DNA of 64,000 nucleotides, taken from Patescibacteria group bacterium (GTDB lineage: Bacteria; Patescibacteriota; Patescibacteriia; JBAZBY01). Within the stretch, counting starts at the first letter, position 1. Every line of letters begins with the position of its first letter. The position numbers and the translations under genes were made by a program. The notes under the pieces were generated by a model, which was not told the origin of the DNA, searched no databases, and saw nothing but the letters and a program-made list of their open reading frames with translations. This document shows positions 1-64,000 of the stretch, one piece after another. The stretch spans positions 961,130-1,025,129 of the forward strand of contig JBAZBY010000001.1 of NCBI GenBank assembly GCA_041671225.1. Direction: 5' to 3'.

Positions 1-198
1 GTTCGCCTTTGCAATGGGCAGTGCAGAGAGCTTTTCTGCTAACTTCTCCCAATCCTGCTTTGGATAGAGGAAAAGACAGCGGTCGAGGCCTCGTGTGACC
101 ACTGCGCCGGTCTTGAGTTTTGCCTGGAACTTTTTTGGGACTGCGAGACGTCCCTTATCGTCCAGTGAATGATTGTATTCGCCAATAAACATGGCAAA
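1..198 (-). CDS. mraZ: Transcriptional regulator MraZ, N-terminal 66 codons; gene runs off the window start
   Basis: Minus-strand translation from ATG at 198: MFIGEYNHSLDDKGRLAVPKKFQAKLKTGAVVTRGLDRCLFLYPKQDWEKLAEKL..., matching the conserved MraZ N-terminus (DDKGR...P, RGLD.CLFLYP). Absent from the ORF track because no stop lies inside the window. Confidence 0.75.
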
Positions 199-261
199 AG
201 TAAATATTCAGAAGAGTCGAGGAGAAAGTCCCACAGGGATACGGTTATCCACAGTGTAAGG

Positions 262-331
262 TACTTTTCCCCACTTTTTTCCACTTTCTACCCCGTAAAT
301 CCATTCTACCCCACTTTCCCCTATTCGTCAA
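262..331 (-). promoter_or_regulatory. Pmra-like promoter (TTGACG-17-TAGAAT) with GTGGGG/GTGG direct repeats in the mraZ 5' UTR (candidate MraZ operator)
   Basis: Minus strand: -35 TTGACG at 331..326, 17-nt spacer, -10 TAGAAT at 308..303. GTGGGG at 314..309 and 274..269, GTGG at 284..281, CGGGG at 295..291, phased at roughly 10-bp multiples. MraZ is known to bind GTGGG direct repeats in its own promoter. Confidence 0.5.
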
Positions 332-354
332 ATACCCTGCCCCACCGCAAATAT

Positions 355-1126
355 GCGTATAAAAAGGAACCGGTAGGAAGAGGTTAGTCTTCATACCGGT
401 TATCCGAGACGCTGTGTCGAGTTTCCTCCACTGACTCCGTAGAATCAGTCTTCCGGGGCACAGCTCCCGAATGCGAGAAAGGGGGGTGGTTGGCACTCTC
501 AAAGTGCCCAGGTTTGCTACGCGGGAAGAAGAGCCGCGCGAAGAAGGACCTGTCGTCATGGGGACGAAACCACCTTATGGTGCCGCCAAGCACCCGCAAA
601 AAGAACGGCGAGAGTGCCACGCCCCCTTGGTGTCCTAGGAGGGCAATAGACAGGGATGTGGATCCCGCCGCCAGGATCACGTTGTGGGCTGGGGTTTTTG
701 GGCCAAGTAATCGACCGCGGTGCAAGACCTACATGGCCTGCGAACCCGAGCTGACTCTCGAAGAGTCTGCAACGTATCCTGTAATGCATGTAACGAGCTA
801 AAGAGTGGGGCTCATCCCTCATAGCGCCGTGGTCAACCAACACCTTTATGAACCATCTGTCTGCGATGTCATGGTGAGGTCAACACACGAGCGTAGAAGG
901 ATTCGCCCTCCAAAGAAGAGGCGCTTCTTGCGCACGGAGCAAGGGAGATTCTGCTTCTCTCGATTCACTCACGCGGAGTTCAGGTCGAAAGAGTGAACAT
1001 CCCTCCAGCAGCGTCAGAAGCGCCCGGGCTTCCGGACAATCACGGAGATAAACCCCACTAGCGTGGACGGGCAGGGTTTGCAAACCGCAACTGCTCGGTC
1101 GCCGAAATTGGGCATGGAAAATGTGC
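355..1126 (-). ncRNA. Candidate large (~770 nt) structured non-coding RNA of unknown class
   Basis: ~60 % GC segment with only short overlapping ORFs in all six frames, no RBS and no coherent translation. Bracketed on the minus strand by a consensus promoter (1161..1133) and an intrinsic terminator (400..357). Many local hairpins. No RNase P P4, tmRNA T-arm or group II domain V motif recognised by eye. Confidence 0.3.
357..400 (-). terminator. Intrinsic terminator (minus strand) ending the GC-rich transcript upstream of Pmra
   Basis: Plus 369..400 ACCGGTAGGAAGAGGTTAGTCTTCATACCGGT forms stem ACCGGTAG/TACCGGT with inner stem GAAGA/TCTTC. On the minus-strand RNA it is followed by UCCUUUUUAU. 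Confidence 0.5.
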
Positions 1127-1132
1127 TGGCCT

Positions 1133-1161
1133 AAGCTACCAGCTTATGACATTTTTGTCAA
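1133..1161 (-). promoter_or_regulatory. Sigma70-type promoter TTGACA-17-TAGCTT reading into the GC-rich segment
   Basis: Minus strand: TTGACA at 1161..1156, 17-nt spacer, TAGCTT at 1138..1133. Lies directly after the uvrD stop (1165..1167). The same -10 hexamer is used at 33981..33986. Confidence 0.5.
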
Positions 1162-1164
1162 GCC

Positions 1165-3249
1165 CTAGTACCCAATTTCCTCTGTATCATCCTTATTTTC
1201 GCCCTGATCCGCATCATCCCATTCAAGCTGATTCTTAAAAATCGTGCTTCCAACCCGTTCCTGATATTCTTCCTCAAGTTCCACGCGTTCAATAAGATGT
1301 GAATCTATATCTTCAAGAAATTGCGACGGCGACTGCAAGTGCATTGATGTGGTTCGCATGTTGAGCCCAAGATGATACGTCAGGAAACAATAGGTCTTTG
1401 CGCGCGTGATTGCCACATAAAAAAGACGGCGTTCTTCCTCAAGACCCCCTGCATCATCCAAAGCCTTTGCATTGGGAAATGCCCCTTCCGAAAGATTCAG
1501 CACAAAAACAACTTCCCACTCCAACCCCTTGGCCTGATGCACCGTTGAGAGCACCATGGCATCTTCATTATCGCCATCTGCCTCGCCTGTCTGCGCCATG
1601 CCAAATGACTCCTGCAGACTCACTTCCGAAAGAAACGTTCCGAGGGATGCGTATTGCTCTGCAAAAACGGCAAGCTGCTCAATATCTTCCATGCGGGATT
1701 CCCAATCGGGAAACTGATTCCGCAGATACTCCGCATAATCAGAATCCTTCACGAGTCGTATCAATACCGCGGGACCGCTCTCTCTTTGCTGCGTGAGTTT
1801 GATCGCGAGAGCCTGAAACCGCTTAAATCCCGTTGCGGAGCGCGACGTCAGCACAGAAGAAAAATCCTGGCGCAGCGCATCGGCCAGCTGCTCCTGCCTC
1901 CTGGCGATTGCCGTGAGTTTGCCGGCGCTCACGCTTCCGATGCCCATTTGCAGCGTCAACACGCGCATCCATGTCACTTCATCGTGGTTATTTTCCAGAA
2001 GGCGCAAGTGCCCGATCGTGTCCTTAATATGCGCGCGTTCAAAAAAACGCATGCCTCCGCGATATTCATACGGCACGTCACGCTTCGTCAGTTCAAACTC
2101 CAGTTGCTGTGAATGATGTGAAGCACGGAACAGCACGGCCATTTCTCTCAGTGGCACGCCTTCATCTCTCAATTCCAATATCCGTTGCGCGATAAACTCC
2201 GCTTCCTGGCTCGCAGACTGCGCGGGAATGACTTGCGGCTTCTCTCCCCCGCTCCGCACATGCACCAGCTCTTTTTCGAACTGCTTCGTATTTCTCGCAA
2301 TCACATCGTTTGCAAGATCAAGCACGGGCTGCGTGGAACGATAATTCTTCGTAAGATAAAACGTTTGTGCGTCGGGAAACTGTTTTGGAAAATCAAGGAT
2401 GTTGGCAATATCCGCGCCGCGAAAAGAATAAATGGACTGCGCATCATCCCCCACAACAAGCAGATTCTTATGATGCGACGCCAAGAGCTGCACAATATCC
2501 GCCTGAATCGTATTGGTGTCCTGATACTCATCCACCAAAACATACTGAAACTGCGCTGCGAGTTTCTTCCGCACATCATCATGCTCTTTAAGGAGTTTCA
2601 AAAGATACACGAGCATGTCATCAAAATCCATCTGATTGTTCTGCAACTTGCGTTCTTTATATGCCACGCCAATGCGTTCAAGATCCGGAATGATATCTTC
2701 AAACGCAGAACGGTATTCAAGAACCGTCTCCTTCACGGAGCTTTCTGTATTCGCGGCAAGCGAGAGAATGCCCTGAATGACCGCAGGGGAAGGAAAGCGT
2801 CGCGCTTTTGGATCAATACCAAGATCCTTCACAAGAACCTTCACGAGACTGCGAGAATCCTCTTGGTCGAGTATGGTGAAGTTATTGTGAAAGCCGAGCC
2901 GCTTCGCATGTTTGCGTAACAAAAGATTCGCCACATGGTGAAACGTGCCGCCCCAAAGGCTTTTTGGAAATGTGCCAAGCAGGCGCTCGACGCGGAAGAG
3001 CATTTCCTTGGCAGCCTTGTTCGTGAACGTGACAAGAAGGATATTCTCCGGCCGCACGCCGCGTTCGATCAAATACGCGACACGATAGACCAGCGTACGC
3101 GTTTTTCCGGAACCGGCACCTGCAATAACAAGCACAGGGCCTTCACCCTTTTCAATCACCTCAAACTGCTCCGTATTGAGCTCCTTTGAATAATCCACCG
3201 TAAACTGCGAAGGGTCGAAGGATTTTTTAATGGTATATCTTGTTGCCAT
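1165..3249 (-). CDS. ATP-dependent DNA helicase, UvrD/PcrA/Rep (SF1A) family
   Basis: Walker A AGAGSGKTRTLVYRVAYLI, motif II VLVDEYQDTN, motif VI VAITRAK. Start moved to MATRYTIKK (ATG 3249); the 13 codons upstream in the track ORF carry no RBS. Confidence 0.9.
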   Translation of the reverse strand: MATRYTIKKSFDPSQFTVDYSKELNTEQFEVIEKGEGPVLVIAGAGSGKTRTLVYRVAYLIERGVRPENILLVTFTNKAAKEMLFRVERLLGTFPKSLWGGTFHHVANLLLRKHAKRLGFHNNFTILDQEDSRSLVKVLVKDLGIDPKARRFPSPAVIQGILSLAANTESSVKETVLEYRSAFEDIIPDLERIGVAYKERKLQNNQMDFDDMLVYLLKLLKEHDDVRKKLAAQFQYVLVDEYQDTNTIQADIVQLLASHHKNLLVVGDDAQSIYSFRGADIANILDFPKQFPDAQTFYLTKNYRSTQPVLDLANDVIARNTKQFEKELVHVRSGGEKPQVIPAQSASQEAEFIAQRILELRDEGVPLREMAVLFRASHHSQQLEFELTKRDVPYEYRGGMRFFERAHIKDTIGHLRLLENNHDEVTWMRVLTLQMGIGSVSAGKLTAIARRQEQLADALRQDFSSVLTSRSATGFKRFQALAIKLTQQRESGPAVLIRLVKDSDYAEYLRNQFPDWESRMEDIEQLAVFAEQYASLGTFLSEVSLQESFGMAQTGEADGDNEDAMVLSTVHQAKGLEWEVVFVLNLSEGAFPNAKALDDAGGLEEERRLFYVAITRAKTYCFLTYHLGLNMRTTSMHLQSPSQFLEDIDSHLIERVELEEEYQERVGSTIFKNQLEWDDADQGENKDDTEEIGY

Positions 3250-3392
3250 GTGCTTCCCGCATGGTAGCATCGGCGTACCGCTGGGCACAATCCCTGTGTT
3301 GACGCATCATAAGGGAAGGCGTAGGTTCTGAGTATCACGTTCTCTTTCGCACCTTTGCACCTGCCTCACAACGGTCCCAATTGGAGGTCCCC

Positions 3393-3602
3393 ATGGCACT
3401 CACTAGCGTCCTGCTCCTTCTTCCGAGGGTACTCTGGCGGTACGTCATCGTGCCACTCTGGAACATTGTACTCGTTGGAGGACTCCTGATCATCGCCGTC
3501 GTGTTGCTGGTCGGCATCCTGCTGATACCCGGCAGAGAGCCTGACCACTACACTGACGTTTTTCTGCCCGCAGACTTCAGCCGTCCTAGGAGGGCACCAT
3601 GA
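3393..3602 (+). CDS. Small hypothetical membrane protein (2 predicted TM helices), GC-rich
   Basis: GGAGG 5-6 nt upstream of ATG 3393. Hydrophobic MALTSVLLLLPRVLWRYVIVPLWNIVLVGGLLIIAVVLLVGILLIP. Stop overlaps the next start (ATGA). GC-rich third codon positions. Confidence 0.4.
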   Translation: MALTSVLLLLPRVLWRYVIVPLWNIVLVGGLLIIAVVLLVGILLIPGREPDHYTDVFLPADFSRPRRAP

Positions 3603-4105
3603 GCTCCTATGCGCCCCTTCCCGCGGATCTCATCCTGCCGAAGAGCATCAGGAATCCCCTCCTGTTGCTGACCCTTCCGAGGCTCCGCCTCATCGAGAGA
3701 ATCGCCGGCTCTACTCTGCTGGTGAGTATGGTGGCGTTGGTGCTGGCGATTCGCTTCGGCGATGCGCTCGGTGCGTGCATGTTCCTCGCGCTCTCAGTGC
3801 TCTCCGCCGAGTACTGGTCCGGCGCCGGTGCGCTACGAATATCCGGATACTACGTCCGACTCTTCAAGCACTGCTGGATCCGGAAGGCGCTGCTCTCCAT
3901 CCCCGCCCTGCTGTATGGGGTATGGCTCATCCGGAGCCCGCACTCCGGATTCAGCGAGACCGACATCGCGGCCGGTATCGTCGTGCTGATCAGCAGCATC
4001 GCGCTGCTCCTCCCCACCTGCGACTGGAAAGGCCTCACCGATCCCTTCATCGCAGAGGACGACCCTGATTGTGCGGATGCCCGGCATCCCCGCGTCGACG
4101 ACTGA
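3599..4105 (+). CDS. Hypothetical polytopic membrane protein, GC-rich (foreign-looking)
   Basis: AGGAGG RBS 6 nt upstream. About 4 hydrophobic helices. Translationally coupled to 3393..3602. No recognisable family. Confidence 0.45.
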   Translation: MSSYAPLPADLILPKSIRNPLLLLTLPRLRLIERIAGSTLLVSMVALVLAIRFGDALGACMFLALSVLSAEYWSGAGALRISGYYVRLFKHCWIRKALLSIPALLYGVWLIRSPHSGFSETDIAAGIVVLISSIALLLPTCDWKGLTDPFIAEDDPDCADARHPRVDD

Positions 4106-4194
4106 CGCTGCCACCACCGCAGTACCCACGCTCCTTTCCCCAACAACCTTGCTTCGCAACAACGACCTCGGTTCCGCACCCGAGGTCTTGCTCT

Positions 4195-4241
4195 ATGTGG
4201 ATAACCACATCTTGACTTCGGTTTTTATTCGGTATATCCTT
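4195..4241 (+). promoter_or_regulatory. Promoter/operator region of the small-ORF-lexA operon: near-palindrome ATGTGGATAACCACAT, -35 TTGACT, direct repeat TTCG-N7-TTCG
   Basis: Palindrome at 4195..4210 contains a perfect DnaA-box 9-mer on the complementary strand. TTGACT at 4212..4217. TTCG at 4217..4220 and 4228..4231 lie between the -35 and a TATATC/TATCCT -10. The same TTCG-ATTTTTA-TTCGGTA motif recurs upstream of dinB. Confidence 0.4.
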
Positions 4242-4250
4242 CTTTCTACT

Positions 4251-4592
4251 ATGACCTACTACACCGGAATGATTATCAAAGAGAGCATTAAAGACGAAAA
4301 ACTTCTAAAGAACTTTGACGTGACCGAAGAACAGACATCAGATACCAGCGGCTGGCACATTGTGAATATCCGTATCCCCTCTCCATACATCGGCTTGGTT
4401 TTGCCAAGCATTCAATATGAGTTGAATGAAGAAGGCCGATGGTACGTTCAGCTTTCAAATGGCATGGAGCGTATTATCGTATTTGCAAAGAAAGTTTTCC
4501 GCTTCTCACGCTGGGATGTAGCCGCACAAGAAGCAGCCCGCACCTATGGCACAAGTCTTGGAATTTCAACAAAGTATCTCCGCTTTACATAA
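4251..4592 (+). CDS. Hypothetical small protein, first gene of the lexA operon
   Basis: AT-rich, host-like codon usage. The track ORF's 5' part (4071-4250) is GC-rich read-through. No SD, so possibly leaderless given the promoter just upstream. Stop at 4592 abuts the lexA ATG at 4594. Confidence 0.4.
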   Translation: MTYYTGMIIKESIKDEKLLKNFDVTEEQTSDTSGWHIVNIRIPSPYIGLVLPSIQYELNEEGRWYVQLSNGMERIIVFAKKVFRFSRWDVAAQEAARTYGTSLGISTKYLRFT

Positions 4593-4593
4593 C

Positions 4594-5226
4594 ATGGCAT
4601 ACGTTCTCCCAAGAAAAAAACAAGAAATCCTCGCATATCTCGAGGACTATATTGAAAAAGAAGGCTTTGCGCCGACACTCACAGAAATTGCAAAGCAGTT
4701 GAAAGTACACTCACTCGCAACCATTCATGAGCATCTCACATATCTTGAAGAAAGAAAGTTTATTGCTCGTGATGCACGACAGGAGCGCGGTATCCGCATT
4801 CTCAGAACGACACGCAAAACAAAAGAGTCAAGAGAAATTGGTAACGATGCGATCAGCCTTCCGTTGGTTGGTCTCATTACTGCGGGAGAGCCGATTGAAG
4901 CAATAGAAAATATCGACCGGCATATTCCCGTTGCAAAAGAAATGGTTCGCGGTAAGAACGCCTATGTCTTGAAGGTGCAGGGTGACTCCATGATCGAAAG
5001 CCTCATTCAGGATGGTGACTATGTCGTTGTTGAAAAAACAGAGTACGCACAGAATGGGGATACGGTTGTTGCATTGTTAGAAGATGGAACAGCAACGCTC
5101 AAAAAATTCTTTAAAGATAAACACTACATTCGTCTGCAACCAGCAAATAAGAAGTATAAGCCGCGTCTGGTGAAAAATCTCGTCATTCAGGGCAAGGTGC
5201 TTGGCATCATCCGTTCTTTTGCCTAA
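4594..5226 (+). CDS. lexA: LexA repressor (S24 peptidase)
   Basis: N-terminal winged HTH (LTEIAKQL). Ala-Gly cleavage region. Catalytic Ser in VQGDSMIE and Lys in LKKFFK. Start moved to MAYVLPRKKQEIL. Confidence 0.9.
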   Translation: MAYVLPRKKQEILAYLEDYIEKEGFAPTLTEIAKQLKVHSLATIHEHLTYLEERKFIARDARQERGIRILRTTRKTKESREIGNDAISLPLVGLITAGEPIEAIENIDRHIPVAKEMVRGKNAYVLKVQGDSMIESLIQDGDYVVVEKTEYAQNGDTVVALLEDGTATLKKFFKDKHYIRLQPANKKYKPRLVKNLVIQGKVLGIIRSFA

Positions 5227-5244
5227 AAAAATTTACTTTTTATC

Positions 5245-5259
5245 TTCGATTTTTATTCG
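5245..5259 (+). promoter_or_regulatory. Candidate SOS operator upstream of dinB: TTCG-N7-TTCG direct repeat
   Basis: TTCG at 5245..5248 and 5256..5259 (CTTCGATTTTTATTCGGTA). Near-identical to 4216..4233 (CTTCGGTTTTTATTCGGTA) in the lexA-operon promoter. Confidence 0.35.
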
Positions 5260-5347
5260 GTAATGACTTCTCCGCGTATGGCGGATCCGCCGAAGTCCCG
5301 CTAAAGCGGGACGAAGGCGGAGGTTTTTCTTCGGTAAAAGATATTCC

Positions 5348-6556
5348 ATGAAACCCGTTATTCTCCATTGCGATCTCGATGCCTTCTTCGCCTCTGTTGA
5401 AGAGGTGCTGCATCCCGAACTTAAGGGTAAGCCTTTGATCGTTGGTGGAAACCCAGAAAAGCACCCAAAAACGCGGGGCATCGTTGCATGCCCTTCATAC
5501 GCTGCGCGGGCGCTCGGTATTAAAACGGCAATGCCGCTTAAAAAAGCATACCGTATCGCACCGCAAGCGATCTACCTTGAAGGAAGCTTTGCTCATTACC
5601 GTCAATTCTCAGAGCGCTTCTTTCAGATTCTTGCTGAATACAGTAATCATTTGGAACCGCGTTCACTGGATGAGGCATTCATTGATGTAACGCCAATAAC
5701 CTCATGGGTGATGGCGCATGAGTTGGCACAAGAAATCCGTGACCGCGTCCGTACTGAACTCGGCCTTGCGGTAAGTATTGGTGTGGGTACAAGCAAAACA
5801 ATCGCAAAGATCGCCTCCGAAGAAGCAAAGCCTAATGGAATGTGTGTTGTACATCCTGGCACAGAAGAACGATTTCTTGCTCCCCTGCCCGCATCTGCCA
5901 TGCCCGGTATTGGCAAGCAAACCCAAAAGTACCTTCGTATGAATGGATTACATACCATAGGCGACATTGCGCGCCTACCAGAACGACGAGTGATCCAACT
6001 TTTTGGATGGCGCGGAACCATACTGCAAGATAGGGCTCGTGGAATCGATACAAGACCAGTAAAAGCTTATGAGGATGTAAAGTCCGTGGGTCACGCTCAC
6101 ACCTTCAACGACGATCTCACAGATACAAAAGCGCTGCTGAGTACCGCTTCATATCTTTTAGAAAAAGCAGCGAGTAGGCTTCGGCGCCACAATACATATG
6201 CGCATGTCATAAAAATCACCATCCGATACTACGACTTCACGACAGAAAGCAAACAGTTGCGCCTGCAACACCCAACAGATGACCAGCATTTACTGTATGA
6301 AAAAATTGAACAGCTTTTTCATGTGCTCAGAAAACCGCGCCCCATAAGACTCATCGGAGTCACGCTCAGCGAGCTCACGCCAAATCCGCGCCAGCATTCC
6401 TTCCCATTCTCACGATTGATGCGCATTCAGCATATTCAACGTGCCGTAGACACGCTCAGAGACCGCTTTGGTTTTGAAGCGGTTCTTTCTGGCAGTACGA
6501 TGCCAGTCAAACGCGCCTTTGGCAACGCTGGGCGCACGCTCTTCTATCAGCGTTGA
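5348..6556 (+). CDS. dinB: DNA polymerase IV (Y-family, DinB)
   Basis: ILHCDLDAFFASVE N-terminus, SIGVG motif, little-finger domain. Sits immediately downstream of lexA. Confidence 0.9.
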   Translation: MKPVILHCDLDAFFASVEEVLHPELKGKPLIVGGNPEKHPKTRGIVACPSYAARALGIKTAMPLKKAYRIAPQAIYLEGSFAHYRQFSERFFQILAEYSNHLEPRSLDEAFIDVTPITSWVMAHELAQEIRDRVRTELGLAVSIGVGTSKTIAKIASEEAKPNGMCVVHPGTEERFLAPLPASAMPGIGKQTQKYLRMNGLHTIGDIARLPERRVIQLFGWRGTILQDRARGIDTRPVKAYEDVKSVGHAHTFNDDLTDTKALLSTASYLLEKAASRLRRHNTYAHVIKITIRYYDFTTESKQLRLQHPTDDQHLLYEKIEQLFHVLRKPRPIRLIGVTLSELTPNPRQHSFPFSRLMRIQHIQRAVDTLRDRFGFEAVLSGSTMPVKRAFGNAGRTLFYQR

Positions 6557-6990
6557 TGCCGTATTCTTTGCGGCATTCTGCGCACCTTTGATTTGGAAAT
6601 GTTGGGTGCCTTGTGATAGCGCGGAATAAGATACACACCTGCTGTACTCCTTTTTAGAACAACTGCGCCCTTGTGCAGTAATTGCGTAAGTGAAGGAGTG
6701 CCAGAAATCTTTACCGCAGTGACAGGAATATTCTCTGAAAGCGCCAGAGCATTTGTGAGCAAAATACCAAGACGCACGCCGCTGAAGGTTCCGGCCGCAT
6801 CCCGCACAATAACGCCACTGAGATCGTTGCCTGTTGTATGCTTTTTTAAGAAACGCAAAAGCAGCGCGGTGGCATCAAGGCGCTCATCCTTTTTCGGGTG
6901 ATGCGCTTCGCTCTTTTTGATCCTGAGCCCATTGATTGAAATTCCAAAACGCAGCGTCTGCGGATCAGTAGTGTCGAGGACAAGGATCAT
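6547..6990 (-). CDS. tsaB: tRNA t6A biosynthesis protein TsaB-like (short form)
   Basis: MILVLDTT... plus AAGTFSGVRLGILLTNALAL matches the TsaB/YeaZ N-terminal ASKHA fold. Lacks the usual C-terminal half. Confidence 0.55.
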   Translation of the reverse strand: MILVLDTTDPQTLRFGISINGLRIKKSEAHHPKKDERLDATALLLRFLKKHTTGNDLSGVIVRDAAGTFSGVRLGILLTNALALSENIPVTAVKISGTPSLTQLLHKGAVVLKRSTAGVYLIPRYHKAPNISKSKVRRMPQRIRHQR

Positions 6991-8297
6991 AAAAGGTCTA
7001 CGCGCCGCAAATACTCACGAATATGCTTTCGAAGATTCTTTTTCGGCAACTTCTTTGGATCAACCCACATGGCATCCACATTCTCCCAGTTGAGTTTTAC
7101 GCGAGCAGTGTCGGATTCTACATGATAGATGTATTTACGCCTTCGTAGTGGATCACCTGGGTCGACCCGAAGCCAATAGGCTTTTTTGCGTATGGCAAGA
7201 TAGGCACGCGGAATCCCTGATTCTTCTTCTGTTTCTTCCAAGGCCTTCTTGTCGGGTATTTCATGCGAATCCAACCCTCCACCAATAACATCCCACTGCA
7301 AATGTGCAGTATAAACGCGCGTACTCCGCTTAAGAAGCAATACTTTTCCTTGATGCGTAACGGCGACTTTAACCGATGTTAACACCTTCTGGCCAAGACG
7401 CAATGTAAAAAAATCAGCAACCGCGCGGATGAGTTCATGCTCATGTTTCTTATTTGAAAAATCATGAACGGTGCCAAAAATCGTGTGAAGCGCCTTCAAT
7501 GATGCTTCAGACCCCAATTCCTGATAAAAGCGCTTTGAGTGGTACAACGGCACTATTTCATCCTTTGTTCCATGTATAATCAGGACCGGCCCATGTATCT
7601 GCTCAGCATCCTGAAGAAATGACGGATGCTTTTGATTTTCTGTGAAAAATGATCGGCTAACACGCCGCTTGTTTCCAGGGGTGGCCTCTTCATCAACATA
7701 ACTATGCGTCTTTAAAAACTCGCGTTCATCATAGGAGAGCAAACTTTCATGCACCTGTTTTGGAAAAACAACAGGCGCAACAAGTACGGTAGCGAGTAAT
7801 GTGGGATCTTGCGCAACCACCTGCAGCGTTACGCCTCCACCCTGGCTAAAGCCTGCCATGCCAATGCGACGCACTCCTTTTTTTTTCAACCAACGTATTG
7901 CATCCTGTGCGTCTTTCACGCCACGGGAATACGTAAAATCTTTGAAGGCTCCGTAGCTCTTCCCGTGCCCATTCAAAGAAAGACCAAGTGCCGCGATACC
8001 CTTCCCATTCAAAGCGCGATAAAAATTGTTATACCAAATCTGGCGATGGTCATCCATCCTGCCCGGCAAAAAAACCACCACAGGCGTATCTCGTAGATTG
8101 TGTTTCTTGGGTATATACAGCGTCCCTAAAAGCGTGCCGCGCGGGGTACGGATACGCACATCAGTTACAGACTTTTGTATTTTTCTCCTACGAGCGACAA
8201 CCCTCTTCACTTTTCCCTTCCTCTTCAAGATGGACTTCTTTGTCCGTACGACGATTCCTCTTCGCCGTATTGGTTTCTTTTTTTTATGTTTTCTCAT
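6987..8297 (-). CDS. Fusion protein: polybasic N-terminus + alpha/beta-hydrolase (GFSQGG nucleophile elbow) + C-terminal NUDIX hydrolase
   Basis: N-terminus is ~40 aa of K/R. GxSxG motif GFSQGGG. C-terminal GGGLDSHEIPDKKALEETEEESGI fits the Nudix box Gx5Ex7REUxEExGU. 4-bp overlaps with both neighbours suggest an operon. Confidence 0.55.
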   Translation of the reverse strand: MRKHKKKKPIRRRGIVVRTKKSILKRKGKVKRVVARRRKIQKSVTDVRIRTPRGTLLGTLYIPKKHNLRDTPVVVFLPGRMDDHRQIWYNNFYRALNGKGIAALGLSLNGHGKSYGAFKDFTYSRGVKDAQDAIRWLKKKGVRRIGMAGFSQGGGVTLQVVAQDPTLLATVLVAPVVFPKQVHESLLSYDEREFLKTHSYVDEEATPGNKRRVSRSFFTENQKHPSFLQDAEQIHGPVLIIHGTKDEIVPLYHSKRFYQELGSEASLKALHTIFGTVHDFSNKKHEHELIRAVADFFTLRLGQKVLTSVKVAVTHQGKVLLLKRSTRVYTAHLQWDVIGGGLDSHEIPDKKALEETEEESGIPRAYLAIRKKAYWLRVDPGDPLRRRKYIYHVESDTARVKLNWENVDAMWVDPKKLPKKNLRKHIREYLRRVDLL

Positions 8298-8899
8298 AAG
8301 GCAAGCGATGCATCTCGTTCCTCTGCCGATGCATGTAATTGATTATAAAGAATAATATGCTCGTCGCCAAGAATGCGATAGAGAAAGCGATCTGTCACCT
8401 GACGACGATAATCAAAATCTTTGCGCGTCATTGTTGTATAGCGAATCTCTCGATCAAATAATTTGGAGAAGCCATTCACGAGTCGAACAAATTTTCTTTT
8501 ATTCACCTGACCAACCACAAGAAGATCAATGAGGCTATCATTCAGGCCAACAAAAAATCCACTCAAAAGAATAAGTTTTATGCGTCCGGTTTCTTGAATC
8601 TTCTCGGCAAAGTCCTGCTCCAGAAGGAGGTCTGCCTTCACAAATAGACCTTTCATCTCCGGAAAGAGAACATTGTCTGGATTCGCGCGATAATATTTCT
8701 TCTGCTCTTTTGTTTCTGATTGCACAAAGCCAATTTTTTCCAAAAGACCCAGTTCACGACGAACTGAATTCATATGCTCTCCGACTTTACGTGAGAGCTC
8801 CCGGACGAAGTAGGTGGAGTCCGCATCCGACGTAAAAAGGCGGAGAAGCTTCACTCGCGTCCGTGAACCAAAAATGTGTTCAAGGCTTGATTGCATCAC
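8294..8899 (-). CDS. Hypothetical protein with N-terminal winged-helix DNA-binding domain
   Basis: FGSRTRVKLLRLF...YFVRELSRKVGEHMNSVRRELGLLEKIGFV resembles ArsR/PadR-type wHTH. C-terminal domain unknown. Confidence 0.45.
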   Translation of the reverse strand: MMQSSLEHIFGSRTRVKLLRLFTSDADSTYFVRELSRKVGEHMNSVRRELGLLEKIGFVQSETKEQKKYYRANPDNVLFPEMKGLFVKADLLLEQDFAEKIQETGRIKLILLSGFFVGLNDSLIDLLVVGQVNKRKFVRLVNGFSKLFDREIRYTTMTRKDFDYRRQVTDRFLYRILGDEHIILYNQLHASAEERDASLAL

Positions 8900-8980
8900 A
8901 TTGCGTCAAGGATACCCTCATAGTATAATCATATCGCTTTATCCAGGCAACGTCTGTACGTCCTGACCCGCATTTTAGCC

Positions 8981-11224
8981 ATGCAGCGTTTCTTTCTTGA
9001 CATCGAAAAACTCCACGTTGGGGACCAAAACGCAAGTGCGCATGCTTCACACGTTTTTCTCGCCCAACCCACTCCGCTCGAGGAGCAAGCTCTTGGGCGT
9101 CTTTTCATATTGGTTGATATTGCGCATCCAGATGAAAACGCAACGAACATTTTGCGTACCATACAAAATGAGCTAAAGGAGTCCTATTACCACACAGAAG
9201 AGCTTGCCATTAGCACGGCATTTGAGGAGGCACTGAATCACGTTAACCGCAAACTCCATAGCTTGGTGCGCGAAGGCATAACGGACTGGCTGGAAGAATT
9301 CTCTGCTTTGATCGGCGTGATCCATGGCGAGCACATCATCTTCACGCACCTCGGCCGCATGGATATGTTTCTTATCCTTGGTCGGCGCATGGTGAATGTG
9401 CTGGATTCTCCGGAACGCGATGAACCTGCAAATCCTCTCAAGATTTTTTCTTCTATTGTTGAAGGTGAACTCACCGAGGGTTCATCAGTATTAATGACAA
9501 CGTCAACGCTGCTGGATTATTTCTCGCAGGAAAAACTCCGACAGCTCATTGTTGGCCGCCCGACACATGAAGCCATCACTGCACTCGAGCAACTCCTGCA
9601 TGAGCATCAACATGATGCGGAATTTCTTGCGATTACCGCGCGCCTCATCCCCACGCATGATGAAGTGCCGATGTATCGCGTACCGGCAAATGAACAGCCT
9701 CGACGCGTACCAACGGGTTCTGACGCATCAATGGATGATCTCATCATCCGCGAGAACAAAACAAACGAACTACTCGCGCCGTCTATCCTCGCAGAAGCGG
9801 GAAAGCGCAGCAGCAAAATTGCGCATGATTTTGCATCATTTTGGCGCACGAAAATTCAGCACAAACCAGAGCGCCGCATACATGCGGGCGGCGTGATTCG
9901 CTCACCGCACAGTATGTCTATCGAACGGCCGCACTACTTCCTGCAATTCGTTGCACTCCTTGAACGCGGTTTGCGAATATTGGTGGGCGGGGGTGTGCGT
10001 GGTGTTCAAAAACTGCGAAAGGAAAAACCTATTCATGAACGCGCACTCGAACTGCCAAAGGAAACAGAGGGACTTATATCCAAGCAAGTGATCCGCTTTC
10101 AGCATCTCCCAAAAAACCGGAAGATAATACTCATGATAGCGCTCGTTGCGCTCGTTGTTTTTGCGCAAAGCATTGTTTGGCTCGGGCAACGTTCACGCAA
10201 TGCGGAACAAACTGAACAACTCGCACTGACATTCGTGAATATTGAGGAGAATCTTCTCGATGCGGAAACCTCTCTGAGTTTTGGCGACAATACCGGCGCG
10301 CAGAGCGTGCTCCGCGAAAATATTCATCTCCTTGATGATGCGCATATATCAAATAAAAACGATCGTGAGCGGGCTGACGATCTTCGCACACGCACCGATG
10401 TGCTACTGAATGAAACGCGCAACATCCACACCATAGATACTATGGTTGTAAAAGCGGATTTTACGAGCTTAAGCCCAGATGCGCAAGGGACAAAACTCGT
10501 TGCAGTAGGAACGCTTCTCTATGCATACAACCCGAATACCAACGCACTCTACCGCGTGGGCACTGATGAGCTCGAACTGACAGTTATTGCACCGCCCGAC
10601 TTTGCGCTTGGTGATGTGCGAATCATGACCACTGATGGTGAACGCATACTCCTTCTGAATAACGACAATCTCCTCTTTGCATACTCCCCTGACGATGATA
10701 CATGGAGTACGCTTTCATTCCCCATTCCTGCTGGTGAGCATAACTTCACTGCCGCAACAACATTTCTGGATCGCCTCTATATGGTTGATGCAAACGAAAA
10801 TCAAATCTTCCGCTTCCCGGCGGCAGCAACGGGATTTGGTGGCTCATCCACTTGGGTGCGAGATGAAGTCATTGCATTCACAAATGCGATTGATATCGAT
10901 ATCGACGGCAATGTCTATATCACTTTTAATGATGGAACTATTCAGCGTTACTTCCAAGGAGCACGTGACACATTCTCACTGAAGGCGGTTGATCCTGAAC
11001 TGACGGTTGCCACTGCGATGTGGACAATTGAAGGCAGTGAGGGTATCTATATTCTTGATGGCCCAGGCAAACGCGTTGTGCGCTTTACAAAAGAGGGTCA
11101 ATTTGTGGAACAATACAGCATCACATCAGAAGCGCCGCTACTTGGCTTCTCTGTTGATGAAGTAAACCAGCGCATATTCATCCTGAACGGCCAAACCGTC
11201 AGCGAGTTTTCCATTTCAGAATAG
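8981..11224 (+). CDS. Hypothetical single-pass membrane protein with C-terminal beta-propeller-like (NHL/SMP-30-like) repeats
   Basis: Central TM IILMIALVALVVFAQSIVWLG. C-terminal repeats such as DIDIDGNVYITFNDGTIQRYF and YILDGPGKRVVRFTKEGQFVEQY. Confidence 0.45.
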   Translation: MQRFFLDIEKLHVGDQNASAHASHVFLAQPTPLEEQALGRLFILVDIAHPDENATNILRTIQNELKESYYHTEELAISTAFEEALNHVNRKLHSLVREGITDWLEEFSALIGVIHGEHIIFTHLGRMDMFLILGRRMVNVLDSPERDEPANPLKIFSSIVEGELTEGSSVLMTTSTLLDYFSQEKLRQLIVGRPTHEAITALEQLLHEHQHDAEFLAITARLIPTHDEVPMYRVPANEQPRRVPTGSDASMDDLIIRENKTNELLAPSILAEAGKRSSKIAHDFASFWRTKIQHKPERRIHAGGVIRSPHSMSIERPHYFLQFVALLERGLRILVGGGVRGVQKLRKEKPIHERALELPKETEGLISKQVIRFQHLPKNRKIILMIALVALVVFAQSIVWLGQRSRNAEQTEQLALTFVNIEENLLDAETSLSFGDNTGAQSVLRENIHLLDDAHISNKNDRERADDLRTRTDVLLNETRNIHTIDTMVVKADFTSLSPDAQGTKLVAVGTLLYAYNPNTNALYRVGTDELELTVIAPPDFALGDVRIMTTDGERILLLNNDNLLFAYSPDDDTWSTLSFPIPAGEHNFTAATTFLDRLYMVDANENQIFRFPAAATGFGGSSTWVRDEVIAFTNAIDIDIDGNVYITFNDGTIQRYFQGARDTFSLKAVDPELTVATAMWTIEGSEGIYILDGPGKRVVRFTKEGQFVEQYSITSEAPLLGFSVDEVNQRIFILNGQTVSEFSISE

Positions 11225-11235
11225 CAGAGAACCAA

Positions 11236-11266
11236 AACGCCCCGCCGAATGGCGGGGCGTCTTTTG
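11236..11266. terminator. Bidirectional intrinsic terminator between the convergent 8981..11224 and rplL genes
   Basis: AAAACGCCCCGCCGAATGGCGGGGCGTCTTTT. Perfect GC stem flanked by an A-run and a T-run. Confidence 0.65.
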
Positions 11267-11283
11267 ATTTTCTCTAAAGAAAA

Positions 11284-11739
11284 TTATTTGAGGTTGACGG
11301 TTGCACCAGCTTCTTCGAGCTTCTTCTTCAGCTCTTCTGCTTCTGCCTTCTTCAGACCTTCTGCAATAACGGTTGGAGCGCCATCGACCATATCCTTTGC
11401 TTCTTTAAGACCTTTCTGAGTTACCTCACGAACGACCTTAATAACTGCGATCTTGCTTGATCCTGCAGCCGCGATTTCCACATCGAAGGAGTCCTTCTCT
11501 TCTGCGGCACCAGCATCGCCAGCAGCCGCGGCACCTGCCATCATCATTGGGGCAGCAGCAGAAACACCGAACTTCTTCTCAAGGATCTTCACGAGTTCAG
11601 AAAGGTCCAAGACGGACATCTTTTCGATCTCGGTGACGAGCTTCGCAAACTTTTCAGGTACTGTTACCTCTTCATTCACTACTTCTTCTTTTGTATCCGC
11701 CGCAGCTTCTGCGGAGGCGGACATTTCTTCTTCAGCCAT
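11284..11739 (-). CDS. rplL: 50S ribosomal protein L7/L12
   Basis: Ala-rich flexible hinge and conserved C-terminal domain [27 protein letters not shown]...[12 protein letters not shown]. Confidence 0.95.
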
Positions 11740-11763
11740 GGTTTTGAATCTAATGTGTATGAT

Positions 11764-12288
11764 TTATGAACTTTTTTCTGAAATTGCCTTCAAGGTTTGC
11801 ACCAAACCGCGCAGGTTACCAGCAAGCACACGTGCAAAACCGGTAATGGGGGCCTGCAACACATACACCGTCTTTGCGAGAAGTTCCTGGCGTGACGGAA
11901 GCATTGCGAGCTCATTGACCTGCGCCTCATTAACATATGCACCTTCAAGAACGCCGCCTTTGAGTACGATCTGCTCTGTGTGATCCTTTGCGAATTTGTG
12001 AAGCAATCGAGCTGGTGCAATCGCGTCACCACTGCCAAAGGCAACGGCAATCGTACGATCCCACTCATCAACAGGCACTGCGAGTCCTGAATCCTTCAGG
12101 GCAAGCTTCAGAAGTGTTTTTTTCACAGAAACGAGTTCGACCTGCTCGCTCTTGAGCTCCTTGCGGAGTTTATTCAGATCGTTCATCTCAAGCTTATCCT
12201 GAATAACAAACACCGTAGACGGTGCGTTCTTCAAGCCTGCGATGACCTTCTGAACTATTTCTTCTTTTTTTTCTCGTGATTTTGGCAT
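11764..12288 (-). CDS. rplJ: 50S ribosomal protein L10
   Basis: MPKSREKKEEIV..., typical L10 length and composition, directly upstream of rplL. ~240-nt structured leader at 12289..12528. Confidence 0.9.
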   Translation of the reverse strand: MPKSREKKEEIVQKVIAGLKNAPSTVFVIQDKLEMNDLNKLRKELKSEQVELVSVKKTLLKLALKDSGLAVPVDEWDRTIAVAFGSGDAIAPARLLHKFAKDHTEQIVLKGGVLEGAYVNEAQVNELAMLPSRQELLAKTVYVLQAPITGFARVLAGNLRGLVQTLKAISEKSS

Positions 12289-12528
12289 AAGGGTATTCGA
12301 GCTTAGCTCGATAGAGACAAAAAATACGGTTATTCACCGTAGACAATAGGCACAACGTGCGCACTTTGTTTACCTCGAGAGGATTTATTGCCCTTGTTTC
12401 TGGGTTACCTCTGGTCTTTGGTGAACGAAACGGAGTATAGCAGGTGTAAAAATACTGTCAACCAATGCGCCATTATGAGCCCCGTCGTAGCCCGAAGGGC
12501 GAAGACGCGGGCGTGGTAATAACGAAGT

Positions 12529-13191
12529 CTACGGATGAATAACCGTACCTTTAAAAGGCTTCCCAGCAAGTGCTGCCGTAAGATTTGTGATGTTCATACC
12601 GTTCAGAACAATAACGATCATACCATTCTTGCGCGCACGCTTCACCGCTGTTGGATCAAAAGGCGCATGCATCCCAGGGGTCCGAACGAGCGGGAAGCGC
12701 TGCACATACTCTCTCCATGTCACATCCTTCAGTATTCGCGCGTTTCGAAACTTTGCAGGATCTTTCTCATAGACGTAGTCGATGTTTGAAAGATTGAAAA
12801 TCGTCTTCGCGTGAAGCTTTTCTGCAAGAAACACCGTATCCAAATCCGTCGAAGAGCCGGGCTTCTCCCCCGCCCCCACCACTATCTGATGCCGCGGGAG
12901 CGGATCATGATAGCTCGCGATCACCGGCGATGCCGATGGACCGAGCACAAAACGCATGAACTCCGCATTGACCTGCGTGGTGCGGATACCGATCCAATCA
13001 AGCGCATCGTGGCCGTGAACGCCGAGGTCGCGCGCTGCGGTTTGGTAAAATCTGCATGGCTGGCCCCCGCCAAATACGACTCCCAATCGATGTGTTTTTG
13101 AGGCAGACAGCAACACACTCCGGAGCTTCCGAATGAATGCACGATCGATCTTCCCTGGATTGATGATGGATCCACCGATGGAAAGAACCAT
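12529..13191 (-). CDS. pyrH: Amino-acid-kinase-family protein, UMP kinase-like
   Basis: LSIGGSII, VVFGGGQ and VVGAGEKPGSSTDLDTVFLAEKL resemble UMP kinase motifs. Start trimmed to MVLSIGG to avoid overlapping mltG. Confidence 0.5.
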   Translation of the reverse strand: MVLSIGGSIINPGKIDRAFIRKLRSVLLSASKTHRLGVVFGGGQPCRFYQTAARDLGVHGHDALDWIGIRTTQVNAEFMRFVLGPSASPVIASYHDPLPRHQIVVGAGEKPGSSTDLDTVFLAEKLHAKTIFNLSNIDYVYEKDPAKFRNARILKDVTWREYVQRFPLVRTPGMHAPFDPTAVKRARKNGMIVIVLNGMNITNLTAALAGKPFKGTVIHP

Positions 13192-13198
13192 CGGCTGC

Positions 13199-14269
13199 TT
13201 ATTTGAGATACTTCGCTTTATTGGCATTGTGCTCATCTAATGTTCGTGAGAAAACCGCCGTACCGTCTTCTTTGGTGAGGAAATAATAATAGTCGTTCGG
13301 CGTGGGGCTCAATGCCGCTTCGATCGCCGCAATGCTCGGATTGCCGATGGGTCCCGGCGGCAGACCCGGATACTCATACGTATTGTACGGCGAGTCGATA
13401 CTGATATCCGCAAATGACGGCCGGGTGGTATTTTTCCCCGTCACATAATTCACCGTGGCATCGGACTGCAATGGGATGCCTTCATCCAACCGCTTCCAAA
13501 ACACATCAGCGGCATTCTTCATGTCAGCGTCTGTTAATACCTCGCGCTCGATAATGGAAGCAACCGTAAGAATCTCAAAAAGTGAACGGTTGCTTGCATC
13601 AATTGCATCTTCATACGGCGCAATTTTTTCCTCAAAATTATCAAGCATCTTTTTCACGATTTCCTCCACATCAAATTCAGGATAAATGTGATAGGTATCG
13701 GGATAAAGAAAACCCTCAAGCGTTGCATGCAAAGGTTTTTTTGCGAGAAACGCATAGGTTGAATCTGGTACCACCTCGCGACTGTCGGCCACATCAAGCG
13801 CAGCAAGAAAAACAGCCTCATCAATAGACCCATCATGAGCTACCTCATAGACCTCACTCAAATAGGTCGCAATGGTCGCATTCGACCAACCCTCGCGAAT
13901 CGTGATTCGTACCTGATTATTTTGAATAACCCCCTCCTCAACCACATCATCAACTTCACCTTCAGAAATCTTACGCGCAATTTCCTGACTGGAAAAACTC
14001 GGACGCAGCTCATAGGTTCCTGCTTGAAACGTTTTTGCAATACCTTCCACTTTTGCATACGTAGAAAAAACAAGCTCATTGCGAATAAGGCTGACTTCTT
14101 TAAGGTTCTTCCCGATTGTCCTTACGCCTTGACCTTCTTCAATAAGAAACGAAATTGCTGTCTCGTCATTGGAAACCGCGCGTAGCTGATTCGTAAACCA
14201 TGCAAAGCAAATGCCAAAACCAAGCAATACAACCACAACAAGCCCCGCAAGAAGTGTGCGTATGTTCAT
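13199..14269 (-). CDS. mltG: Endolytic murein transglycosylase MltG (YceG family)
   Basis: N-terminal TM anchor. LQSDATVNYV and SPYNTYEYPGLPPGPIGNP signature. C-terminal YYYFLTKEDGTAVFSRTLDEHN. Confidence 0.8.
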   Translation of the reverse strand: MNIRTLLAGLVVVVLLGFGICFAWFTNQLRAVSNDETAISFLIEEGQGVRTIGKNLKEVSLIRNELVFSTYAKVEGIAKTFQAGTYELRPSFSSQEIARKISEGEVDDVVEEGVIQNNQVRITIREGWSNATIATYLSEVYEVAHDGSIDEAVFLAALDVADSREVVPDSTYAFLAKKPLHATLEGFLYPDTYHIYPEFDVEEIVKKMLDNFEEKIAPYEDAIDASNRSLFEILTVASIIEREVLTDADMKNAADVFWKRLDEGIPLQSDATVNYVTGKNTTRPSFADISIDSPYNTYEYPGLPPGPIGNPSIAAIEAALSPTPNDYYYFLTKEDGTAVFSRTLDEHNANKAKYLK

Positions 14270-15366
14270 AGAAGATCGTCGCGTTTTTCTTCTTGTAATT
14301 TTTCCACGATCTTTTTGATTTCCTGGTCGCGTTTCTTATCTGCAACAAGCAACGCATCACCGGTATCCACAATGATCAAATCTTCCACGCCGAGCGTTGC
14401 GATCACCTTTTTTTCATCAACACCATAAATCATCGTGTTTTTGGTATCCACGCTAATGTGTTGCACGCCTTGCACAACATTATCATCGCTGTTTTCTTCC
14501 TGAACGCGCTTCAATTCACTCCATAATCCCACATCGCTCCAATCAAAAGGCGCTTTGATAATGAGCACATCCTTCGTATCCAATTTCTCTGTAATTGCAT
14601 AATCAATGGAAATCTTCTCTAATTGTGCATAAACTTCCGGAATGGCATCCTTCTTCCCTTCTTTCCACAACTGCTGAATCTCCCGCAAAAGCCTTGCCGT
14701 CTCTGGCGCATGCTTTTCATAGGCTTCCAGAAACTTCCGCGGTGTCCACATGTAGTAATTGCCATGCCAGAGATATTCCCCGCTCTTTATATATTCCTCA
14801 GCGGTTTCTTTGGGGGGTTTTTCCTTATGCCCCTTGAATTCATAGATTTCCACACCATTTCGTTCTTCCAGGCGCTTACCAACATGTGTATAACCCAGAT
14901 TCGTTGTTGGCCAGGTTGGTTCCACGCCAATATCAAGCAATTTCCCTGTTTCTCTAATCAATCCCTCGCCCACGTGAAGACTCGCCCGAAAACGCTCATG
15001 ATCCGCAATATAGTGATCTGAGGGTAAAAATGCGACAGGTTCATCAGGAGTAGAAAGTTCCAAAATGGCCGCAACAAAACCCATTGCCGGACCAGTATCC
15101 CTTTTTTCAGGTTCAACAAGAATATGGTCTTCTGGAACCTGTGGAAAAGTTTCCCGAATGAATCCTGCGGTTCCCTCAGTAACGGAATAATAGAGCGAAT
15201 CTTCGGGAAAATCAGTCCCAAGACGTTCCCGCGTGAGCTCCAAAAGGCTGGATTTTCCAAGAACTCGTTGAAACTGCTTGGGGCGCTTTGAGCGAGAAAG
15301 CGGCCAAAGACGTGTACCGCCACCGCCAGCAAGAATGACTATATTCATACTGGCATATCCTATCAT
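14266..15366 (-). CDS. Mannose-1-phosphate guanylyltransferase (nucleotidyl transferase family)
   Basis: MNIVILAGGGGTRLWPLSRSKRPKQF N-terminal NTP-transferase motif. True start may be MNIVIL at 15348. Confidence 0.7.
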   Translation of the reverse strand: MIGYASMNIVILAGGGGTRLWPLSRSKRPKQFQRVLGKSSLLELTRERLGTDFPEDSLYYSVTEGTAGFIRETFPQVPEDHILVEPEKRDTGPAMGFVAAILELSTPDEPVAFLPSDHYIADHERFRASLHVGEGLIRETGKLLDIGVEPTWPTTNLGYTHVGKRLEERNGVEIYEFKGHKEKPPKETAEEYIKSGEYLWHGNYYMWTPRKFLEAYEKHAPETARLLREIQQLWKEGKKDAIPEVYAQLEKISIDYAITEKLDTKDVLIIKAPFDWSDVGLWSELKRVQEENSDDNVVQGVQHISVDTKNTMIYGVDEKKVIATLGVEDLIIVDTGDALLVADKKRDQEIKKIVEKLQEEKRDDLL

Positions 15367-15506
15367 TTTATGGCTTTTTCTACTAGAAAAAAACTGATTC
15401 TGTATGACATTGCACTTTTCTTTTTGTAATCATGACCAATGCTGTTCGGCTATGATGATGTCTCGAAAGCCAATATGTTCATTGTAAATCCTCGCACGAA
15501 ATCATC

Positions 15507-15535
15507 TTGACAAATTTCTTCACTTGCAGTAAGGT
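15507..15535 (+). promoter_or_regulatory. Sigma70-type promoter TTGACA-17-TAAGGT upstream of the giant surface-protein gene
   Basis: TTGACA 15507..15512, 17-nt spacer, TAAGGT 15530..15535. Confidence 0.4.
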
Positions 15536-15799
15536 ATTTTGTGCCTAAGGGGGGGGTTCTATTTTGTAGAACATCCTGTTTTCAGTCATTGCTCATTCAC
15601 CGTTCTTTTGCACTCACTCTCACATACTCTCTCGCTTTCCTGGGACGATATCCCGGGTAAAACGAAAAGCCAACGAAAGGTTCAAATAATCTGCTTGCTC
15701 ACACAACCCTTTGAAAAAGGGGGGCAACATGCTAGACATAAAAAATTTGAATTTTTTGTTGGCTTTTTCATTACAAACATTACTTTTTCCATAACATAT

Positions 15800-18700
15800 A
15801 TGATTCAACTCGTAATAAAGCATAAAACGAAGCAGCGCCTTGTGAAGGCGGTGAACGTTTTTGTGCAGTTCACCTTCGTGGTGTACAGCGTCGGGTTCGG
15901 CTTTTTGGCCGCCCCGATGCAGGCAAACGCAGCTTCCACCCCTATCATCGGTGAAGCGGAAGACACCGCAGGCCTCGTAACCACCACAGACACCAAACAA
16001 CTGGCGCCCGCAGCAGAAACAGTAACCACTGATGCAACCTGCCCCACTGGGGATGTTCATGCATATGTAAGCGCGACTGGGCCCTTGGTCTACGACCTCG
16101 GCCACTACGACGGATCAGCAACGATCACGGGAAATGCAACGACGGCACATTGGGCTGTATCTCCTGGTTACACCATCAGCAAAGTGTGTATAAAAATTGA
16201 CGGTCCTGATGGCGGCAGCTTGATCACAAATCTTGACCCACCAGCAGTCGGAACATACACGAAGGACCAATACGATATCATCAGTATTGTTCTCTACACC
16301 GACCTGACGCCTTATACAAACCCCCGGCTGGCAAATTCATGTGGTCTTGATATTGCGTTGGTCATTGATAGCTCTGGTTCCATTGATACTGGCGAACTTC
16401 TAGACATGAAAAATGCATATCACGCCTTTGTGAATGCACTGCTCCCTGCAACTCCGACGCAGTTCGGTGTTGTGGAATTCGACACGAACGTGGTGACCCC
16501 GACGCTCAGCTTTACGAATATCGCCACCACGGTCAACGATCGCATTGACGATGCAGAGAGCGAAGGTTGGACCAACTGGGCGGATGCCTTGGAAGAAACA
16601 TCCCGTCTCCCGTTTAAAAATCGCACAAATCCTGATCTTGTGATCTTTGCTTCAGACGGCAATCCGAACACGATTGATATCAACGCTCCTGCATACAATG
16701 CCGGCCACTACAGCGACACCACGGCCACGAACGCAGCAATGGTGTACTCCGAGCAGATCAAAGCAGCCGGCATCCGCATACTTTCGGTTGGCATTGGTGA
16801 TGGACTTGATATTGAAAACCTCAAAGCAATCTCCGGACCGAACGTGAACACTGGCAACATCCTGACAAGTGACGTGATCACGACAAGCTTTACCACGCTG
16901 GCGGCAGATCTCGCAAAGGTTGCAACAACACTCTGCGGCGGAACCATCACCGTAACCAAGAATGTGGACGGCACACCGGCAGCAGGCTGGGAGTTCAGCG
17001 CAGATGTAACCGATGGCACCGTGGATCCGGTGAGCGGTACAACGACTGGAACAGAAGGCCAGGTCACGTTTGACATCAGCGACATCGGTGCAAATGGAGC
17101 AACGGCAAGCATCACGGAAACAACGCAGAACGGCTTTGCACTCAATGATGCGTCCTGCAGTGACCAGAATAAACATGAGGTTGGAACCTTCAACCCGCAA
17201 ACGCACAGCGTCGATGGCATTCCAGTGAGTCAGCAAGACATCATCTCCTGCACGTTCAACAACCTCACCCAGAAAGGCGATTTGACCGTCATCAAGCACG
17301 TTGTTGGCGGAACTGCACAAGCATCGAACTGGACCATGAACATCAACAATGGCGTCGGTTCATTCCCTGGCAGTGAAACGGGGACACAGAAAACAGTAAC
17401 CCCCGGAATATACACCGTTACTGAATCCGGCGGCCCGAGCGGCTACACTCTCACCTACTCTGGTGATTGTAATGCACAAGGTGTTGTTTCTGTTGCTTCC
17501 AACGAAGACAAGACCTGCACCCTCACGAACACGCGCGACACGGGCGACTTGACGATCGTCAAGCAAGATCAAAACCAGCAACGCATGCCTGGCGTCGTAT
17601 TCTCGGTTGATGGAACACAGTACACAACGGACAGCAACGGTACCATTGTCGTTCCGGCGCCAGTCTACACCGGTGAACATACTGTCCTTGAAACCTCACC
17701 GGACGGCTATACCTTCTCGAGCGTCACTGGCACGAATTGCACCAACAGCAATCCCTCCATTGCAACGGTTGTCACAGAAGGAACGACCTGTACGTTTACC
17801 AACACCAGAAACACCGCCACTATCACCTTTGACAAGGTGGTGCTCGGCGGTGGTCCAGCAATGGACCAGGACTGGACCTTCACCATTGACGGCCAGGCAG
17901 GCTCATGGAAAGACGGCCAGTCAGTTGCACTCCCCACAGGCACCGGACCGTACACCGTACATGAATCATCTGCATATGATGCACAGTACACATTGACCGG
18001 CGCATCCGGCGCATGTTCGCTCGTGAAGGGAGAGATCAAGCTCAACGTCGGCGATGAAAATGCAACCTGCACGGTGACCAACGCCCGCAAGACGGGCACC
18101 ATCACTGTGAACAAAAAATTCGATGATAACGGCGACGGACAGATCGACCGCACAAATCCCGGAACCTGGACATGGGATGTCGTTGGCGGCACGCAGAACA
18201 ATGCGGGCGGCGCAACCCTGACCCTTCCGACCGGCCCATACACGCTCACTGAAGATACGATCGCGGATTACAATTCTTCCTGGACATGCACGGATACAAC
18301 GAGCGGCAACGGCGTGAGTATTGCTACAACGCTCGGCGCAAGTCAGGATCTCACCTGCACGTTCACGAACACGCGCAAAACCGGCAACGTGACCTTTGAA
18401 AAGGTCGTTGCAACCGGAACAGCAAACCCAAGCGCATGGACGTTCACCATCGATGGAATTGTGGGAACATTCAATCACGGCCAACGCATCTCGCTCCCGA
18501 CCGGAGATTATACCGTCACTGAACACGGCCCTGCGGGTTATTCCAAGACGGGCGCGTCCGGCATCTGCGGTGCGCTGACAGCGCCAACACTGAGCGCTGC
18601 ATTTACTCCCATCATGGAAGGCACTGCCATCATGCATGTCACGGAAGACGGTGGCACGTGCACCTTCACGAACGAACGCGACACCGGAACCATCACCGTT

Positions 18701-21700
18701 CTCAAGAACGTTGACATGGACGGCGACGGCGATATTGACGTGTTCGGCGCAACCGACTGGAGCTGGAACATCACGAATGGCCAGCAGAACATCGCGACCG
18801 GGCAAGTTGTTGAAGTGGAAACCGGCGCATACACCATCACGGAAAACCAGAAGCCTGGCTACCACGTGACGAACGTGACCTGCAATGACAACAATTTCGG
18901 CGCATCGATTTCCGCAGACATCATGGTGAATAAGGATCAAAACGTCACCTGCTCGTTCATCAACACGCGCGACACTGGAACGGTGACCTTCAATAAAGTG
19001 ATCCCGGGATATCCGGACGCAAAGACACTCTTTGAGTTCCGCGCCGACGGACGCATCTTCCATGACAACGAGTCTGGCACATTCCAGACCGGTGAATACA
19101 CCGTCACAGAGAACGACGTTGAAGGATATTCCTTTGACAGCGCTTCCGGCATCTGCGAGTACGACGAAAAAACGCATGACATTACGATGAACGTGACGGC
19201 GGATGGCGGTACCTGCATCATCACCAACACGCGCGACATCGGCACCATCTCCGGAGTGAAGTTCAATGACTTGAACGGAAACGGCGTTCGCGATGCAGGA
19301 GAGCCTGGCGTTGCAAATGTCACCATCAATGCAAACAACGGCATGAGCACGACCACGGATGGTACCGGCGCATTTGCCTTTATGAACGTCCCGACCGGCC
19401 AGTACGCGGTGAGTGAAGTTGTTCCTGCTGGTTGGATCGCGACCACTCCTGCATCGGTCAACGTTACCGTAGTAAAGAATGAAACCGCATCTGTCGCGTT
19501 CGGCAACTTCAAACTTGGGACAATCACCGGTATGAAGTTCAATGATGTGAACGGTGACGGACAGGGCGATGATGAAGATGGTCTCAAGAACTGGACCATC
19601 CAGCTCTGGGTCTGCAATCCTCTTGTGCTTGATACAAACAGCGACAGTGACTTCGGCCTTGATGATGCAACGCGTTTCACAATGGCCTATAAGACCGGGG
19701 ATGTATCCGGCTCGGACGCAAACGGCAACGGTATCATTGATACCGCAGATTTGAAGTGTGCAAAGGATGCATACAGCGATGGCATCTTGAACCCGATCGC
19801 GAGCACGCTGACCGACGAAGATGGAGAGTACTCTTTCAATGACCTCGGCCCTGGCACATACTTCATCACTGAAGTCCAGCAAGACGGCTGGCAGCAAACC
19901 GCACCAGCATCCGGCTACCACCAGGTTCAACTTACCTCAGGTGCGAACATCACTGACAAGGACTTCGGGAACTTCCAGCTCGGCCGCATCAGTGGCTACA
20001 AATATGACACACAGGAAAACTGGCTGAATGGCTGGGAGATCTGCCTTATGCCCGTCGTTGGGCAGCAGGATGATCTTGCACTCACCTCCATAAGTGAAAG
20101 TGAAGACAACTGCGTCATCACCGGATCCGGCGAATGGCCAGATGGGTATTATGAGTTCACGGATCTCTTTGCCGGTATGTATACCGTGCAAGAAACACAA
20201 CAGTCCGGGTGGAAACAAGTCTCCCCGAATGATCCTGGCACATACACCGTGGAAGTCACCTCTGGTACCGGATACGGCGAATCCGAGCTGTATGACTTCG
20301 TGAACCGCCAGCTCTTCCCGGATCTCACCATCAGCAAAGATGACGGACTTGCACAGGCAGAACCAGGCGCAACGCTCACCTATGCCATCACCGTAACCAA
20401 CAACGGCGAGTACGATGCACATGGAGTGTTCATCCTGGATACACTGCCAGCACATGTCACCTACGTCTCTGATACCTCGGGCGTCTCCGTGAATCAATCC
20501 GGCACGACGCTCATGTGGGACTTCCCCGCATTGACGCTTGCCGCAGGTGAAAGCATGAGTTTTGACCTCACGGTAAAGATAGACGACATCATGCCGACTG
20601 GCACCACCACGCTCACCAATGCCATCGTGGTCTCAACTGAATCCGTGGAATCGGATCTCACAAATAACAGCGCATCAGACACAACAACTGTTGCGGCTGC
20701 TCCGATCATCAGCATCGCAAAGAGCGACTCCCCTGACCCGGTTGAAGCAGGTGCACTCCTCACATACACCATTGACTGGGATGTGATGGGCAATGCCGTT
20801 GCAACAAATGTCACCATTGTCGACACGCTGGATGCAAACACGAGCTTTGTCTCTGCTTCAAACAGCGGCGCCTATGATGCAAGCACTCACATGGTCACAT
20901 GGAATCTCGGCGATATCACACCGCTTGCAAACGGCAGCCTCACGCTTGTTGTGCGCGTTGCAAGCCCGCTTACAAACGCAACGGAACTTGTGAACACCGT
21001 TGTCATGGACAGCAGCGAAAACACACCGGTCAATGATGATGAACCGACAACGGTCACATCTGCGCCGGAACTTACCATCACAAAGGACGTGAGCCAGGTT
21101 GCGGCAAACCCAGGAAACAAGATTACCTACACCATCATTGTTAGCAACCTCGCAAGCGCAAACGCTATCGCAAAGGACGTCACGATCAGTGACACCCTGC
21201 CAAATGGCTTCACACTCGCAAGCGACGACAAAGGCGTATACAACGTGAACGTCGGCGATCTTGCTCCTGGTGAAAGTGAAAGCGTCAGCTTTGACGTCAT
21301 CATTGGCAAAGGCGTTACTGCAGGAGCCTACACCAACACGGGTATTGGCGACGCAGACAACAGCGAGCCTGTTGATGATGATGCAGTTATCACCGTCGTT
21401 GTACCAAAGGTTCTCGGCGTTGATACGAGCGCTCAGCTCACCATCAATAAGACCGTGGACAAGGAGGTAATTAATCCTCGAGGATTGCTGCTCTACTCCG
21501 TGACCGTGACCAACGTCGGCGATGAAACCGCGACGAACGTGACCGTGACGGACAACTTGCCACAGGGCTTCACCTTTGTGGCTGACGGAGCGGTGACCAA
21601 GGTCTACGCCATCGGTGATCTTGAACCGAATCACAGCCGCACCATTACGTACCAAGTACGCGTTGCAGAAGATGCAAAGGCCGGTACGTACACCAACCTT

Positions 21701-21907
21701 GCTGTGGCAACTGCGGATAATGCAAGCAAGATCGCTGATCAGGCTGATGTGGAAGTCCGCCCGGGACGCGTCCTTGCGGCAACCGGCGCAGGAACGCTTG
21801 AATACGCAATGGGTATTCTCGCAACACTACTCCTCGCGCTAGGGTTTGCTGGCATCGCCCGCTACGCCCAAAAGCGCCGCGAAGACGAATTGCAGAAAAC
21901 TGCATAA
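15800..21907 (+). CDS. Giant sortase-anchored cell-surface protein (2,036 aa): signal peptide, vWA, ~12 Cna-B/SpaA-like repeats, SdrD-B-like domains, DUF11 repeats, LAATG sorting signal
   Basis: Signal peptide MIQLVIKHKTKQRLVKAVNVFVQFTFVVYSVGFGFLAAPMQANA|AS. vWA MIDAS LVIDSSGSID...FASDGNPNT. ~95-aa repeats ending CTFTNTRDTG/KTG. GxISGxKFNDLNGNG SdrD-B-like units. DUF11 units (LTYAITVTNNG). C-terminus RVLAATGAGTLEYAMGILATLLLALGFAGIARYAQKRRE is LAXTG + TM + basic tail. Confidence 0.85.
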   Translation: MIQLVIKHKTKQRLVKAVNVFVQFTFVVYSVGFGFLAAPMQANAASTPIIGEAEDTAGLVTTTDTKQLAPAAETVTTDATCPTGDVHAYVSATGPLVYDLGHYDGSATITGNATTAHWAVSPGYTISKVCIKIDGPDGGSLITNLDPPAVGTYTKDQYDIISIVLYTDLTPYTNPRLANSCGLDIALVIDSSGSIDTGELLDMKNAYHAFVNALLPATPTQFGVVEFDTNVVTPTLSFTNIATTVNDRIDDAESEGWTNWADALEETSRLPFKNRTNPDLVIFASDGNPNTIDINAPAYNAGHYSDTTATNAAMVYSEQIKAAGIRILSVGIGDGLDIENLKAISGPNVNTGNILTSDVITTSFTTLAADLAKVATTLCGGTITVTKNVDGTPAAGWEFSADVTDGTVDPVSGTTTGTEGQVTFDISDIGANGATASITETTQNGFALNDASCSDQNKHEVGTFNPQTHSVDGIPVSQQDIISCTFNNLTQKGDLTVIKHVVGGTAQASNWTMNINNGVGSFPGSETGTQKTVTPGIYTVTESGGPSGYTLTYSGDCNAQGVVSVASNEDKTCTLTNTRDTGDLTIVKQDQNQQRMPGVVFSVDGTQYTTDSNGTIVVPAPVYTGEHTVLETSPDGYTFSSVTGTNCTNSNPSIATVVTEGTTCTFTNTRNTATITFDKVVLGGGPAMDQDWTFTIDGQAGSWKDGQSVALPTGTGPYTVHESSAYDAQYTLTGASGACSLVKGEIKLNVGDENATCTVTNARKTGTITVNKKFDDNGDGQIDRTNPGTWTWDVVGGTQNNAGGATLTLPTGPYTLTEDTIADYNSSWTCTDTTSGNGVSIATTLGASQDLTCTFTNTRKTGNVTFEKVVATGTANPSAWTFTIDGIVGTFNHGQRISLPTGDYTVTEHGPAGYSKTGASGICGALTAPTLSAAFTPIMEGTAIMHVTEDGGTCTFTNERDTGTITVLKNVDMDGDGDIDVFGATDWSWNITNGQQNIATGQVVEVETGAYTITENQKPGYHVTNVTCNDNNFGASISADIMVNKDQNVTCSFINTRDTGTVTFNKVIPGYPDAKTLFEFRADGRIFHDNESGTFQTGEYTVTENDVEGYSFDSASGICEYDEKTHDITMNVTADGGTCIITNTRDIGTISGVKFNDLNGNGVRDAGEPGVANVTINANNGMSTTTDGTGAFAFMNVPTGQYAVSEVVPAGWIATTPASVNVTVVKNETASVAFGNFKLGTITGMKFNDVNGDGQGDDEDGLKNWTIQLWVCNPLVLDTNSDSDFGLDDATRFTMAYKTGDVSGSDANGNGIIDTADLKCAKDAYSDGILNPIASTLTDEDGEYSFNDLGPGTYFITEVQQDGWQQTAPASGYHQVQLTSGANITDKDFGNFQLGRISGYKYDTQENWLNGWEICLMPVVGQQDDLALTSISESEDNCVITGSGEWPDGYYEFTDLFAGMYTVQETQQSGWKQVSPNDPGTYTVEVTSGTGYGESELYDFVNRQLFPDLTISKDDGLAQAEPGATLTYAITVTNNGEYDAHGVFILDTLPAHVTYVSDTSGVSVNQSGTTLMWDFPALTLAAGESMSFDLTVKIDDIMPTGTTTLTNAIVVSTESVESDLTNNSASDTTTVAAAPIISIAKSDSPDPVEAGALLTYTIDWDVMGNAVATNVTIVDTLDANTSFVSASNSGAYDASTHMVTWNLGDITPLANGSLTLVVRVASPLTNATELVNTVVMDSSENTPVNDDEPTTVTSAPELTITKDVSQVAANPGNKITYTIIVSNLASANAIAKDVTISDTLPNGFTLASDDKGVYNVNVGDLAPGESESVSFDVIIGKGVTAGAYTNTGIGDADNSEPVDDDAVITVVVPKVLGVDTSAQLTINKTVDKEVINPRGLLLYSVTVTNVGDETATNVTVTDNLPQGFTFVADGAVTKVYAIGDLEPNHSRTITYQVRVAEDAKAGTYTNLAVATADNASKIADQADVEVRPGRVLAATGAGTLEYAMGILATLLLALGFAGIARYAQKRREDELQKTA

Positions 21908-22004
21908 AAATGGCATACTGTGGGAGCCTCTGGTGGCTTTGCTCCGGGGCTCCCACATTGGGAATTATTCATACAAATCAACGTCATTTAAGAAAATCCT
22001 ATCT

Positions 22005-25000
22005 ATGAAGAAATATTACAAACCAGCAAAAATTGCGCTCAATGTAATCGCAATTATTGCCATGGTGTTCTACCCCGGGGGTTTTGCCCTTGTGGGTAAT
22101 GCCGCACATGGCAGCACTACCGGAAACGGAAATCCCGGGAGTATCAAAACAACGAATGTCGACTGCGGAAGCGTTCAGACGAACGTCAACCACTACGACG
22201 TAGGCGACCATGTGTACATCCACGGCAATGGTGACGACAAAGGAAGAACCTTTGATCCAGGCACGTACGACTGGGATATTACAGGAAAACCTGGCAAAGC
22301 TTCACAACATCCAAATACTGTCGTTGCACATGGCAGCTTCACTGTGGATGCCACTGGCATATTCTGCTTTGACGCATACACAATCTTACCTGGTGATGGC
22401 GGAACATATGGCGTGACCTTCAATGACAAACACGACAACTACCGCGTGCACAACCCCGCTGTATGCACCAACCCACTTGATTATGTTGATGACCAAGGAA
22501 ATCTCGGTGAAGATGGTGAGGTCTCGCTTTCTGACGCAACTTATTTCACAAACCTGTTTAAACCGAATAGCCTCACAGCAAAAGACCCTGCAGCTGATGT
22601 GAATGACGATGGCGAGGTTGATGATGATGATAAGAATTGTGCAAAAAAATACTACAGCACCGGTGAATACGCTTGCCCGATTGAATGTGATGATGAAGAG
22701 GGTGGGAAAAAAGACAAGTCAAGTCAACAAACGGTGGAACCAACCACAATCTGCTCCAGTCCATTAGACTATGTCCATGAGGACGGAACACTTGGAGCGG
22801 ATGGCAAGATAGGACTCGGCGATGCTGCAAAGTTTGAAGAGTACTACGCAACGCAAGACTCAAAAGCAAATGTCTACATTGGCAACGAGCTCTCAGAGCA
22901 GGATGTCGTGGACTCGCACGACCAAGTTTGTGCAGATAAGTATTATGCTACCGGTGAATACGCTTGTGCACTTGCTTGCCCGGAAGATTATTTTGATCAA
23001 GAACTCACGCTTAGTACTGAAATCACTCCAAAGAGCAATCCTCTCGTTTTTCAGCCAGTATGCACGGAAGGATCTGCATGGGCAAATGAAGTAATCTCTT
23101 CTGACCAAGGAACTAAAAATGACGGAGGTGTTATTGATCTGAACCGCTCAGATGCAACACAAGTCCTTGGCGCAAATGACGGCGTATTCTTCAGTCTTGG
23201 TCGCAAAATCGACCACCCATATGGCGGTACCATTACGGTAAAATTTGCACATCCAGTGGTAAACATTGCTGGCGCAGATCTCACGCTCTATGAAGTGACC
23301 AATGGCGACCGTGTTGCATATGGCGTTGAGAAAGCACAGGTGTCAGTGAGCCAGGACGGCATCACCTGGGGACTGAGCGGCGAGATCAACAACCAAGCGC
23401 CGACCGGCATCGGAGAGATCGACATTAGCAACACCGGAACCGGTTGGACATGGATTCAATATGTGCAAATTACCGATGCAACGGATTTTGAATCGGAATT
23501 TTCCGGCATCCCATCAGCGGATGGCTACGATCTGAATGCCATACAGGCAACGTATCAACTCTGCTCCTGCGTGAGTCCGCTTGATTTGAACAGCTCAGAC
23601 GGCACCAATGTGCCGGACGGCGAGATCGGTCTCTCCGATGCAACGCTGTGGACGCAGTATTTTCTAAATGATAATCCGCGTTCTGATGTGAACGGAAATG
23701 GCGTCAAAGACTACGGTGATTATCTCTGTGCAAAACCATATTTTGCTGACGGTGGCCCATACACTTGCGACATTGAATGTGCTGCAGTTTGTGGAGACGC
23801 CAGTGTTAATCAAGAAACAGAACAATGCGATGATGGAAACATCACGAGTGGTGACGGCTGTTCCTCGATCTGCCAGATCGAGCCGCAAACAGGCTCCCTC
23901 ACCATCTGCAAATACAATGATGTTGACCTGAACGGGACATACGATGATGGAACTGACCTGCCACTACAATGGAGTATGACCGTTGATGCATTGAGTGGAT
24001 CAAATGAGGGAGATACATGGTTCACTGGAACAAACTCGGAAACCGGCTGTGTAACGCTTGAAGGTTTCCCCTACGGAAACTATGACGTCACTGAGGCTAC
24101 CGTAGAAGGCTGGACTGGCACATACCCAAGCGATACCGATATGCAGAATGTCACTCTTGATGCGGAAACGCCAAACCCTGTTGTTACATTCCTTAATGCC
24201 CAAAACACCCCTGCAAGCCTCACCATCTCAAAAACAGACGGCCTTGAAACCGCGGATGCTGGTGCTACGCTTCCCTATGCAATCACCGTTACCAACACTG
24301 GAGAAACAGAAGCAACAGGCGTTGAAGTTGTTGACGCCATTCCTACAGAAGTTGCCTCTGTGAGTAATATCTCAGATAGCGGCGTGGAAGGTGCCGGAAT
24401 CATCACGTGGGAGAATCTCACGATTCCAGCACTGTCATCCATTACACTAACCTTTGATGGAATACTGAATGCAGAATTCCCTGATGGAACAACGATCGTG
24501 CACAATGAAGCAACGCTCGATTGCAGCGAACCCAATCAGGAATTGAGCTTCGCGGTTCTTGATGTTGTTTGCCCATTCAGCGGCACAGGAACGGATGACA
24601 CGTCGGTAACGATCACCCCAGAAAAAGTAGTCATTACCACTGCACCAATACTTACCATTGAAAAGAATGTGGACAAGTCATCTGTTGTAGCGGGAAGCAA
24701 CGTTACCTACACCATTACGATCACAAACAACGGCGATGGCACTGCAGAAAATGTCGTACTTGCTGATCCTCTGCCAGGCGACTTCTACATCACGCTGAAC
24801 AACAACACTGCATACAATGAATCAGTCGGTGATCTCGCGGCAGGAGACGCGGTAACGACAAGCTACACCGTAACCATTCCGTCAGACACGGCAAATGGTG
24901 ACTATGTGAACACGGCAACGGTCTCTGCAAGCAACTATGCAGATATCAGCGATTCCGCTACCGTCACCGTCTCCCGTCCAGGGAGAGTGCTCGGCGAGGA

Positions 25001-25199
25001 CACGCAGCAGCATCTCGTGGTCCCCGGCACCATCATTGATGACACCACGGCACAACCAACAGGCAAGGTACTCGGCGCGGAAGATCTCGCAGAAACCGGT
25101 GCAGGACTCATGGAATACATCATGTTTACGCTTGCCGCACTTATGATCGGCTTTGGTATCTTCGGCATCCGTAAAGCGAACATCATCAAAAACGACTAA
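22005..25199 (+). CDS. Second sortase-anchored surface protein (1,065 aa): dockerin-like Ca-binding repeats, Cys-rich CxxCDDGNxxxGDGCSxxC repeat, prealbumin-like and DUF11 domains, LAETG sorting signal
   Basis: Signal peptide MKKYYKPAKIALNVIAIIAMVFYPGGFALVGNAAHG. Four repeats of C..PLDY..(D/E)DG.LG.DG...L.DA..F....DVN(D/G)(D/N)GEVDD...CAK.YY..GEYAC. Myxococcus-type Cys-rich repeat CGDASVNQETEQCDDGNITSGDGCSSICQIE. C-terminus GKVLGAEDLAETGAGLMEYIMFTLAALMIGFGIFGIRKANIIKND. Confidence 0.85.
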   Translation: MKKYYKPAKIALNVIAIIAMVFYPGGFALVGNAAHGSTTGNGNPGSIKTTNVDCGSVQTNVNHYDVGDHVYIHGNGDDKGRTFDPGTYDWDITGKPGKASQHPNTVVAHGSFTVDATGIFCFDAYTILPGDGGTYGVTFNDKHDNYRVHNPAVCTNPLDYVDDQGNLGEDGEVSLSDATYFTNLFKPNSLTAKDPAADVNDDGEVDDDDKNCAKKYYSTGEYACPIECDDEEGGKKDKSSQQTVEPTTICSSPLDYVHEDGTLGADGKIGLGDAAKFEEYYATQDSKANVYIGNELSEQDVVDSHDQVCADKYYATGEYACALACPEDYFDQELTLSTEITPKSNPLVFQPVCTEGSAWANEVISSDQGTKNDGGVIDLNRSDATQVLGANDGVFFSLGRKIDHPYGGTITVKFAHPVVNIAGADLTLYEVTNGDRVAYGVEKAQVSVSQDGITWGLSGEINNQAPTGIGEIDISNTGTGWTWIQYVQITDATDFESEFSGIPSADGYDLNAIQATYQLCSCVSPLDLNSSDGTNVPDGEIGLSDATLWTQYFLNDNPRSDVNGNGVKDYGDYLCAKPYFADGGPYTCDIECAAVCGDASVNQETEQCDDGNITSGDGCSSICQIEPQTGSLTICKYNDVDLNGTYDDGTDLPLQWSMTVDALSGSNEGDTWFTGTNSETGCVTLEGFPYGNYDVTEATVEGWTGTYPSDTDMQNVTLDAETPNPVVTFLNAQNTPASLTISKTDGLETADAGATLPYAITVTNTGETEATGVEVVDAIPTEVASVSNISDSGVEGAGIITWENLTIPALSSITLTFDGILNAEFPDGTTIVHNEATLDCSEPNQELSFAVLDVVCPFSGTGTDDTSVTITPEKVVITTAPILTIEKNVDKSSVVAGSNVTYTITITNNGDGTAENVVLADPLPGDFYITLNNNTAYNESVGDLAAGDAVTTSYTVTIPSDTANGDYVNTATVSASNYADISDSATVTVSRPGRVLGEDTQQHLVVPGTIIDDTTAQPTGKVLGAEDLAETGAGLMEYIMFTLAALMIGFGIFGIRKANIIKND

Positions 25200-25837
25200 T
25201 GACAGAAACCCGTAGTGAGGATCACACGGGGGAAACACGAGGAGGGCGAAAACGAATCGTACTCCTCGCTGTTTCCATAGGTCTTCTCTTGATTGGTGCG
25301 GCGCTCATTGCATATCCGTTTCTCCCGCGCATCAAATACGCGCTTCTCAAACCAGAGCCACAGTTTCCATACCAGTCCCGCCTCATTGATGAGAATCCTG
25401 AACTCGCTTCCCTTCCAGAAACCGCGTTCAAGCCAGTCCCAGAGGATAATCGCCTGGTCATTCCAAAAATAGGCGTTGACGTCGCGATCGTGGAAGGGGC
25501 AGACCAAAATGCACTGAATCGCGGTATCTGGCACATCCCTGACACATCAAACCCGACACTGGGCGGCAACACCGTTCTCTCTGGTCACCGCTTCCAATAC
25601 CTCCCGCCGAGTTCGCAGACGCTTTATCTGCTGGACAAGCTGGAAACACATGATGACATCATCATCTACTGGGAAGGCAAAGAATATGATTACAAGGTAA
25701 CCGGCCGCGATATCATTCTCCCAACGCAAGTTGAAATATTAGAGAACACCAGTAACGCACAATTGACGCTCTTCACGTGCACACCGCTCTTCACGACATC
25801 AAAACGTTTAGTTATCTTTAGCGAACAAGTGAGCTAA
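25199..25837 (+). CDS. Sortase (class E-like, candidate LAXTG-specific transpeptidase)
   Basis: N-terminal TM anchor. Catalytic His in TVLSGHR. TLxTC motif QLTLFTCTP. Conserved Arg in KRLVIF. Start overlaps the preceding stop (TAATG). Confidence 0.85.
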   Translation: MTETRSEDHTGETRGGRKRIVLLAVSIGLLLIGAALIAYPFLPRIKYALLKPEPQFPYQSRLIDENPELASLPETAFKPVPEDNRLVIPKIGVDVAIVEGADQNALNRGIWHIPDTSNPTLGGNTVLSGHRFQYLPPSSQTLYLLDKLETHDDIIIYWEGKEYDYKVTGRDIILPTQVEILENTSNAQLTLFTCTPLFTTSKRLVIFSEQVS

Positions 25838-25839
25838 TT

Positions 25840-26928
25840 ATGAAAAAAAATATGTTAACTGTGCTTCATGGGGGGCTGGCACGGATTCTCGTTCTCTTCA
25901 TTGTTATACTCGGTCTTGGTGTGCCTGCCGCACATGCACAAATGGGCCCGGTAACAGAAATCCAGCTCTCAGAAACAAAGAGCACCGTAACAAGCGATAA
26001 CATCGTTCCCTTTCTTGTACATGCGCTTGATGCAGCGGGAAACGTAGAAGAGGTCACCGCAGATGCGGTCTTCTCGGAAAATGATCCATTTGGTGACTTT
26101 TCTGCGAATGTCTACTTCCCTGGCATGGTAGGAACATGGGATGTACAGGCAACTTATAATGGTTTCGCCGTGCAAACCACCATCACTGTAACAGAAGGTC
26201 CATTGGCAACCATCGTTATCAACCCGAATACGAATCCGGAAATCATCAATATGAATGAAACGCGCGCATTCATTGCGCAGGGTTTTGACGCGGATAACAA
26301 TATTGTTGCTGAGTTGTCACCAACGTGGGCTGTCCAAGGGACTGCGGGTACCATTGATGAATCAAGTGGAGTCTTTACGGCAAAAGCTGAAGGGGATGCC
26401 ACAATCACCGCAACAATGGGCGACGTGAGTGCTGCGGCACGCATCACGGTCAAAAAAATTGCGACCGGCGAAGAAACGCCTCCAGTGCCTCCACCAGCGC
26501 CAGCAACAACCACGAACACAAACACTTCATCTCCAGCAACAACCGGTGAGGTGCTTGGCGAAGAAACCGAAGATGAACAGGCCGCGCAAGTTGATGAAGT
26601 GACGGAAGTGACAGCAGAAAACGTAACAACGACTGCGGAAGAAGCCGTAACCGAAGATTGCGCCACCTATGCATGGTGGGTGTGGATGCTCGGTATTATC
26701 GTCTACCTCGTCTTGCTTGGTGTTTATTACTACACCGTTCGCATGCGTAATGAGCTTACGATCTGGATCGCTCCGGTGATCCTCACTGCCGCAGGTCTCT
26801 GGGCATTCTTTGCTCTTACCTGTGCAGGACACTTCCTCTGGGTTCCCTGGATACTCGTGATCGGCGGACTCCTTGTGACGCTCTTCCGCCCACGTGAATT
26901 CCAACCAGAAAACGGCCAGGAGCTCTAA
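25840..26928 (+). CDS. Ig-like (Big_2) domain protein with signal peptide, Pro/Thr-rich linker and C-terminal multi-TM anchor
   Basis: Signal peptide ...GVPAAHAQ. Two Big_2-like modules (ATITATMGDVSAAARITV). Linker PPVPPPAPATTTNTNTSSPATT. Three C-terminal hydrophobic helices. Confidence 0.55.
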   Translation: MKKNMLTVLHGGLARILVLFIVILGLGVPAAHAQMGPVTEIQLSETKSTVTSDNIVPFLVHALDAAGNVEEVTADAVFSENDPFGDFSANVYFPGMVGTWDVQATYNGFAVQTTITVTEGPLATIVINPNTNPEIINMNETRAFIAQGFDADNNIVAELSPTWAVQGTAGTIDESSGVFTAKAEGDATITATMGDVSAAARITVKKIATGEETPPVPPPAPATTTNTNTSSPATTGEVLGEETEDEQAAQVDEVTEVTAENVTTTAEEAVTEDCATYAWWVWMLGIIVYLVLLGVYYYTVRMRNELTIWIAPVILTAAGLWAFFALTCAGHFLWVPWILVIGGLLVTLFRPREFQPENGQEL

Positions 26929-26958
26929 ACCTCCTGCTCAGTAGTACGCTCACTTACA

Positions 26959-26990
26959 AATACCCTCCGCAGATTGCGGAGGGTATTTTG
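26959..26990. terminator. Bidirectional intrinsic terminator between convergent genes
   Basis: AATACCCTCCGCAGATTGCGGAGGGTATTTTG. 11-bp perfect stem with a T-run. Confidence 0.6.
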
Positions 26991-27003
26991 TATAATAAAA
27001 GAG

Positions 27004-27819
27004 TTAGCGCATGAAAAGCGCCACGCCAATGAGGGCGATTGCAAGCACAATACGGTACCATGCAAAGGGGCGCATGGTGCCGCTCCGAAGAAACGCAAGA
27101 AGAAAGCGCAACGCGAATACTCCAGTGGCAGTGGCGGCCAAAAATCCTACACCGACGATCCCCTGATCCTGCCCAGAAAGACCCGCCAGATTCGGCAGCA
27201 GCAATGCTCCGGCTCCAAATACCGCAGGGATGGAAAGGAGAAAAGAAAAACGCGCGGCGTCGCCGCGAACAAAACCAAATGCCATTGCGATAATAATGGT
27301 GATCCCGGAACGTGACACGCCAGGAATAAGGGCAAAAGCCTGTGCGGTTCCTATAAGAAGCGCCATGCGATAGGAAATTTCAGAAAGCGTTTTTGTACCC
27401 CGATAACGCCGCTCCACAAAAAGAAACAACAACGCAATGACGAACAGAAGCGTTGCAACAACCCATGGCGTTCGCAATGTTTCTTCTACATCAAATTTTT
27501 GCAAAAGCAGACCAAAAACGACCGCCGGTATCGTGCCAACGAGAATCCGCCATGCGAGCTTTTCATGAAGACTCCAATCCCGCGCGGCATGGCGAAGACT
27601 GGTAAAAAAACCGCGCGCGAGTTGAACGATATCCTTCCAAAAGAAAATAATGAGCGCGACGAGCGTCCCCCAGTGGAGCGCGACATCAAACGCAAGATCA
27701 TTTTTGACAGAAATACCGATGAGATCATGCAAAAGCACAAGATGTCCTGAAGATGAAACGGGAAAGAATTCCGTTATCCCTTGAACGATTCCAAAAAGAA
27801 TTGCTATAATGTGATCCAT
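27004..27819 (-). CDS. uppP: Undecaprenyl-diphosphate phosphatase (UppP/BacA)
   Basis: MDHIIAILFGIVQGITEFFPVSSSGHLVL and SRSGITI motifs. 7-8 TM helices. Confidence 0.9.
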   Translation of the reverse strand: MDHIIAILFGIVQGITEFFPVSSSGHLVLLHDLIGISVKNDLAFDVALHWGTLVALIIFFWKDIVQLARGFFTSLRHAARDWSLHEKLAWRILVGTIPAVVFGLLLQKFDVEETLRTPWVVATLLFVIALLFLFVERRYRGTKTLSEISYRMALLIGTAQAFALIPGVSRSGITIIIAMAFGFVRGDAARFSFLLSIPAVFGAGALLLPNLAGLSGQDQGIVGVGFLAATATGVFALRFLLAFLRSGTMRPFAWYRIVLAIALIGVALFMR

Positions 27820-28254
27820 ATGGAAGCTATACCAAAACTACTTGCGATCCCTGCTCTTGTGGGCATTCTTGTTGCCTTTATTAAAATCGTTGATGCCATC
27901 GCAAAGCATGAACTTTCATGGAAGACCTTCACCGCGTATGGCGGCATGCCCTCGTTCCATACCGCATTCGTCGTATCGCTCACGACCGTCGTGGGAATGA
28001 ATGAAGGCATTGATTCTGCTGCTTTTGCCATTGCGGCGATATTCTCAATGATTGTCATACGTGACGCGATGGGATTCCGCAGATACATTGGAGCCCAAGC
28101 GCGTATCGTCAATTCTCTCACAGCGGTCAAAAAGACTCAAATGAAAGCCCTGGAGCCTCTTGAAGAACGCGTCGGACACACTCCGCTAGAAGTTCTTATG
28201 GGAGGCATTATTGGCTTCGTGCTTTCCGCTTCTCTTTACCTCATTCTCCCTTAA
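27820..28254 (+). CDS. Divergent PAP2-family membrane protein (DUF212-like)
   Basis: GMPSFHTAFVVSL and IVIRDAMGFRRYIG resemble the DUF212 / acid-phosphatase-related family. Start taken at MEAIPKLL (ATG 27820), back-to-back with the uppP start codon. The alternative start is 27781. Confidence 0.55.
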   Translation: MEAIPKLLAIPALVGILVAFIKIVDAIAKHELSWKTFTAYGGMPSFHTAFVVSLTTVVGMNEGIDSAAFAIAAIFSMIVIRDAMGFRRYIGAQARIVNSLTAVKKTQMKALEPLEERVGHTPLEVLMGGIIGFVLSASLYLILP

Positions 28255-29030
28255 GGAGCAAGCTCATCCGTAACAATATCCTGCGCCCGCTGCTGAATAT
28301 CCTCAGCGGTATTTTGTAATTGCTGCTTCACGCGGAACAAGCCTGTATTCATGAGCCGGGTACGCACCGTCTCACCTGCCTCTGCGCGGAGCGACTCCGC
28401 TGTCTCGCCCAATTGTTCCTGTAATTCAATTGCCTTGTGGCTCTGTCGTACGCGATCAAAGGTCTTCACGAGTCCATCCGCTGCACCCTCCATTGTACTC
28501 ACGACGTACTCTTTTTGCTCTTCAGGAACCTGCTCATAGAGTTGTTGCAATGTCTCCTGATGACGCACCGCATGACTGCTTAATGTATCAACCAAAGCAT
28601 CCACGCCCTGGTTCGTTGTTGCCTCATCCAAAGCCGTGTCAGCGGCATCGGCAATCTCATCACGCAACGCGATACCCTTTTGTTCAGCAAACCGTTCCAG
28701 TTGTCCCTGTGCGCGCTCCATATGCTTCTCAAAGCGGTGCGTGAGTCTCTCTGTCCATCTCTTGCACGTTTCTGCTGCTTTCTCGCTATCACAAATCTTT
28801 TGTAGTTCAACAAGCCGCTCATTTGCGCGTTCAAGGTCAAAAAGAGCGCGCTGCTCTGGATCACGAATAAACAATCCCTGAATCCCCTCTCCCCAGCTAT
28901 CAAGGAGGTAAAATGGCGAACTTGGCGTGAGCCCGGCATCACCGAGATCAGCAGATTCAACAGTATCCTGTGCAGACACAGACGCGATACTGACAAAAAG
29001 GAAAAAGGCGAAAACGATAAAATATTTCAT
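28251..29030 (-). CDS. Secreted coiled-coil protein (DUF5667-like)
   Basis: Signal peptide MKYFIVFAFFLFVSIASVSA. SPFYLLD motif. Long helical/coiled-coil remainder. Confidence 0.45.
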   Translation of the reverse strand: MKYFIVFAFFLFVSIASVSAQDTVESADLGDAGLTPSSPFYLLDSWGEGIQGLFIRDPEQRALFDLERANERLVELQKICDSEKAAETCKRWTERLTHRFEKHMERAQGQLERFAEQKGIALRDEIADAADTALDEATTNQGVDALVDTLSSHAVRHQETLQQLYEQVPEEQKEYVVSTMEGAADGLVKTFDRVRQSHKAIELQEQLGETAESLRAEAGETVRTRLMNTGLFRVKQQLQNTAEDIQQRAQDIVTDELAP

Positions 29031-29359
29031 AGTGCGCTTAAAAGTGAATCATCATCCATTTGCACCCAAGTATCCTGGGTATCGTTCCATTGATATACCG
29101 TCACAAAATCAACGGTATCCTCATCTGAATAGACTTTTTCAATCGTCGACTCGGCGCCAATACGATGCGCCACCATGCCCTTCTCGCCAACAATACGCGG
29201 CCGCTTGGTGCGTTCAAGTTTCATCATGCCAGCGGGACCTTCAAATTCGAACGACTCAATAATACCCCTGCCATCAAGGATACTTTCTTTCTCATATTCG
29301 TGATCCGGAAAGGCGTTCCGGATTTTTTCTGCTACTTCCTTCCAACGTTCATCGGTCAT
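29027..29359 (-). CDS. Hypothetical small acidic protein, immediately downstream of the OLD-family gene
   Basis: 110 aa with no recognisable motif. 45-nt gap to the upstream gene on the same strand. Confidence 0.35.
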   Translation of the reverse strand: MTDERWKEVAEKIRNAFPDHEYEKESILDGRGIIESFEFEGPAGMMKLERTKRPRIVGEKGMVAHRIGAESTIEKVYSDEDTVDFVTVYQWNDTQDTWVQMDDDSLLSAL

Positions 29360-29404
29360 AGGTGTAGTATACCATGCCCCATCTTAATGGCGAATATTCG
29401 CCAA

Positions 29405-30853
29405 TTATTTGAATTGCTTGCTTGCCGCAATGAGGCTTGAAAAAAGATCCTTTAGGTCCGGGAAGGATTCAATCTCCTGGCGCGTCATGGCGCGGGCGGC
29501 GGCGCGGTTCATTTCCTTGTCGTACCAGCGGATTTGGTGTTCCAAATATTTGTACGGCCGATTCGCAAAATTCTGCGGGACGCGCTTGCCAAAAGCGCTG
29601 CGGAGTGCACGCGGGGTGAAATAATTCTCGATCGCACGGCGTTCCAGAATAAGACAATACATATGTGAGTGATAGCATCGATCGCGGAAGCGGAAATGGC
29701 TCACATCTCCCTGATCCTGCTTGCTGCTTTTCTCCGAATCCAATACCACAAACGAGAAAAGGTTATTCTCCTTGAGCCGCACGGGATCCATGTTCATGTT
29801 CCCGACCGCGCCGCCGCCCAGCTGCTGTATGGAAAGCTGCACTTCCTTAAGTTCCGGGAACTTGCGCACAAATTCATCAAACACGGCAATATCCCACGGG
29901 CCCTCAACATAAAGGATCATCTCCGCCGTGAGAATGCTTTCTGGATGCGTGCCGGTATACACCAAGCTGCGCAAGAGTTCGTCCCGATTTCGCTTGCGCG
30001 CACGAACGCGCTGTTGTCCATCGCGTTGTATATGATAAAAATTCAAATGCCTGTGCTGATTCAAAAAAAGCGGCGATCTCGTCGCAATAAAGATCTGTTT
30101 TTGATACCCCTTGCTTATCCGTGAGGTAAGAATGCGCATGAACTTACGCCCCAGCGACGGGAAGAAGTGGAACTCCGGCTCGTCAATGAGCAGCACATCA
30201 TACCGCGGGTCATGAAGATACAGCAGCGTCTTGACGGTTCCCAAAAATCCAATGCCAAAAAAATCGAGTATCGCCTGCTTCGGATTATCACCAAGCAGCA
30301 AGTGTGGAAAAAAATCCGTAAGCGCTGCGAGAAAATCCGCCCACGCGTCTTTCTGTTTTGCAAGTGCATCAAGTTCCACAGCTAGGCGCTTGCGTTGCAC
30401 AACAGCAGACTCAGGACCCCCATAATACACGTCCTTGCTCTTGTTCTCCCATGAAGCAACATATTTGATGCGCGCGCCAAGATTATGCACGACCTTTCCA
30501 CCTTGAACGTCATTGATCGCCTTACCATTCATGGTAACGGTATCCCCTGCGCTTCCTGCTGCGGCGCCATGCGTTTCTACCTCAGTCGTAATGCCATACT
30601 GCTTCCCGTCTGCCGTGAGCCCGGTTTCAATCGAGTAATACTTCTCTGCTTTGCCGTGGACGATATTAAGAAAACCGAAAAATGCCTGCTCGTCGTCAAT
30701 GGACGCGTGCCGGAATTGAAAATACAATGACTCAAGAATGCTCGTCTTTCCTGCACCATCCGGACCGATGAAAATATTCACTGGGCCGAAATCCGCAAGC
30801 GAGAGTGAATCCACCGCTTGAAAATTCTTGATGCTGAGTGAAGTGATTCGCAT
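29405..30853 (-). CDS. OLD-family endonuclease: N-terminal ABC-type ATPase + C-terminal Toprim (class 1, stand-alone)
   Basis: Walker A FIGPDGAGKTSILESL. Walker B VLLIDEPEFHFFP. C-terminal Toprim ILYVEGPWDIAVF ... FVVLDSEKS (E...DxD). Confidence 0.75.
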   Translation of the reverse strand: MRITSLSIKNFQAVDSLSLADFGPVNIFIGPDGAGKTSILESLYFQFRHASIDDEQAFFGFLNIVHGKAEKYYSIETGLTADGKQYGITTEVETHGAAAGSAGDTVTMNGKAINDVQGGKVVHNLGARIKYVASWENKSKDVYYGGPESAVVQRKRLAVELDALAKQKDAWADFLAALTDFFPHLLLGDNPKQAILDFFGIGFLGTVKTLLYLHDPRYDVLLIDEPEFHFFPSLGRKFMRILTSRISKGYQKQIFIATRSPLFLNQHRHLNFYHIQRDGQQRVRARKRNRDELLRSLVYTGTHPESILTAEMILYVEGPWDIAVFDEFVRKFPELKEVQLSIQQLGGGAVGNMNMDPVRLKENNLFSFVVLDSEKSSKQDQGDVSHFRFRDRCYHSHMYCLILERRAIENYFTPRALRSAFGKRVPQNFANRPYKYLEHQIRWYDKEMNRAAARAMTRQEIESFPDLKDLFSSLIAASKQFK

Positions 30854-30923
30854 ACCACTAGTGTATCACAAAACCCCCGCCCAGATTAGCCGGGCGGGGG
30901 CGTGAAGATGAACCAATGAATGG

Positions 30924-32603
30924 TTATTTCTTTCGAGATTTCATGATAACCGCTGGAACAAAAACAACGATAAATACGGTCACAACAAGCACAAGCCAGA
31001 GTAACCATGGAGTGTTGTCATTAGAAGAAGAGGTCCCGGTTGGGGATTCAGTGTTGCTGTTTGCCACGGTGAAAGCAATCATATCGCTTTCGCTGAGCAC
31101 TGTCCCTGCATTATCACTCACCGTCACCTCAACGGTATGCTCACCTGCTGCAAGCGGACCGGGCAACGTGTATGACCACGCGCCGTCTGCGTTGGAAACC
31201 ACACTCGTGAGGATGGGGTCAGCGCTGGCAATGACAAGTGACACAATGCTATTCGGCGTCGTTGTACCGCTCAAAGTAATAATATCGGTATCGCGATACA
31301 ATGCCCTTCTCGCCTTAAATGCTCCATTCGATTCAATAAGTGAAAGCACTGCGGCATTCTGCGTAGCACCTTCCGCGGTTGCCGTTTCATCCGGGGCATT
31401 TTCGGAAAGCCAGTTTGTCAGACGGTTCAACGGGGTATTGTGATCCAAATGAAACTGAAGCTCCGTGCAGCGCGGCTCACGACCCCAATGCTGCTGGTAT
31501 GCTGCAGCGGCCGCGTCAAGATATGTATCAGTGTCTGTCCCAACACGCAACGCCTCAGAAACGCGAATAGTCCGCTCGTTTGCCTGTTCTGTGGAAATAG
31601 TGCAACCAAACTTCTCACCAATACTCTCCCCGGCAAGCCACTCCTTCAACCGATCAATTGATGTATTGTGATCCAAATGAAACTGAAGCTCCGTGCAGCG
31701 CGGCTCACGACCCCAAACATCTATATAGGCATCATAAACCTGCCCTAAATAGTTATCAGTGGTACTGCCTGCAGTGAAGCGCGAACGGACACGCACGGTA
31801 GCCCCATTTGCTTCACTGGTTGAAATGGAACAACCGTATGCTGCACGCAAAAAAGTATCAGTGGGAGTTTCGCTTGCGCTAGTATTGCTCCCATTCTTCG
31901 TTTGCGCTTTGCCTGCCGCAAGGGTGGTGAAGGATTGCTCGCTTGTGGTAACGGAACGATCCGCATCAAGAATGGGATTCTCCCAATCCATAGTGACGCC
32001 TGCCATGAGCGTGAAATAATAGGTCGTTTCCGGATTGAGGCTGGTAAATTGAATTGAATGCAGCACATCGCCGCCATGGCCGCCATAGTCGCCGGTTCTA
32101 TTTGGCAGCGTTCCGCTGACCGAGCCATACTGCACCTCTGTATAGGTTGAACGATTGGTCCTGACATACAGCGTCGCTGTGGTATCGGTAATCTCACTGA
32201 AATACATCTCCTCAATCACGACTCCCTGTTTTGGCGTATGAAAATCACCTGCCGCCGTACTGGTATTCTCAGAAGTGTCCGTAGCGGTAATTTGATAGTA
32301 ATATGTTGTGTCAAATGCAAGATTTTCCAGCAGGGCAATGTGTCGCATGCCCTGATATGTTGATGTTGCTGTGGCGCTTTGAGTGTATGAACCAGAATTA
32401 ATGCCGAAACGAACCACGCCCGTGGTTGTTTCATTTGTTGCCCAGTCAATGCCTTCTGTTATTGTTGCTGACTCCTGAAAAACTTGCGCAGCTGGCAGTT
32501 GGATAACCGGTGGATCCGGATCCTGCGCATCTGCGCGCTGCACAAACCCCCACCCAGTGGAAATCACTAGGGCGGCAACAAATAGTACGAAAAATCTTTT
32601 CAT
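30924..32603 (-). CDS. Secreted, C-terminally membrane-anchored protein with FN3/PKD-like domains and an internal ~75-aa duplication
   Basis: Signal peptide. Duplicated WGREPRCTELQFHLDHNT..(I/P)..RL..WL segments (nucleotide repeat 31440..31492 vs 31662..31715). C-terminal TM WLLWLVLVVTVFIVVFVPAVIMKSRKK. Confidence 0.55.
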   Translation of the reverse strand: MKRFFVLFVAALVISTGWGFVQRADAQDPDPPVIQLPAAQVFQESATITEGIDWATNETTTGVVRFGINSGSYTQSATATSTYQGMRHIALLENLAFDTTYYYQITATDTSENTSTAAGDFHTPKQGVVIEEMYFSEITDTTATLYVRTNRSTYTEVQYGSVSGTLPNRTGDYGGHGGDVLHSIQFTSLNPETTYYFTLMAGVTMDWENPILDADRSVTTSEQSFTTLAAGKAQTKNGSNTSASETPTDTFLRAAYGCSISTSEANGATVRVRSRFTAGSTTDNYLGQVYDAYIDVWGREPRCTELQFHLDHNTSIDRLKEWLAGESIGEKFGCTISTEQANERTIRVSEALRVGTDTDTYLDAAAAAYQQHWGREPRCTELQFHLDHNTPLNRLTNWLSENAPDETATAEGATQNAAVLSLIESNGAFKARRALYRDTDIITLSGTTTPNSIVSLVIASADPILTSVVSNADGAWSYTLPGPLAAGEHTVEVTVSDNAGTVLSESDMIAFTVANSNTESPTGTSSSNDNTPWLLWLVLVVTVFIVVFVPAVIMKSRKK

Positions 32604-32663
32604 AGGGAAGGCTTAGTTTGTAACCCCTATAAGTATATCGCGTTCCACAGGAAAGTGTTACGA

Positions 32664-33926
32664 CTACTTTTTCTCCGGCTTCTCTTTGTAATATTCTTGC
32701 AAACCGAGCTCCTCTGGAAAATAATCCTGCTTCCCCGCCTCACCCTCATAATCATGCGAATATTTGTACTCCTTGCCATACCCGATGTCTTTCATGAGGT
32801 CTGTTGACGCATTGCGCAAATGGAGCGGTACAGGAAGATTGCCATGCTCGCGTGCGTCCTGCCGCGCTTTGAGAATGCCGACGTATGCTGCGTTAGACTT
32901 AGGAGCGGTGGCAAGATACGTGGCACACTGTGCGAGGGTGAGCTGCGCTTCCGGCAAACCGATGCGCTCGCATGCGAGAAAACACGACGTGGCGAGAATC
33001 TGCGCCCGCGGATCCGCATTGCCGATATCCTCCGACGCGAGGATCACCATGCGGCGCGCGATAAAGAGCGGGTCCTCCCCTGCTTCCAACATGCGGGCAA
33101 GCCAATACAACGCGCCATCTGGACTAGACCCGCGGAGCGATTTGATGAATGCGGAGATGACGTTATAATGCTCTTCGCCGTCTTTGTCATAGAGCAACGC
33201 CCTTTTCTGCAAGGCCTCTTCAATATCTTTCTTGCTGATGGTTGCTGCGCTCGCAAAAGCCGCCGCAACATCAAGGCCATTGAGTGCGATGCGCGCGTCG
33301 CCGTTGGCAGTCTTCACAAGAAGCGCCCTGGCATCCGGTGCGAGTTTCTTCTTTCCTTTGAGGCCGCGCTTCGCATCCTTCAATGCGCGGTCAATGATGC
33401 TGCTGATCTCCTGTTCCGTGAGCCGCTGAAACACGAACACACGGGAGCGGGAGAGCAGCGGGCTTATCACCTCAAAACTCGGGTTCTCCGTGGTGGCGCC
33501 GATGAGCATAATGGTCCCCTGCTCCACGAATGGCAGGAGGCCATCCTGCTGCGCTTTATTCCAGCGGTGGATCTCATCGATGAACAATATGGTGCGTGCT
33601 CGGTGGAATTTGAGGTCATCCTCCGCCTTCTTGATGATGTCACGAAGGTCCTTCACGCCGGATGACACTGCAGAAAGCTGCACAAAGCGCGACTGCGTCT
33701 GTTTTGCGATGAGCCGCGCAAGCGTGGTCTTGCCGCTCCCTGGCGGCCCCCAGAACAGCATGGAGAACAGCTTATCATCCCGAATGGCCTTGCGGAGCAC
33801 CTTCTCTTCTCCCATGATCTCCTGCTGTCCGACGAATTCATCAAAATTCTCCGGCCGCATGCGGTCAGCAAGCGGCGCGTCTTTCCTCTTGAATTCCTCC
33901 GCTGCGTTTTCGAACAGATCTGCCAT
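32664..33926 (-). CDS. rarA: Replication-associated recombination protein A (RarA/MgsA AAA+ ATPase)
   Basis: FVGQQEIMGE...LFWGPPGSGKTTLARLIA, Walker B ILFIDEIHRWNKAQQD, C-terminal MgsA helical domain. Confidence 0.9.
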   Translation of the reverse strand: MADLFENAAEEFKRKDAPLADRMRPENFDEFVGQQEIMGEEKVLRKAIRDDKLFSMLFWGPPGSGKTTLARLIAKQTQSRFVQLSAVSSGVKDLRDIIKKAEDDLKFHRARTILFIDEIHRWNKAQQDGLLPFVEQGTIMLIGATTENPSFEVISPLLSRSRVFVFQRLTEQEISSIIDRALKDAKRGLKGKKKLAPDARALLVKTANGDARIALNGLDVAAAFASAATISKKDIEEALQKRALLYDKDGEEHYNVISAFIKSLRGSSPDGALYWLARMLEAGEDPLFIARRMVILASEDIGNADPRAQILATSCFLACERIGLPEAQLTLAQCATYLATAPKSNAAYVGILKARQDAREHGNLPVPLHLRNASTDLMKDIGYGKEYKYSHDYEGEAGKQDYFPEELGLQEYYKEKPEKK

Positions 33927-33957
33927 AGTCCTTGTATCCTATCCCAGAGCGAGCCCA

Positions 33958-33986
33958 TTGACAAAGGCGCTCACAAATGCTAGCTT
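33958..33986 (+). promoter_or_regulatory. Sigma70-type promoter TTGACA-17-TAGCTT
   Basis: TTGACA 33958..33963, 17-nt spacer, TAGCTT 33981..33986. About 100 nt upstream of the 34085 ORF. Confidence 0.45.
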
Positions 33987-34084
33987 TTGGGGCTTTTGGT
34001 GTGGCAGGTTACAAACCGCTATACTAAAGGACAGAGTCTCACCGCACCTTCCACACCAACCTCAACGAAAGGGCACGTTGAACT

Positions 34085-34627
34085 ATGGCAAATCACGATC
34101 TGGATGACCTACCGACAGCGGCAAGACCGCTCTTCACGTTCACCACGAGAGGCGACCTCGACTTCGTGATGAACGCTCTCAACATACAGGGACCGATCTT
34201 CCTTGATGGACACTCCGCGCAGATGCCCGGCGGCACCGCTGCCGGATTCACCAAGGCACTCGTTCGGTTCTACGGAAAGCACGGCCACTTCCCGAACGAG
34301 GTCACGGTCTTTCATCACGGGAGGATCACGCCTCTCGAGGTGCACACCACAAAGCCGCGCCGGCACGCGGTGATCCGAACCTTCTCCGCCGACGGATACT
34401 GGCAGCTGCATCTGCATCTCCCCGACCAGAATCCGACGGAACGCATCTGCCGCATCGAGGAGCTTCCGGATCACATCGGCCCACTCTCGCAGTACCGCTT
34501 GGGGCCTCCCCCGGGCAAGCTCGATGCGCTCCTGCGCCTCAACGAGGCCTTCAAGCACAGGGTGGGACTGCCCCCTCGGGCATCCCTGCGCCGCATCCTC
34601 ATCGGCGGCCGCGCTGACTGGCACTGA
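34085..34627 (+). CDS. Hypothetical protein, GC-rich (foreign-looking), no recognisable domain
   Basis: 180-aa ORF inside a ~62 % GC patch with GC-rich third positions. Weak RBS. Overlapping ORFs exist in other frames, so coding status is uncertain. Confidence 0.35.
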   Translation: MANHDLDDLPTAARPLFTFTTRGDLDFVMNALNIQGPIFLDGHSAQMPGGTAAGFTKALVRFYGKHGHFPNEVTVFHHGRITPLEVHTTKPRRHAVIRTFSADGYWQLHLHLPDQNPTERICRIEELPDHIGPLSQYRLGPPPGKLDALLRLNEAFKHRVGLPPRASLRRILIGGRADWH

Positions 34628-34701
34628 CCCGCTCTTTCCTCGCAAGATTCCTTCCCCCGGGAGCGCCTTCTGTCTGATAACAACAGACCAGGGCGCTTCT
34701 T

Positions 34702-35400
34702 TTAATTTCCGCCGAATCTCCGATTGCGCCTTGCGTATTCCTTGAGCACTGCCTGGAAGTCCTTTTTGGTAAAAGCAGGAAGCGATTTCTTTACAAAAAT
34801 AAGCTCACTGTACACGGACTGCCACGTGAGAAAATTCGAAAGTCGCTGCTCGCCGCTTGTGCGTACGATCGCATCTGGGTCCGGTATGCCGGCGGTATCC
34901 AGATACCCGCTCAGTTGTTGCGGAGTGATGTGCGCCATATCCACGCCGTCCTCTGCCGCGGCTCGCATGCTGCGGATCAGCTCATGGCGTCCGCCGTAAT
35001 TCAATGCGATGACCATGGTCGCGCGGGTATTGTTGCGGGTCTCCTTCTCCGCTTTGCGGATGGCAATCTGCAACGGGCGCGGGAGCTTGTTGCGCTCGCC
35101 GATGATGCGCAGCCTGACGCCTTTTACAATGAAGTCCGGCAAATCCTTCTGCAGCGCTTCAAGAAAAAGCCGCATCAACTCGCGCACCTCCGAAGGCGAT
35201 CGTTTCCAATTTTCCGTTGAGAACGCGTAGACCGTGAGGTACTTCACCTCGTATTCCAAACACCAGTCCCCGAGCTTGCGGACGGCATCCCGTCCTGCGC
35301 GATGCCCGGCATTGGCGGAAAGCCCGCGCTGTTTTGCCCAGCGGCGGTTCCCGTCAAGAATGAATGCAATGTGCGTTGGGATGTGTGAGGAAACCTGCAT
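34702..35400 (-). CDS. uppS: Undecaprenyl diphosphate synthase (cis-prenyltransferase)
   Basis: HIAFILDGNRRWAKQRGL, YAFSTENWKR and RIIGER motifs. Confidence 0.9.
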   Translation of the reverse strand: MQVSSHIPTHIAFILDGNRRWAKQRGLSANAGHRAGRDAVRKLGDWCLEYEVKYLTVYAFSTENWKRSPSEVRELMRLFLEALQKDLPDFIVKGVRLRIIGERNKLPRPLQIAIRKAEKETRNNTRATMVIALNYGGRHELIRSMRAAAEDGVDMAHITPQQLSGYLDTAGIPDPDAIVRTSGEQRLSNFLTWQSVYSELIFVKKSLPAFTKKDFQAVLKEYARRNRRFGGN

Positions 35401-35403
35401 ACG

Positions 35404-36459
35404 TTATGACGAACGGCGGACCATATATTCAGCAAGTGCGCCCAGTACCTTGCGCGTTTCGCTATGGAGATGCAGACTCTTTGCAAGCGCGCTCTTTGCC
35501 TCCTGCACCAGCGCATACGAGCGTTCCCGCGCCTTGGCAAGCGCGCCGCTCACCTGCACAATCCGGCGTGCGTCAATCAATGCGGACTCCGTCATGCGCT
35601 CATTGCTCAGAATGGCACGCAGGCGCTTCCGATCCTTCAAAGAAGCAAATTTCAGTGCATACAAAATCAAAAGGGTTTTCTTCCCCTCATCCAGATCTGA
35701 CGTGACGGACTTGCCGATGGTCTTTGCGTTGCCGAACATTCCCAAAATGTCATCCTGAATCTGGAACGCAATGCCGAGGGGAATGGCATAAAGGGTAATG
35801 CTTTTGAGGTCGCGCTCGGTGCCGCCGGCCAGAATGGCGCCGAGGTGCAGCGGCGCTTCAAACGAATACATTGCGGTTTTGAGTTGATGCACGGCGAGCA
35901 CCTGCGCTTCCGTCACCTTCTCCCGTTCAGAAAACAGAATATCCATCATCTGCCCATAATGCGTTTCCTCCAGCATCCGTTCAATGCGTTGCAGCAGACG
36001 AAATTTCTTTTCTGAAGACACGCGGCTCTCCAGGACGAGCTCCCTCGCCCAGATACTCAAAAGGTTCCCCAGCAGGATTGCCTGGGAAACACCGTAGTGT
36101 TCTGCGCGCTCCGCAGCTGGACTCAAATCCTGCACCGCAATGTGTACGGTCTTTCCGCCGCGGCGCTGCTCGTCCTGATCGATAATGTCATCGTGGATCA
36201 AAAGGTATGCATGCAGCAATTCCGCAAGAATAGAAAGCGTCGTTACTTGCGTACTCACCTTTCCCGTAATGAGCCGATATCCTTGTGTCATCAGAAACCC
36301 GCGAATACGCTTGCCCCCCTTGCGCAGCACGAATTCCGCCACGGTGTCAAAAAGCGGCACGACATCCGGGGCAATGCGCTTCACTTCTTTGCGCTTCACC
36401 GCAAAAAAGGCCTCCAGTTGAGGCTGAACGTTCATCCGATACATTTCAAGCTCTTTCAT
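35404..36459 (-). CDS. trans-Polyprenyl diphosphate synthase (FPP/GGPP-synthase family)
   Basis: FARM LIHDDIIDQDEQRRG and SARM GIAFQIQDDILG. Start moved to MKELEMYRM (ATG 36459); the 81 upstream codons of the track ORF are GC-rich read-through. Confidence 0.85.
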   Translation of the reverse strand: MKELEMYRMNVQPQLEAFFAVKRKEVKRIAPDVVPLFDTVAEFVLRKGGKRIRGFLMTQGYRLITGKVSTQVTTLSILAELLHAYLLIHDDIIDQDEQRRGGKTVHIAVQDLSPAAERAEHYGVSQAILLGNLLSIWARELVLESRVSSEKKFRLLQRIERMLEETHYGQMMDILFSEREKVTEAQVLAVHQLKTAMYSFEAPLHLGAILAGGTERDLKSITLYAIPLGIAFQIQDDILGMFGNAKTIGKSVTSDLDEGKKTLLILYALKFASLKDRKRLRAILSNERMTESALIDARRIVQVSGALAKARERSYALVQEAKSALAKSLHLHSETRKVLGALAEYMVRRSS

Positions 36460-36575
36460 AAAACAGCGTTGAGTATACCAAAACACACCCTTTGAGCAAG
36501 GGGAAGCGGGCAGGGTCTCGTATGGAGGTCCTGCCCTGGGTGGTGGTTGCGCGGGGTGCGCGTATGGCACGACGT

Positions 36576-36854
36576 TCACGCCGCGATTTCGGCTTTGGTT
36601 GAGACGAGCTGGATGGAGTACGGCGGGTGGCCGTCGAGACCGCCAGTGAAGACCTGGCAGCCAGGATGGGTGGGGGTTCCCACGCGTCTCCGATACGTGC
36701 ACACGGGGCTGTGCACGCAGGAGCCGCCTTGCCAGAGAACGCAGTCCGTGAGAACCAGGTCACTCACCACGGTGCCGTCTCCCCGCCGGAGAATGACCTG
36801 CCGTTCACACGGCTTGCTCGCATGGTGGAAATCCCGCTCGTAGTATCCGTGCAT
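36576..36854 (-). CDS. Possible small Cys/His-rich protein (92 aa), GC-rich
   Basis: GGAGGG 7 nt upstream of ATG 36854. MHGYYERDFHHASKPCERQ...CVLWQGGSCVHSPVCTYRRRVGTPTHPGCQ. No family recognised. Confidence 0.3.
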   Translation of the reverse strand: MHGYYERDFHHASKPCERQVILRRGDGTVVSDLVLTDCVLWQGGSCVHSPVCTYRRRVGTPTHPGCQVFTGGLDGHPPYSIQLVSTKAEIAA

Positions 36855-37501
36855 CTGCTGTTCCCTCCATGTACTCAGGTACGAAAGAGCACCCATTGCT
36901 GGGTGCGGTTCGTTGGAAAACGCGATATCTACCCAGATATGGGAAGCTGATTTCGGCACCGTACACGCCAGTCTGGCATGTCGGTTGCCACCGTGTTCAT
37001 TCGGGGTCAGCACCCCTCCACGGCTTCTTGATATCTGTACTGTGAAAGATGCACGGAGCCTACAGTGTTCTGTCCTGACTGTCAAATCATAGGAAAGGAA
37101 TCTATAGAAAAACCTGCCAAAGGTCATTTTGGCGCCAGGGTAAACTGAATCCCAGGTGGTTGGTAGTTCCCCTGGGATAAAGAGCGATGGGCGGTCGAAG
37201 CGAGATTTCGACCCTACCTTCCAGAAGACGTGTGTCCTCTGGGAAAGGGTGTTCTACTTATTCGGGACTGAACCCGGGGTCGTGATCTCAATGAATGCAT
37301 GTGGCACTCAGAAAATCGCGAAAGATAGAACTATATTTACGATACAATAGTCTGTTCTGCTGTCAAGACTTTTTTTTCTGTGGATAACTCAAATGGAACG
37401 GCGGCTAGTCACGAAGACGAGCCGCCGATAGAAGAAGGGTCCCCGGCGAACGAACGTTCGCTGCGAGATGTCTGCACATGCTGTACAGGGACCACAGGAT
37501 T

Positions 37502-37575
37502 GTGGGGATAGAAGGATTTGAACCTCCGACAGCCAGATTTTCAGTCTGGTGCTCTGCCAACTGAGCTATATCCCC
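37502..37575 (-). tRNA. tRNA-Phe (anticodon GAA)
   Basis: Minus-strand read GGGGATATAGCTCAGTTGGCAGAGCACCAGACTGAAAATCTGGCTGTCGGAGGTTCAAATCCTTCTATCCCCA. Canonical D-loop, T-loop GGTTCAAATCC, anticodon loop CTGAAAA. CCA not encoded. Confidence 0.85.
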
Positions 37576-37582
37576 GACAAAA

Positions 37583-37658
37583 TGGTGCGCCATCAAGGAG
37601 TCGAACCTCAGACATCCAGATTGTGAGTCTGGCGCTCTACCAACTGAGCTAATGGCGC
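37583..37658 (-). tRNA. tRNA-Val (anticodon CAC)
   Basis: GCGCCATTAGCTCAGTTGGTAGAGCGCCAGACTCACAATCTGGATGTCTGAGGTTCGACTCCTTGATGGCGCACCA. Anticodon loop CTCACAA. CCA encoded. Confidence 0.8.
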
Positions 37659-37939
37659 ACTGAAGGAACAAGAGGAGGTGGTGGCACCTGGTCCGAGCTG
37701 TGATGCAGGATCATGGTGCGTGGACAGATGTCTTTTGCGACCTTGCAGAGTGCGCAGGGCCACCACCGGGTTAACGTTGAAATAGCGGGGACGGGGAGGC
37801 CGGGTCGATGTACCGCAACCAGACCTCCCCTACCGGCAGTAAAAAGGCCCGAAGACCTCAGAACCAACGGCCCCCAAATACAAAAGCACGTATGTGCGGA
37901 AAAACATCCTATCGCACATGGCACTACCTGTCAAGGCGC

Positions 37940-38476
37940 TTATGTTTTCGGGTACAGCTCCGGGTTCTTGAAAGGCACCAGCGCCATGATCACGCCGCTT
38001 GCATACTCGCTCGTTCGGCTCAGGACATCGTGCGTGAGTAATCCAATTGCTCCGTTCTGTTGTTTCGAGTTCGATTTTCCAAAAACGATATCATCAGCAT
38101 CACCGAGCTCCATGCCACCACGAACCAATTCTGCAACGCGTCCGGGCAACATAAAGCCAATTGTGCGTGCCATACCCTCTTGCGTGCCACCTCGCACCAC
38201 AACCCACGCGCAGGTGCCAAGTTTTCCGCTTTCTTCAAATGCGCCGCCTTCGAGCCCCACATAGTACTCCGCGTCAGGATTTGTGCGCTGTGCCGCGATG
38301 ATGCGTTGACGCGCGCCTTTCAGCATTTCATCATCCCCCATCGGTTGATCAGAAACGCCAGAAGGCACCTTCACGCCTGCAAACAGAAACTCCTCGCCAG
38401 GAAACATGCGCTGAAACCCTTGTTCCACTGCCTGCAACTTCACGGGATTCATTGAAGTAATGATGACGGTTTTCAT
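37940..38476 (-). CDS. Inosine/xanthosine triphosphatase, YjjX-like (Maf/Ham1 superfamily)
   Basis: MKTVIITSMNPVKLQAVEQGFQRMFPGEEFLFAGVKVPSGVSDQPMGDDEMLKGARQRI closely parallels the E. coli YjjX N-terminus. Confidence 0.65.
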   Translation of the reverse strand: MKTVIITSMNPVKLQAVEQGFQRMFPGEEFLFAGVKVPSGVSDQPMGDDEMLKGARQRIIAAQRTNPDAEYYVGLEGGAFEESGKLGTCAWVVVRGGTQEGMARTIGFMLPGRVAELVRGGMELGDADDIVFGKSNSKQQNGAIGLLTHDVLSRTSEYASGVIMALVPFKNPELYPKT

Positions 38477-39252
38477 AGTGTAAGCGTGAGTCCGATCGGG
38501 CAGTGATCCGAGCCCACCACATCCGGCAAGATAAAAGCATCCTTCACCTGCTTCTTAAGATTCGGGCTTATATAAAAATAATCCAGACGCCAACCCACGT
38601 TGCGGTCACGGGCGCGAGTCTTCTGGTCCCAATAGGTGTACTGCTTGGGTTCATCCGGATGCTTCATGCGAAAGGTATCAATAAGTCCGGCTGCTTCAAA
38701 CCTATCCAGCCATGCGCGCTCGATGGCCATGAAGCCGGAATTATCCGCGTTCTCCTTTGGCCGCGCCAGATCGATCTCTTGATGTGCCGTATTGACGTCG
38801 CCACACACCACCACCTTGCGTGTTTTCATGAGCTTTACTGCATAATTCAAAAACTGATCATAAAACTTCAACTTATAATCCAGCCGCGGCTGCCCTGACC
38901 CGCCGTTGGGATAATAAATATTGAGTAGTACGAACGCGCCAAAATCCAACTCCTGTACACGGCCTTCTCTGGAAAGCAAGCTGTTTTTCCCAAAATCTTT
39001 TTTTTCGCATTTTGGTTCCTTCTTGGTATACGTCGCGACGCCACTGTATCCCTTCTTGGCCTCATGTCCCGCCCAATATGAAGCATAGCCGCCCACATCC
39101 TTAAGAGCTTCAGAAAGTATTCCTGGATCATGCACCTTTGTTTCCTGCACACACACAATATCAGCCTCACTCTTCTGCAGCCAATCAATAAAACCTTTCC
39201 GTTCTGCGGCACGAATTCCATTTACATTCCAAGAGAGAAGGGTTATCGACAT
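38473..39252 (-). CDS. xth: Exodeoxyribonuclease III (AP endonuclease, EEP family)
   Basis: LLSWNVNGIRAAERKGFIDWL...DIVCVQETK, ...VVCGDVNTAHQEIDLARP, ...SDHCPIGLTL. Confidence 0.9.
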   Translation of the reverse strand: MSITLLSWNVNGIRAAERKGFIDWLQKSEADIVCVQETKVHDPGILSEALKDVGGYASYWAGHEAKKGYSGVATYTKKEPKCEKKDFGKNSLLSREGRVQELDFGAFVLLNIYYPNGGSGQPRLDYKLKFYDQFLNYAVKLMKTRKVVVCGDVNTAHQEIDLARPKENADNSGFMAIERAWLDRFEAAGLIDTFRMKHPDEPKQYTYWDQKTRARDRNVGWRLDYFYISPNLKKQVKDAFILPDVVGSDHCPIGLTLTL

Positions 39253-39281
39253 GGATTGTAGTATAGCAAATAGAGACTTTT

Positions 39282-39644
39282 TTGCCTTCGTGTTATACTT
39301 TCCACATGATTATCTCATTTCTTTTCTCGGCAATCGCAGTCTTTGTAACCGCATATCTCCTACCAGGAGTTACGGTTGGCGGATGGGTGGATGTGCTGAT
39401 TGTGGCGCTCGTGCTCGGCATGATCAATATATCCATAAAGCCTATTCTGCATCTCTTGACCTTCCCTATCACAATTCTCACATTGGGACTCTTTGCACTT
39501 GTCATAAACGCACTGCTCATTATGCTCGCCGACTGGGCTGTGAAAGGTTTCTCGGTTGATAACTTCTGGTGGGCGCTTCTCTTTAGTGTGGTGCTAACAA
39601 TCGTGAACGGGTTCCTTGGACTGTTCAAGCCAAAGCACGCCTGA
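39282..39644 (+). CDS. DUF360 / phage-holin-4_2-like four-TM membrane protein
   Basis: 120 aa with 4 hydrophobic helices. Y..PGV.V.G pattern typical of YvlD/DUF360. Confidence 0.6.
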   Translation: MPSCYTFHMIISFLFSAIAVFVTAYLLPGVTVGGWVDVLIVALVLGMINISIKPILHLLTFPITILTLGLFALVINALLIMLADWAVKGFSVDNFWWALLFSVVLTIVNGFLGLFKPKHA

Positions 39645-39670
39645 TACGCACAGGATTCAAAGAGTAAAAT

Positions 39671-40204
39671 CTATGACGACGGCGATATGATAATATAGAC
39701 GTCGTCGAGTTCGATATCCGATCCCCCAGGACCGGCATTGTTATCGTCATTATATACATTCTGCGCAATGCCATTGGGACCAAACGAACCAATGACTGCC
39801 TCCCACTGCTCACCAGCAGAAGGATCAACATCATAATCCGTATCAAGAAAATAAGGATTTCCCCATGGGTCAACGGGCAGGAATGGAACATAAGGACCCT
39901 GCCAATTCGAAAAACTGCCATCCGTAGCCACGATGCCGGCCACATCAGTACTCAGATCCCAAACTTCGTTGCCGTCCACACCTTGATGTGTTACTGGTGT
40001 TTGCGCACCAGGCCAGAGGCCGGTATCAAATTCTAAAATTCGTATCGCGGTTGCAAGAGTCCGTACATCACCCTGCGCATCTGCAATCCTCCCCTTATCG
40101 CGAAGATCCGGCAACAGTGCAAGACCAACGGCAGCCAAAATCCCGATAACAGCAATTGTCACGAGCATTTCAACGAGGGTAAAACCTTTTTGATATTTTC
40201 GCAT
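39671..40204 (-). CDS. Type IV pilin / T2SS pseudopilin-like protein
   Basis: Class III signal MRKYQKG|FTLVEMLVTIAVIGILAAVGL (prepilin N-methylation site). Confidence 0.75.
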   Translation of the reverse strand: MRKYQKGFTLVEMLVTIAVIGILAAVGLALLPDLRDKGRIADAQGDVRTLATAIRILEFDTGLWPGAQTPVTHQGVDGNEVWDLSTDVAGIVATDGSFSNWQGPYVPFLPVDPWGNPYFLDTDYDVDPSAGEQWEAVIGSFGPNGIAQNVYNDDNNAGPGGSDIELDDVYIIISPSS

Positions 40205-40324
40205 AGAGAAAGTATAGCAAAAAAATCGTGGTCAGGCTTTGGGGACCTTCCACCTGAGGCGGACGCACTAATCTCAGCCAACGGCTGATCTGCCGATGGT
40301 GGAAACTCCTCAAATCCAAGGACG

Positions 40325-40401
40325 TGGTCGGGCTGGTGGGACTTGAACCCACGACCTCCACGACCCGAACGTGGCGCGCTAGCCAACTGCGCTACAGCCC
40401 G
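40325..40401 (-). tRNA. tRNA-Pro (anticodon CGG)
   Basis: CGGGCTGTAGCGCAGTTGGCTAGCGCGCCACGTTCGGGTCGTGGAGGTCGTGGGTTCAAGTCCCACCAGCCCGACCA. Anticodon loop TTCGGGT. CCA encoded. Confidence 0.8.
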
Positions 40402-40494
40402 TCCACGTCCTTGCATTATGCAATAGCTACAACTCGAAATAACAACGCTCCGCGTACCACAGCGTAGCTGAGTATGGTGTGTTTTGCAAGCGTA

Positions 40495-40878
40495 TTAGAG
40501 AGTGCTTTCTTCGAGTCGCCAGAGAACGGTGTCATCATTCTTGGTCTCATACACATCAGCACCAACTTGTCCCTGCTCGCCGTTCACATAAAACAACCAA
40601 AAATGGTTCTCATTCGCTTCCTGCCCGTCAATACTGTTCACCAACACGCCAAAATCAAATTGCTCAAACGCAACGTCGTGCTGTTCTTCAAGAAGCTGAA
40701 AGGCATTCTTCCCCTCTTCGCCTTTGTACTCAATAGTGGCAATGGCGTTCGGGAGCTCCGGTTGTTCCGTTATCTCCGCGTTCCCTGTAACCGGAACAGT
40801 AATCTCGCCAAGAGGAGCGAGCGCAAAAAGAAGGATAAGAAGTGCAAGTGGAACGATCCACAATAGATGGCGTCGCAT
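40495..40878 (-). CDS. Secreted DUF4430-like (transcobalamin-like C-terminal domain) protein
   Basis: Signal/TM N-terminus. WLFYVNGEQGQVGADVYETKNDDTVLWRL matches the DUF4430 pattern. Confidence 0.5.
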   Translation of the reverse strand: MRRHLLWIVPLALLILLFALAPLGEITVPVTGNAEITEQPELPNAIATIEYKGEEGKNAFQLLEEQHDVAFEQFDFGVLVNSIDGQEANENHFWLFYVNGEQGQVGADVYETKNDDTVLWRLEESTL

Positions 40879-40951
40879 AAAAATATGGGATTAGTGTATA
40901 CTCTCCCCCTCCGCAAGCACTCTAGCAGAGCTATGCGCGTCAGACAAGGTA

Positions 40952-41677
40952 CTACTCATATTGCTCGGTTAGAATGCGGTCCCGGTCAACACCCTCAATA
41001 GTCAGCGCCTTAATAAGGTCCTGTATCATTGCGGGCGGGCCACAGAGAAAATAGAGCGGATCCGTCAGACGCTTATGGTAACGTCTAGCTGTCTCCGGCG
41101 TGAGACGCCCCTGCATAACGCCTTCCTTTGCATCCCCTTGCGTAACGGTGAGATGCAACGTCCAATGGTCATGAACAGAAAAAAGTTGCTCAATCTCCGA
41201 GCGAAACAAAAAATCCTCTTCAGCGCGGCAGCTATAGAGCAGCGTTACCGGATTTTCTTTTTTATTGTAATGAAACGATCGCAGCATACCCATGATTGGA
41301 GCAATACCTGTTCCGCCTGCAAGCAATACAAGCGGACCAGCCTCAGTATCGGGATATGTGAAAAAGCCAAGTGGCGCACGAAGCGTCACCACATCCCCTG
41401 CCTTGAGTTTGCTCAACGCTTGTGTGAAATATCCCCGCTTTTCATAACCAAACTCCAACATATCCGGATCCGTCGGCGTGGAGCTAAAGGAAAGCGGCTT
41501 GGTACGCTGTTCGCCTGTATCTTTGTCTGTGACGGTAACCATAGCAAACTGGCCGGCATTGTACGCAAAGCGCTTGCCGCTCTTGCGATCCAGGCGCAGC
41601 GCAAAACCGTTCGATGCGAGCTGCACGGTGTTGCTCACGGTATATGATGCGGTAACGGCTTTTGGCGCTTCTGACAT
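40952..41677 (-). CDS. FAD/NAD(P)-binding oxidoreductase, ferredoxin-NADP reductase-like
   Basis: RFAYNAGQFAMVTV (FAD-binding beta-barrel) and PLVLLAGGTGIAPIMGML (NAD-binding). Start taken at MSEAPKAV to avoid overlapping trxB. Confidence 0.55.
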   Translation of the reverse strand: MSEAPKAVTASYTVSNTVQLASNGFALRLDRKSGKRFAYNAGQFAMVTVTDKDTGEQRTKPLSFSSTPTDPDMLEFGYEKRGYFTQALSKLKAGDVVTLRAPLGFFTYPDTEAGPLVLLAGGTGIAPIMGMLRSFHYNKKENPVTLLYSCRAEEDFLFRSEIEQLFSVHDHWTLHLTVTQGDAKEGVMQGRLTPETARRYHKRLTDPLYFLCGPPAMIQDLIKALTIEGVDRDRILTEQYE

Positions 41678-41688
41678 GAAAACGTTTG

Positions 41689-42612
41689 CTATTCCCCTGC
41701 TTCCTTCTCTTCCAAGTAGCGTTGCGCATCCAGTGCAGCCATACAACCCATACCGGCAGCCGTTATTGCCTGACGATATTTATAATCATGGACATCGCCA
41801 GAAACAAAAACGCCTTCAATATTCGTTAAAGAATGATCCTTCACTTGAATGTACCCCATCTTGCCGAGCTCAATTTCTTCAGCAAACACTTCTGATGCCG
41901 GCGCGTGGCCGATGGCAACGAACAATCCTTGCGCTTTGATTTCAGATTCTTCACCTGTTGTGGCATTTTTGATCTTGAGCCCTTCCATCGCGTTCTCGCC
42001 AAGCACCTCAACAACCGATGTGTTGTACATGAGGGTTATCTTCTCGTCAGCCACGGCGCGATTCTGCATTGCCTTGCTTCCGCTCAATGCTTCACCACGA
42101 ACAAGTACCGTCACCTTATTCGCAAATTTGGTCAGGAAAGTCGCTTCTTCAAGAGCGGTATCCCCTCCGCCAACCACCACAACATCTTTGCCTTTAAAGA
42201 AGAAGCCGTCACAAGTTGCGCAGGCTGAAACTCCCTTACCGCGGAGTTTTGTTTCACTCGGGAGATTCAACCACTTTGCTTCAGCGCCGGTTGCGATAAT
42301 AACTGCCTTGGCTGCATATTCCTTCTCTCCGACCCAGAGCTTCAGCGGCTTGCCAGAAAAATCCGCCTTTGTGACCTTTTCGTTTTGAATGCGCGTACCA
42401 AACCGCTCCGCCTGTTTCATCATCTTATTCATAAGCTCCGGCCCTTGAATGCCCTCGGGAAATCCCGGAAAATTCTCTACCTCCGTGGTCCACATCAGTT
42501 GCCCGCCCGGCTCTACGCCAGCAAAAAGCAGAGGCTTCAAATCCGCACGTGCGGCATAAATAGCAGCGGTGAGTCCAGCGGGCCCAGACCCGATGATGAT
42601 CAATTTTTCCAT
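41689..42612 (-). CDS. trxB: Thioredoxin-disulfide reductase
   Basis: IIGSGPAGLTAAIYAAR FAD motif, redox-active CATC, GGGDTALEEA NADPH motif. Confidence 0.9.
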   Translation of the reverse strand: MEKLIIIGSGPAGLTAAIYAARADLKPLLFAGVEPGGQLMWTTEVENFPGFPEGIQGPELMNKMMKQAERFGTRIQNEKVTKADFSGKPLKLWVGEKEYAAKAVIIATGAEAKWLNLPSETKLRGKGVSACATCDGFFFKGKDVVVVGGGDTALEEATFLTKFANKVTVLVRGEALSGSKAMQNRAVADEKITLMYNTSVVEVLGENAMEGLKIKNATTGEESEIKAQGLFVAIGHAPASEVFAEEIELGKMGYIQVKDHSLTNIEGVFVSGDVHDYKYRQAITAAGMGCMAALDAQRYLEEKEAGE

Positions 42613-42620
42613 ACGACAAC

Positions 42621-44222
42621 CTAACTAATCTCTTCTCTTTTTTCCTTGATAAAGGCGAACCATTCTTCAAGTACCTTCACGAGCGTCTTAAATGGCGCCT
42701 CAATCACAAAATCGAGAATGAATGTAAGAATATTGAAACGTGGGATCTTCTTTGAAAGCCAGTGCCCCACTTGTACCACAGGAAGCGCAAAAAGGTTCAG
42801 GAGGAGTGAAAAAATATTTTCCCGCCGCTTTGTCACATAGAGTTCCTCCACCTCTGCGCGAACCTTCATTCCAAAGAATGATACGAGGGAAAGGAAGAAG
42901 AGGAAAAGCACGCCGGATACCCAGTTAAAACCTAATCGCATCAATCCCGATCCAACGAGACCAAAAGAAAGGATAAAAAGAATGGTATAGAATCCGAGGA
43001 AAAAGCGGTTTGCGAGCGGGCTGAAGCGCCGTATTGGGAGATGGAGTTCATTCTGAATAACATTCTGATCCGCCGGGTAGAGCAACCCGCGCAAGCCACT
43101 AAGAATCTTTGCCGTATTCTTCTTGCCTGGAATGGAAATAAGGATGCCAATGAGGAAAAGCAAGGTCGGATGGAATATGGCATTCACGATGAGTGGGGTC
43201 CACCGAATCTCACTGAGAAAGAAAAGATCATACGGCAACTCGATCAAAAATGCGAGTACGAACTTCGTAAGAAAAAGATAAATAATGCTGCGGACGATAA
43301 TGCGGCCAACGCGTGAACGAACGCGCTGATATCGTTCGCGGCTCGCCTCAGAAACCGCAATCGTTAATTTGTCCGGATCCTCAAAGATCTGCCGTGTATT
43401 GTCACCATATTTTTCAAGAATATCACGAAGAATGAGAAAGTATGTTGCGTAACGCTTCATGCGGCGGTGGAGCGGATCCGTCAGTGGGTGGTTAATATTA
43501 TGTTCCACGCGCATCTTCAGTTCACGAATCTGACCCACGATCATCTTTGCGGTACTCGGATCGCGCTCTATCCAATCTGGAACAAAAAAAGTAAAAAGGT
43601 GATAACGGAGTATTGCCTCATCTGAACGTATCAGTGAACGATGAATCGCCAGATACAACTGAAGCTCTTTCTCCACCTTGGGGTAATTCCCCGCGATCTC
43701 AACAACACCATTCACCTGTCCGAAGACATACTCAACCAATGCGTCAGACTTCACAGGGGGCGCAAGGAGCTGTTCAACCTCTGTTGCGGCGATCGAGAGC
43801 ATCCAATCACGCAGATCAAAACGCTCTCCCCACGACGTTTGACCCGTGAGTTGATCAAAAACAGCGAGATAACGATCCACAACCCGATCCACGCGCTCTG
43901 AAAGCGCCATTGGTAATTTATTATTCGGGAGATATCGTCCGCGGATCAACTCATCAATGAGCTCATGCCCGAGATTTTTTTTGTTGTGTTCAATAACAAG
44001 CCGACGACGCAGAAAACGTTCAATGGCATTCTTGCGCAACAAGTGCTCTTCTTTAAAATCAATTGCGTTGCGCAGCTTCTCATAGAAGAACGCAAGGTTC
44101 CCCACAAGTAAATCAACCTGAAAACGTTCTTCTCCAGGTTTTGCATCGTGGCTTTCTGGGATGCGCATGTAGCGCTCCTCTAGCCGATTGTAGGACGGAT
44201 CGAGTTGCTGTTTTGCTGCCAT
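42621..44222 (-). CDS. Hypothetical integral membrane protein (soluble N-terminal domain, ~6 C-terminal TM helices)
   Basis: No recognisable catalytic motif. C-terminal hydrophobic segments. Confidence 0.45.
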   Translation of the reverse strand: MAAKQQLDPSYNRLEERYMRIPESHDAKPGEERFQVDLLVGNLAFFYEKLRNAIDFKEEHLLRKNAIERFLRRRLVIEHNKKNLGHELIDELIRGRYLPNNKLPMALSERVDRVVDRYLAVFDQLTGQTSWGERFDLRDWMLSIAATEVEQLLAPPVKSDALVEYVFGQVNGVVEIAGNYPKVEKELQLYLAIHRSLIRSDEAILRYHLFTFFVPDWIERDPSTAKMIVGQIRELKMRVEHNINHPLTDPLHRRMKRYATYFLILRDILEKYGDNTRQIFEDPDKLTIAVSEASRERYQRVRSRVGRIIVRSIIYLFLTKFVLAFLIELPYDLFFLSEIRWTPLIVNAIFHPTLLFLIGILISIPGKKNTAKILSGLRGLLYPADQNVIQNELHLPIRRFSPLANRFFLGFYTILFILSFGLVGSGLMRLGFNWVSGVLFLFFLSLVSFFGMKVRAEVEELYVTKRRENIFSLLLNLFALPVVQVGHWLSKKIPRFNILTFILDFVIEAPFKTLVKVLEEWFAFIKEKREEIS

Positions 44223-44289
44223 TGCTCTGTTCTAGTTTCAGAACTATACCAGCTTTGAAAGCTGTTTGTCAATCACTTGCGTACCACAA

Positions 44290-44320
44290 AACCGCCCCTG
44301 AAGGCGGTTTTGTATATCAA
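44290..44320. terminator. Intrinsic (bidirectional-type) terminator after gene 44325..47582
   Basis: CAAAACCGCCCCTGAAGGCGGTTTTGT. Confidence 0.55.
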
Positions 44321-44324
44321 TATA

Positions 44325-47300
44325 TTATGGAACCTGTTCTATATGCTCCGTTGGAGGCTTGGTGTCGCCGCCAGAACTATTTGTATTTGTCGTGCAAGCA
44401 CCTCCAGCAGTACAGGTCTCACCAATTTGGCATTCATATCCGCACATCGTGCAATTCAATACAAGTGTCCCGCCATCACACAAATAGCCATCTACATTAC
44501 AGGTATTCAGCGCTGTTCCGTCAGTGCATTCCCCCGCGGAAAAACATCCGAGCTGACCTACATCACAGGTATGGAAGGTAAAGGGTCCATAGAGGCGCAT
44601 ATTTCCATCAGCATCCTGGAGGCGAATTGTGTAGATGTAATCGGTATCGAACGTCAACCCGGTAATCTGATAGCTATGACTTGTTGCAAATTCGGGGCTG
44701 GTTATTACGCTTGAAGGAGGATTAATCGTTCCCCAGCTCACCACTGCTTCTGCGCTTTCATCTGACTGGAATGATATTGTTGTACTGCAGCCTACTGATC
44801 CACAATATATTCCAGCAAAGGGACTAATAAGTACCGGCGGTTCTGTATCGCCTGTGACCGGCTGTTCACAATCAATAGCATGCGTTAGCAACGCATCCGT
44901 GTACGGGATGCCGGCGGTGTCATAGTAGTACCTTGCGATTGATCCAGACGGTACAACAGTTTCTGGTACGCAGAGTGAAAAGTCATAGTTCCCTTCTGGC
45001 CCGACGAATGTGGCACTTATAGTACGCGCTGGGAACGTTGCTGCATCAAAGCCATTTTGCCACATGACGAGCGAAAAAGCGTCTCCAAGAGAACCCTGAA
45101 CTGTTTCGCCTTGTGCCCATTCATTATTCGCAGGGTAAAGCGTTCCCATACCCTGTGCGTTTCGGACAAAGTCATAGCCATGATCAACATCAAGACCTGT
45201 GCTCGGGCTGATACTGGCATTTGTCACCTGCAACGGAACGAGTGCATCTGCCAGCAGCTCACCACACGATGCAATGGTTGCCATTTGAGTGAGCAATACA
45301 TCCGTGTACGGTGTGCCACGAGCATCAAAGTAGTACCTTATGGTTTCGCCATACGGAACAAGAGTCTCCGGGATACAGAGCGGGAGATTAAATGCACCGT
45401 CTGGACCGACGAACGAGGCATTCAGAACCCGTGCCGGTAATGCCATCGGTTCAAAGCCATTTTGCCACATGACGAGCGAGAGCGGATCAGCAGTGGTGCT
45501 TGGAACTGTCTCACCCTGAGCCCACTCATTATTCAACGGATACAGCGTTCCCATACCCTGTGCGTTTCGGACAAAATCATAACCAAAGTCCTGGCTGAAT
45601 GTATCAATAACAGCGCTGATGCTCATATTTGTTACCTGAAGTGGAACAAGTGCATCTGCCAGAAGCTCATCGCACGGCGCAGTCGTTGCCATCTGGGTAA
45701 GCAGCGCATCTGTATATGGGGTGCCGTTGGTGTCGTAGTAGTAGACAGGGTTCGTCGCGTCTGGTTCATCGCTCACAACCGTCTCCGGCATGCAGAAGGT
45801 ATGGGTGCCGAGGTCGCTCTCGAGAGAGAATATATTTGCCGGAAGCGTGTATACACCACCGTCAAATGCCTCAAAGGTGAGGGCAAGCGGGATGGTGCTG
45901 CCAGCAAACGGCAACTCGCTGCTATTATTGAAGGTTGTGCTGCTGGCAGAGAACCCGCCGAGGAGGACGTCGTGGCGCCGGAAATCCAAACTCACATGAT
46001 CCACTTCCGCATTAAGGACGCCATTGGTGAGATCGGTGGGGATGTAGGCATTCGCAAGAAGGTCATCGCAGTCTGCGGTCGTGGCACGCTGGGTCAGCAA
46101 TACATCTGTGTACGGGGTGCCAGTGGTATCGTAGTAGTAGACAGGGTTCGTCGCGTCTGGTTCATCGCTCACAACCGTCTCCGGCATGCAGAAGGTATGG
46201 GTGCCGAGGTCGCTCTCGAGAGTAAACGTATTTGCCGGAAGCGTGTATACACCACCGTCAAATGCCTCAAAGGTGAGGGAGAGCGGGATGGTGCTGCCAG
46301 CAAACGGCAACTCGCTGCTATTATTGAAGGTTGTGCTGCTGGCAGAGAACCCGCCGAGGAGGACGTCGTGGCGCCGGAAATCCAGACTCACATGATTTAC
46401 TTCCGCATTGAGGACGCCATTGGTGAGGTCGGTGGGGCGGTAAGCATTCGCAAGAAGTTCGTTGCACGGCTTGGTCGTCGCCATCTGGGTAAGCAACGCA
46501 TCTGTATATGGGGTGCCGTTCGTGTCGTAGAAATAATGCAACCCATTTGATCCATCATAATTATCCCACGCAAAGTCAGGTACGTCGGAATCTGGAATGC
46601 AGAGATCAATGGCTCCCTGATCCGTTTCCAAGGTAAAGACATTTCCTGGAAAATGCGTTTCTCCTTGTGATGCCAGAATCATGTACAACGTCGATGTCGT
46701 CGGCGTATCTTGCAATGCACTTCCGGCACTGAACGAGTTTGTATTCGTGTCATACAAGGCCATCGTCGACATGAAACGCCGGAAAATCAACGAGAAGGGG
46801 TGAACCGTGGATGGCATTTCCACCAGATACTCTTTATCTGACGGGACAACGGGAACAGCTGGTGCCTCAGGAATCTCATTCACGAAACTTCCGGCAAGTA
46901 GTCCACCGGTCAACGCTGATGGACTGAATGACTTTGTCGCTGTCGTTCTGCAATCACCCGGATTCACCTTCTGCCGCAGACCCCGGTCAGCGTATGTATT
47001 CCCATACCTGTCCACCCAATACCGATATGGCTGCGTAATCGGTTCTATCGAAAATGGCGTTTGCGCATTCGCCGTTGGTATACCAAAAAGGGACTCTGTG
47101 GCGGATGTGCCTTTCGTAAGGGCCACATACTCCCGGGAAGAAGGAATACAGACGATGAATCCGGCTGTGCTGTTAGATAGAGTGAGATTGATTGCCGCAT
47201 GCTCTGTGTAAGTTTCAACATAGAGTGGCAGTGCTGTTGGTGAAGAGCCATCATATGTTTCTGTATTATCCGGAAAGGACCATACGCCAAATTCTACAGG

Positions 47301-47582
47301 ATTATCTAAACTTCCCGTCCATCCCTGGTACTTCAGAGTAATGCCCAGGTCTGACGTAACCGGCACAGAGAGATCCAGATCCGTGATGCGCATCGGGATG
47401 TTTTGTGGCTGCCAGGGCAGCTTCGGCAATTTCTTTATCGGGATTGCACCAATTCCCATTGCAAGCCCTGCGCCGCCGAGGAATGCGCCGAGCATCATAA
47501 CGGACACAAGTATGCGCTGTGCAACAGGAAGGCCGGTCTTGACCTCAATGCTAGTATCCTGCTGGAGTATTTGATTTGCCAT
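44325..47582 (-). CDS. Large secreted/anchored protein with at least four ~130-aa tandem repeats (YYYDT(N/T)GTPYTD(A/V)LLTQ...) and a Cys-rich C-terminal knot
   Basis: N-terminal TM anchor. Two near-identical 132-aa repeats plus two diverged copies. C-terminal CNVDGYLCDGGTLVLNCTMCGYECQIGETCTAGGAC. Confidence 0.6.
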   Translation of the reverse strand: MANQILQQDTSIEVKTGLPVAQRILVSVMMLGAFLGGAGLAMGIGAIPIKKLPKLPWQPQNIPMRITDLDLSVPVTSDLGITLKYQGWTGSLDNPVEFGVWSFPDNTETYDGSSPTALPLYVETYTEHAAINLTLSNSTAGFIVCIPSSREYVALTKGTSATESLFGIPTANAQTPFSIEPITQPYRYWVDRYGNTYADRGLRQKVNPGDCRTTATKSFSPSALTGGLLAGSFVNEIPEAPAVPVVPSDKEYLVEMPSTVHPFSLIFRRFMSTMALYDTNTNSFSAGSALQDTPTTSTLYMILASQGETHFPGNVFTLETDQGAIDLCIPDSDVPDFAWDNYDGSNGLHYFYDTNGTPYTDALLTQMATTKPCNELLANAYRPTDLTNGVLNAEVNHVSLDFRRHDVLLGGFSASSTTFNNSSELPFAGSTIPLSLTFEAFDGGVYTLPANTFTLESDLGTHTFCMPETVVSDEPDATNPVYYYDTTGTPYTDVLLTQRATTADCDDLLANAYIPTDLTNGVLNAEVDHVSLDFRRHDVLLGGFSASSTTFNNSSELPFAGSTIPLALTFEAFDGGVYTLPANIFSLESDLGTHTFCMPETVVSDEPDATNPVYYYDTNGTPYTDALLTQMATTAPCDELLADALVPLQVTNMSISAVIDTFSQDFGYDFVRNAQGMGTLYPLNNEWAQGETVPSTTADPLSLVMWQNGFEPMALPARVLNASFVGPDGAFNLPLCIPETLVPYGETIRYYFDARGTPYTDVLLTQMATIASCGELLADALVPLQVTNASISPSTGLDVDHGYDFVRNAQGMGTLYPANNEWAQGETVQGSLGDAFSLVMWQNGFDAATFPARTISATFVGPEGNYDFSLCVPETVVPSGSIARYYYDTAGIPYTDALLTHAIDCEQPVTGDTEPPVLISPFAGIYCGSVGCSTTISFQSDESAEAVVSWGTINPPSSVITSPEFATSHSYQITGLTFDTDYIYTIRLQDADGNMRLYGPFTFHTCDVGQLGCFSAGECTDGTALNTCNVDGYLCDGGTLVLNCTMCGYECQIGETCTAGGACTTNTNSSGGDTKPPTEHIEQVP
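45700..46491. repeat. Near-identical 396-bp tandem duplication inside CDS 44325..47582
   Basis: Plus-strand shadow ORFs 45790..45999 and 46186..46395 encode almost identical 69-aa peptides offset by exactly 396 nt. Confidence 0.8.
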
Positions 47583-47827
47583 ATATTATAAAGACAACAA
47601 CGCCGCTAAAACGGCGCTGCGATGATTAATATAAATTGTATGATCCACGTGAAATACGATGAATCGTTTTTGTTTTACGACATAAATCATTATAGCATAT
47701 TTCTCTTGCCAAGACAAGTGGCGAAGGCCTGGCAGGCCCGCCCGCCTCGCAAGCGAAGCGTTGCGGGCAGATGGTTTTGTTTTTTTGGATACGAAAGCGT
47801 GCCCGTCGCAGAAGCGAACGGGCACGG

Positions 47828-48466
47828 CTAGAGAGCGGGTTTTACGCTAAAGGTATTGAGTTCCTTCAGCGCGACGAGAACTGTCCGGACGGCGATCCTG
47901 CCAACGAGCGTCACGATCACGAGGCTCAGGGCTGGGTCCAGGAACCACCAGTCGGTAAGAAGTATCGCTGCATTGGAGATGATCGCGATTACTGAGGTAA
48001 GACCGTCCGTGAGAACGTGCAGCCGTGCCATGCGCACGTTGAGATTCGCATGGCCTGCGCGGTGCAGCACTGCATAGATGCCGATGTTCGCAACGAGCCC
48101 GAGGCTCGCAGTCCACAGCGCCGGTGCGGCGATTACATCCCGCGGATGCAGGAAGCGTGCAGCGGTCTCCATCAACACATAGAGCATGACGAGAATGAGC
48201 AAAGCGCCGTTCACGAGGCAGCCGATGAGATCAGCGCGCGTGTTGCCGTTCACGCGGGTCGTACCGTTGCCGACGTGCGCAGCGAGTGCCGCGATCATGA
48301 GCGCGAGCGTATCCACCAGCATGTGGCCGGCATCCGCACGCAGTGCGATGCTTCCGCTCACATAACTCACGACCGCTTCCGCAAGGAAGACTGCGCCATA
48401 CAGCATACACGCAATGAGGAGCTGCCGGCTCCCCCGCGCGTACACGACGTGCAGGTGCTCCGACAT
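47828..48466 (-). CDS. Cation diffusion facilitator (CDF) family transporter, transmembrane domain only
   Basis: HMLVDTLALMIAALAAHV and LHVLTDGLTSVIAII (CDF signature H/D residues in TM2/TM5). Lacks the cytoplasmic C-terminal domain. Confidence 0.6.
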   Translation of the reverse strand: MSEHLHVVYARGSRQLLIACMLYGAVFLAEAVVSYVSGSIALRADAGHMLVDTLALMIAALAAHVGNGTTRVNGNTRADLIGCLVNGALLILVMLYVLMETAARFLHPRDVIAAPALWTASLGLVANIGIYAVLHRAGHANLNVRMARLHVLTDGLTSVIAIISNAAILLTDWWFLDPALSLVIVTLVGRIAVRTVLVALKELNTFSVKPAL

Positions 48467-48545
48467 GTTTCCTCCGGTGCATATAGCACAGAAAAGAGCG
48501 CCTCTGTCTTAGCACAGGCGCAGCAAGAGGGCAAGGCCCTTACGT

Positions 48546-49757
48546 CTACTTTTTCCCGAACAAGCGCCGGAAGGAAAGCCGCTCTGTATACTCCAGGGAA
48601 CCAAGCTCAAAAAGTTTGAACGCGAGCCAAAATCCACCGGCAACGTATGCAGCGACCGCGACCGCACCAAGCGCCAAGCCGAGCGGAGAGATGGCATCCA
48701 GCGCGTTACGGAAGAGTAATATCAGCGGCGCGGTGAACGGGAAGTAGCTCACGATCTGCGCAATGGTGCCGCTGGGGTCCGCAAGCAGTATGGTGACGAA
48801 ATAGATGGGAAACACGGTGAGGATGATGAACACCGAGGAAAGCTGCTGCGCTTCCTTATATGACGGCACGGCAGAACCCACGCCCACCATGATGGCGGCG
48901 ATGAACAAAAAGCCGGCAAGGATGAAGTACAGTGCATAGAGCACCTGCACCGGATCCACAGTTATCTGCGAAAGGTCGATGGGGAGGTCGATGCGCGACG
49001 CCGCGACCGCAATGATCGCGCCGAACAAAGCGCTCAAGATAGCGATCTGCGTCAGCGCAACGCCGGAAAGCCCCAGAATCTTCCCCCAAATGAGCTGCCG
49101 CGGCGTTACCACGGAAAGCATGGTCTCTATCATGCGGTTCTCCTTTTCTTCAGAAACAGAAAGCAGCATGGAGCTGGATGCAAGGATGACCAGCAAGAAG
49201 AATAGTGCGATGGATGCAATGGGGACCACGAAATTCTCAAACCGCATATCAACAAGCGCGCCGTTTTTATACAACTTTTCATCAACTTTCAACGTGCTGT
49301 TATACAGCGCACGCGCGTCCGGGTCCGGAACGGTCGCCAAGATGCTCTGCTTCACCAGGTTCCGCGCTGCATCATTGTATTGCCCGCGCGTGATGATGCC
49401 GTTATCCTGCGCATACACCGTTATGGATTTGCTCTGTGCCAGGTCCTCCGGGAAGCTCATCAGCACGTCCGCCCTGTTCTGCTGCACCTGAGCGAGCGCT
49501 TCGGCCTCATCGGCCGTTCGCTGGAATGGCGGCTGGAGCGGCAGCGTCACTTTTCCGGACGGGTCATAGACAAAGATGATCTTTGCGCGCGTCGCGGCCT
49601 CTTGGATCTTCTTCTCGACCGAGGTTGCAGAAAGCCCCTGGATCGCCATGATCACCATCAAGAAAACGGGCAGCAGAAGCGTGGTGAACCAGAAGGTCTT
49701 GCTGCGCACGACCTTCACGTATTCCCGCTTTGCTATCGTTGTGATGTTATGTTCCAT
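48546..49757 (-). CDS. ABC-2 type exporter permease
   Basis: N-terminal TM, large extracytoplasmic loop, 5 C-terminal TM helices (ABC2_membrane_3-like). 11-bp overlap with the upstream ATPase gene. Confidence 0.75.
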   Translation of the reverse strand: MEHNITTIAKREYVKVVRSKTFWFTTLLLPVFLMVIMAIQGLSATSVEKKIQEAATRAKIIFVYDPSGKVTLPLQPPFQRTADEAEALAQVQQNRADVLMSFPEDLAQSKSITVYAQDNGIITRGQYNDAARNLVKQSILATVPDPDARALYNSTLKVDEKLYKNGALVDMRFENFVVPIASIALFFLLVILASSSMLLSVSEEKENRMIETMLSVVTPRQLIWGKILGLSGVALTQIAILSALFGAIIAVAASRIDLPIDLSQITVDPVQVLYALYFILAGFLFIAAIMVGVGSAVPSYKEAQQLSSVFIILTVFPIYFVTILLADPSGTIAQIVSYFPFTAPLILLFRNALDAISPLGLALGAVAVAAYVAGGFWLAFKLFELGSLEYTERLSFRRLFGKK

Positions 49758-50652
49758 GGTTTCGTGAAATCTGTACGAAGATATCCTGCAAAGACGGCGC
49801 TGTGCGCGCAAAGGACTGCAGCTTCACGTTGTCTGCAAGAAGCGCGGCAAGCACGGCATCCGTCTCGATCCCATCGCGCGGCACCAGCACGGCGGTGTTG
49901 CGCTCGCGGCGGCTCACGGAAAAAAGCTCCGGATGTTCCTTCAGCGTGCCGGTGAATTCCAGCTGGATGGTGTTCTGCCCGAACTGGTTGCGCACGTCTT
50001 CCACGCCGCCATACAGCGCGGCAGTGCCGTCCTTCAGCATGAGCAAACGGTCCGCGATCCTTTCCACTTCATCCATCTGATGCGTGATGAAGATGATGGT
50101 CGCGCCTGCGCGGTTCCGTTCCATCAGCATCTCCATGAGCAAGTCGCGGTTCACCGGATCAAAACCCTTCGTCGGTTCATCCAATATCAAGAGCTCCGGA
50201 TCGCCGATCATGGTCATGCCCAACTGTATCTTCTGCTGCTGCCCGGATGACAGCCGCTTGATCTCATCCTGCGCTTTTCCGGCGAGTTCCACGCGGTCCA
50301 GATATGCGCGGGACCATGCCTCCGCTTCCGCACGCGGCAAGCCCTTGAGCATGCCGATATACACGATGGTCTCCAGCACGTGCGACGTGGTATACAGCCC
50401 GCGTTCTTCCGGCAAGTACCCGAGCATGCGGGACAATGCCGGCGCATACGGCTTGCCAAGGACGTGCAATGTGCCGCTGTTCGCATGGTAAATGCCCAGC
50501 AGGCACCGGATGGTGGTGGTCTTCCCTGAGCCGTTGGCGCCGAGCAAAGCGAAGATCTCCCCTTTCTGCACATCAAAGGAAAGGTCGCGCACCACCTTGT
50601 GCTCACCGAATGCCTTTGCAAAATGTTCGACGTGGATGACGGGTTCCTGCAT
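49747..50652 (-). CDS. ABC transporter ATP-binding protein
   Basis: Walker A LGANGSGKTTT, signature LSSGQQQK, Walker B LLILDEPT. Start moved to MQEPVIHV; the 79 upstream codons in the track ORF lie in AT-rich promoter DNA. Confidence 0.85.
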   Translation of the reverse strand: MQEPVIHVEHFAKAFGEHKVVRDLSFDVQKGEIFALLGANGSGKTTTIRCLLGIYHANSGTLHVLGKPYAPALSRMLGYLPEERGLYTTSHVLETIVYIGMLKGLPRAEAEAWSRAYLDRVELAGKAQDEIKRLSSGQQQKIQLGMTMIGDPELLILDEPTKGFDPVNRDLLMEMLMERNRAGATIIFITHQMDEVERIADRLLMLKDGTAALYGGVEDVRNQFGQNTIQLEFTGTLKEHPELFSVSRRERNTAVLVPRDGIETDAVLAALLADNVKLQSFARTAPSLQDIFVQISRNHGT

Positions 50653-50715
50653 AACAAAAATACCTAAGATATATGCAATTGTACTATATTTCCTTTGTTT
50701 TGCATATATATGAAC

Positions 50716-50744
50716 TTGACAGAAATACATAGATATGGTATGAT
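50716..50744 (+). promoter_or_regulatory. Near-consensus sigma70 promoter P1 (TTGACA-17-TATGAT) at the island edge
   Basis: TTGACA 50716..50721, 17-nt spacer, TATGAT 50739..50744. Confidence 0.55.
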
Positions 50745-50820
50745 GCTCGGTTACACTGAAATGGGGGGAAATAGTGCTGGTTGAATACCTGTCAGCATCT
50801 ATTGTTCTATCTCCAAGAAC

Positions 50821-50849
50821 TTGACAAATTGGTGATAAAGTGGTATTAT
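50821..50849 (+). promoter_or_regulatory. Near-consensus sigma70 promoter P2 (TTGACA-17-TATTAT)
   Basis: TTGACA 50821..50826, 17-nt spacer, TATTAT 50844..50849. About 25 nt upstream of the first copy of the conserved island leader element. Confidence 0.55.
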
Positions 50850-50873
50850 ATGCTGTTACGGTAAAAGACCGCT

Positions 50874-50950
50874 CATTACAAGAAAGCATTTCAGCGAGGA
50901 ATCTACGGTATCACACCTTGTGTGGGGTACTGTGGATCCCTCGCTGATCA
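50874..50950 (+). repeat. Island leader element copy 1: CATTACAA-N8-TTCAGCGAGGA-[37-nt loop]-TCCCTCGCTGA
   Basis: Seen directly. The same architecture recurs at 51642..51720, 52498..52592, 53754..53835, 54908..55047, 56146..56230, 57199..57264 and 58205..58290. Confidence 0.6.
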
Positions 50951-51051
50951 AAAGGCGAGACAACGCATCGGCAAATACGCCGATGTAACACCCCCCTACG
51001 GTTTAACCCCGTAGCGTTGTACCAGAACGAAATCTGGTAGAGGCAATAACG

Positions 51052-51423
51052 ATGCGTATCAACGAGCTTCTCCTGGTCGATCCCGAGTCCAACTGCACGC
51101 AACCAACAGTACCCGTCCCAGAAGGGAAAAATCACTACGCATTCCAGGTCGCCATAATCCGTCAGGACGACGGTTCCTATACTTGGCGCGGACAAAGCCA
51201 GTATCTGCCCAAGGGGGTTTTGATGGGATTCGCCCTCATCCACTTCGTCGGCGATGATGATGAGAAAGATGAAATCCCACTCGATATCAACCCCGTAGCG
51301 GTTGAGATGCTGGGAATCCATGGAGCCACTTTTCGTGGGTGGACGTGGGATAACCACTACGTCGACTGGGCGGTAAGTAACATGGGTCGCGTTTTTGCAG
51401 CCCAGTTCTCTCACCTCGCCTAA
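51052..51423 (+). CDS. Hypothetical protein (island gene 1)
   Basis: 123-aa ORF with GC-rich codon usage, preceded by a ~100-nt structured leader. No family recognised. Confidence 0.45.
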   Translation: MRINELLLVDPESNCTQPTVPVPEGKNHYAFQVAIIRQDDGSYTWRGQSQYLPKGVLMGFALIHFVGDDDEKDEIPLDINPVAVEMLGIHGATFRGWTWDNHYVDWAVSNMGRVFAAQFSHLA

Positions 51424-51641
51424 CTCCTCACTCGTTCACTCTTCGCCGAAGACACGGCCTAGAGCCCCACCCTGGGGATCAAGGGGAGGCTGGCATGAGC
51501 CCGCAGCCGATGCGTCGCAGCATACACGACGCAAAGTGGAGCACCACACGGGCAACGTTCTTCGGGAGAGACGCACAATGCTTCGGCAACGTGCGTCTCC
51601 CCTTCACCTGAGTTAATCACGCACTGTGGTTGGTTCAGAAG

Positions 51642-51720
51642 AAGGTGTTCATTACAACAATTTCAGCGAGGAATCTACGGTATCACGCCTTGTGCGGGGT
51701 ACTGTGGATCCCTCACTGAA
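51642..51720 (+). repeat. Island leader element copy 2 (GGTTCAGAAGAAGGTGTTCATTACAA...TTTCAGCGAGGA...CCCTCACTGAA)
   Basis: ~90 % identical to copy 1 over the hairpin. Lies in the 1.2-kb gap between island genes 1 and 2. Confidence 0.6.
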
Positions 51721-52610
51721 GCTCCTAACAATCAATACGTCAGCGAAGGAAACGAGGGGGTGAGTCCCTCCACTCTCCCCCTCTTTCCCCTCGCTGGCAA
51801 TAACGTTTAGCGAGGCTCCGGCATCCGTCCACAGGATTGATGCCAAGTCCAAGGAGGGCTCCGATGGAAAAGAAGCAGCCCACAAGCAGCACCAAGAAGG
51901 CCCCAGACGGTTACCGCCACCTGACCCGCGCGGAGGCCGATGCCATCTGGCGTCGGGCATTCTGGCTCGCTTGGACCTCGCGGTACTAGCGAAGTTCTCG
52001 AGGGAAAGCTCTCACAACAATTGTCCTTTGGCATCTGGCGCGGCAAGCAAAACCCGCGCCTCCCTCTCCAGCACAGAAGACTTCTGTTCTGAAGAGGGAT
52101 TCTCCTACGCCCCGTCTTCGCAAAGCTTTGACGGGCTACGGCGAACAAGTGCTCATTCTCAATCTTATGAGGGAGCGGAAACGGCGGTTCAAGAATTAAG
52201 CCTCCTCGGCCGCACGCCCGCTCCCTCACCCCCCAATGATCCTGCAACCGCAGAATCAACAGTCCCCATGGGGAACGGCATACGAGGTGGATAAGTGAAT
52301 GCTCTTCACGCCCCTCGAAACCGTTCCCCAAAACTTTCGCTCGCACTGTTATGGAGGGGGATGCCGAAACGGCTTTTTGCCGCACGGCTCACGGCAACAG
52401 GAGCAGACAGCCTGGTTCACACTCGGCTGCCCGCCTCCGACTGCCACGCGGGAATGTGCATTCGTGCACCAACTCCCGCATCACCTCCAGAACAGTCCGT
52501 ACGAAGAAGGTTCATTACAATATGATGGTTTGTACCACGACCCTTATAAGAGGATGCTTCACGTCCTTTCATAAGGGTCGTATGGTACGACTTCTGGCGA
52601 TCACCGGCCG

Positions 52611-53207
52611 ATGGTGAAAAAGGAACGGCAATCCGTGAAAAAAAAGATCGTGTTGGCCGGTCCACCTCGGTCCGGCAAGTCCTGTATGCGTGAGGGGTTG
52701 AAACAAGCCCTTTTCACAATCCCCGGCTCGCCGTATCCGTATGTGATTACGGCCTGCCCGGACGGTGAAGGGGCGTGGTTCCAGGAAACTGTGAACAACA
52801 ACCCCGAGCTTGCGGCGGCGTGCAAGGCGGCCTACAAAGCCAAGTTCACGCCGGAGTTCGTCGAGCGCATCAAGACTTCGGTCGAGAGGTGCTCACTCGA
52901 GCTCACGCTCGTGGACATCGGGGGCATCACCTCCGTTGAAAACGAGCAGATCTGCGCCGCGGCGACGCACATCGTCATCCTCGCGGGTGACATGAGCAAG
53001 GTCGCCGAGTGGCGCACGTTCGCGGCAAAGCTCGGGCTTACCGTGGTTGCGGAAATCCATTCCGACTACCACGGAACCGAGGACACCGTTGAGCGCGTTA
53101 GCTCTGACGGAATCCTCCGGGGGTCCGTGCATCACCTCGAACGGGGTGAGCAAATTGCGGATCGTCCGATGATCCGCGCACTCGCCGAGCATCTCCTCTC
53201 CATCTGA
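52611..53207 (+). CDS. P-loop NTPase / small kinase-like protein (island gene 2)
   Basis: Walker A IVLAGPPRSGKSC. LVDIGG (Walker B / switch-II-like). ~190 aa. Alternative GTG start at 52635 has a better RBS. Confidence 0.5.
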   Translation: MVKKERQSVKKKIVLAGPPRSGKSCMREGLKQALFTIPGSPYPYVITACPDGEGAWFQETVNNNPELAAACKAAYKAKFTPEFVERIKTSVERCSLELTLVDIGGITSVENEQICAAATHIVILAGDMSKVAEWRTFAAKLGLTVVAEIHSDYHGTEDTVERVSSDGILRGSVHHLERGEQIADRPMIRALAEHLLSI

Positions 53208-53285
53208 GTTTCTGAAGGAGGGCAACACCTACCCTCTCAACCCGACACACGCCGGCTCAAGGTGAAGCTGGCACTGGAGGGCAAC

Positions 53286-53630
53286 ATGCCCGTGTACAAG
53301 ATCGACCGAGTCGCCGTAACCGCCACCTCTGCAGCCGTCCCCGCCGACCTGTTCAAGGTAGGCTTCGGGGACCCCGCCCAGAACGATGCCATCGTTCGGG
53401 CGGCCGAAATCCGCATCCCCGAGCTCGGCGAGCTCGGTGGCGAGCTGGCCCTCATCAACGGGCCGGCCAGCCTCCCCGTGGCGGTGGTCATCGCCCACCG
53501 TCTACTCCACGCCTACGGCGCCATCGGGGTCTTCGACCCCAAGATGAGCGCCTACGTGGTTGCGGCGGCCCACGGCGACAAGTTCGCTGTGGGGGACCTG
53601 ATCCCCGCCGAAACCGTCGTCGAGTCGTAG
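53286..53630 (+). CDS. Hypothetical small protein (island gene 3), probably co-transcribed with the P-loop gene
   Basis: GGAGGG 6 nt upstream of ATG 53286. 114 aa with no recognisable family. Only 55 nt after gene 2 and no leader element between them. Confidence 0.45.
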   Translation: MPVYKIDRVAVTATSAAVPADLFKVGFGDPAQNDAIVRAAEIRIPELGELGGELALINGPASLPVAVVIAHRLLHAYGAIGVFDPKMSAYVVAAAHGDKFAVGDLIPAETVVES

Positions 53631-53753
53631 ACGACCATCGTTCACCTCTCCTAACCTAGCATCCGCTGGGTGGCAGATAGGAGATTCGTCCTTTCCGGAG
53701 CGCAATCTGCCTGCGCTCCGACTTTCCGAGCACATCACAATACTCGTGGTGCG

Positions 53754-53835
53754 TTCAGAAGGTTAAAATGTTCATTACAACTATTCAGCGAGGAAATCTG
53801 TTGTGCTATATGCACGATGGGTTTCCTCGCTGAAG
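53754..53835 (+). repeat. Island leader element copy 4
   Basis: GTTCAGAAGGTTAAAATGTTCATTACAACTATTCAGCGAGGA-[loop with GTGCtatatGCAC]-CCTCGCTGAAG. Confidence 0.6.
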
Positions 53836-53986
53836 TTCGTCGGCTCCGGTGAGGTTTGCCCCGTTCCGAGGGGATTGCGCGACGCAATGCACTGCCCCGC
53901 TTGCAGGGGATTGAGAATGGAGGGCTTCACGCCCGCAATTACCCTACACAGGTGCTCTAGAAAATGAGCACGGAAAGAGAACGGAC

Positions 53987-54820
53987 ATGTCACGGAATCT
54001 CAACGTCGTCTTCAACTACGGCAACACTGTCACCATCGAGGAGATGGAACCCAACACCATCTACCTCGACGGCGCATGTCGCGGTCCGGCGATCGACGCC
54101 GCCCGCAAGGCCTACTCCTTCGACCACCACGCGGAGTGTCTGCGGTTCGCGACCCTCTCGACGTGCGAGCAGGTCTTGCTCGCTCTCGAACTCGGCCTCA
54201 ACCCCGTGAACTTCCGGGTCGTAATGAACGACCTGGACGCGGACGGGAGCCTCTCACTGTGGATCCTCCGAAACCCCGACAAGGCACAGAACCCGCAAGT
54301 CCGCGCTATGGTCGCGCAGATCGGATTCGTGGATTCCCACGGTCCGGTTCGCGTTCCGGCCAAGCTCCACAAGAGTCTCAGTCGGAACCCCCGCGTCCCG
54401 CAGACGATCGACATGCTCTGGGAGGATCAGGGCAAGATCGATGCGTGGTTCGCGGGAGGTGATGAAGCGCTCCCCGAGCCGTTCAGATTCCCGTGCGCGC
54501 CGGCCTTCGGGCTGACGCAGGACGGTGAGCTCGTCGAATTCGACGCGGCCGCGGACTTCGCCGACATGTATGCCGCCGGCTGCATGGTCGGAGTGATCTG
54601 TGGTGCTGGGCCGGAAAACACCATGGGCTACACCGTGGGCAAGCGCTCCGACTTCGTCGCCTACGACATCCCCGGATTCCTCGCTCGTATGAACGAGCTG
54701 GAAGCCGGCTGGGGCGGCGGCTCCACCATCGGTGGGGCTCCTCGTCTGGAAGGTGGGAAGCGATCCGCGCTTCCTGTCGAAACCGTCAAACGGGAGTTCC
54801 GCTCCATCGCGAGCATGTAG
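53987..54820 (+). CDS. Hypothetical protein (island gene 4). Contains FDHH and DLDADG motifs, but not in canonical DHH-family order
   Basis: 277 aa with GC-rich codons. Followed by the conserved post-stop hairpin CCCCTCCTCGGCAGCCGGAAATACCGGAT. Confidence 0.45.
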   Translation: MSRNLNVVFNYGNTVTIEEMEPNTIYLDGACRGPAIDAARKAYSFDHHAECLRFATLSTCEQVLLALELGLNPVNFRVVMNDLDADGSLSLWILRNPDKAQNPQVRAMVAQIGFVDSHGPVRVPAKLHKSLSRNPRVPQTIDMLWEDQGKIDAWFAGGDEALPEPFRFPCAPAFGLTQDGELVEFDAAADFADMYAAGCMVGVICGAGPENTMGYTVGKRSDFVAYDIPGFLARMNELEAGWGGGSTIGGAPRLEGGKRSALPVETVKREFRSIASM

Positions 54821-54907
54821 CCCCCTCCTCGGCAGCCGGAAATACCGGATCCCGCCTTCGCCTTTCGGGCTACGGCGGATAAAGAAGATTGATCTTTTCT
54901 CCTGTGG

Positions 54908-55047
54908 GGAGCGTGACTGCCAACGCTCCTCCCAACACCCGAGTCCCGGATATACATCCGAGGTTCAGGAAGTTGGAATGATCTTTACAAATACACTTCA
55001 GCGAGGAGATCTGTACAGAATATTTCTGTATGGGTTCTCTCGCTGAA
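54908..55047 (+). repeat. Island leader element copy 5, extended module: GGAGCG-TGACTGCCAA-CGCTCC / TCCCAACACCCGAG / hairpin / TTCAGGAAGTTGGAA / CTTTACAAA / TTCAGCGAGGA-loop-TCTCGCTGAAG
   Basis: Pairs with copy 6 at 56146..56230 through compensatory substitutions (GGAGCG/CGCTCC versus GGAATG/CATTCC; CGGATatacATCCG versus TTGAATCatagATTCAA). Confidence 0.65.
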
Positions 55048-55239
55048 GCCATATCCAAAGGCCAACGCGAGTGCTGCCCCGAGGCGTGGGGATTTCGTCA
55101 GGTTCTTGTTCTTGCCCCGTATGTGGGGATTGCGTAGAAAGCGCTTTCCACGAACGTGGAGGCAAAGCAACCTGTGCGGTAACCCGCACGTCGAGCCCAA
55201 GCCAAACCGAAAGGTACGGGCGAAGGGCAAGGAGTAGCC

Positions 55240-56082
55240 ATGTCAGTATATCGCGTGTTCACGATTTCTTCCGGCGCAGTCAGTGAAGGCGCCAAAATCG
55301 ACATCCTCCCCCTGAAGGGCGCGGGAATTACGATTCCCGCCGTCATCATCGGCGAGGAGGGGCGAGGTCGCGAACGCGGCGTCGTCCCCGTCGGAAACCC
55401 GCCGACCGTCCCCTGCCCGCGACGTGGGCAGGAAATTTCCGGCTCGACTCTTGCCAGATTCAAGGCGCCGGAAAGGCCGGCGACCTGCGAGTGTGGCGTT
55501 GCGCTTCCCCTGTGGGGGAAGCGTCCGGACGATTCCGGGTACTGGTTCGTCCAGCACCCGGATACCGGAAGCGTCCCCAGCCGCCTGATGGCCGCCGAGA
55601 TCGGGGCCACCAAGGCGGGAAAGCCCAAGTTCTGGGCAAAGCCCGCGGCGGACACGACGGAAAAGGTCCTCGTCGTATTCCGAACCCGGATGGGGTACCG
55701 GGGTGGAAACGACCACACCGGCGACCGGAACGGCTTGTTCCGAGTCGGTGACTCCTGGGACCCCTGGGCGGCGTCGGGGTTGACGCTCGAGGAGGCGCAG
55801 GCTCTCTGCGCCGAGCACGAGGTCGACTCGTCGCGTATCCGCCCGGACGGCTTCCTGCCGTTCCCGGGCGAGGTTATCACCCGCGGCTACATCGCCCAAG
55901 GCGGCGCGGGTCGGATGGGCGGCGGCGAACAGCTCGTCGCGCTCGTCCCGAAAGACGTCGTCTTCAGGACGTCCTACTCCGGCCGACTCTACGGCGGCCC
56001 CGGCGCCCACTACTACGTGTGGGACGGCGAGAAGGTTCTCGCCGCCACGTGGGAAGAAAGGTCGGCGGCCGACCTGTTCTAG
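55240..56082 (+). CDS. Hypothetical protein (island gene 5)
   Basis: AAGGAG RBS. 280 aa, Gly/Pro-rich. No family recognised. Confidence 0.45.
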   Translation: MSVYRVFTISSGAVSEGAKIDILPLKGAGITIPAVIIGEEGRGRERGVVPVGNPPTVPCPRRGQEISGSTLARFKAPERPATCECGVALPLWGKRPDDSGYWFVQHPDTGSVPSRLMAAEIGATKAGKPKFWAKPAADTTEKVLVVFRTRMGYRGGNDHTGDRNGLFRVGDSWDPWAASGLTLEEAQALCAEHEVDSSRIRPDGFLPFPGEVITRGYIAQGGAGRMGGGEQLVALVPKDVVFRTSYSGRLYGGPGAHYYVWDGEKVLAATWEERSAADLF

Positions 56083-56145
56083 CCTCCCCTCCTCAGGCAG
56101 ACCGGAAATTCCGGATGAGGAGCAACGCTCTTTTACCCCTGCGGA

Positions 56146-56230
56146 GGAATGTGACTGCCAACATTCCTTCCAACACCCGAGCTTTGAATCATAGATTCAA
56201 GGTTCAGGAAGTTGGAAAGTTCATTACAAA
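56146..56230 (+). repeat. Island leader element copy 6 (extended module, see 54908..55047)
   Basis: GGAATGTGACTGCCAACATTCC-TTCCAACACCCGAG-CTTTGAATCATAGATTCAAGG-TTCAGGAAGTTGGAAAG-TTCATTACAAA. Followed by further hairpins to ~56330, including a 13-bp stem CCCTCCTTTTTAG...TTAAAAAGGAGGG. Confidence 0.65.
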
Positions 56231-56420
56231 TCAATTCTACTTCACCCCCATGAGATATTCTGCAGGGGTTCACTTCCCTCCTTTTTAGCCCTTTCATATG
56301 AGAGTGTTAAAAAGGAGGGAGGTACGGCACCGTGGTGGTGCTGTGGTCCCTTCGGTTCCGAAGGAGTACGTCCTGTGATGGGACACGCTCATTTCGGCCC
56401 CGCTTGGCTCGGGGTAACTC

Positions 56421-56918
56421 ATGAAGGAGGAAGCCATGTTCCAGATTCTCTTGACCCGCTCGCATTTTGAAGCCCTCGTTCTCGCCGCGACGGACATCGC
56501 GGCGAACGGTCGGCCATGGGGGCCAGTCGTAACCGAGACCGGGTGGGCGACCCGGTTCGATGGTGGCGGCAACGTCCGCACCCCCAGCGACTTCGTCTCG
56601 CTATACGGCGAGGCAAGTAGGTGGGGGAAAAAGGAAGGGCACGAGCCCTGCTTGTACGCACTCGTGGAGTGCGATGCCTGGTCGCACGACCGCGACCGGG
56701 CGTGCCGCTACTTCCTGCGGCACAAAACGTTTGCCCAGAGCGACCTCGTCCTGGACAACGACGGACTCGACCATGTCGAATCCGCGGCGACTCGCGGTGG
56801 CGAATGGGAGGTCGTCGCCGAGACGGACGTGCCTGAGCACGCCCGAAAGGTGATGGAGAAATCCATCGCCACCGTTCGCGAGCTCTTCGGGCAGGGAGGA
56901 GACTTCTTCGAGGTCTAG
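56421..56918 (+). CDS. Hypothetical protein (island gene 6)
   Basis: GAAGGAGG RBS. 165 aa. Followed by post-stop hairpin CCTCCTCGGCAGTGAGGAGG and a TGACTGTCCA-loop hairpin (GGACG-TGACTGTCCA-CGTCC). Confidence 0.45.
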   Translation: MKEEAMFQILLTRSHFEALVLAATDIAANGRPWGPVVTETGWATRFDGGGNVRTPSDFVSLYGEASRWGKKEGHEPCLYALVECDAWSHDRDRACRYFLRHKTFAQSDLVLDNDGLDHVESAATRGGEWEVVAETDVPEHARKVMEKSIATVRELFGQGGDFFEV

Positions 56919-57593
56919 CTACCCTGCCCCTCCTCGGCAGTGAGGAGGCACAGTACACCCGAGGACGTGACTGTCCACGTCCTCACAACTACAGCACCGG
57001 AGGTGCTTGATGAGACCGCTGCAGTTGTAGCGGGCCAAGGGGAGTGATTCTCTCCAGATGGGGCCCTCAAAATACCGCCAAACATAAACATCCCCGCTGC
57101 AGGGCACGCAGCACGCGGGAGGGGCAGCAACGAACAACCGCTGCCTCTCCCCACCCTTCCGAACGTTGAACACTTGTTCAGCCTTCAGACAGGTGATCGC
57201 TCATTCTCAACACTTCAGCAAGGAACTTTGAACCAACGTGTTTGGCGCAAAGTCCTTTGCTGAAACGGATACGCAAGGGTACGTATTCCATGTTCGGGAG
57301 AAACGAAACGACCCATGGCGCTTACACGCACGCCGACGGGCACACGCCTCTCAGGTGGAATACCGATGTATGGAGAGGACTAGTCCGAACAAAATCTAGT
57401 CCTCTCCGCCTTTCCCTCAATATGGTCATTTACAAATCATTGACAAATCGTGCAAATATGCTAGGGTAAGCTGTTCATTTTTGTGCAGCGTGCACGTCTG
57501 ATGGCAACAAAAAAGCCGCAAGACGTGTCTGCTGCACCGCTCTCACAGCAGATGGCATCATGCCCTTTTCACATGAGAGCAAAGGAGGAGCAC

Positions 57594-58088
57594 GTGAAGA
57601 GCTCCAAGGGTTTCACCCTCATCGAGCTGATGATCATCGTGGTCATCATCGGCATCTTGGCGGCCATCGCCATCCCGAACTTCCTCTCCATGCAGGACCG
57701 TGAGCGTGAGGGCAGCGTGAAGGCCAACATGCACACCGTCCAGCTGGCGGTGGAGGACTTCTCGACCGAGAACAACGGCTTGTACGCCACGTCGGCCACG
57801 GACGCGCTCCCGAGCGGCGAGATCGTCCAGGACATGTGCCCGGGAAACGTGTGGCCGGAAAACCCGTTCGGAGGAGACGTGACGGAGGTCTACTGGACCA
57901 ACAACTTCTCCGACATCGTCCCGTACGTCCCTGCGAGGGACGACACGACGACGTGCCGATGGGGCGGCTTGGAGGTGGAGCCGCAGCGCGGCGATATCTA
58001 CATCATGAGCGACAGCGCTGGGTACGCCATCTACGGTCTCGGCGCCAGCGGGCAGCCGCTGAGCCTGATGCTCCGCAACGGCTACTGA
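57594..58088 (+). CDS. Type IV pilin-like protein (island gene 7), GTG start
   Basis: AAAGGAGGA RBS 5 nt upstream of GTG 57594. Leader VKSSKG|FTLIELMIIVVIIGILAAIAIPNF is a class III prepilin signal. Confidence 0.65.
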   Translation: MKSSKGFTLIELMIIVVIIGILAAIAIPNFLSMQDREREGSVKANMHTVQLAVEDFSTENNGLYATSATDALPSGEIVQDMCPGNVWPENPFGGDVTEVYWTNNFSDIVPYVPARDDTTTCRWGGLEVEPQRGDIYIMSDSAGYAIYGLGASGQPLSLMLRNGY

Positions 58089-58204
58089 CGTCCGCTCCTT
58101 TGCAGGATAACTACCTGCCGTACAGCAAGATTGGGAGACGCTTGTGGTCTCCCCTTTTCCGAGCCACAGAACCACTCATCCGGCTATGCCGGATTCGGGT
58201 TCTG

Positions 58205-58290
58205 GGTTCAGAAGAGGTTGCCCTTTACAAATATTTCAGCGGGGGAATTCTGTACCTCATGTTTTGCGGTGCAGTATTCCCTCGCCGAAG
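58205..58290 (+). repeat. Island leader element copy 8 (GGTTCAGAAGAGGTTGCCCTTTACAAATATTTCAGCGGGGGA-loop-TCCCTCGCCGAAG)
   Basis: Same architecture as the other copies, with a variant stem. Confidence 0.55.
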
Positions 58291-58347
58291 TAGTAGTACG
58301 CGAGGCATCATCCGCGGCAACGGCTGCGGACAAGGAGGGTCTCACCT

Positions 58348-58914
58348 ATGAGACTTGTTGGACGGGTTCCTGGAGAGAACGAACGGTTGGTGGCAGCCAT
58401 GGCCCGGCGTGGAATTCCCGCCAAGGTCGTGACCAACGCGACCGTCGTGAACCTGCTTATGGTGGACGGGCTGGGCGTGTACCAGCTTCCCCCGCGTATC
58501 AAGCGCGCTCATCTCCGCATCCAGGTTGCAGAGTACGGCGGGTGGAAGCAGGAAACCCAAGTCATCTGCAGCCCAGGCGGGCACCCCATGCGGCCGTTCT
58601 ACATTCCGCGCCGGGGAAACCTGGCTGGTGGCAAGTTCCACGCGCTGTTTTCTTGCGTGGAGTTCGTAGGCCTGGAGCTCAAGGGCAGCAACGTTCTGAA
58701 GCTCACCAGCGTTGCCATCGAGGTGGATGGCAAGACCGCCCGGATCGTGCCCAGCACACTCTGGGAGGGCAATGTCGACGCCTTCCCCGACGAACTGTGG
58801 AAGTTCCGCGACGCGGCAGATGCCGCGCTCACCAAGGCTGCCTGCCGCGATTGCACACACGTGCACTATGCGGCCATGCCCCCAACCGAACCCCAACCCC
58901 AGAGGAAGAAATGA
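58348..58914 (+). CDS. Hypothetical protein (island gene 8)
   Basis: AAGGAGGG RBS. 188 aa. Stop overlaps the next start (ATGA). Confidence 0.45.
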   Translation: MRLVGRVPGENERLVAAMARRGIPAKVVTNATVVNLLMVDGLGVYQLPPRIKRAHLRIQVAEYGGWKQETQVICSPGGHPMRPFYIPRRGNLAGGKFHALFSCVEFVGLELKGSNVLKLTSVAIEVDGKTARIVPSTLWEGNVDAFPDELWKFRDAADAALTKAACRDCTHVHYAAMPPTEPQPQRKK

Positions 58915-59321
58915 ACATCACGATCCCGAATCTCGCAATCGAAGCCGCGCGCGGCTTCAAGGCAGTCATCGTACACCAGGACAACAACTGGGAGCCGGAC
59001 AGGGCTCCGCAGATGACCGAAGTGAACGGTGAATGGCTGCTTGCCGACGCCGAACAGTTCGTCGGCCCAGACAAGCAGTTCAAGGTCGCGGTGATTGGCT
59101 TCGCAACACAGTCCGAGGCGTTCACCTCGTACTGCAACCGCAACGACGCCGGGCTGGTCATCGGCGGGCCGCCGATGAACCACCCGGATAATCCGGATCT
59201 AGCGATCAAGAAGTTCTTCTGGGACGATGCCAGGAAGATCATGTTCCTGCTCGTCCCGGGCTACTGGGTCTACATGACACCGGGTGGTAACTGGAACAAC
59301 CAGTTCACCGCACTCCCGTAA
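58911..59321 (+). CDS. Hypothetical protein (island gene 9), translationally coupled to gene 8
   Basis: MNITIPNLAIEAARGF... 136 aa. The track ORF 58131..59321 is a 5' over-extension. Confidence 0.45.
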   Translation: MNITIPNLAIEAARGFKAVIVHQDNNWEPDRAPQMTEVNGEWLLADAEQFVGPDKQFKVAVIGFATQSEAFTSYCNRNDAGLVIGGPPMNHPDNPDLAIKKFFWDDARKIMFLLVPGYWVYMTPGGNWNNQFTALP

Positions 59322-59406
59322 CTTCAACGGCTGACACCTCAGCTACGCCCACTGCTCCTTCATCCCTCAACCGTGTTTGGGACGGTACCGCATAAAAAAC
59401 CGTCCA

Positions 59407-59437
59407 CCCGAAGCGCATGCGCTCCGGGTTTTTTCTT
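59407..59437 (+). terminator. Intrinsic terminator closing the island
   Basis: CCGAAGCGCATGCGCTCCGG followed by GTTTTTTCTTT. Confidence 0.55.
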
Positions 59438-59513
59438 TACAAAACCTTCACGCTCACATATACTCATTGCAATTTTCCCATGCCACCCCCTGCCTGATTG
59501 GAGGTATGCTCCT

Positions 59514-59633
59514 ATGTCGCTCATTCTCCGCACGTTCGCCCGGATGTCCATGCCATGGCGCTGCAAGCATTGCGGCAGCCTGAATGGCTCCGCCACGGTC
59601 CAGTGCTGGAACTGCAGCCGGATCCAGTTCTGA
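59514..59633 (+). CDS. Small zinc-ribbon protein (39 aa, CxxC...CxxC)
   Basis: GGAGG 9 nt upstream of ATG 59514. MSLILRTFARMSMPWRCKHCGSLNGSATVQCWNCSRIQF. In frame with track ORF 59373..59633, whose 5' part overlaps the terminator. Confidence 0.4.
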   Translation: MSLILRTFARMSMPWRCKHCGSLNGSATVQCWNCSRIQF

Positions 59634-59715
59634 CCACATGCGCGGTCCATTCCCTTGACGAGGCGCCCTTCTCCGGAAGACGGCGCCTCCTTCCCTTTTG
59701 CACCATTGAAAAATC

Positions 59716-60126
59716 GTGTACTATACAGCCATGGCAATCGAACAAAAAAATACGCACACTGATCTCTCGCCTCATATCTACGGTAAGCGCACGCTGGGTC
59801 AGCGTATGGCAGATAACCTCGCTTCATACGCAGGCAGCTGGGGATTCATCATCCTCTTCTTTGTCGTCATTTTGCTTTGGATCATTTTGAACGCCGTTCT
59901 TCTCGCAACCAAACCATGGGATCCGTATCCCTTCATCCTACTCAACCTCGCGCTCTCACTGCTCGCTGCTATACAAGCACCGGTCATTCTCATGAGCCAG
60001 AACAGGGCAGCGCAACGGGATCGAAAAAAAGCGGAACTTGACCTTGCTGTTGATCGTAAAGCTGAAAAAAAAATTGAAGAAATTCAGTCTGAACTTCAGG
60101 AAATAAAAAAACTCCTTCAAAAGTAA
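59716..60126 (+). CDS. DUF1003-family membrane protein
   Basis: Two TM helices (SWGFIILFFVVILLWIILNAVLL...) and a C-terminal coiled coil. Typical DUF1003 architecture. Confidence 0.6.
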   Translation: MYYTAMAIEQKNTHTDLSPHIYGKRTLGQRMADNLASYAGSWGFIILFFVVILLWIILNAVLLATKPWDPYPFILLNLALSLLAAIQAPVILMSQNRAAQRDRKKAELDLAVDRKAEKKIEEIQSELQEIKKLLQK

Positions 60127-60179
60127 CAGGCAAAAAATCGAACATGCCGGCTCATCGCGCACCTGCATGTCTTTTTTTA

Positions 60180-60974
60180 TTAGGGCCACGCGACAATAAC
60201 CCGCTTAGCGCCATTCTCGACATCACCATTATTCCAATCATGCATGGCATCCATGATGGTATCTATTTGGTAAACGTAATCCTCGCCTAACCTCGTGCCA
60301 ACGTCATTCGTAATGAAGGCATCTTCGGTGTAGCCAGTGAGTACCAACATATGATACAGTGGTCCGTCATTACTAAAATTCGGATTCCCGAGTTGCTTGC
60401 CCGCTGCCGGAACGATCACGGGCCGGCCTGCGGCAATATGCCCTTTGAGCTCGAGCACGGTTGGATCCTCAAGGACATCCACATGCGTATACCCCCAGTA
60501 TGCCTGCATCAGCTCCGCAGTCTCCGCCGCAGTGGTGTCTTTATAATAACCAAAATATTCATTCTCAAAATCAACAACTCCAAGAAGTGCTTCATCTGCA
60601 CTGTCAAGCGTAAAGGTTTTTCCGCTATAAAAATAATGCACCGTAAGGGCTGACGCTTCCTCGCATGCTTCTTGATATGGCAGTTCCCAATTTGCATGCG
60701 GCGCCTGCGATGTAAACGGAACATTCAAGGCAAAGCGTGCTGGAATCACAACGGGTACCGTTTCATCGGGCAGCGCGTCCTCCTCTGCAATTTCCTGCTC
60801 TGCAATAATCGGCCTGCGCACAAAGAACTGCTGTGCCTGGGGCGCATCACCAAGCGCTTCATACACAAATAAAAACTCCCCCACGCACGCGGCTATGGTC
60901 AAAAGAATCAAGAACGGCCAAGAAGTTTTGTGTTGATTATTCATACAATAAGTATACCAAAAATACCCCTTCAT
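60180..60974 (-). CDS. Secreted papain-like (peptidase C39-like) domain protein
   Basis: Signal anchor. Candidate Cys nucleophile in YQEACEEAS, His in YHMLVLTGY, Asp/Asn in ITNDVG. Confidence 0.45.
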   Translation of the reverse strand: MKGYFWYTYCMNNQHKTSWPFLILLTIAACVGEFLFVYEALGDAPQAQQFFVRRPIIAEQEIAEEDALPDETVPVVIPARFALNVPFTSQAPHANWELPYQEACEEASALTVHYFYSGKTFTLDSADEALLGVVDFENEYFGYYKDTTAAETAELMQAYWGYTHVDVLEDPTVLELKGHIAAGRPVIVPAAGKQLGNPNFSNDGPLYHMLVLTGYTEDAFITNDVGTRLGEDYVYQIDTIMDAMHDWNNGDVENGAKRVIVAWP

Positions 60975-61017
60975 GTATTTTTTGAGTAGGAAAAAGACTT
61001 AGTGCTTTTTCGTAGCC

Positions 61018-62571
61018 TTATTCGCCGTTCTGCACGATCGCTGAAATATCATCAAGGTCGTACGGATAACGTAATTTTTTATGGCGGTATGAATGGTTCG
61101 GAAGTATTTCAAATGCTGTTCCAAAATATGCATTCAAAAGCAAACGAAAATCATTTACTGGACTCAAATCTTGAGGAATGACCGCCGGGTCAATGCCTGG
61201 AAAATATACCGCGCTCAAAATGCCCACCTTGGAGCGAAGTTCCTCATCGGTAGCCTGATCCCAATCCGTAATGCCACCAATATCCTGCGTCTTAAATCGG
61301 AAAGGATATGGTCCCTCGTCAGCCTGAAGAATAATAATCGGCGGCTCTTCAGAATGTGTGAGGATAGTATCCATCAGCGCATCCATCTGCGTATTTGCGT
61401 ACTGTAACTGATCTACGTATGACTGTTGCTGCCCTTTGTTCAGAAAATCCTGCACTGTTTGATATACACCATTACGATCATACACATACGGAGAATGTGG
61501 CATGAGAATGTGTGCAAACGTGAAGGTTGGTTCATCAATATCCGGAATGCGTCTAAGGCTTTCGAGCTGCACGCCAAAGCGATTGTAATGCTCCTTCCGC
61601 AGATCAAGACTACGAAGAAAATCGATGTCAGCGTGGAAGTACTCCGTAAACGGATGAATGAGCGTTGTGGAATACAATAAAATCGAAAAATCAGATGCAT
61701 ACGAATTATCAACGGAAAAATCCGCATTTTCATTTGTACGCGTTGGTCCCCACCATGAACCAACATGTATAGTTGTATATCCCTGCGCATTGAAAAAATC
61801 CACCACGCTGTTGTTTTCCATATTCTTATACAACCAACTCCATATTCCCGATGTCGTAGGCGGCACTCCAGGAATATCCTGAACGTAGTTCATATTCAAG
61901 GTTGCAGTGAGAGAGTGCGAAGTATCCAGGTAATTCGCAAGGCTCTGCTCAGTCACCACAAAACCCCGCTGCGTCAGTGAATCAAGAAATTCCTTGTTAT
62001 CATACGAGAACATGTCCTGTAAAACTGAGTTACTCGCGTAACGATCCATGATGATAAAATAGACATCGGGGAGTATCTCAGGCGCGCTCCCCTGCACCTG
62101 TGCCTTGGCGACGCGTGTATCAATCTGATGTTCATCGGGCGTTGTCTGCAGCTGAAAAAGGACAATCTGGATAACGGTTATGCCGACGAGAAAAAATCCT
62201 GCCGCATTGAAGCCCTTGGTTATGTGTTGAAGGCTGCCACGACTCTTCATGAGAAAGAATACCGCCGTAAAAAAACCACCTATCCACAGCACCTCCAACA
62301 CAACGGTCATGAAGGGTAAATCTAAAGGAAAAATGCCACGCACATGGCCAAACGAAAAAAGAACCACATACAAAAGGCTCACAGTGATTGCAGCGCGCTC
62401 CCACTCTCCATACACCAACCGATGGAGTCCAAGAAGAAAAACAGCAAAAAGAATGAGTGCGGCTGCCGGCGCAAGAACAACCAAAAAAGGAGCCTCAGTG
62501 ATGTTCTCCACATAGAGAAAAAGCACGGGGTACAACGCAAAAAGAAAAACATGGATCGGTGAACGTATCAT
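61018..62571 (-). CDS. LTA-synthase / sulfatase-like membrane protein (alkaline-phosphatase superfamily)
   Basis: 5 N-terminal TM helices plus extracytoplasmic domain. FIIMDRYASNSVL, HILMPHSPYVYD and ILQADEGPYP are sulfatase/LtaS-type motifs. Confidence 0.6.
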   Translation of the reverse strand: MIRSPIHVFLFALYPVLFLYVENITEAPFLVVLAPAAALILFAVFLLGLHRLVYGEWERAAITVSLLYVVLFSFGHVRGIFPLDLPFMTVVLEVLWIGGFFTAVFFLMKSRGSLQHITKGFNAAGFFLVGITVIQIVLFQLQTTPDEHQIDTRVAKAQVQGSAPEILPDVYFIIMDRYASNSVLQDMFSYDNKEFLDSLTQRGFVVTEQSLANYLDTSHSLTATLNMNYVQDIPGVPPTTSGIWSWLYKNMENNSVVDFFNAQGYTTIHVGSWWGPTRTNENADFSVDNSYASDFSILLYSTTLIHPFTEYFHADIDFLRSLDLRKEHYNRFGVQLESLRRIPDIDEPTFTFAHILMPHSPYVYDRNGVYQTVQDFLNKGQQQSYVDQLQYANTQMDALMDTILTHSEEPPIIILQADEGPYPFRFKTQDIGGITDWDQATDEELRSKVGILSAVYFPGIDPAVIPQDLSPVNDFRLLLNAYFGTAFEILPNHSYRHKKLRYPYDLDDISAIVQNGE

Positions 62572-63941
62572 GATCTTTTGCGTGCCATAAGATAAAGAAT
62601 CCGCTTTGATTCAGGAATCGTTTCCTTGCGCAACGTAACAAAATATTCCTCAAATACGCGCTCAAAGCATTCTTGTGTGTATTCCGGAAAGACATCTTCC
62701 CGCGTCGCAAGTAATTTCTGTACGCGCGAATCTTCCTTTGGCACAAACTCAATGACAAGATGCTTTCCTGTTTGCACAAAAAAGGCAGCAAGTTCAGAGA
62801 GCGGAACGTTATTGCCGATGGCAAGATGATGGACAAGCGCAAGCGCAAGAGAAAGGTCTGCTGGACCGCGCGAAAGCAATGAACGGCGTTCGGCATGCGC
62901 CCATCCCAATGACGGACTGGGGTTTGTAAAATCCATAACAAGCGGCAGGATATTCTTTTCGCCTTTCTCGCGGATTGCACGATACCCCTTCTCCACGGCT
63001 GCCGGATCAATATCAAACGCGATGGTGGGAATCCCCTGCTGCGCAGCAAGCTGAGCAAACACGCCGGTATTTGCCCCAAGATCCCAGACCGACTCCGGGT
63101 GTACCTCTTTGATCGCGTCGTGGACAAGCTGCTCCTTTGCGGTAAAGGCATGATCTGTATAATTTGTCGCGCCATAATAGTCCGCCCATTCTGTTCCACC
63201 AGGTTCCCAGGAAAGACTTGAAATTGTTTTGCGAAGATTCTCCAGCAGTGCTTCCAAATTCCGCTTTGGCATTGTGCGCGTGCGTTGATTCTCTGCGCGA
63301 TCTGCGTATCGCGATTGCGTTCGCGCGTGAAGATGAATATGTGAAAGCAGCCCAAAATTCAACTTGGTTCGCTGCGGCAGCAATGTACTCGCAAGGTCAA
63401 GTGGCACACCGCCGAGATACAACCTTGTGAGTCCAGAAAGACGTACATCGCTATATGCCATGAGCGCCAACGGTGCAAGAAAATGTTCACAAAACTGGCG
63501 ATAGGCAACCCAAGGCCTGCCATCTGTATATGGCTCAAAGGAAAGTGAATCAATGAGTATCGGCTTGCCTGCCCTGAATTGAATATTAAATGCGCTCGCG
63601 TCCTTGAGTGTCATGTTATGAGCGAGTGCGATGCGTTGTATATCCAATGTCAGCAGCGCGGCATCCTGCAGCATCCCAAAAGACCACTCATAGGGATATG
63701 AAATGAATGAAAGAAACTCCGGCCGGATAACCTGATAACTTTTCTCCGTTTGGAGCGGAACTGCATCTACCTCCTCGTGTGGAAGTAAGAGTGCTTTGTC
63801 AATCAATGCCGTATAGAGTCCTCCATCCATGAACTGCCGGTAGGCATCCTTATAAGAATGATGCACCTCCCGATACAATATGCCTTCATTCCAAAAAAGA
63901 ACCCCACTAGGATCACGAAAGGAGCTCGATTCTTTATGCAT
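62568..63941 (-). CDS. Two-domain protein with C-terminal class I SAM-dependent methyltransferase fold
   Basis: VWDLGANTGVFAQLAAQQGIPTIAFDIDPAAVEKGY is a motif I GxGxG-like segment. N-terminal ~220 aa unknown. Confidence 0.5.
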   Translation of the reverse strand: MHKESSSFRDPSGVLFWNEGILYREVHHSYKDAYRQFMDGGLYTALIDKALLLPHEEVDAVPLQTEKSYQVIRPEFLSFISYPYEWSFGMLQDAALLTLDIQRIALAHNMTLKDASAFNIQFRAGKPILIDSLSFEPYTDGRPWVAYRQFCEHFLAPLALMAYSDVRLSGLTRLYLGGVPLDLASTLLPQRTKLNFGLLSHIHLHARTQSRYADRAENQRTRTMPKRNLEALLENLRKTISSLSWEPGGTEWADYYGATNYTDHAFTAKEQLVHDAIKEVHPESVWDLGANTGVFAQLAAQQGIPTIAFDIDPAAVEKGYRAIREKGEKNILPLVMDFTNPSPSLGWAHAERRSLLSRGPADLSLALALVHHLAIGNNVPLSELAAFFVQTGKHLVIEFVPKEDSRVQKLLATREDVFPEYTQECFERVFEEYFVTLRKETIPESKRILYLMARKRS

Positions 63942-64000
63942 ACTTCACGAAGCGCTTATTCTGTCTTTTCTTTTTCCTTGCTGCGCGAGAAGCGAGCAAA

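Follow-up and report, generated by a model that had tools for sequence, protein, structure and literature searches.

A candidate large structured non-coding RNA between uvrD and mraZ in a small Patescibacteria clade

Large structured non-coding RNAs are rare in bacteria, and most of those characterised proved important; examples are ribozymes, scaffolds of ribonucleoproteins and RNA-only assemblies. Prophages or the vicinity of tRNA genes often harbour ROOL and GOLLD, and OLE adjoins oap genes. The 6S RNA and the CsrB/RsmZ decoys have their own sigma-70 promoter and terminator, their structure is conserved far better than their sequence, and the decoys differ in length from species to species. 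With about 100 nt, the mraW motif is short. It is found in Actinomycetales (RF01746) as an RNA structure upstream of the mraZ/mraW (rsmH) division operon, and it was rated a likely cis-regulator (PMC2864571). UpsM in Rhodobacteraceae is 206 nt long, forms the 5' part of the mraZ mRNA and is made from the mraZ promoter (PMC5089854). OLE, GOLLD and ROOL are large 'ornate' bacterial RNAs and have been studied by cryo-EM (PMC12286853).

We analysed a window of 64,000 nt from an uncultured Patescibacteria bacterium with a genome of about 1 Mb (contig of 1,028,488 bp). A candidate RNA unit of about 770 nt is located at 361-1161 on the minus strand, between uvrD and mraZ. Like OLE, GOLLD and ROOL, it would be a stand-alone bacterial RNA longer than 400 nt with many helices. 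The features by which such RNAs were discovered, absent ORFs, raised GC and strong structure, are shared as well. Unlike them, it is narrow in distribution, its sequence is barely conserved and its length varies between about 430 and 1080 nt. Long, regular and fast-evolving helices make up most of it, in place of the conserved core that junctions and pseudoknots form in those RNAs, and it is chromosomal, between uvrD and mraZ. Like UpsM, the predicted RNA is structured, bounded by a putative terminator and encoded right upstream of mraZ, with which it shares its orientation; both are restricted to one clade. However, it has its own promoter, the MraZ-box promoter is located downstream of its terminator, and it is 2-5 times larger. 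With the mraW motif it shares the placement of an RNA structure upstream of the division operon. With the 6S RNA and the CsrB/RsmZ decoys it shares its own promoter, in the window genome a putative terminator, and a structure kept better than sequence, and with the decoys a variable length. It matches neither 6S nor CsrB in Rfam, and its fold differs from one rod interrupted by a central bubble. Compared to CsrB and RsmZ, it has no repeated loop motif or internal direct repeat.

Our analysis points, with moderate confidence, to a gene in its own right at window positions ~1161-359 (minus strand), whose product of ~766 nt is a heavily paired non-coding RNA.

Promoter, terminator and the neighbouring dcw operon

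Pfam assigns the product of the minus-strand uvrD ORF to UvrD-helicase families, and the ORF stops at 1165, the position given in the initial annotation. It has the same orientation as the candidate RNA unit and mraZ. The -35 hexamer of the RNA promoter begins 3 nt past the uvrD stop codon. The features of the locus are as follows.

1156-1161, minus strand: -35 hexamer TTGACA of the RNA promoter (sequence)
1133-1141, minus strand: extended -10 TGG-TAGCTT (TGGTAGCTT) (sequence; conserved in four genomes)
361-1126, minus strand: predicted non-coding transcript of ~766 nt, with predicted ends (fold, absence of family matches)
1027-1103, minus strand: P1, a long 5' hairpin of four stacked helices (alignments, covariance model)
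919-1025, minus strand: P2 domain, with the closing long-range helix GGGCGCUUCU (1016-1025) / AGAAGCGCCU (919-928) (inverted repeat I3)
481-626, minus strand: multi-branch domain M, with a G-rich/C-rich closing helix (sequence-based alignment with L006)
402-472, minus strand: three-way junction (fold prediction in three genomes, structure-guided alignment)
359-400, minus strand: putative intrinsic terminator, hairpin 400-369 followed by UCCUUUUUAU (inverted repeat I2)
331-303, minus strand: Pmra promoter TTGACG-17-TAGAAT, flanking, outside the RNA (promoter scan)
314-269, minus strand: GTGG(G/A) MraZ boxes with 10-11-nt spacing, flanking, outside the RNA (sequence)

The order uvrD-gap-mraZ is also found in three other Patescibacteria contigs, L006, L007 and L008. 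The reads behind the window contig are SRR18595301, and those behind the relatives are SRR22388171, ERR14788029 and SRR22387818. The RNA promoter, previously described as TTGACA-17-TAGCTT (1161..1133), is present in that form. Its -10 hexamer TAGCTT (1138-1133) is separated from the -35 by 17 nt and agrees with TATAAT at 3/6 positions only, and a simple promoter scan omits the promoter for this reason. TG precedes the hexamer, creating an extended -10 with the full form TTGACA-N14-TGg-TAGCTT. The spacing predicts a start of transcription near 1126. The motif TTGACA-N13/14-TGnTAnnnT occurs 6 times in the window, compared to 0.04 expected occurrences (~150-fold over-represented). The version TTGACA-N13/14-TGnTAGnnT is located at the equivalent position in all four genomes (window, L006, L007 and L008), and GCTTGACA is the sole 8-mer common to the four homologous gaps.

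The terminator proposed in the initial annotation (hairpin 400..369 and U-tract) was also found. Its arms, 368-381 and 388-401, are 93 % complementary and enclose a 6-nt loop. The hairpin has a dG of -19.2 kcal/mol and is followed by U5. One internal mismatch causes a simple scan to miss it. A canonical terminator is clear in the window genome only. The simple terminator scan found none that is canonical at the 3' ends of L006, L007 and L008, where the units end in large GC stems followed by merely moderately U-rich tracts. These non-canonical ends make read-through into mraZ possible. About 38 nt separate the 3' hairpin/U-tract of the window RNA from Pmra, which had been recognised as a separate mraZ promoter past the terminator. 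The MraZ box pattern upstream of mraZ agrees with the published description (PMC12957436).

This arrangement raises the alternative that the unit acts in cis on the dcw operon, as its upstream transcript or leader, with transcription from the strong upstream promoter stopping in part at the 3' hairpin. A read-through fraction would enter mraZ and bypass or displace MraZ at Pmra, and the large fold would adjust either termination or the stability of the RNA, by analogy with the UpsM-containing Rhodobacter 5' leader. The unit is always directly upstream of Pmra in the same orientation, as expected for a leader, and the unusual 3' ends of L006, L007 and L008 point the same way. The outgroups L009 and L010 have TTGACA-N14-TGT-nnnnnT only 60-95 nt upstream of Pmra, suggesting that the dcw operon ancestrally had a second promoter and that the RNA grew at this site. 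UpsM (PMC5089854) and the mraW motif RF01746 (PMC2864571) are precedents for structured RNA upstream of mraZ/mraW. However, downstream of the RNA, Pmra has its own 10/12 consensus and an MraZ operator that is complete. The terminator of the window unit is also strong, and 430-1080 nt of variable helices far exceeds the need of any known attenuator. As synteny extends over the entire neighbourhood, the adjacency does not count as independent evidence. In addition, the GTGG(G/A) MraZ boxes are not enriched inside the RNA, which also led us to reject a MraZ decoy DNA or RNA. A leader of the UpsM type would be the 5' part of an mraZ transcript begun at the mraZ promoter, with the terminator within the 5' UTR; here Pmra (331-303) and the MraZ boxes (314-269) are located downstream of the terminator (400-359). 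Overall, we consider a leader a serious candidate that is nonetheless unlikely.

Coding potential, folding and conservation

The GC content of 355-1161 is 55.6 %, lower than the ~60 % initially estimated for the segment; 58-60 % is reached just in 401-700. The whole window has 51.9 % and uvrD 49.9 %. The segment contains about 12 ORFs of at least 30 aa, six of them of at least 60 aa, where the initial annotation listed six overlapping short ORFs. A Pfam search of these ORFs gave no match. Comparison of the four gaps with tblastx revealed no signal outside the mraZ promoter and no conserved reading frame among the four syntenic genomes. In the window/L006 alignments, indel lengths are not divisible by three and break the frame. 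The longest ORF (113 aa) has one match among 1.84 billion representative proteins. It was rejected as a real protein, as this sole match covers 17 aa of an unrelated spurious ORF. The matched ORF runs across a tandem repeat (4 x 177 nt) of a 2-kb contig that is unrelated and has no similarity at the DNA level, and the match is therefore due to chance. The segment is non-coding, consistent with the original view that it holds no plausible protein.

The segment folds far more stably than expected from shuffled sequences. The sense-strand minimum free energy (MFE) z-score of the window unit is -6.3 to -7.2, and the values in the four genomes, window first, are -6.3, -7.1, -13.4 and -7.5. Twenty-five window control segments of the same length have a mean z of -0.86 (sd 1.39, minimum -3.5), and uvrD controls range from -1.2 to +0.4. 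The sense MFE is below the antisense MFE by 7, 56, 47 and 34 kcal/mol in the four genomes, with 29/50/27/18 G.U pairs in the sense strand compared to 24/14/5/15 in the antisense strand. About 66 % of the bases are paired in the window MFE structure, which contains the 29 G.U pairs. This folding asymmetry identifies the minus strand as the RNA strand. A 150-nt sliding z-score scan is too short for the long-range helices of this RNA. Elsewhere in the window, strongly negative z-scores also occur in a GC-rich island, including stretches with putative ORFs, so that in this genome a low z by itself does not single out RNA genes.

UvrD in L006, L007 and L008 is 72-84 % identical to the window UvrD. 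At fourfold-degenerate sites in uvrD the identity is 31-46 %, which is saturated and about the level of unrelated sequences. Despite this saturation, blocks of the window and L006 RNAs are 62-68 % identical. The primary sequence is otherwise barely conserved among the four homologues, with very fast turnover and large indels, and the units vary ~2.5-fold in length (~430-1080 nt). Many of the helices are long and almost without mismatches, which, like the range of lengths, sets the units apart from RNAs that keep a tertiary core. Two sequence-based window/L006 alignments contain 8/38 and 9/48 compensatory consensus pairs (17 in all). Slid controls contain 0-2, and 1-2 of 500 shuffles reach the observed value. 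Taken as a whole, the covariation statistics are weak, as they cover four sequences from one clade and depend in part on alignments fitted to the structure.

The apical loop of P1 carries CCGUCCA (1064-1070). A covariance model built from the window and L006 finds the L007 copy at the exact predicted position (E 0.049), and L008 has a similar hairpin carrying CCGUUCA. The long 5' hairpin with a CCGUYCA apical motif thus recurs in the four homologues. A structure-guided P1 alignment has 100 % canonical pairs, 17 of them compensatory. No consensus structure emerged when the four P1 hairpins were aligned with MAFFT, and no conserved pseudoknot partner of the CCGUYCA motif was found. In the consensus structure of P2 with L006, the closing helix of 10 bp is invariant and the inner helices covary. 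Domain M contains the inner hairpins CAGGU...ACCUG and GGCAC...GUGCC, and its sequence-based alignment with L006 is the one with 8/38 compensatory pairs (slid controls 0-2).

In the three-way junction, a 14-bp helix closes the structure, CCCCGGAAG serves as the joining strand, and the two inner hairpins are one of 8 bp with a UACG loop and a short GAAA one. Independent predictions for L007 6615-6693 and L006 5050-5137 gave the same topology and register. In the structure-guided alignment, all 26 pairs (100 %) are canonical and 17 are compensatory. These predictions suggest that the 3' three-way junction is kept in at least 3/4 homologues. Two of the three covariance models did not link the more divergent members: the model of the three-way junction (window and L007) did not retrieve L006, and that of domain M detected neither L007 nor L008. 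For L008, homology is suggested by the promoter, synteny and the P1-like hairpin. The promoter and the structure are conserved.

The RNA is restricted to one small Patescibacteria clade, with four genomes known. A scan of genome contigs found only relatives of ~50 % identity, without synteny. A metagenome scan with the MraZ-operator 24-mer found 35 mraZ loci, which belong to many phyla and all lack the RNA. For the closest MraZ relatives, the contig ends a short way upstream of mraZ. The RNA element is also absent where UvrD is 58-63 % identical.

The narrow distribution, together with the very fast turnover and the large indels, would also be expected of a non-functional spacer, a decayed gene or mobile-element remnant that is hairpin-rich by chance. 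SpoU, NUDIX and glycosyltransferase genes occupy the RNA position in outgroups, consistent with this idea. However, although neutral sites are saturated, all four genomes still have the promoter, strong folding specific to one strand and compensatory pairs. A pseudogene of SpoU, NUDIX or GT2 was rejected, as tblastn with these outgroup genes finds no remnant in the gap. A repeated or mobile element was likewise rejected: the sequence has no second copy in the window and no internal direct repeats, and phage and plasmid collections gave no match. Three scans of viral contigs yielded either nothing or seed matches due to chance. Moreover, the genome is only about 1 Mb, and Patescibacteria genomes of this size retain little spacer DNA. 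We therefore regard a functionless spacer as improbable.

Known RNA families and DNA-level elements

The Rfam cmscan proposed with the initial annotation was run, and at the gathering score no family matches the RNA unit in the window. With E<=10 and relaxed filters, region 200-1300 has only four chance-level matches, the best at 17 bits. None of the 4227 models matches in the gap of the three homologous loci at E<=10. Covariance-model matches to OLE, GOLLD, ROOL, HEARO and raiA are absent in the window and the three homologues. The size range first noted for the OLE/GOLLD/ROOL class does fit, but the likeness proposed there is one of size only, with no model match. The mraW motif RF01746 fits by its position upstream of mraZ, but its model match is absent in the window and the three homologues. 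RNase P RNA was rejected, with no RNaseP_bact_a/b match at E<=10 and outgroups that are without the element at this locus. So was tmRNA, as ARAGORN reports only three tRNAs in the window and Rfam gives nothing. The 6S RNA, SRP RNA, group I and II introns and riboswitches have no match to Rfam models. Rfam and ARAGORN thus agree with the original reading, in which RNase P, tmRNA, SRP and group II signatures were absent.

A very divergent known housekeeping RNA, known large non-coding RNA or group I/II intron remnant would be compatible with the size and degree of structure. GGAAGCCCGGGC, present in the window and L006, vaguely resembles GGAAAGUCCGGGC, which we take to be the RNase P P4 strand. 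Against this, the relaxed Rfam search (E<=10) and ARAGORN identified no such RNA, the former in all four homologues, and a housekeeping RNA would reach beyond one clade, which the outgroups do not bear out. We consider this explanation very improbable.

Equally hard to sustain is a DNA-level element with single-stranded hairpins for replication, recombination or transposition: G.T-tolerant, strand-asymmetric hairpins could form in single-stranded DNA too and a perfect DnaA box is located nearby (245-253), but the segment has a conserved promoter at one end and a hairpin/U-tract at the other, there are no terminal inverted repeats, repeated copies or neighbouring recombinase, transposase or Rep genes, and the lack of a GC-skew switch with only a single DnaA box also led us to reject a replication origin or terminus.

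Proposed mode of action and significance

The conserved promoter, the lack of a reading frame, the sense-strand fold and the compensatory pairs, all from computational tests, bear out the initial proposal of a promoter- and terminator-bounded non-coding structured RNA. Transcription, the RNA ends, its abundance and any partner are proposed on sequence grounds. The strong house-type promoter (consensus -35 and extended -10) right after uvrD would start transcription, which would end at the hairpin/U-tract before the MraZ-controlled Pmra. The terminator would insulate the dcw promoter. It is the helices that selection maintains, not the sequence. An abundant, stand-alone folded RNA would work by its shape, for example as a protein-binding scaffold or a decoy. 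This mode of action appears most likely, and that of an upstream leader of the dcw operon less likely.

A bolder and doubtful extension is that the RNA is the founding member of an undescribed class of large (0.4-1.1 kb) structured Patescibacteria (CPR) RNAs. Such RNAs might have their own biochemical or architectural role, with a standing like that of OLE, ROOL and GOLLD, and might be tied to the dcw operon, in a genome with further transcripts of this kind. A 1.75-kb ORF-poor stretch is located behind two consensus promoters at 50.7-52.6 kb in the window. If the new-class reading is true, this stretch would be an example of a further, unrelated large structured transcript.

The locus is a case of an RNA with conserved helices and unconserved sequence, and sequence or covariance-model searches miss such RNAs. 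A lineage with a genome of ~1 Mb keeps 0.4-1.1 kb of predicted folded RNA behind one of its strongest promoter types. Its retention across saturated silent sites speaks for a genuine function, one that none of the present families accounts for, and its position directly upstream of the MraZ-controlled division operon provides a concrete hypothesis.

Putative transcription unit between uvrD and mraZ

Sequence comparison indicated that the region between uvrD and mraZ most likely holds a clade-specific non-coding RNA gene, whose product would be structured and ~766 nt long. The contig's own annotation calls no gene there. An initial annotation had placed a promoter, a terminator hairpin and a separate mraZ promoter (Pmra) in this region; all three were located and its coordinates are correct.

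Features of the uvrD-mraZ region (window coordinates)
3249-1165, minus strand: uvrD ORF, stop codon TAG
1161-1156, minus strand: -35 element TTGACA of the RNA promoter, three bases past the uvrD stop
1138-1133, minus strand: -10 element TAGCTT, 17-nt spacer to the -35, the last three spacer bases being TGG
400-369, minus strand: hairpin at the 3' end, 14-nt arms, 93 % complementary, dG -19.2 kcal/mol
331-303, minus strand: Pmra, TTGACG-17-TAGAAT, found by promoter scan, separate from the RNA promoter
314-269, minus strand: five GTGG(G/A)-type boxes at 10-11-nt spacing, between Pmra and mraZ

The RNA promoter (1161-1133) is of the extended -10 type. Its -10 hexamer is weak (3/6 matches), and the promoter is therefore missing from a simple promoter scan. 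Six copies of the motif TTGACA-N13/14-TGnTAnnnT are present in the 64-kb window, versus 0.04 expected, and three of the five besides this one sit before correctly oriented ORFs (12.4, 34.0 and 57.4 kb). It looks like the organism's strong promoter type, with the site after uvrD being one copy. The hairpin at 400-369, ~766 nt from the promoter, is followed by UCCUUUUUAU. A small hairpin (GCUGG-N9-CCAGC, then ACAUUUU; 1115-1141, minus strand) overlaps the -10 element and start of the RNA promoter, and its equivalent in the related contig L006 (4177-4190) is listed by a terminator scan. It may be a uvrD terminator nested within the promoter of the next unit.

The gene order lexA-dinB-...-uvrD-gap-mraZ-rsmH is common to the window and three related Patescibacteria contigs (L006, L007 and L008). 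UvrD in these nearest relatives is 84, 74 and 72 % identical, and at most 63 % identical beyond them (Kerfeldbacteria-like). The gap measures 972 nt in the window and 1272, 872 and 667 nt in L006, L007 and L008. All four keep TTGACA and TAGnnT, separated by a 16-17-nt spacer whose last three bases are TGn. The predicted homologous RNAs are ~1,050-1,080, 610-655 and 430-465 nt long. The element is known from these four genomes only. In the outgroup loci L009, L010 and L049, SpoU, NUDIX and/or glycosyltransferase genes separate uvrD from mraZ, and a fourth (L050) has a different gene context. Three further clade members (L046, L047 and L037; MraZ 78-83 % identical) are on contigs that all end 80-145 nt upstream of mraZ, the expected 3' edge of the RNA. 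Assemblies seem to break in the hairpin-rich RNA region, which may hide further family members.

As the main alternative, transcription from the upstream promoter would in part continue into the dcw operon, the cell-division operon headed by mraZ. Three observations speak for it: the terminators of the L006, L007 and L008 homologues are non-canonical, the RNA always directly adjoins the operon, and a similar promoter-like site precedes Pmra by 60-95 nt in L009 and L010. In function, such a transcript would resemble the UpsM leader of Rhodobacter (PMC5089854) or the actinobacterial mraW motif (PMC2864571). A stand-alone RNA acting via its fold is nevertheless the most likely reading, because Pmra, located beyond the terminator, is a full promoter with regulation of its own, the terminator of the window genome is strong, and the RNA is far larger than any attenuator. 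Its transcription would start at a strong promoter belonging to the unit, and the window genome also has a good intrinsic terminator for it. A DNA-level element is unlikely.

The mraZ promoter and MraZ operator

The box pattern at 314-269 fits that described for MraZ operators (PMC12957436). The operator core AAGTGGAAAAAAGTGGGGAAAAGT was found as an exact 24-mer in 35 metagenome contigs (L011-L045) of 34-70 % GC, 32 of which have an mraZ homologue 34-100 nt downstream of it. With two exceptions, the MraZ proteins of these 32 contigs share only 28-35 % identity with that of the window. Conservation of the operator DNA is thus much stronger than that of the repressor.

A perfect DnaA box, TTATCCACA, is found at 245-253 (plus strand) within the mraZ 5' leader. 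The window has only two other perfect boxes, and this one is invariant in the four syntenic genomes. No GC-skew switch was found near it. The sequence hints at a DnaA input to the division operon, not a replication origin. The promoter-like sites of the outgroups, within L009 7689-7903 and L010 7069-7467, read TTGACA-N14-TGT-nnnnnT. Between them and Pmra is a GTTCC-N4-6-GGAAC palindrome, a perfect 20-bp ACTGTTCCCCGGGGAACAGT in L009, which could be a putative regulator's operator ahead of the dcw operon.

Coding potential and known RNA families

The unit holds a dozen or so ORFs of 30 aa or more, rather than the six initially claimed; that none is a plausible protein stood, with no Pfam matches. 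The GC content of 355-1161 is 55.6 %, lower than the ~60 % claimed (whole window 51.9 %, uvrD 49.9 %). Comparison of the four gaps by tblastx matched only in the mraZ promoter region and gave no homologue with an intact conserved ORF. A tblastn search of outgroup proteins against the gap found nothing, and indels in the window/L006 alignments disrupt any reading frame. A gene or pseudogene was rejected on these grounds. Among 1.84 billion representative proteins, the longest ORF (113 aa) matches only one, and that marginally. The match covers 17 residues, and the target ORF overlies four copies of a 177-nt tandem repeat on an unrelated contig with no DNA similarity to this ORF; we rejected it as chance. 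The target contig is a 2-kb metagenome contig (L063), in which the repeat (1078-1778, 98 % matches) reads as a 204-aa ORF.

Rfam 15 gave no match at gathering score in the whole window, only noise at E<=10 in region 200-1300, and no match in the gaps of L006, L007 and L008. ARAGORN found no tmRNA, in agreement with the initial annotation. A divergent housekeeping RNA is unlikely. No described family or paper covering the element was found in Rfam or the literature.

Predicted folding and covariation

For each of the four gaps, the sense strand was folded from the inferred transcription start onward, and the antisense strand was folded for comparison.

Folding of the four gaps (z, sense/antisense; amount by which antisense MFE is weaker; G.U pairs, sense versus antisense)
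Window: -6.3/-5.2; 7 kcal/mol; 29 versus 24
L006: -7.1/-5.0; 56 kcal/mol; 50 versus 14
L007: -13.4/-8.9; 47 kcal/mol; 27 versus 5
L008: -7.5/-2.7; 34 kcal/mol; 18 versus 15

The MFE structure pairs about two-thirds of the bases. The folding tool's own run gave z of -5.3 and -5.0 for the window, and uvrD control segments gave -1.2 to +0.4. Against 25 controls, 766-nt segments from across the window (mean z -0.86, sd 1.39, minimum -3.5), the RNA scored -7.2. Since G.U pairs are C.A mismatches on the opposite strand, the structure belongs to a molecule with uvrD/mraZ polarity.

Good sequence conservation across the four gaps is limited to the last ~150 nt (Pmra, MraZ boxes and leader). The window and L006 share two blocks at 62-68 % identity, blastn found no similarity in the RNA part of L007 and L008, and the sole 8-mer common to all four RNA regions is GCTTGACA. 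Fourfold-degenerate sites of uvrD are only 31-46 % identical among these genomes and thus saturated, so that anything unconstrained is expected to be random by now. For two regions, RNAalifold derived a structure from sequence-based MAFFT alignments of the window and L006. Domain M (481-626) has 38 consensus pairs, 8 of them compensatory (slid controls 0-2; 1 of 500 shuffles reaches the observed value), and the 5' domain has 48, with 9 compensatory (slid controls 0-1; 2 of 500). Junk DNA is unlikely.

Independent MFE predictions revealed two recurrent elements. P1, a long 5' hairpin of stacked helices, has the apical-loop motif CCGU(C/U)CA in all four genomes. A three-way junction just 5' of the terminal hairpin is found in identical register in the window, L007 and L006. 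Its closing helix is 14 bp long and has one bulge; the joining strand, 8-10 nt, contains CCCGGRA; and the two branches are a tetraloop hairpin of 8-9 bp and a short hairpin. Structure-fitted alignments of P1 and the junction contain 24 and 26 pairs, all canonical and 17 compensatory in each (slid controls 1-5), counts that lean towards structure by construction. A P1 covariance model built from the window and L006 matches L007 at exactly the predicted place (6140-6220, E 0.049) and did not find L008. Models of the junction and domain M retrieved none of the more divergent members.

Very strong predicted folding also pervades a GC-rich island at 50700-59400 (57-68 % GC), which encodes a P-loop protein, a Csx3-like protein (PF09620, E 1.6e-5) and a pilin-like protein. 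Nearly every 600-nt segment, putative ORFs included, has z of -4.5 to -10.7, and the 20 most negative 150-nt windows of the 64 kb include 17 that fall here. A low z alone is therefore no proof of an RNA gene in this genome. The island has no blastn similarity to the uvrD-mraZ RNA. At 50716-52610 (plus strand), two consensus promoters (TTGACA-N14-TGnTAnnAT, 50716-50744 and 50821-50849) precede ~1.75 kb with z of -6 to -10 and no convincing ORF, Pfam match or Rfam family. This may be a second, larger structured transcript. Spaced 0.77-2 kb apart along the island are copies of a 40-75-nt unit, GGTTCAGrAAG..GTTCATTACAAnnATTTCAGCGrGG (~50870, 51632, 53742, 54952, 56191 and 58205, plus strand). Two copies extend as AATCTACGGTATCAC..GGGGTACTGTGGATCCCTC, 95 % identical over 60 nt. 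The repeat resembles a cassette boundary or shared 5' leader.

The case for the uvrD-mraZ unit rests on z in four genomes, strand asymmetry, the conserved promoter, non-coding character and covariation combined. The covariance models gave mixed results, and homology is accordingly firm between the window and L006. For L007 it is good, whereas L008 has only weak homology, based on promoter, synteny, a P1-like hairpin and strong folding. The element is a new RNA family, of the general kind of orphan large structured bacterial ncRNAs. It is atypical in its restriction to one small CPR clade, its ~2.5-fold length range, its helices, which are long and regular, and how little of its sequence is conserved. 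Its four members make it a solid candidate, not an established class. Its helices, not its sequence, are under selection, and most likely it works as a stand-alone RNA through its fold.

Follow-up and report, generated by a model that had tools for sequence, protein, structure and literature searches.

The locus described here raises the question of which DNA element the SOS repressor of a patescibacterium, a tiny member of the candidate phyla radiation (CPR), recognizes, and how the genes around lexA are placed under its control. The analyzed stretch of DNA, called the window below, is 64 kb long and carries a unit in which lexA is preceded by a co-oriented ORF of 113 codons and followed by dinB; this order had been read correctly in the original prediction. 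The same prediction placed the SOS cassette under a direct-repeat LexA box, situated in the operon promoter and again before dinB, and phylogenetic footprinting strongly supports that assignment. Very probably, TTCGG-N6-TTCGG is the SOS box of this organism, with copy 1 located in the single promoter of the 113-aa ORF-lexA-dinB unit, where it would serve LexA autorepression and damage induction, with a weak copy 2 and with an additional input from DnaA. Coordinates of the relevant features are collected in Table 1.

Table 1. Features of the lexA locus (positions in the 64-kb window)
Feature	Position	Strand	Remarks
GC hairpin GACCTCGG-N8-CCGAGGTC	4164..4187	+	End of upstream 168-aa gene; read from sequence
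Near-palindrome ATGTGGATAACCACAT	4195..4210		Contains TGTGGATAA
Putative DnaA-box 9-mer TGTGGATAA (minus strand TTATCCACA)	4196..4204	-	Perfect; 7 nt upstream of -35
-35 hexamer TTGACT	4212..4217	+	Promoter scan
19-mer copy 1, CTTCGGTTTTTATTCGGTA	4216..4234	+
Predicted LexA operator 1, TTCGGTTTTTATTCGG	4217..4232	+	Two direct TTCGG half-sites, 11 bp apart, fill promoter spacer; 31.8 bits
-10 hexamer TATCCT	4235..4240	+	Promoter scan; 17-nt spacer; 9 of 12 matches
113-aa protein gene	4251..4592	+	First of operon; stop 1 nt before lexA ATG
lexA	4594..5226	+	Winged-helix DNA-binding domain at the N-terminus, self-cleaving S24 peptidase domain at the C-terminus (PF01726, PF00717)
AT-rich block AAAAAAATTTAC	5225..5236	+	8 nt upstream of box 2; conserved element of post-lexA sites
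19-mer copy 2, CTTCGATTTTTATTCGGTA	5244..5262	+
Predicted LexA operator 2, TTCGATTTTTATTCGG	5245..5260	+	Between lexA and dinB; first half-site position 5 G to A; 26.4 bits
Two GC-rich hairpins (5271-5285, 5286-5321), then GGTTTTTCTT	5271..5331	+	Terminator-like insert in dinB leader
Operator 3'-half duplicate TTTTTCTTCGGTAA	5324..5337	+	One orphan TTCGG half-site
dinB, DNA polymerase IV (Y-family translesion polymerase)	5348..6556	+	Last gene of unit; next gene convergent

The 19-mer CTTCG(G/A)TTTTTATTCGGTA occurs twice in the window, and still just twice if up to three mismatches are allowed across the 64 kb. The number expected from shuffling is 0.02, and none of 100 shuffled sequences reached two copies; the repeat noticed earlier is real. 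The shorter pattern TTCG-N7-TTCG, to which the repeat had been reduced, is indeed present as a direct repeat in both copies, but on its own it is not enriched in the window (six observed, 3.7 expected), and the conserved core turned out to be TTCGG-N6-TTCGG with a near-invariant T5 spacer. The repeat signal resides in the entire 16-19-mer, T-rich spacer included. A weight matrix made from 140 orthologous sites, in which the invariance of the half-sites is partly circular because the input sites were picked for perfect half-sites, scores above 8 bits at only two places in the window, copy 1 and copy 2. Conservation of the spacer and of the position is free of this circularity.

The 210-aa product of lexA is, by its sequence, a canonical LexA with the cleavage site and the catalytic dyad intact. 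It passes the TIGR00498 equivalog with 185.6 bits (cutoff 110.95), and LexA structures in PDB match it with E-values down to 7e-31. In 25 relatives the residues Ala97-Gly98, Ser132 and Lys170 do not vary; they align with A84-G85, S119 and K156 of Escherichia coli LexA. A 100% identical LexA carries the source name 'Patescibacteria group bacterium'; among named organisms Kerfeldbacteria are nearest, and the source names of the present LexA and of related ones are those of Patescibacteria or Kerfeldbacteria. The recognition helix reads SSSTVHGHL in Bacillus subtilis LexA and SKSGIHRLI in Sinorhizobium LexA. The helix of the present protein, SLATIHEHL, is closer to the former and looks Gram-positive-like, so that the likeness to Alphaproteobacteria anticipated from the DNA did not extend to the recognition helix, although this comparison is weak evidence.

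A promoter scan of positions 3300-5500 called a single sigma-70-like promoter with copy 1 inside it, between the -35 and the -10 exactly as had been predicted. The 113-aa ORF starts ~10 nt past the -10, and the mRNA would therefore be nearly leaderless. Upstream of the promoter, the GC hairpin is likely a terminator or an insulator; it was missed by the terminator scan because its T-tail is poor, and the related loci L200, L201 and L202 have a hairpin at the same place with different stem sequences. No Pfam or NCBIfam family was matched by the 113-aa protein. Its family comprises 183 representatives at E <= 1e-3, and homologues are located within the unit predicted to be controlled by the LexA box in loci L200, L202, L205, L206, L013 and L037. 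The AlphaFold2 model of the protein (pLDDT 95.2) gave no Foldseek match in PDB or BFVD at E <= 1e-3. The dinB product passes the NCBIfam equivalog PRK02406 (310.9 bits, cutoff 256), has IMS, IMS_C and HhH domains, and contains CDLDAFFASVE and SLDEAFIDV, the catalytic motifs, in its translation. The gene is situated 3' of lexA in at least 25 orthologous loci.

Strong evidence for the operator comes from orthologous loci, whose LexA proteins are 51-67% identical. A perfect TTCGG-N6-TTCGG is present upstream of lexA in 78 of 80 such loci; one of the two remaining loci has a box with a single mismatch and the other is without upstream sequence. The clade consensus is TTCGGTTTTT[A/C]TTCGG. Perfect boxes number 140 in the 725 kb of orthologous loci, against ~1.4 expected by our own arithmetic for uniform base composition, and just two of them lie away from the lexA/dinB regions. 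The usual position of the box is the spacer of a TTGAC...TATAnT promoter: the consensus of 83 upstream sites has TTGAC one nucleotide before the box and a TATAnT-like element after it. Not every box is in a spacer: some precede the promoter, some adjoin the DnaA box and some lie right before the lexA ATG, and both orientations occur. When close relatives are aligned, the box is unchanged while its flanks diverge. A second perfect box is found 3' of lexA, before dinB, in 37 loci, with the consensus taaATTtTTTTActtt.tA.cTTCGG.

Outside these loci, a metagenome scan with the bare operator produced mostly chance matches in unrelated organisms, and only promoter-embedded matches were kept. Among the matches listed, promoter-embedded boxes precede dinB, imuA-like, imuB-like and radical-SAM genes in unrelated metagenome contigs. 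A perfect box precedes a lexA-imuB-dnaE2 operon in a Latescibacteria contig, and a box with one mismatch precedes an operon of the same composition in a Krumholzibacteriota contig. With the 37 dinB loci and, among the matches listed, the imuA-like, imuB-like, radical-SAM and lexA-imuB-dnaE2 cases, the operator is thus also found before other DNA-damage and translesion genes. In the box-bearing translesion-synthesis loci of several phyla, again among the matches listed, the LexA is always of the STVHEH helix type. As for the window itself, the matrix scan detected no box at its UvrD/PcrA, RarA/MgsA and Xth-like genes, and recA, uvrA and ruvAB are not among the genes of the 64 kb. A scan of viral contigs found TTCGG arrays in a few phage contigs; promoter-type boxes and homologues of LexA or DinB did not turn up.

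Next to the -35 lies a 16-bp near-palindrome that had been described as doubling as a DnaA box. The 9-mer TGTGGATAA within it is conserved, but the palindrome is not, even in the closest relatives. The 160 nt that precede the lexA promoter box contain a perfect 9-mer in 63 of 78 loci, a number that rises to 73 if one mismatch is allowed; the gap from the 9-mer to the LexA box is usually 13-16 nt and that to the -35 usually 7-9 nt. Other copies of this 9-mer number only ~19 in 725 kb. In a six-way alignment of close relatives the 9-mer is invariant while the flanks diverge, and some lineages have a LexA box on either side of it. The conserved putative DnaA box at the lexA promoter is the only element of the locus that may be new. 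No dnaA gene is present within the window. Elsewhere in the window (245-330), and in six relatives, the same 9-mer is observed in phase with a 10-nt-periodic GTGGG/GTGGA array just upstream of mraZ.

Copy 2 raises a question of its own. The end of the 19-mer is 86 nt from the dinB ATG, in agreement with the ~90 nt estimated before. The first half-site of box 2 reads TTCGA, deviating at a position that is nearly constant among orthologous sites. L201 and L202 have a perfect box at the place of box 2; the closest relative, L200, has none. The scan of 3300-5500 called no promoter around box 2, and attempts to place a sigma-70 promoter at the 37 post-lexA boxes had no consistent outcome; the AT-rich block at 5225-5236 may be an UP element or a weak -35. 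Given the mismatch at a near-invariant position, the lack of a callable promoter and the loss of the box in L200, the function of box 2 in this organism is doubtful.

The several GC hairpins that had been noticed upstream of dinB are present (5271-5321), and the leader over 5263-5350 folds with an MFE of -39.5 kcal/mol (z = -4.35). They are not a general property of the leader: compared with L200, L201 and L202, from which it is absent, the hairpin block is a lineage-specific insert. Rfam has no family for these hairpins, nor for the GNRA-hairpin leader found in relatives. The insert is flanked by a 13/14 duplicate, TTTTT[A/C]TTCGGTAA (5250-5263 and 5324-5337). In a BLAST comparison of the leader with the window, 5324-5337 matched 5250-5263 (92.9% over 14 nt) and 5322-5336 matched 4220-4234 (93.3% over 15 nt). 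We also considered a repeated mobile element as the nature of the insert and rejected it, as no second copy was found in the window or in the fetched loci.

Could the 16-mer of the box have nothing to do with LexA, being either an element of promoter architecture or the site of some other regulator that merely travels with lexA? The 16-mer does sit in the promoter spacer, its T5 tract could affect DNA bending, and the assignment of the operator to LexA rests here on sequence. Such a role is nevertheless very improbable in view of the occurrence of the 16-mer in both orientations and also outside promoter spacers, of its presence before translesion-synthesis genes in several phyla, always with an STVHEH-type LexA among the matches listed, and of its near absence elsewhere (725 kb contain just two strays, and the window has no further copy); a distribution of this kind is the classic pattern of a LexA regulon. 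Harder still to believe is that LexA binds the near-palindrome and that the direct repeat is irrelevant. We rejected the palindrome as a LexA site because its right arm is not conserved, reading CCATCT in L200, GTCCCT in L201, TGCCCT in L202 and CTAGTC in L206; moreover, the 9-mer is found in the other orientation without a palindromic partner in 55 of the 63 loci, and no such element exists before dinB. These observations outweigh the two facts that speak for the palindrome, namely that characterized LexA boxes are mostly palindromes and that this one adjoins the -35.

Two further alternatives were considered. Box 2 might be an evolutionary relic; dinB would then be expressed solely through the lexA operon, of which it is the third gene, and partial termination at the inserted hairpin would determine its level. 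We regard this as possible, on the doubtful side. The G-to-A change hits a half-site in which nearly all orthologous sites show no mismatch, no promoter was called around the box, the box is wholly lost in L200, and a hairpin with a U-tract separates it from dinB; yet only one of the 16 operator positions has changed, the conserved AT-rich block is still there upstream, a LexA dimer may tolerate one weak half-site, and a repressor bound there could still obstruct read-through as a roadblock. The other alternative concerns the 9-mer beside the -35, which might be bound by MraZ or another factor instead of DnaA. GTGGR repeats are the known type of MraZ operator, and the phasing of the same 9-mer with the GTGGG/GTGGA array upstream of mraZ, in the window and six relatives, would fit. 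Still, we think it unlikely: lexA has a single site where MraZ operators have arrays, the 9-mer stays perfect within the mraZ arrays while other repeats vary, and all nine positions with their flanks (AGTTATCCACAG) are conserved and fit the DnaA consensus TTATCCACA, not a 5-nt MraZ box.

Assuming DnaA to be the factor, a wider proposal can be made, which we offer tentatively and with less than even confidence. The SOS master promoter of Patescibacteria would be wired to DnaA through AGTTATCCACAG, located 7-9 bp upstream of the -35 in ~80% of the 78 lineages. DnaA and LexA would then jointly set the levels of LexA and of the translesion polymerase, and the 9-mer at mraZ would extend the control to cell division; in addition, TTCGG-N6-TTCGG would also control lexA-imuB-dnaE2 in Latescibacteria and Krumholzibacteriota.

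How does the box compare with known LexA operators? A paper by Sanchez-Osuna, Barbe and Erill in Environ Microbiol (2017, 19:3465) reportedly describes the LexA-binding motif and SOS regulon of Patescibacteria. In PMC7739468, Sanchez-Osuna et al. 2017 (Patescibacteria) is cited among examples of LexA evolved to direct-repeat recognition. Our main finding is therefore correct but not new, the direct-repeat LexA site of Patescibacteria having been published in 2017; the original prediction of a 'candidate' non-canonical box stands with respect to the direct repeat, but the citation indicates that the box was not uncharacterized. The superphylum is the same and so is the direct-repeat nature of the operator; identity with the published consensus, of which no quotation was found in the citing literature, is assumed. 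For Balneolaeota, the LexA direct repeat TTACACATATTTTWTACATA was found by comparative genomics and confirmed by EMSA, and its regulon has lexA, recA and translesion polymerases at the centre and includes a radical SAM gene (PMC7739468). Both operators are direct repeats, but the sequences of their half-sites are unrelated.

The LexA box of Alphaproteobacteria and Acidobacterium is quoted as GTTC-N7-GTTC in PMC8565304. The resemblance to this box, which had been emphasized in the original prediction, is real as far as the direct repeat, the 11-bp period and the TTC core are concerned. It stops at the half-site: GTTC is not the rule here, as the base preceding TTCGG in the 140 sites is C in 65, T in 39, A in 22 and G in only 14, and the conserved GG that follows TTC belongs to the present motif and not to the alphaproteobacterial one. 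The Gram-positive (Cheo) LexA box is CGAAC-N4-GTTCG. Its half-site GTTCG overlaps TTCGG by four bases, and the helix pattern STVH-x-HL is shared with the B. subtilis LexA. However, the Cheo half-sites are inverted and 9 bp apart, while those of the present box are direct and 11 bp apart, and the two DNA-binding domains would therefore be arranged differently. With regard to the DnaA box, E. coli uvrB and recN are co-regulated by DnaA and LexA (Wurihan et al. 2018, as cited in PMC8203912). The combination of a DnaA box and a LexA box at one SOS promoter is common to these genes and to the present locus; the putative DnaA box described here differs in being located at the promoter of lexA itself and in being conserved clade-wide.

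What the sequences show is conservation, the place of the box in the promoter, the domains and catalytic residues of LexA, and the genes with which the box is associated; binding and repression by LexA, induction by damage, the head-to-tail arrangement, a weak box 2 and binding by DnaA are inferred. These data suggest the following mechanism. A single promoter would drive the 113-aa ORF, lexA and, through read-through, dinB. A LexA dimer bound to copy 1, at half-sites 11 bp apart, would have both winged-helix domains on the same face of the DNA in head-to-tail order and would exclude RNA polymerase; LexA would thus repress its own operon. Upon DNA damage, RecA on single-stranded DNA would trigger self-cleavage of LexA at Ala97-Gly98 via the Ser132/Lys170 dyad. 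Cleavage would free the promoter and lead to more of the small protein, fresh LexA and Pol IV. Copy 2 is the counterpart of the second operator that relatives have before dinB, here with one mismatch, no recognizable promoter and an inserted terminator-like hairpin on its dinB side. Probably it acts as a weak operator or a roadblock, and dinB probably relies mainly on read-through from the lexA promoter. The DnaA-box 9-mer would most likely give DnaA a second input to this promoter.

A reader of the raw sequence alone correctly recovered the repressor operator of an uncultured bacterium with a reduced genome. The result is a precise and testable operon map, in which a promoter, two predicted operators and a putative DnaA box are placed along with the genes for a small conserved protein and for Pol IV. 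Seen from SOS biology at large, the finding is confirmatory: the geometry of the LexA operator has changed repeatedly, while translesion synthesis has been kept as a core target. New knowledge may come from the finding that Latescibacteria, and with one mismatch Krumholzibacteriota, have the same operator, which bears on how and when the direct-repeat specificity arose. It may also lie in two properties of the clade, the recurrence of a gene for the 113-aa protein within the unit predicted to be under LexA control and the tight link, kept throughout the clade, between a putative DnaA box and the lexA promoter. If the latter is true, replication status and DNA damage would be integrated at a single promoter.

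Both copies of the 19-mer CTTCG(G/A)TTTTTATTCGGTA were recovered in the window, where no third copy occurs with up to three mismatches allowed. For such a pair 0.02 were expected from shuffled sequence, and none of 100 shuffles reached two copies; the bare pattern TTCG-N7-TTCG is not enriched in the window (6 found vs 3.7 expected). The signal resides in the full element, T-rich spacer included, and not in the minimal pattern. The predicted order small ORF-lexA-dinB agrees with gene and domain calls, and the first copy (box 1) falls, as had been proposed, between the −35 and −10 elements of a promoter, the sole sigma-70-type promoter detected in 3300-5500.

Features of the SOS operon region in the window
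Feature	Position	Strand	Description
SOS operon promoter	4212-4240	+	TTGACT, 17 nt, TATCCT; sigma-70-type
19-mer, box 1	4216-4234	+	
113-codon ORF	4251-4592	+	
lexA	4594-5226	+	LexA_DNA_bind and Peptidase_S24 domains; passes TIGR00498
19-mer, box 2	5244-5262	+	
dinB	5348-6556	+	IMS domains; passes DNA polymerase IV equivalog

Between a divergent UvrD/PcrA gene and this promoter the window carries a GC-rich (57%) ORF for a hydrophobic 168-aa protein (3599-4105), with no family match and no homologue found by tblastn in 80 orthologous loci; the three closest relatives have 157-174-aa ORFs at this place.

A LexA identical at 100% is recorded on a 1.03-Mb contig of ‘Patescibacteria group bacterium’, and the nearest named relatives are Candidatus Kerfeldbacteria. 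Via an alignment of 25 LexA proteins, we drew 80 orthologous loci (LexA 51-67% identical) from species-representative genomes. The sequence TTCGG-N6-TTCGG stands upstream of lexA, on the lexA strand, in every locus having upstream sequence: it is perfect in 78 of the 80 and has one mismatch in locus L077, and locus L073 has no upstream sequence. Where lexA is first in its operon, the box lies 29-130 nt upstream in the arrangement TTGAC-N-box-N-TATAnT; where the distance is ∼400 or ∼870 nt, an ORF intervenes, as in the window. Downstream of the lexA stop codon, 37 loci carry another perfect box, in most cases with dinB as the next gene. The 725 kb of fetched loci hold 140 perfect boxes vs ∼1.4 expected (our arithmetic, assuming uniform composition); two of these lie away from the lexA/dinB regions, both without a T-rich spacer. 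The spacer of the 140 sites is near-invariant, TTTTT and then A or C; the element is therefore a 16-mer, TTCGGTTTTT[A/C]TTCGG, with its two half-sites spaced one helical turn. A matrix derived from the sites exceeds 8 bits in the window at the two copies only (31.8 and 26.4 bits), and CTTGACTTCGGTTTTTnTTCGG and TGTGGATAA stay invariant amid diverged sequence when the window and its closest relatives are put into a six-way alignment. The predicted direct repeat is kept in the orthologues, but its conserved core is TTCGG-N6-TTCGG with a T-rich spacer rather than TTCG-N7-TTCG.

In every lineage the box sits in the promoter from which the repressor itself is expressed, and it is also found ahead of translesion polymerases, the classical pattern of a LexA operator. 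The observation is real, and its original reading as a direct-repeat LexA box was right in substance. The metagenome matches listed were mostly chance matches; among those listed that are embedded in a promoter, the genes behind were lexA, dinB, a small ORF with dinB, imuA-like and imuB-like genes and a radical-SAM gene. The window LexA retains Ala97-Gly98, Ser132 and Lys170 and is similar to solved LexA structures. A passage of PMC7739468 lists a 2017 Patescibacteria study among cases of LexA evolving direct-repeat recognition. The consensus of that study is likely identical to the present motif; this is a further case of a published kind of system, and its novelty is therefore low.

As we infer binding, repression and induction at box 1, LexA on the box would fill the promoter spacer and block RNA polymerase; RecA-stimulated self-cleavage of LexA would lift the block, after which the small protein, LexA and Pol IV would increase together. 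Since the first ORF begins ∼10 nt past the −10 element, the operon mRNA is predicted to be nearly leaderless; a single nucleotide (1 nt) separates the stop of this ORF from the ATG of lexA.

The proposed resemblance to the alphaproteobacterial box GTTC-N7-GTTC (PMC8565304) is partial: the 11-bp period and TTC are common to both, whereas the leading G is not conserved here and the conserved bases run on 3′. The LexA recognition helix reads SLATIHEHL in the window and SSLATVHEHL in the clade consensus. The corresponding helix is SSSTVHGHL in Bacillus LexA, SKSGIHRLI in Sinorhizobium and SPNAAEEHL in E. coli. Set beside these reference sequences, the helix looks nearer to Bacillus than to Sinorhizobium or E. 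coli. TTCGG also overlaps GTTCG, the half-site of Gram-positive LexA, and it is plausible that half-site recognition was kept while the arrangement of half-sites changed.

The second LexA box claimed before dinB (box 2) stands in part. The copy is present and its position is shared by orthologous loci, but its first half-site is TTCGA, altered at a position that almost never varies in the orthologues, and the scan called no promoter around it; at most, box 2 is a weakened operator. No sigma-70 promoter could be fitted consistently to the 37 orthologous post-lexA sites, but an AT-rich block, AAATTTTTTTAC, is conserved among them 8-9 nt upstream of the box. In close relatives the post-lexA box is 10 nt ahead of the dinB ATG (L201), is followed by a GC-rich insert (L202, 4663-5324 region) or is lost (L200, the closest relative). 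In the window a GC-rich segment, two hairpins and then GGTTTTTCTT, separates box 2 from dinB. The two hairpins, anticipated from the sequence, were found by folding (−39.5 kcal/mol, z = −4.35). The segment matches nothing in Rfam and lacks a counterpart in relatives; flanking it is a 13/14 duplicate of the operator 3′ half (5250-5263 and 5324-5337). We read it as a putative lineage-specific insertion, whose hairpins may terminate part of the read-through into dinB. The interval between the dinB-proximal operator and dinB is a hot spot of GC-rich insertion (60 nt in the window, 695 nt in L202).

A near-palindrome doubling as a DnaA box had also been noted by the operon promoter. The 9-mer is conserved and the palindrome is not: the right arm of ATGTGGATAACCACAT varies even at 75-85% LexA identity. 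In 63 of 78 loci the 160 nt upstream of the lexA promoter box contain a perfect copy of the 9-mer TGTGGATAA (TTATCCACA), or in 73 of 78 with one mismatch allowed; ∼19 other copies occur in the 725 kb. Its usual distance is 13-16 nt to the LexA box, i.e. 7-9 nt to the −35 element downstream, and it occurs in either orientation, with flanks AGTTATCCACAG; some lineages have a second LexA box, in either orientation, abutting it.

The sequence TTATCCACA is the DnaA box consensus, and E. coli uvrB and recN are co-regulated by DnaA and LexA (PMC8203912); a literature search returned no paper combining ‘DnaA box’ with ‘lexA promoter’. MraZ is a rival candidate for binding the lexA-promoter 9-mer, since a perfect TTATCCACA also edges a ∼10-nt-periodic array of CCCCAC/TCCAC (GTGGG/GTGGA) repeats at 245-330, directly upstream of mraZ (the MraZ N-terminus is encoded on the minus strand, in frame 1 of the reverse complement of 1-244). 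The 9-mer and array are conserved there in six relatives (L001, L006, L009, L032, L079 and L201), and the arrangement resembles an MraZ operator array bordered by a DnaA-type 9-mer. The lexA site, however, is a single, fully conserved 9-mer, which fits DnaA better, and DnaA is favoured as its probable binder. A third perfect TTATCCACA (37379-37387, minus strand) precedes a TTGACA by 11 nt within an ORF-free stretch of ∼800 nt (36703-37500) that adjoins two tRNA genes; a SAM-riboswitch match at 36922-37037 (minus strand) has full model length and is sub-threshold (27.2 bits vs a gathering score of 44.4, E = 0.0014).

The 113-aa protein matches no Pfam or NCBIfam family. Its own family has members of ∼110-125 aa (183 representatives at E ≤ 1e-3), and fusions to GNAT, GrpB + ASCH, YCII or DUF362 domains occur among remote homologues. 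The AlphaFold2 model has a confident alpha/beta fold (pLDDT 95.2), with no significant match in PDB or BFVD. Homologues lie inside a LexA-box-controlled unit in L200 (81% identical) and L202 (68-69%) and, more diverged (27-40%), in L013, L037, L205 and L206; the association of the family with lexA is recurrent. In L114, L149 and L176 a conserved 82-88-aa ORF (e.g. MYEIINEPIKVLVSF...LSWQLEELY) immediately follows a promoter-embedded LexA box, preceding dinB in L114 and L176; by eye it appears unrelated to the 113-aa ORF. A GC-rich leader that follows the LexA-box promoter and precedes lexA or the small ORF is conserved in ten loci (L015, L019, L021, L022, L023, L028, L037, L053, L058 and L206); its motif GGAYGAGGNAACTCCC, a short stem with a GNRA tetraloop within a longer hairpin, has no Rfam family and is absent from the window.

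Judged by sequence, the operator is not confined to Patescibacteria. A high-GC contig bearing the box has a LexA of the Krumholzibacteriota/Latescibacteria/Eisenbacteria group. The box is CTTGACTTTCGGTTTTTGTTCGGGTATACT in a Latescibacteria lexA-(72 aa)-imuB-dnaE2 operon (L204) and has one mismatch in a Krumholzibacteriota lexA-imuB-dnaE2 operon (L203); neither of these two loci, the ones checked, has a DnaA box. Promoter-embedded operators are found in contigs of 55-72% GC (L203, L204, L154, L159, L103, L141, L145, L155, L167, L086, L153 and L150); the contigs with a placed LexA are non-Patescibacteria. Behind these operators lie lexA-(72-85 aa)-imuB-dnaE2 operons or genes of radical-SAM, imuA-like or imuB-like type.

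In metagenome contig L133 a RarA/MgsA-type gene is preceded by a perfect box that is flanked by a −35-like element containing TTG and by an extended −10 (TGATAGAAT); a matrix scan found no box at the window RarA gene (32664-33926, minus strand). Phage contigs L208, L220, L224/L302 and L248 carry two or more TTCGG-N6-TTCGG units at short distances, in some cases as arrays with an 11-nt period, with no promoter context and no LexA or DinB homologue; such units may represent iterons or be bound by an unrelated protein.

Three points are worth following: the conservation of a DnaA box at the promoter of lexA, the recurrence of the small protein, and the spread of the operator across a wider range of phyla.

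Follow-up and report, generated by a model that had tools for sequence, protein, structure and literature searches.

A four-gene Patescibacteria operon that probably builds covalently wall-anchored surface adhesins

What does a sortase do beside two giant secreted proteins in a Patescibacteria (CPR) genome, and to which of the known sortase classes, if any, does it belong? Sortases and sorted proteins of CPR bacteria have been noted before (PMC3812714; PMC6744442). The window analysed here, a 64,000-nucleotide stretch of a Patescibacteria MAG, carries at 15800-26928 four co-directional genes, which encode two giant proteins (P1 and P2), a sortase, and a membrane protein (P4). Public gene calls on the identical contig (2035, 1064, 212, and 362 aa) agree with our ORFs, and the identical sortase protein is on record there as 'MAG: sortase'. 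An earlier note on this DNA proposed a class-E-like sortase and a surface fibre that may be pilus-like; our analysis indicates instead that the operon probably builds surface adhesins covalently anchored to the cell wall. As that note had seen, the sortase gene lies downstream of the adhesin genes, its ATG overlapping the P2 stop codon (TAATG). P4 starts 2 nt past the sortase stop. Wall-precursor genes (MltG/YceG, UppP/BacA, and undecaprenyl-PP synthase) are found on either side. No second sortase was found within the 64-kb window, and no DNA-level tandem repeats were found at the locus.

The first gene and its parts are as follows.

15800-21907, + strand: P1, fibrillar adhesin precursor of 2035 aa (ORF, translation, public gene call, Pfam)
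16349-16846, + strand: P1 von Willebrand A domain with the MIDAS DSSGS at aa 190-194 (Pfam VWA, D-x-S-x-S)
16946-19240, + strand: P1 eight CnaB/SpaA-type repeats of 88-101 aa each (repeat alignment, Pfam SpaA/SpaA_2/SpaA_4)
19241-20320, + strand: P1 three SdrD_B-like units (Pfam SdrD_B 56.3 bits, motif positions)
20321-21769, + strand: P1 four DUF11 (= CLIPPER) stalk domains (Pfam DUF11 176 bits, four stretches)
21773-21904, + strand: P1 sorting signal (LAATG 21773-21787, AGTLEY, helix 21806-21859, tail RYAQKRRED...)

Behind a signal peptide (aa 1-45), P1 matches the Pfam families VWA, SpaA, SpaA_2, SpaA_4, SdrD_B, and DUF11. The vWA/MIDAS domain announced by the earlier note is indeed there, with 49.1 bits against the 23.8-bit Pfam cut-off and with DSSGS located, and is likely, judging from its sequence, the ligand-binding head. 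The repeats ending in C-T-F-T-N-T-R are of the Cna-B/SpaA-like type as had been proposed (Pfam SpaA, 70 bits), but there are eight of them, with a period of 88-101 aa, rather than about 12; likewise, DUF11 is present in four domains instead of five. The SdrD-B-like units were also recovered, with a dockerin/EF-hand-like stretch inserted into the second of the three (aa ~1283-1340, nt 19646-19819), and the last DUF11 domain ends in ...VRPGRVL with no gap before the sorting motif. Conserved columns of the CnaB-like repeats include a Lys (strand A), a Glu (YTVTE), an Asn (TFTNTR), and a Cys pair, and the CLIPPER sequences show K...D...N positions. CLIPPER is known from the stalks of fibrillar adhesins, as an isopeptide domain that resembles CnaA (PMC12617251). 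Since Lys/Glu(Asp)/Asn triads are kept in the stalk domains, internal isopeptide bonds are predicted. P1 thus combines the features that mark a fibrillar adhesin, namely a putative adhesive head, tandem stalk domains, an anchor, and the triad columns.

The second gene encodes a smaller protein of different composition.

22005-25199, + strand: P2, adhesin precursor of 1064 aa (ORF, public gene call, Pfam/NCBIfam)
within 22464-23786, + strand: P2 three Cys-flanked dockerin/EF-hand-like modules (module sequences)
23787-23885, + strand: P2 Myxococcus-type Cys-rich acidic repeat (TIGR02232, Pfam DUF4215)
24213-24959, + strand: P2 two DUF11/CLIPPER domains (Pfam DUF11 92 bits, two stretches)
25086-25196, + strand: P2 sorting signal (LAETG 25086-25100, AGLMEY, helix 25119-25169, tail RKANIIKND)

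The signal peptide of P2 spans aa 1-35. Dockerin/EF-hand-like modules of about 75 aa each (22464-22691, 22752-22979, and 23568-23786) exist as the earlier note had described, but they number three, not four DVNDDGEVDDDD repeats, and DVNDDGEVDDDD itself was found once. Only the third exceeds the cut-off of the GC-type dockerin model NF041540 (32.8 bits vs 29), and Pfam Dockerin_1 reaches 20.9 bits on P2, under its 22.9-bit cut-off; no cohesin partner for these modules was identified. Between the second and third modules lies a domain of ~125 aa (23187-23564) with no family match. The Myxococcus-type Cys-rich repeat, in turn, is well supported, with 43.2 bits for TIGR02232 against a cut-off of 20.8. 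BLAST of P2 aa 872-1060 showed that the last DUF11 domain plus the tail is homologous to DUF11 proteins of ~220 aa encoded just upstream of Kerfeldbacteria sortases (small proteins of loci L006, L008, L013, and L015), and the L015 protein, examined by Pfam, is of the DUF11 type.

Both giant proteins end in the tripartite layout of a sorting signal with Ala at position 2, L-A-x-T-G ahead of a hydrophobic helix and a basic tail, so that the earlier description of a complete sortase-substrate module holds. P1 terminates in ...RVLAATGAGTLEY-AMGILATLLLALGFAGIA-RYAQKRREDELQKTA and P2 in ...VLGAEDLAETGAGLMEY-IMFTLAALMIGFGIFGI-RKANIIKND. When the ORFs of all six frames in the 64-kb window were scanned permissively, L-A/P-x-T-G with helix and basic tail was found in P1 and P2 only, and a profile made from 57 tails of other loci picked out P2 (E 1.5e-11) and P1 (E 3.3e-6), the next best match having E 0.19. 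The Pfam LPXTG anchor model PF00746 matched neither tail, not even at E<=10, and TIGR01167 gave no match at E<=0.01. In three syntenic orthologous loci (L086-L088), LAATG and LAETG are exactly conserved, RVLAATGAG.LEY being identical and LAETGAG..EY kept, despite length differences of up to 40-50% between the adhesin bodies; the LAXTG segments are therefore not missing from the orthologues.

A wider survey took in 59 tails adjoining sortases in 40 loci; of the 80 related loci, half showed no substrate next to the sortase. It revealed a signal in which Thr at position 4 is invariant (59/59), Gly at position 5 is nearly so (57/59), and Leu at position 1 is frequent (51/59). Position 2 is variable (A 28, P 14, V 9, T 4, and E 4), and Asp stands at +5 in 50 of the 57 tails from other loci. 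The signal of the clade is L-[A/P/V/T/E]-x-T-G-[AVT]-[GS]-x-x-[D/E]-Y followed by a helix and a basic tail. Ala was found in 24 of the 26 tails adjoining sortases at least 50% identical to the enzyme of the window, and position-2 Ala is a habit of this subclade, not seen outside it. Single sortases in six loci (L006, L015, L022, L023, L034, and L041) stand next to mixed A/P, A/T, V/P, or P/T tails, which suggests tolerance at position 2 rather than Ala specificity.

The enzyme itself is encoded by the third gene.

25199-25837, + strand: sortase of 212 aa (Pfam Sortase, TIGR01076, AF2, Foldseek)

It consists of an N-terminal membrane helix (aa 16-50), a linker carrying a conserved F-P-Y-Q-S (nt 25364-25375), and a catalytic barrel (aa 85-212) with the codons of His130 at 25586-25588, Cys194 at 25778-25780, and Arg203 at 25805-25807. 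The TLxTC, His, and Arg motifs listed in the earlier note correspond to TLFTC (Cys194), SGHR (His130), and Arg203, all invariant across 38 relatives, and a [F/L/Y]-P-Y-x-[T/S] segment is conserved ahead of the barrel in the relatives. Membership of the sortase superfamily is evident from PF04203 (92 bits, cut-off 26.6) and TIGR01076 (74.8 bits, cut-off 39.35), from the barrel of the AF2 model (pLDDT 88.6), and from Foldseek matches to sortases of classes C, A, and E, with E about 1e-12. Only 9 residues follow Arg203, so that there is no C-terminal membrane anchor, and neither the C-terminal membrane helix of the class C type nor a DP[F/W/Y] lid motif was found in it.

None of the class models claims this enzyme: NCBIfam NF033745 (class C) gives 81.3 bits and NF033747 (class E) 72.4 bits, each against a cut-off of 160, and the class D models NF033746 and NF058671 give 67.7 bits (cut-off 165) and 68.6 bits (cut-off 140). 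The 38 relatives score about half the cut-offs in the class models and are all sub-threshold for class E (best E 1.1e-22). The names that NCBI gives to relatives vary between 'sortase', 'class D', and 'class E'. At E<=1e-30, about 602 clusters (50% identity) were matched. In a small neighbour-joining tree with 10 references, S. aureus SrtA among them and none of class B or F, the CPR sortases were monophyletic in 100/100 bootstraps, and joined class E alone in 0/100, classes D+E in 41/100, and class C in 43/100. The phylogeny asked for by the earlier note, at this sampling, points to a CPR clade of its own and does not support class E. A Tyr in the beta3/beta4 loop is the hallmark of class E (PMC5148588), and we looked for this Tyr (SrtE1 Tyr229, TfSrtE Tyr128), which reads Ala at P3. 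Its column (GHY in 5go6, GWY in T. fusca SrtE) is occupied in the alignment by Ile113 of GIWHI, no Tyr occurs between residues 100 and 133 of the sortase, and the relatives mostly have Ile or Leu, with Tyr in 2 of 38 aligned. The class E beta6/beta7 insertion ('PVP...') is also absent, the loop having about 14 residues in the model, 8-10 fewer than in 5go6 and TfSrtE. Judged by sequence, then, the enzyme represents a Patescibacteria-specific sortase clade outside classes A-F, as placed by a tree without class B or F references.

Among other explanations, a class C-like polymerising enzyme survives best, although we consider it unlikely. Such an enzyme would link P1/P2, or DUF11 subunits of the P2 type, head-to-tail through Thr-Lys isopeptide bonds, giving a covalent fibre or pilus that would then be anchored. 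Class C pilus sortases do give the top HMM, PDB-sequence, and Foldseek scores, by a small margin, and the catalytic domain fits the class C model in length without gaps; moreover, the substrates are made of pilin-type isopeptide domains, the giant protein plus small single-DUF11 protein beside Kerfeldbacteria sortases recall tip and base subunits, and the [F/L/Y]-P-Y-x-[T/S] segment ahead of the barrel could serve as a lid. However, 81 bits is about half of what the class C model demands, class C was joined in fewer than half of the bootstraps (43/100), and the lid motif and C-terminal anchor are missing, as is a YPK/PKN pilin motif in P1 and P2. Substrates of 1064-2035 aa with their own adhesive heads have the layout of fibrillar adhesins, not of pilins. 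Pilus loci normally need a separate housekeeping sortase, and the window holds one sortase. With one sortase in 64 kb, and with P1 and P2 devoid of a pilin motif, anchoring rather than polymerisation is indicated, and the pilus-like fibre suggested earlier finds no support.

A second alternative concerns the acceptor, and involves the fourth gene.

25840-26928, + strand: P4, Ig-like membrane protein of 362 aa (AF2, Foldseek, alignment)

The AF2 model and Foldseek matches to Big_2 folds agree with the earlier note in making this an Ig-like membrane protein. A signal/anchor helix is followed by two Big_2-like Ig domains (25951-26193 and 26203-26454), a disordered linker rich in Thr, Pro, and acidic residues, and three C-terminal membrane helices (26659-26889) with near-invariant C274 and C328 and a W-rich motif; the best Foldseek matches are the LigA Big_2 tandem and the S-layer protein SbsC, and no Pfam or NCBIfam family scored above cut-off. 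The gene comes after that of the sortase in 31 of 80 loci and in L086-L088, 34 related loci in all, and P4 is a conserved, putative accessory of this sortase subclade. It is quite improbable, in our estimation, that the adhesins are transferred to something other than peptidoglycan (P4, an S-layer protein, or a lipid), or that the tails are plain membrane anchors and the sortase acts elsewhere. One might argue so from P4, a protein without assigned function that is conserved next to the sortase and has Ig domains outside the cell, from the poorly characterised CPR envelope, from a longer signal in which, unlike in canonical signals, the Asp directly ahead of the helix is near-invariant, and from tails that the Pfam LPXTG-anchor model misses. 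Yet the more distantly related half of the loci lacks P4 but retains sortase and substrates, and the P4 alignment showed neither a conserved exposed Lys nor an N-terminal Gly/Ala that could act as acceptor. Furthermore, the T-G kept at constant spacing from the helix throughout the 59 tails by sortase genes is the signature of sortase cleavage, and genes of the lipid II and peptidoglycan cycle surround the operon.

Least tenable is the reading as a class E sortase or close analogue, LAXTG-specific through a beta3/beta4-loop Tyr hydrogen-bonding the Ala amide, which is very unlikely despite the Ala at position 2 in both substrates, their orthologues, and nearly all tails at closely related sortases, the name 'class E sortase' of some Kerfeldbacteria relatives, the sub-threshold model match of 72 bits, and the 41/100 bootstraps with D+E, considering that this score is less than half of the 160-bit cut-off and below the class C score, that Ile113 occupies the Tyr column and only 2 of 38 relatives have Tyr there, that the 'PVP...' insertion is missing, that class E alone was joined in 0/100 bootstraps, that single sortases stand beside mixed position-2 tails (A, P, V, T, or E across the clade), that the NCBI names disagree among themselves, and that the host is a Patescibacteria bacterium, not an actinobacterium.

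By analogy with known sortases, covalent fixation of P1 and P2 to the cell wall is the most likely function of the enzyme. In the simplest scenario, Sec would export P1 and P2 by means of their N-terminal signal peptides, and the C-terminal helix and basic tail would keep them in the membrane. The membrane-anchored sortase, with Cys194, His130, and Arg203, would then cut L-A-x-T-G between Thr and Gly, as enzymes of classes A-E do, and pass the adhesin by way of a thioacyl intermediate to an amine of a peptidoglycan precursor, whereby it would join the cell wall. P1 would project its vWA/MIDAS head on a stalk of eight CnaB-type, three SdrD_B-type, and four CLIPPER (DUF11) domains, and P2 would bear its dockerin-like, presumably Ca-binding modules on a shorter CLIPPER stalk.

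It is possible, though we suggest it tentatively, that CPR sortases form an undefined class across Patescibacteria, with relaxed position 2, an extended signal, a gating segment, and P4 as partner. If so, the new class would comprise about 600 clusters at 50% identity spread across Patescibacteria, and would accept A, P, V, T, or E at the third position from the cleavage site. Its extended L-x-x-T-G-[AVT]-[GS]-x-x-D-Y signal would be missed by current anchor models, its [F/L/Y]-P-Y-x-[T/S] segment, which resembles a pseudo-substrate, may act as a gate to the active site, and one large subclade would have P4 as a dedicated anchoring partner.

Comparison with known systems places the locus as follows. 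Like actinobacterial class E enzymes (S. coelicolor SrtE1/SrtE2 and T. fusca SrtE), the sortase is anchored in the membrane by its N-terminal part, lacks a lid, presumably has a housekeeping role in anchoring, and goes with substrates whose motif has Ala as second residue (LAATG and LAETG); unlike them, it belongs to a phylogenetically separate clade of Patescibacteria, whose members also accept P, V, T, or E, and has Ile113 for the hallmark Tyr, no beta6/beta7 insertion, and less than half the model cut-off. With class C enzymes (S. agalactiae SrtC1, A. oris SrtC2, and C. diphtheriae SrtA), it shares 25-32% identity (E about 1e-13), an equal catalytic-domain length, and substrates with CnaB/CnaA-type isopeptide domains, but it differs in having no DP[F/W/Y] lid, no C-terminal helix, and no partner housekeeping sortase in the locus, and P1 and P2 differ from class C substrates as giant multi-domain adhesins without a pilin motif. 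SafA is described as a small membrane protein with a genetic link to the housekeeping sortase of Actinobacteria (PMC9282373). P4 resembles it in position only, both being membrane proteins encoded right beside a sortase; unlike SafA, P4 has 362 aa, two extracellular Ig domains, and three helices. Like fibrillar adhesins of Gram positive bacteria (SdrD, Cna/SpaA stalks, and CLIPPER proteins; PMC12617251), the adhesins here are laid out as signal peptide, putative adhesive head (vWA/MIDAS), long stalk of Ig-like repeats of the isopeptide type, and terminal sorting signal. What differs is that CnaB-type, SdrD_B, and CLIPPER repeats meet in one protein, that dockerin-like and Myxococcus-type Cys-rich modules are included, that the tail falls outside the Pfam LPXTG-anchor model, and that the host is a CPR bacterium with a ~1-Mb genome. 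The locus is an ordinary sortase-adhesin module in kind, with a sortase of a lineage-specific type.

The sortase locus of this Patescibacteria genome consists of four co-directional genes, bounded on either side by neighbours in the opposite orientation, and in the public record of the identical contig the gene calls agree on all four products:

15800-21907, + strand: P1, first giant adhesin precursor, 2035 aa
22005-25199, + strand: P2, second adhesin precursor, 1064 aa
25199-25837, + strand: sortase, 212 aa
25840-26928, + strand: P4, Ig-like membrane protein, 362 aa

The ATG of the sortase gene overlaps the stop codon of P2 (TAATG) and P4 starts two bases past the sortase stop, so translation of the last three genes is probably coupled. 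Because the operon is flanked by envelope genes (mannose-1-P guanylyltransferase-like, MltG/YceG, UppP/BacA and undecaprenyl-PP synthase), lipid II or peptidoglycan is a plausible acceptor for sorted P1 and P2. No tandem repeats were found at the DNA level.

Both giant proteins genuinely carry the layout of a C-terminal sorting signal, as the earlier note had proposed. P1 ends in RVLAATGAGTLEY, an 18-residue hydrophobic stretch and RYAQKRRED..., and P2 in VLGAEDLAETGAGLMEY, a hydrophobic stretch and RKANIIKND. A permissive scan of all six-frame ORFs of the window returned no other L-[A/P]-x-T-G candidate with a helix and basic tail, and a tail profile built only from other loci matched P2 at E 1.5e-11 and P1 at E 3.3e-6, the next match in the window being at E 0.19; the two tails are thus far beyond chance. 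The Pfam LPXTG-anchor model did not match either of them even at E<=10, so that such substrates will go unnoticed in routine annotation.

To describe the signal beyond this genome, we used 80 related sortase loci from species-representative genomes, in 39 of which the sortase is directly preceded by at least one large ORF whose product ends in a helix and basic tail. Together with the window these give 40 loci and 59 tails, in which position 4 of the pentapeptide is always Thr (59/59), position 5 is Gly in 57/59 and position 1 is Leu in 51/59, whereas position 2 is Ala in 28, Pro in 14, Val in nine, Thr in four and Glu in four. Past the Gly, the 57 tails from other loci continue with [AVT], [GS] (50/57), two variable residues, Asp (50/57), usually Tyr, and the helix; the window tails have Glu where the others mostly have Asp. 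The resulting signature is L-x-x-T-G-[AVT]-[GS]-x-x-D/E-Y followed by a helix and basic tail. A '(R/K)VLG' string does not belong to the signal: it is the end of the last CLIPPER (DUF11) domain.

Position-2 Ala follows the sortase phylogeny, being present in 24 of the 26 tails that neighbour a sortase with at least 50% identity to that of the window and in none beside sortases less than 45% identical. Furthermore, several single sortases are accompanied by tails that differ at this position (LATTG with LPATG, LPKTG with LAATG, LVDTG with LPDTG, LPETG with LTETG, and LTTTG with LAETG), which suggests that the sortases of this clade tolerate several residues at position 2 rather than possessing an Ala-specific pocket. 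The three nearest loci, which are fully syntenic and have 64-78% identical sortases, show RVLAATGAG.LEY and LAETGAG..EY tails again, whereas the adhesin bodies vary between 1491 and 2035 aa and between 780 and 1378 aa; the tails are conserved among syntenic orthologues and the adhesin bodies are fluid. In the Kerfeldbacteria loci L006, L008, L013, L015, L017, L018 and L020, a giant LATTG protein and a protein of ~220 aa lie directly upstream of the sortase; in the latter, a single DUF11/CLIPPER domain is followed by an LA[A/E]TG[V/I]GQLD tail, and this small protein shares homology with the C-terminal ~190 aa of P2.

The sortase clearly belongs to the superfamily (PF04203, 92 bits; TIGR01076 above cut-off; invariant His130, Cys194 and Arg203), and its AF2 model (pLDDT 88.6) comprises a membrane helix at the N-terminus, then a linker and a barrel. 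The class-E-like assignment of the earlier note was not supported. On the NCBIfam class models the protein scores 81 bits for class C (cut-off 160), 72 bits for class E (cut-off 160, thus less than half of it) and 68 and 69 bits for the class D models NF033746 and NF058671 (cut-offs 165 and 140), and all 38 aligned relatives are likewise below threshold. The structural hallmarks of class E, set out for SrtE1, are a Tyr between β3 and β4 and the β6/β7 loop (PMC5148588). With class E PDB sequences retrieved using the sortase of a Streptomyces plasmid locus (L081, annotated only as 'sortase') as query, this Tyr (GHY in 5go6, GWY in T. fusca SrtE) aligns with Ile113 (GIWHIPDT), and the β6/β7 loop, 8-10 residues shorter, is without the P-V-P segment of class E. 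We also built a small neighbour-joining tree from 129 columns with reference sequences of classes A, C, D and E, that of S. aureus SrtA being entered by hand. In it, the Patescibacteria (CPR) sortases were monophyletic in 100/100 bootstraps and grouped with class E alone in 0/100, with D+E in 41/100 and with C in 43/100. They form a distinct clade, for which no deep placement reaches more than 43/100 bootstraps. Assignment from the fold was dropped, as Foldseek against PDB scored classes C, A and E alike (E 1e-11 to 1e-13, TM ~0.54) and did not tell them apart.

Searching 1.84 billion representative proteins with a profile returned 21,650 sortases, of which 602 clusters at 50% identity matched the CPR profile at E<=1e-30, which indicates that the clade is large. 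Database relatives come from Kerfeldbacteria, Parcubacteria, Dojkabacteria, Saccharibacteria and similar groups. Many loci (L007, L009, L010, L020-L022 and others) derive from TPA MAGs entitled 'uncultured Gammaproteobacteria bacterium'; their gene content looks Patescibacteria-like and the titles may be mislabels.

The possibility of a pilus-like fibre, also raised earlier, finds no support in the features sought: the sortase has neither a DP[F/W/Y] lid nor a C-terminal helix, P1 and P2 have no YPK/PKN motif, and there is no second sortase within the 64-kb window. Some relatives contain two paralogous sortases of the clade, both preceded by a substrate of their own (L032, 5543-6112 and 9914-10525; L012 and L013 of the same MAG, JACQKI01), and a single sortase per genome should therefore not be assumed for this organism. 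The stretch that links the membrane helix to the barrel contains, at residues 55-59 (window 25361-25375), a conserved [F/L/Y]-P-Y-x-[T/S] segment, here within QFPYQS, whose Pro57 and Tyr58 are shared by 90% or more of 38 relatives (alignment A1). This F-P-Y-Q-S segment, which forms a β-bridge in the AF2 model and loosely resembles a sorting motif, could act as a pseudo-substrate or lid.

Pfam and NCBIfam confirmed the kinds of domains claimed earlier, and mapping of repeats and domains corrected their numbers. P1 combines a VWA domain with the MIDAS motif DSSGS, eight SpaA-type repeats ending in C-T-F-T-N-T-R with a period of 88-101 aa, three SdrD_B-like units, one with a dockerin-like insert, and four DUF11 domains. 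P2 contains three Cys-flanked dockerin-like modules of ~75 aa each, the third of which matches the GC-type dockerin model (NF041540), a Myxococcus-type Cys-rich repeat, one SpaA/SdrD-like unit and two DUF11 domains; its second and third dockerin-like modules are separated by a ~125-aa domain (aa ~395-520, window 23187-23564) with no match in Pfam or NCBIfam. All eight CnaB-like repeats of P1 keep a Lys in the first strand, the Glu of Y-T-V-T-E and the Asn of T-F-T-N-T-R. Such a Lys/Glu/Asn triad forms the internal isopeptide bond of CnaB-type domains, and these bonds are predicted here from its conservation. DUF11, recently renamed CLIPPER, is a stalk domain of the CnaA-like isopeptide type and is typical of fibrillar adhesins (PMC12617251); given this and their domain content, both P1 and P2 fit the fibrillar-adhesin layout of head, stalk and anchor.

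P4 is treated as a conserved accessory. A homologue lies 3' of the sortase in 31/80 loci, which all belong to the closer relatives, and likewise in the three syntenic orthologues, and no Pfam or NCBIfam model matched it. Its model, from a 6-sequence alignment, has two confident Ig-like domains, a disordered linker and three membrane helices of low confidence; the best structural matches are the LigA Big_2 tandem and the S-layer protein SbsC. C274 and C328, both predicted to be outside, and a W-rich motif are near-invariant. One may speculate that the Ig domains of P4 bind the dockerin-like modules of P2. More distant loci have, between the sortase and the P4 homologue, a membrane protein of ~480-530 aa with a CAP/SCP domain, an Ig-like domain and a C-terminal helix; this type of protein is encoded just downstream of the sortase in L019, L022, L028-L030, L032, L033, L036-L040, L048, L056, L057, L063 and L075, in some cases with ComEC further downstream (L032, L057).

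Elsewhere in the window, an AAA_15/AAA_21 ATPase (29405-30853, - strand, 482 aa), of a kind frequent in defence or toxin-antitoxin contexts, occupies the same syntenic position in two relatives (L087 and L088). In a 559-aa protein (30924-32603, - strand), a purple-acid-phosphatase N domain is combined with Big_13 Ig domains, and the C-terminus consists of a membrane helix plus KSRKK, with no L-x-x-T-G; it is a surface protein anchored by other means than a sortase signal. Three large ORFs (44325-47582, - strand, 1085 aa; 42621-44222, - strand, 533 aa; 8981-11224, + strand, 747 aa) match no Pfam family at E<=0.001 and lack the tail signature, the best, ORF 8924-11221, reaching only E 0.19. The block at 52000-59500, with a G+C of 0.58-0.63 against ~0.50 elsewhere and ORFs overlapping on both strands, is possibly foreign or unusual DNA; the ORFs tested there (52611-53207, 53987-54820, 55098-55880 and 58131-59321) had no Pfam match.

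In the mechanism we propose, whose genetic and structural parts are those observed here, P1 and P2 would be exported by Sec and would stay in the membrane through their C-terminal helices and basic tails. By analogy with the chemistry of characterised sortases, Cys194 would cleave between Thr and Gly and transfer the protein onto a peptidoglycan precursor, and a stalk stabilised by isopeptide bonds would present the vWA head of P1. Attachment to other microbes is the way of life of Patescibacteria, and to our knowledge little is known, type IV pili apart, of how they hold on to their hosts; giant adhesins that are anchored in the wall and bear a vWA head are plausible host-attachment factors. 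Since the tails escape standard LPXTG-anchor models, sortase substrates of this radiation are probably under-counted in current annotations, and the tail signature offers a direct means of listing them. Sortases with a natural tolerance at position 2 (A, P, V, T or E) could also interest those who use such enzymes for protein ligation.

Sortases and predicted sorted proteins have long been known in CPR genomes (PMC3812714; PMC6744442), and thus the kind of system is not new; the basic picture of sortase biology is unchanged by these findings. Beyond general statements of this kind, the freely accessible literature searched contained nothing on the class, signal or partner of CPR sortases, and neither the searchable literature nor Pfam, NCBIfam or PDB yielded a description of the distinct clade, of the variable position 2 with its Ala-using subclade, or of the extended D/E-Y signature and the conserved P4 partner. 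Compared with the actinobacterial-type enzymes of class E, the Ala-using subclade appears to have converged on the same signal without the class E determinants.
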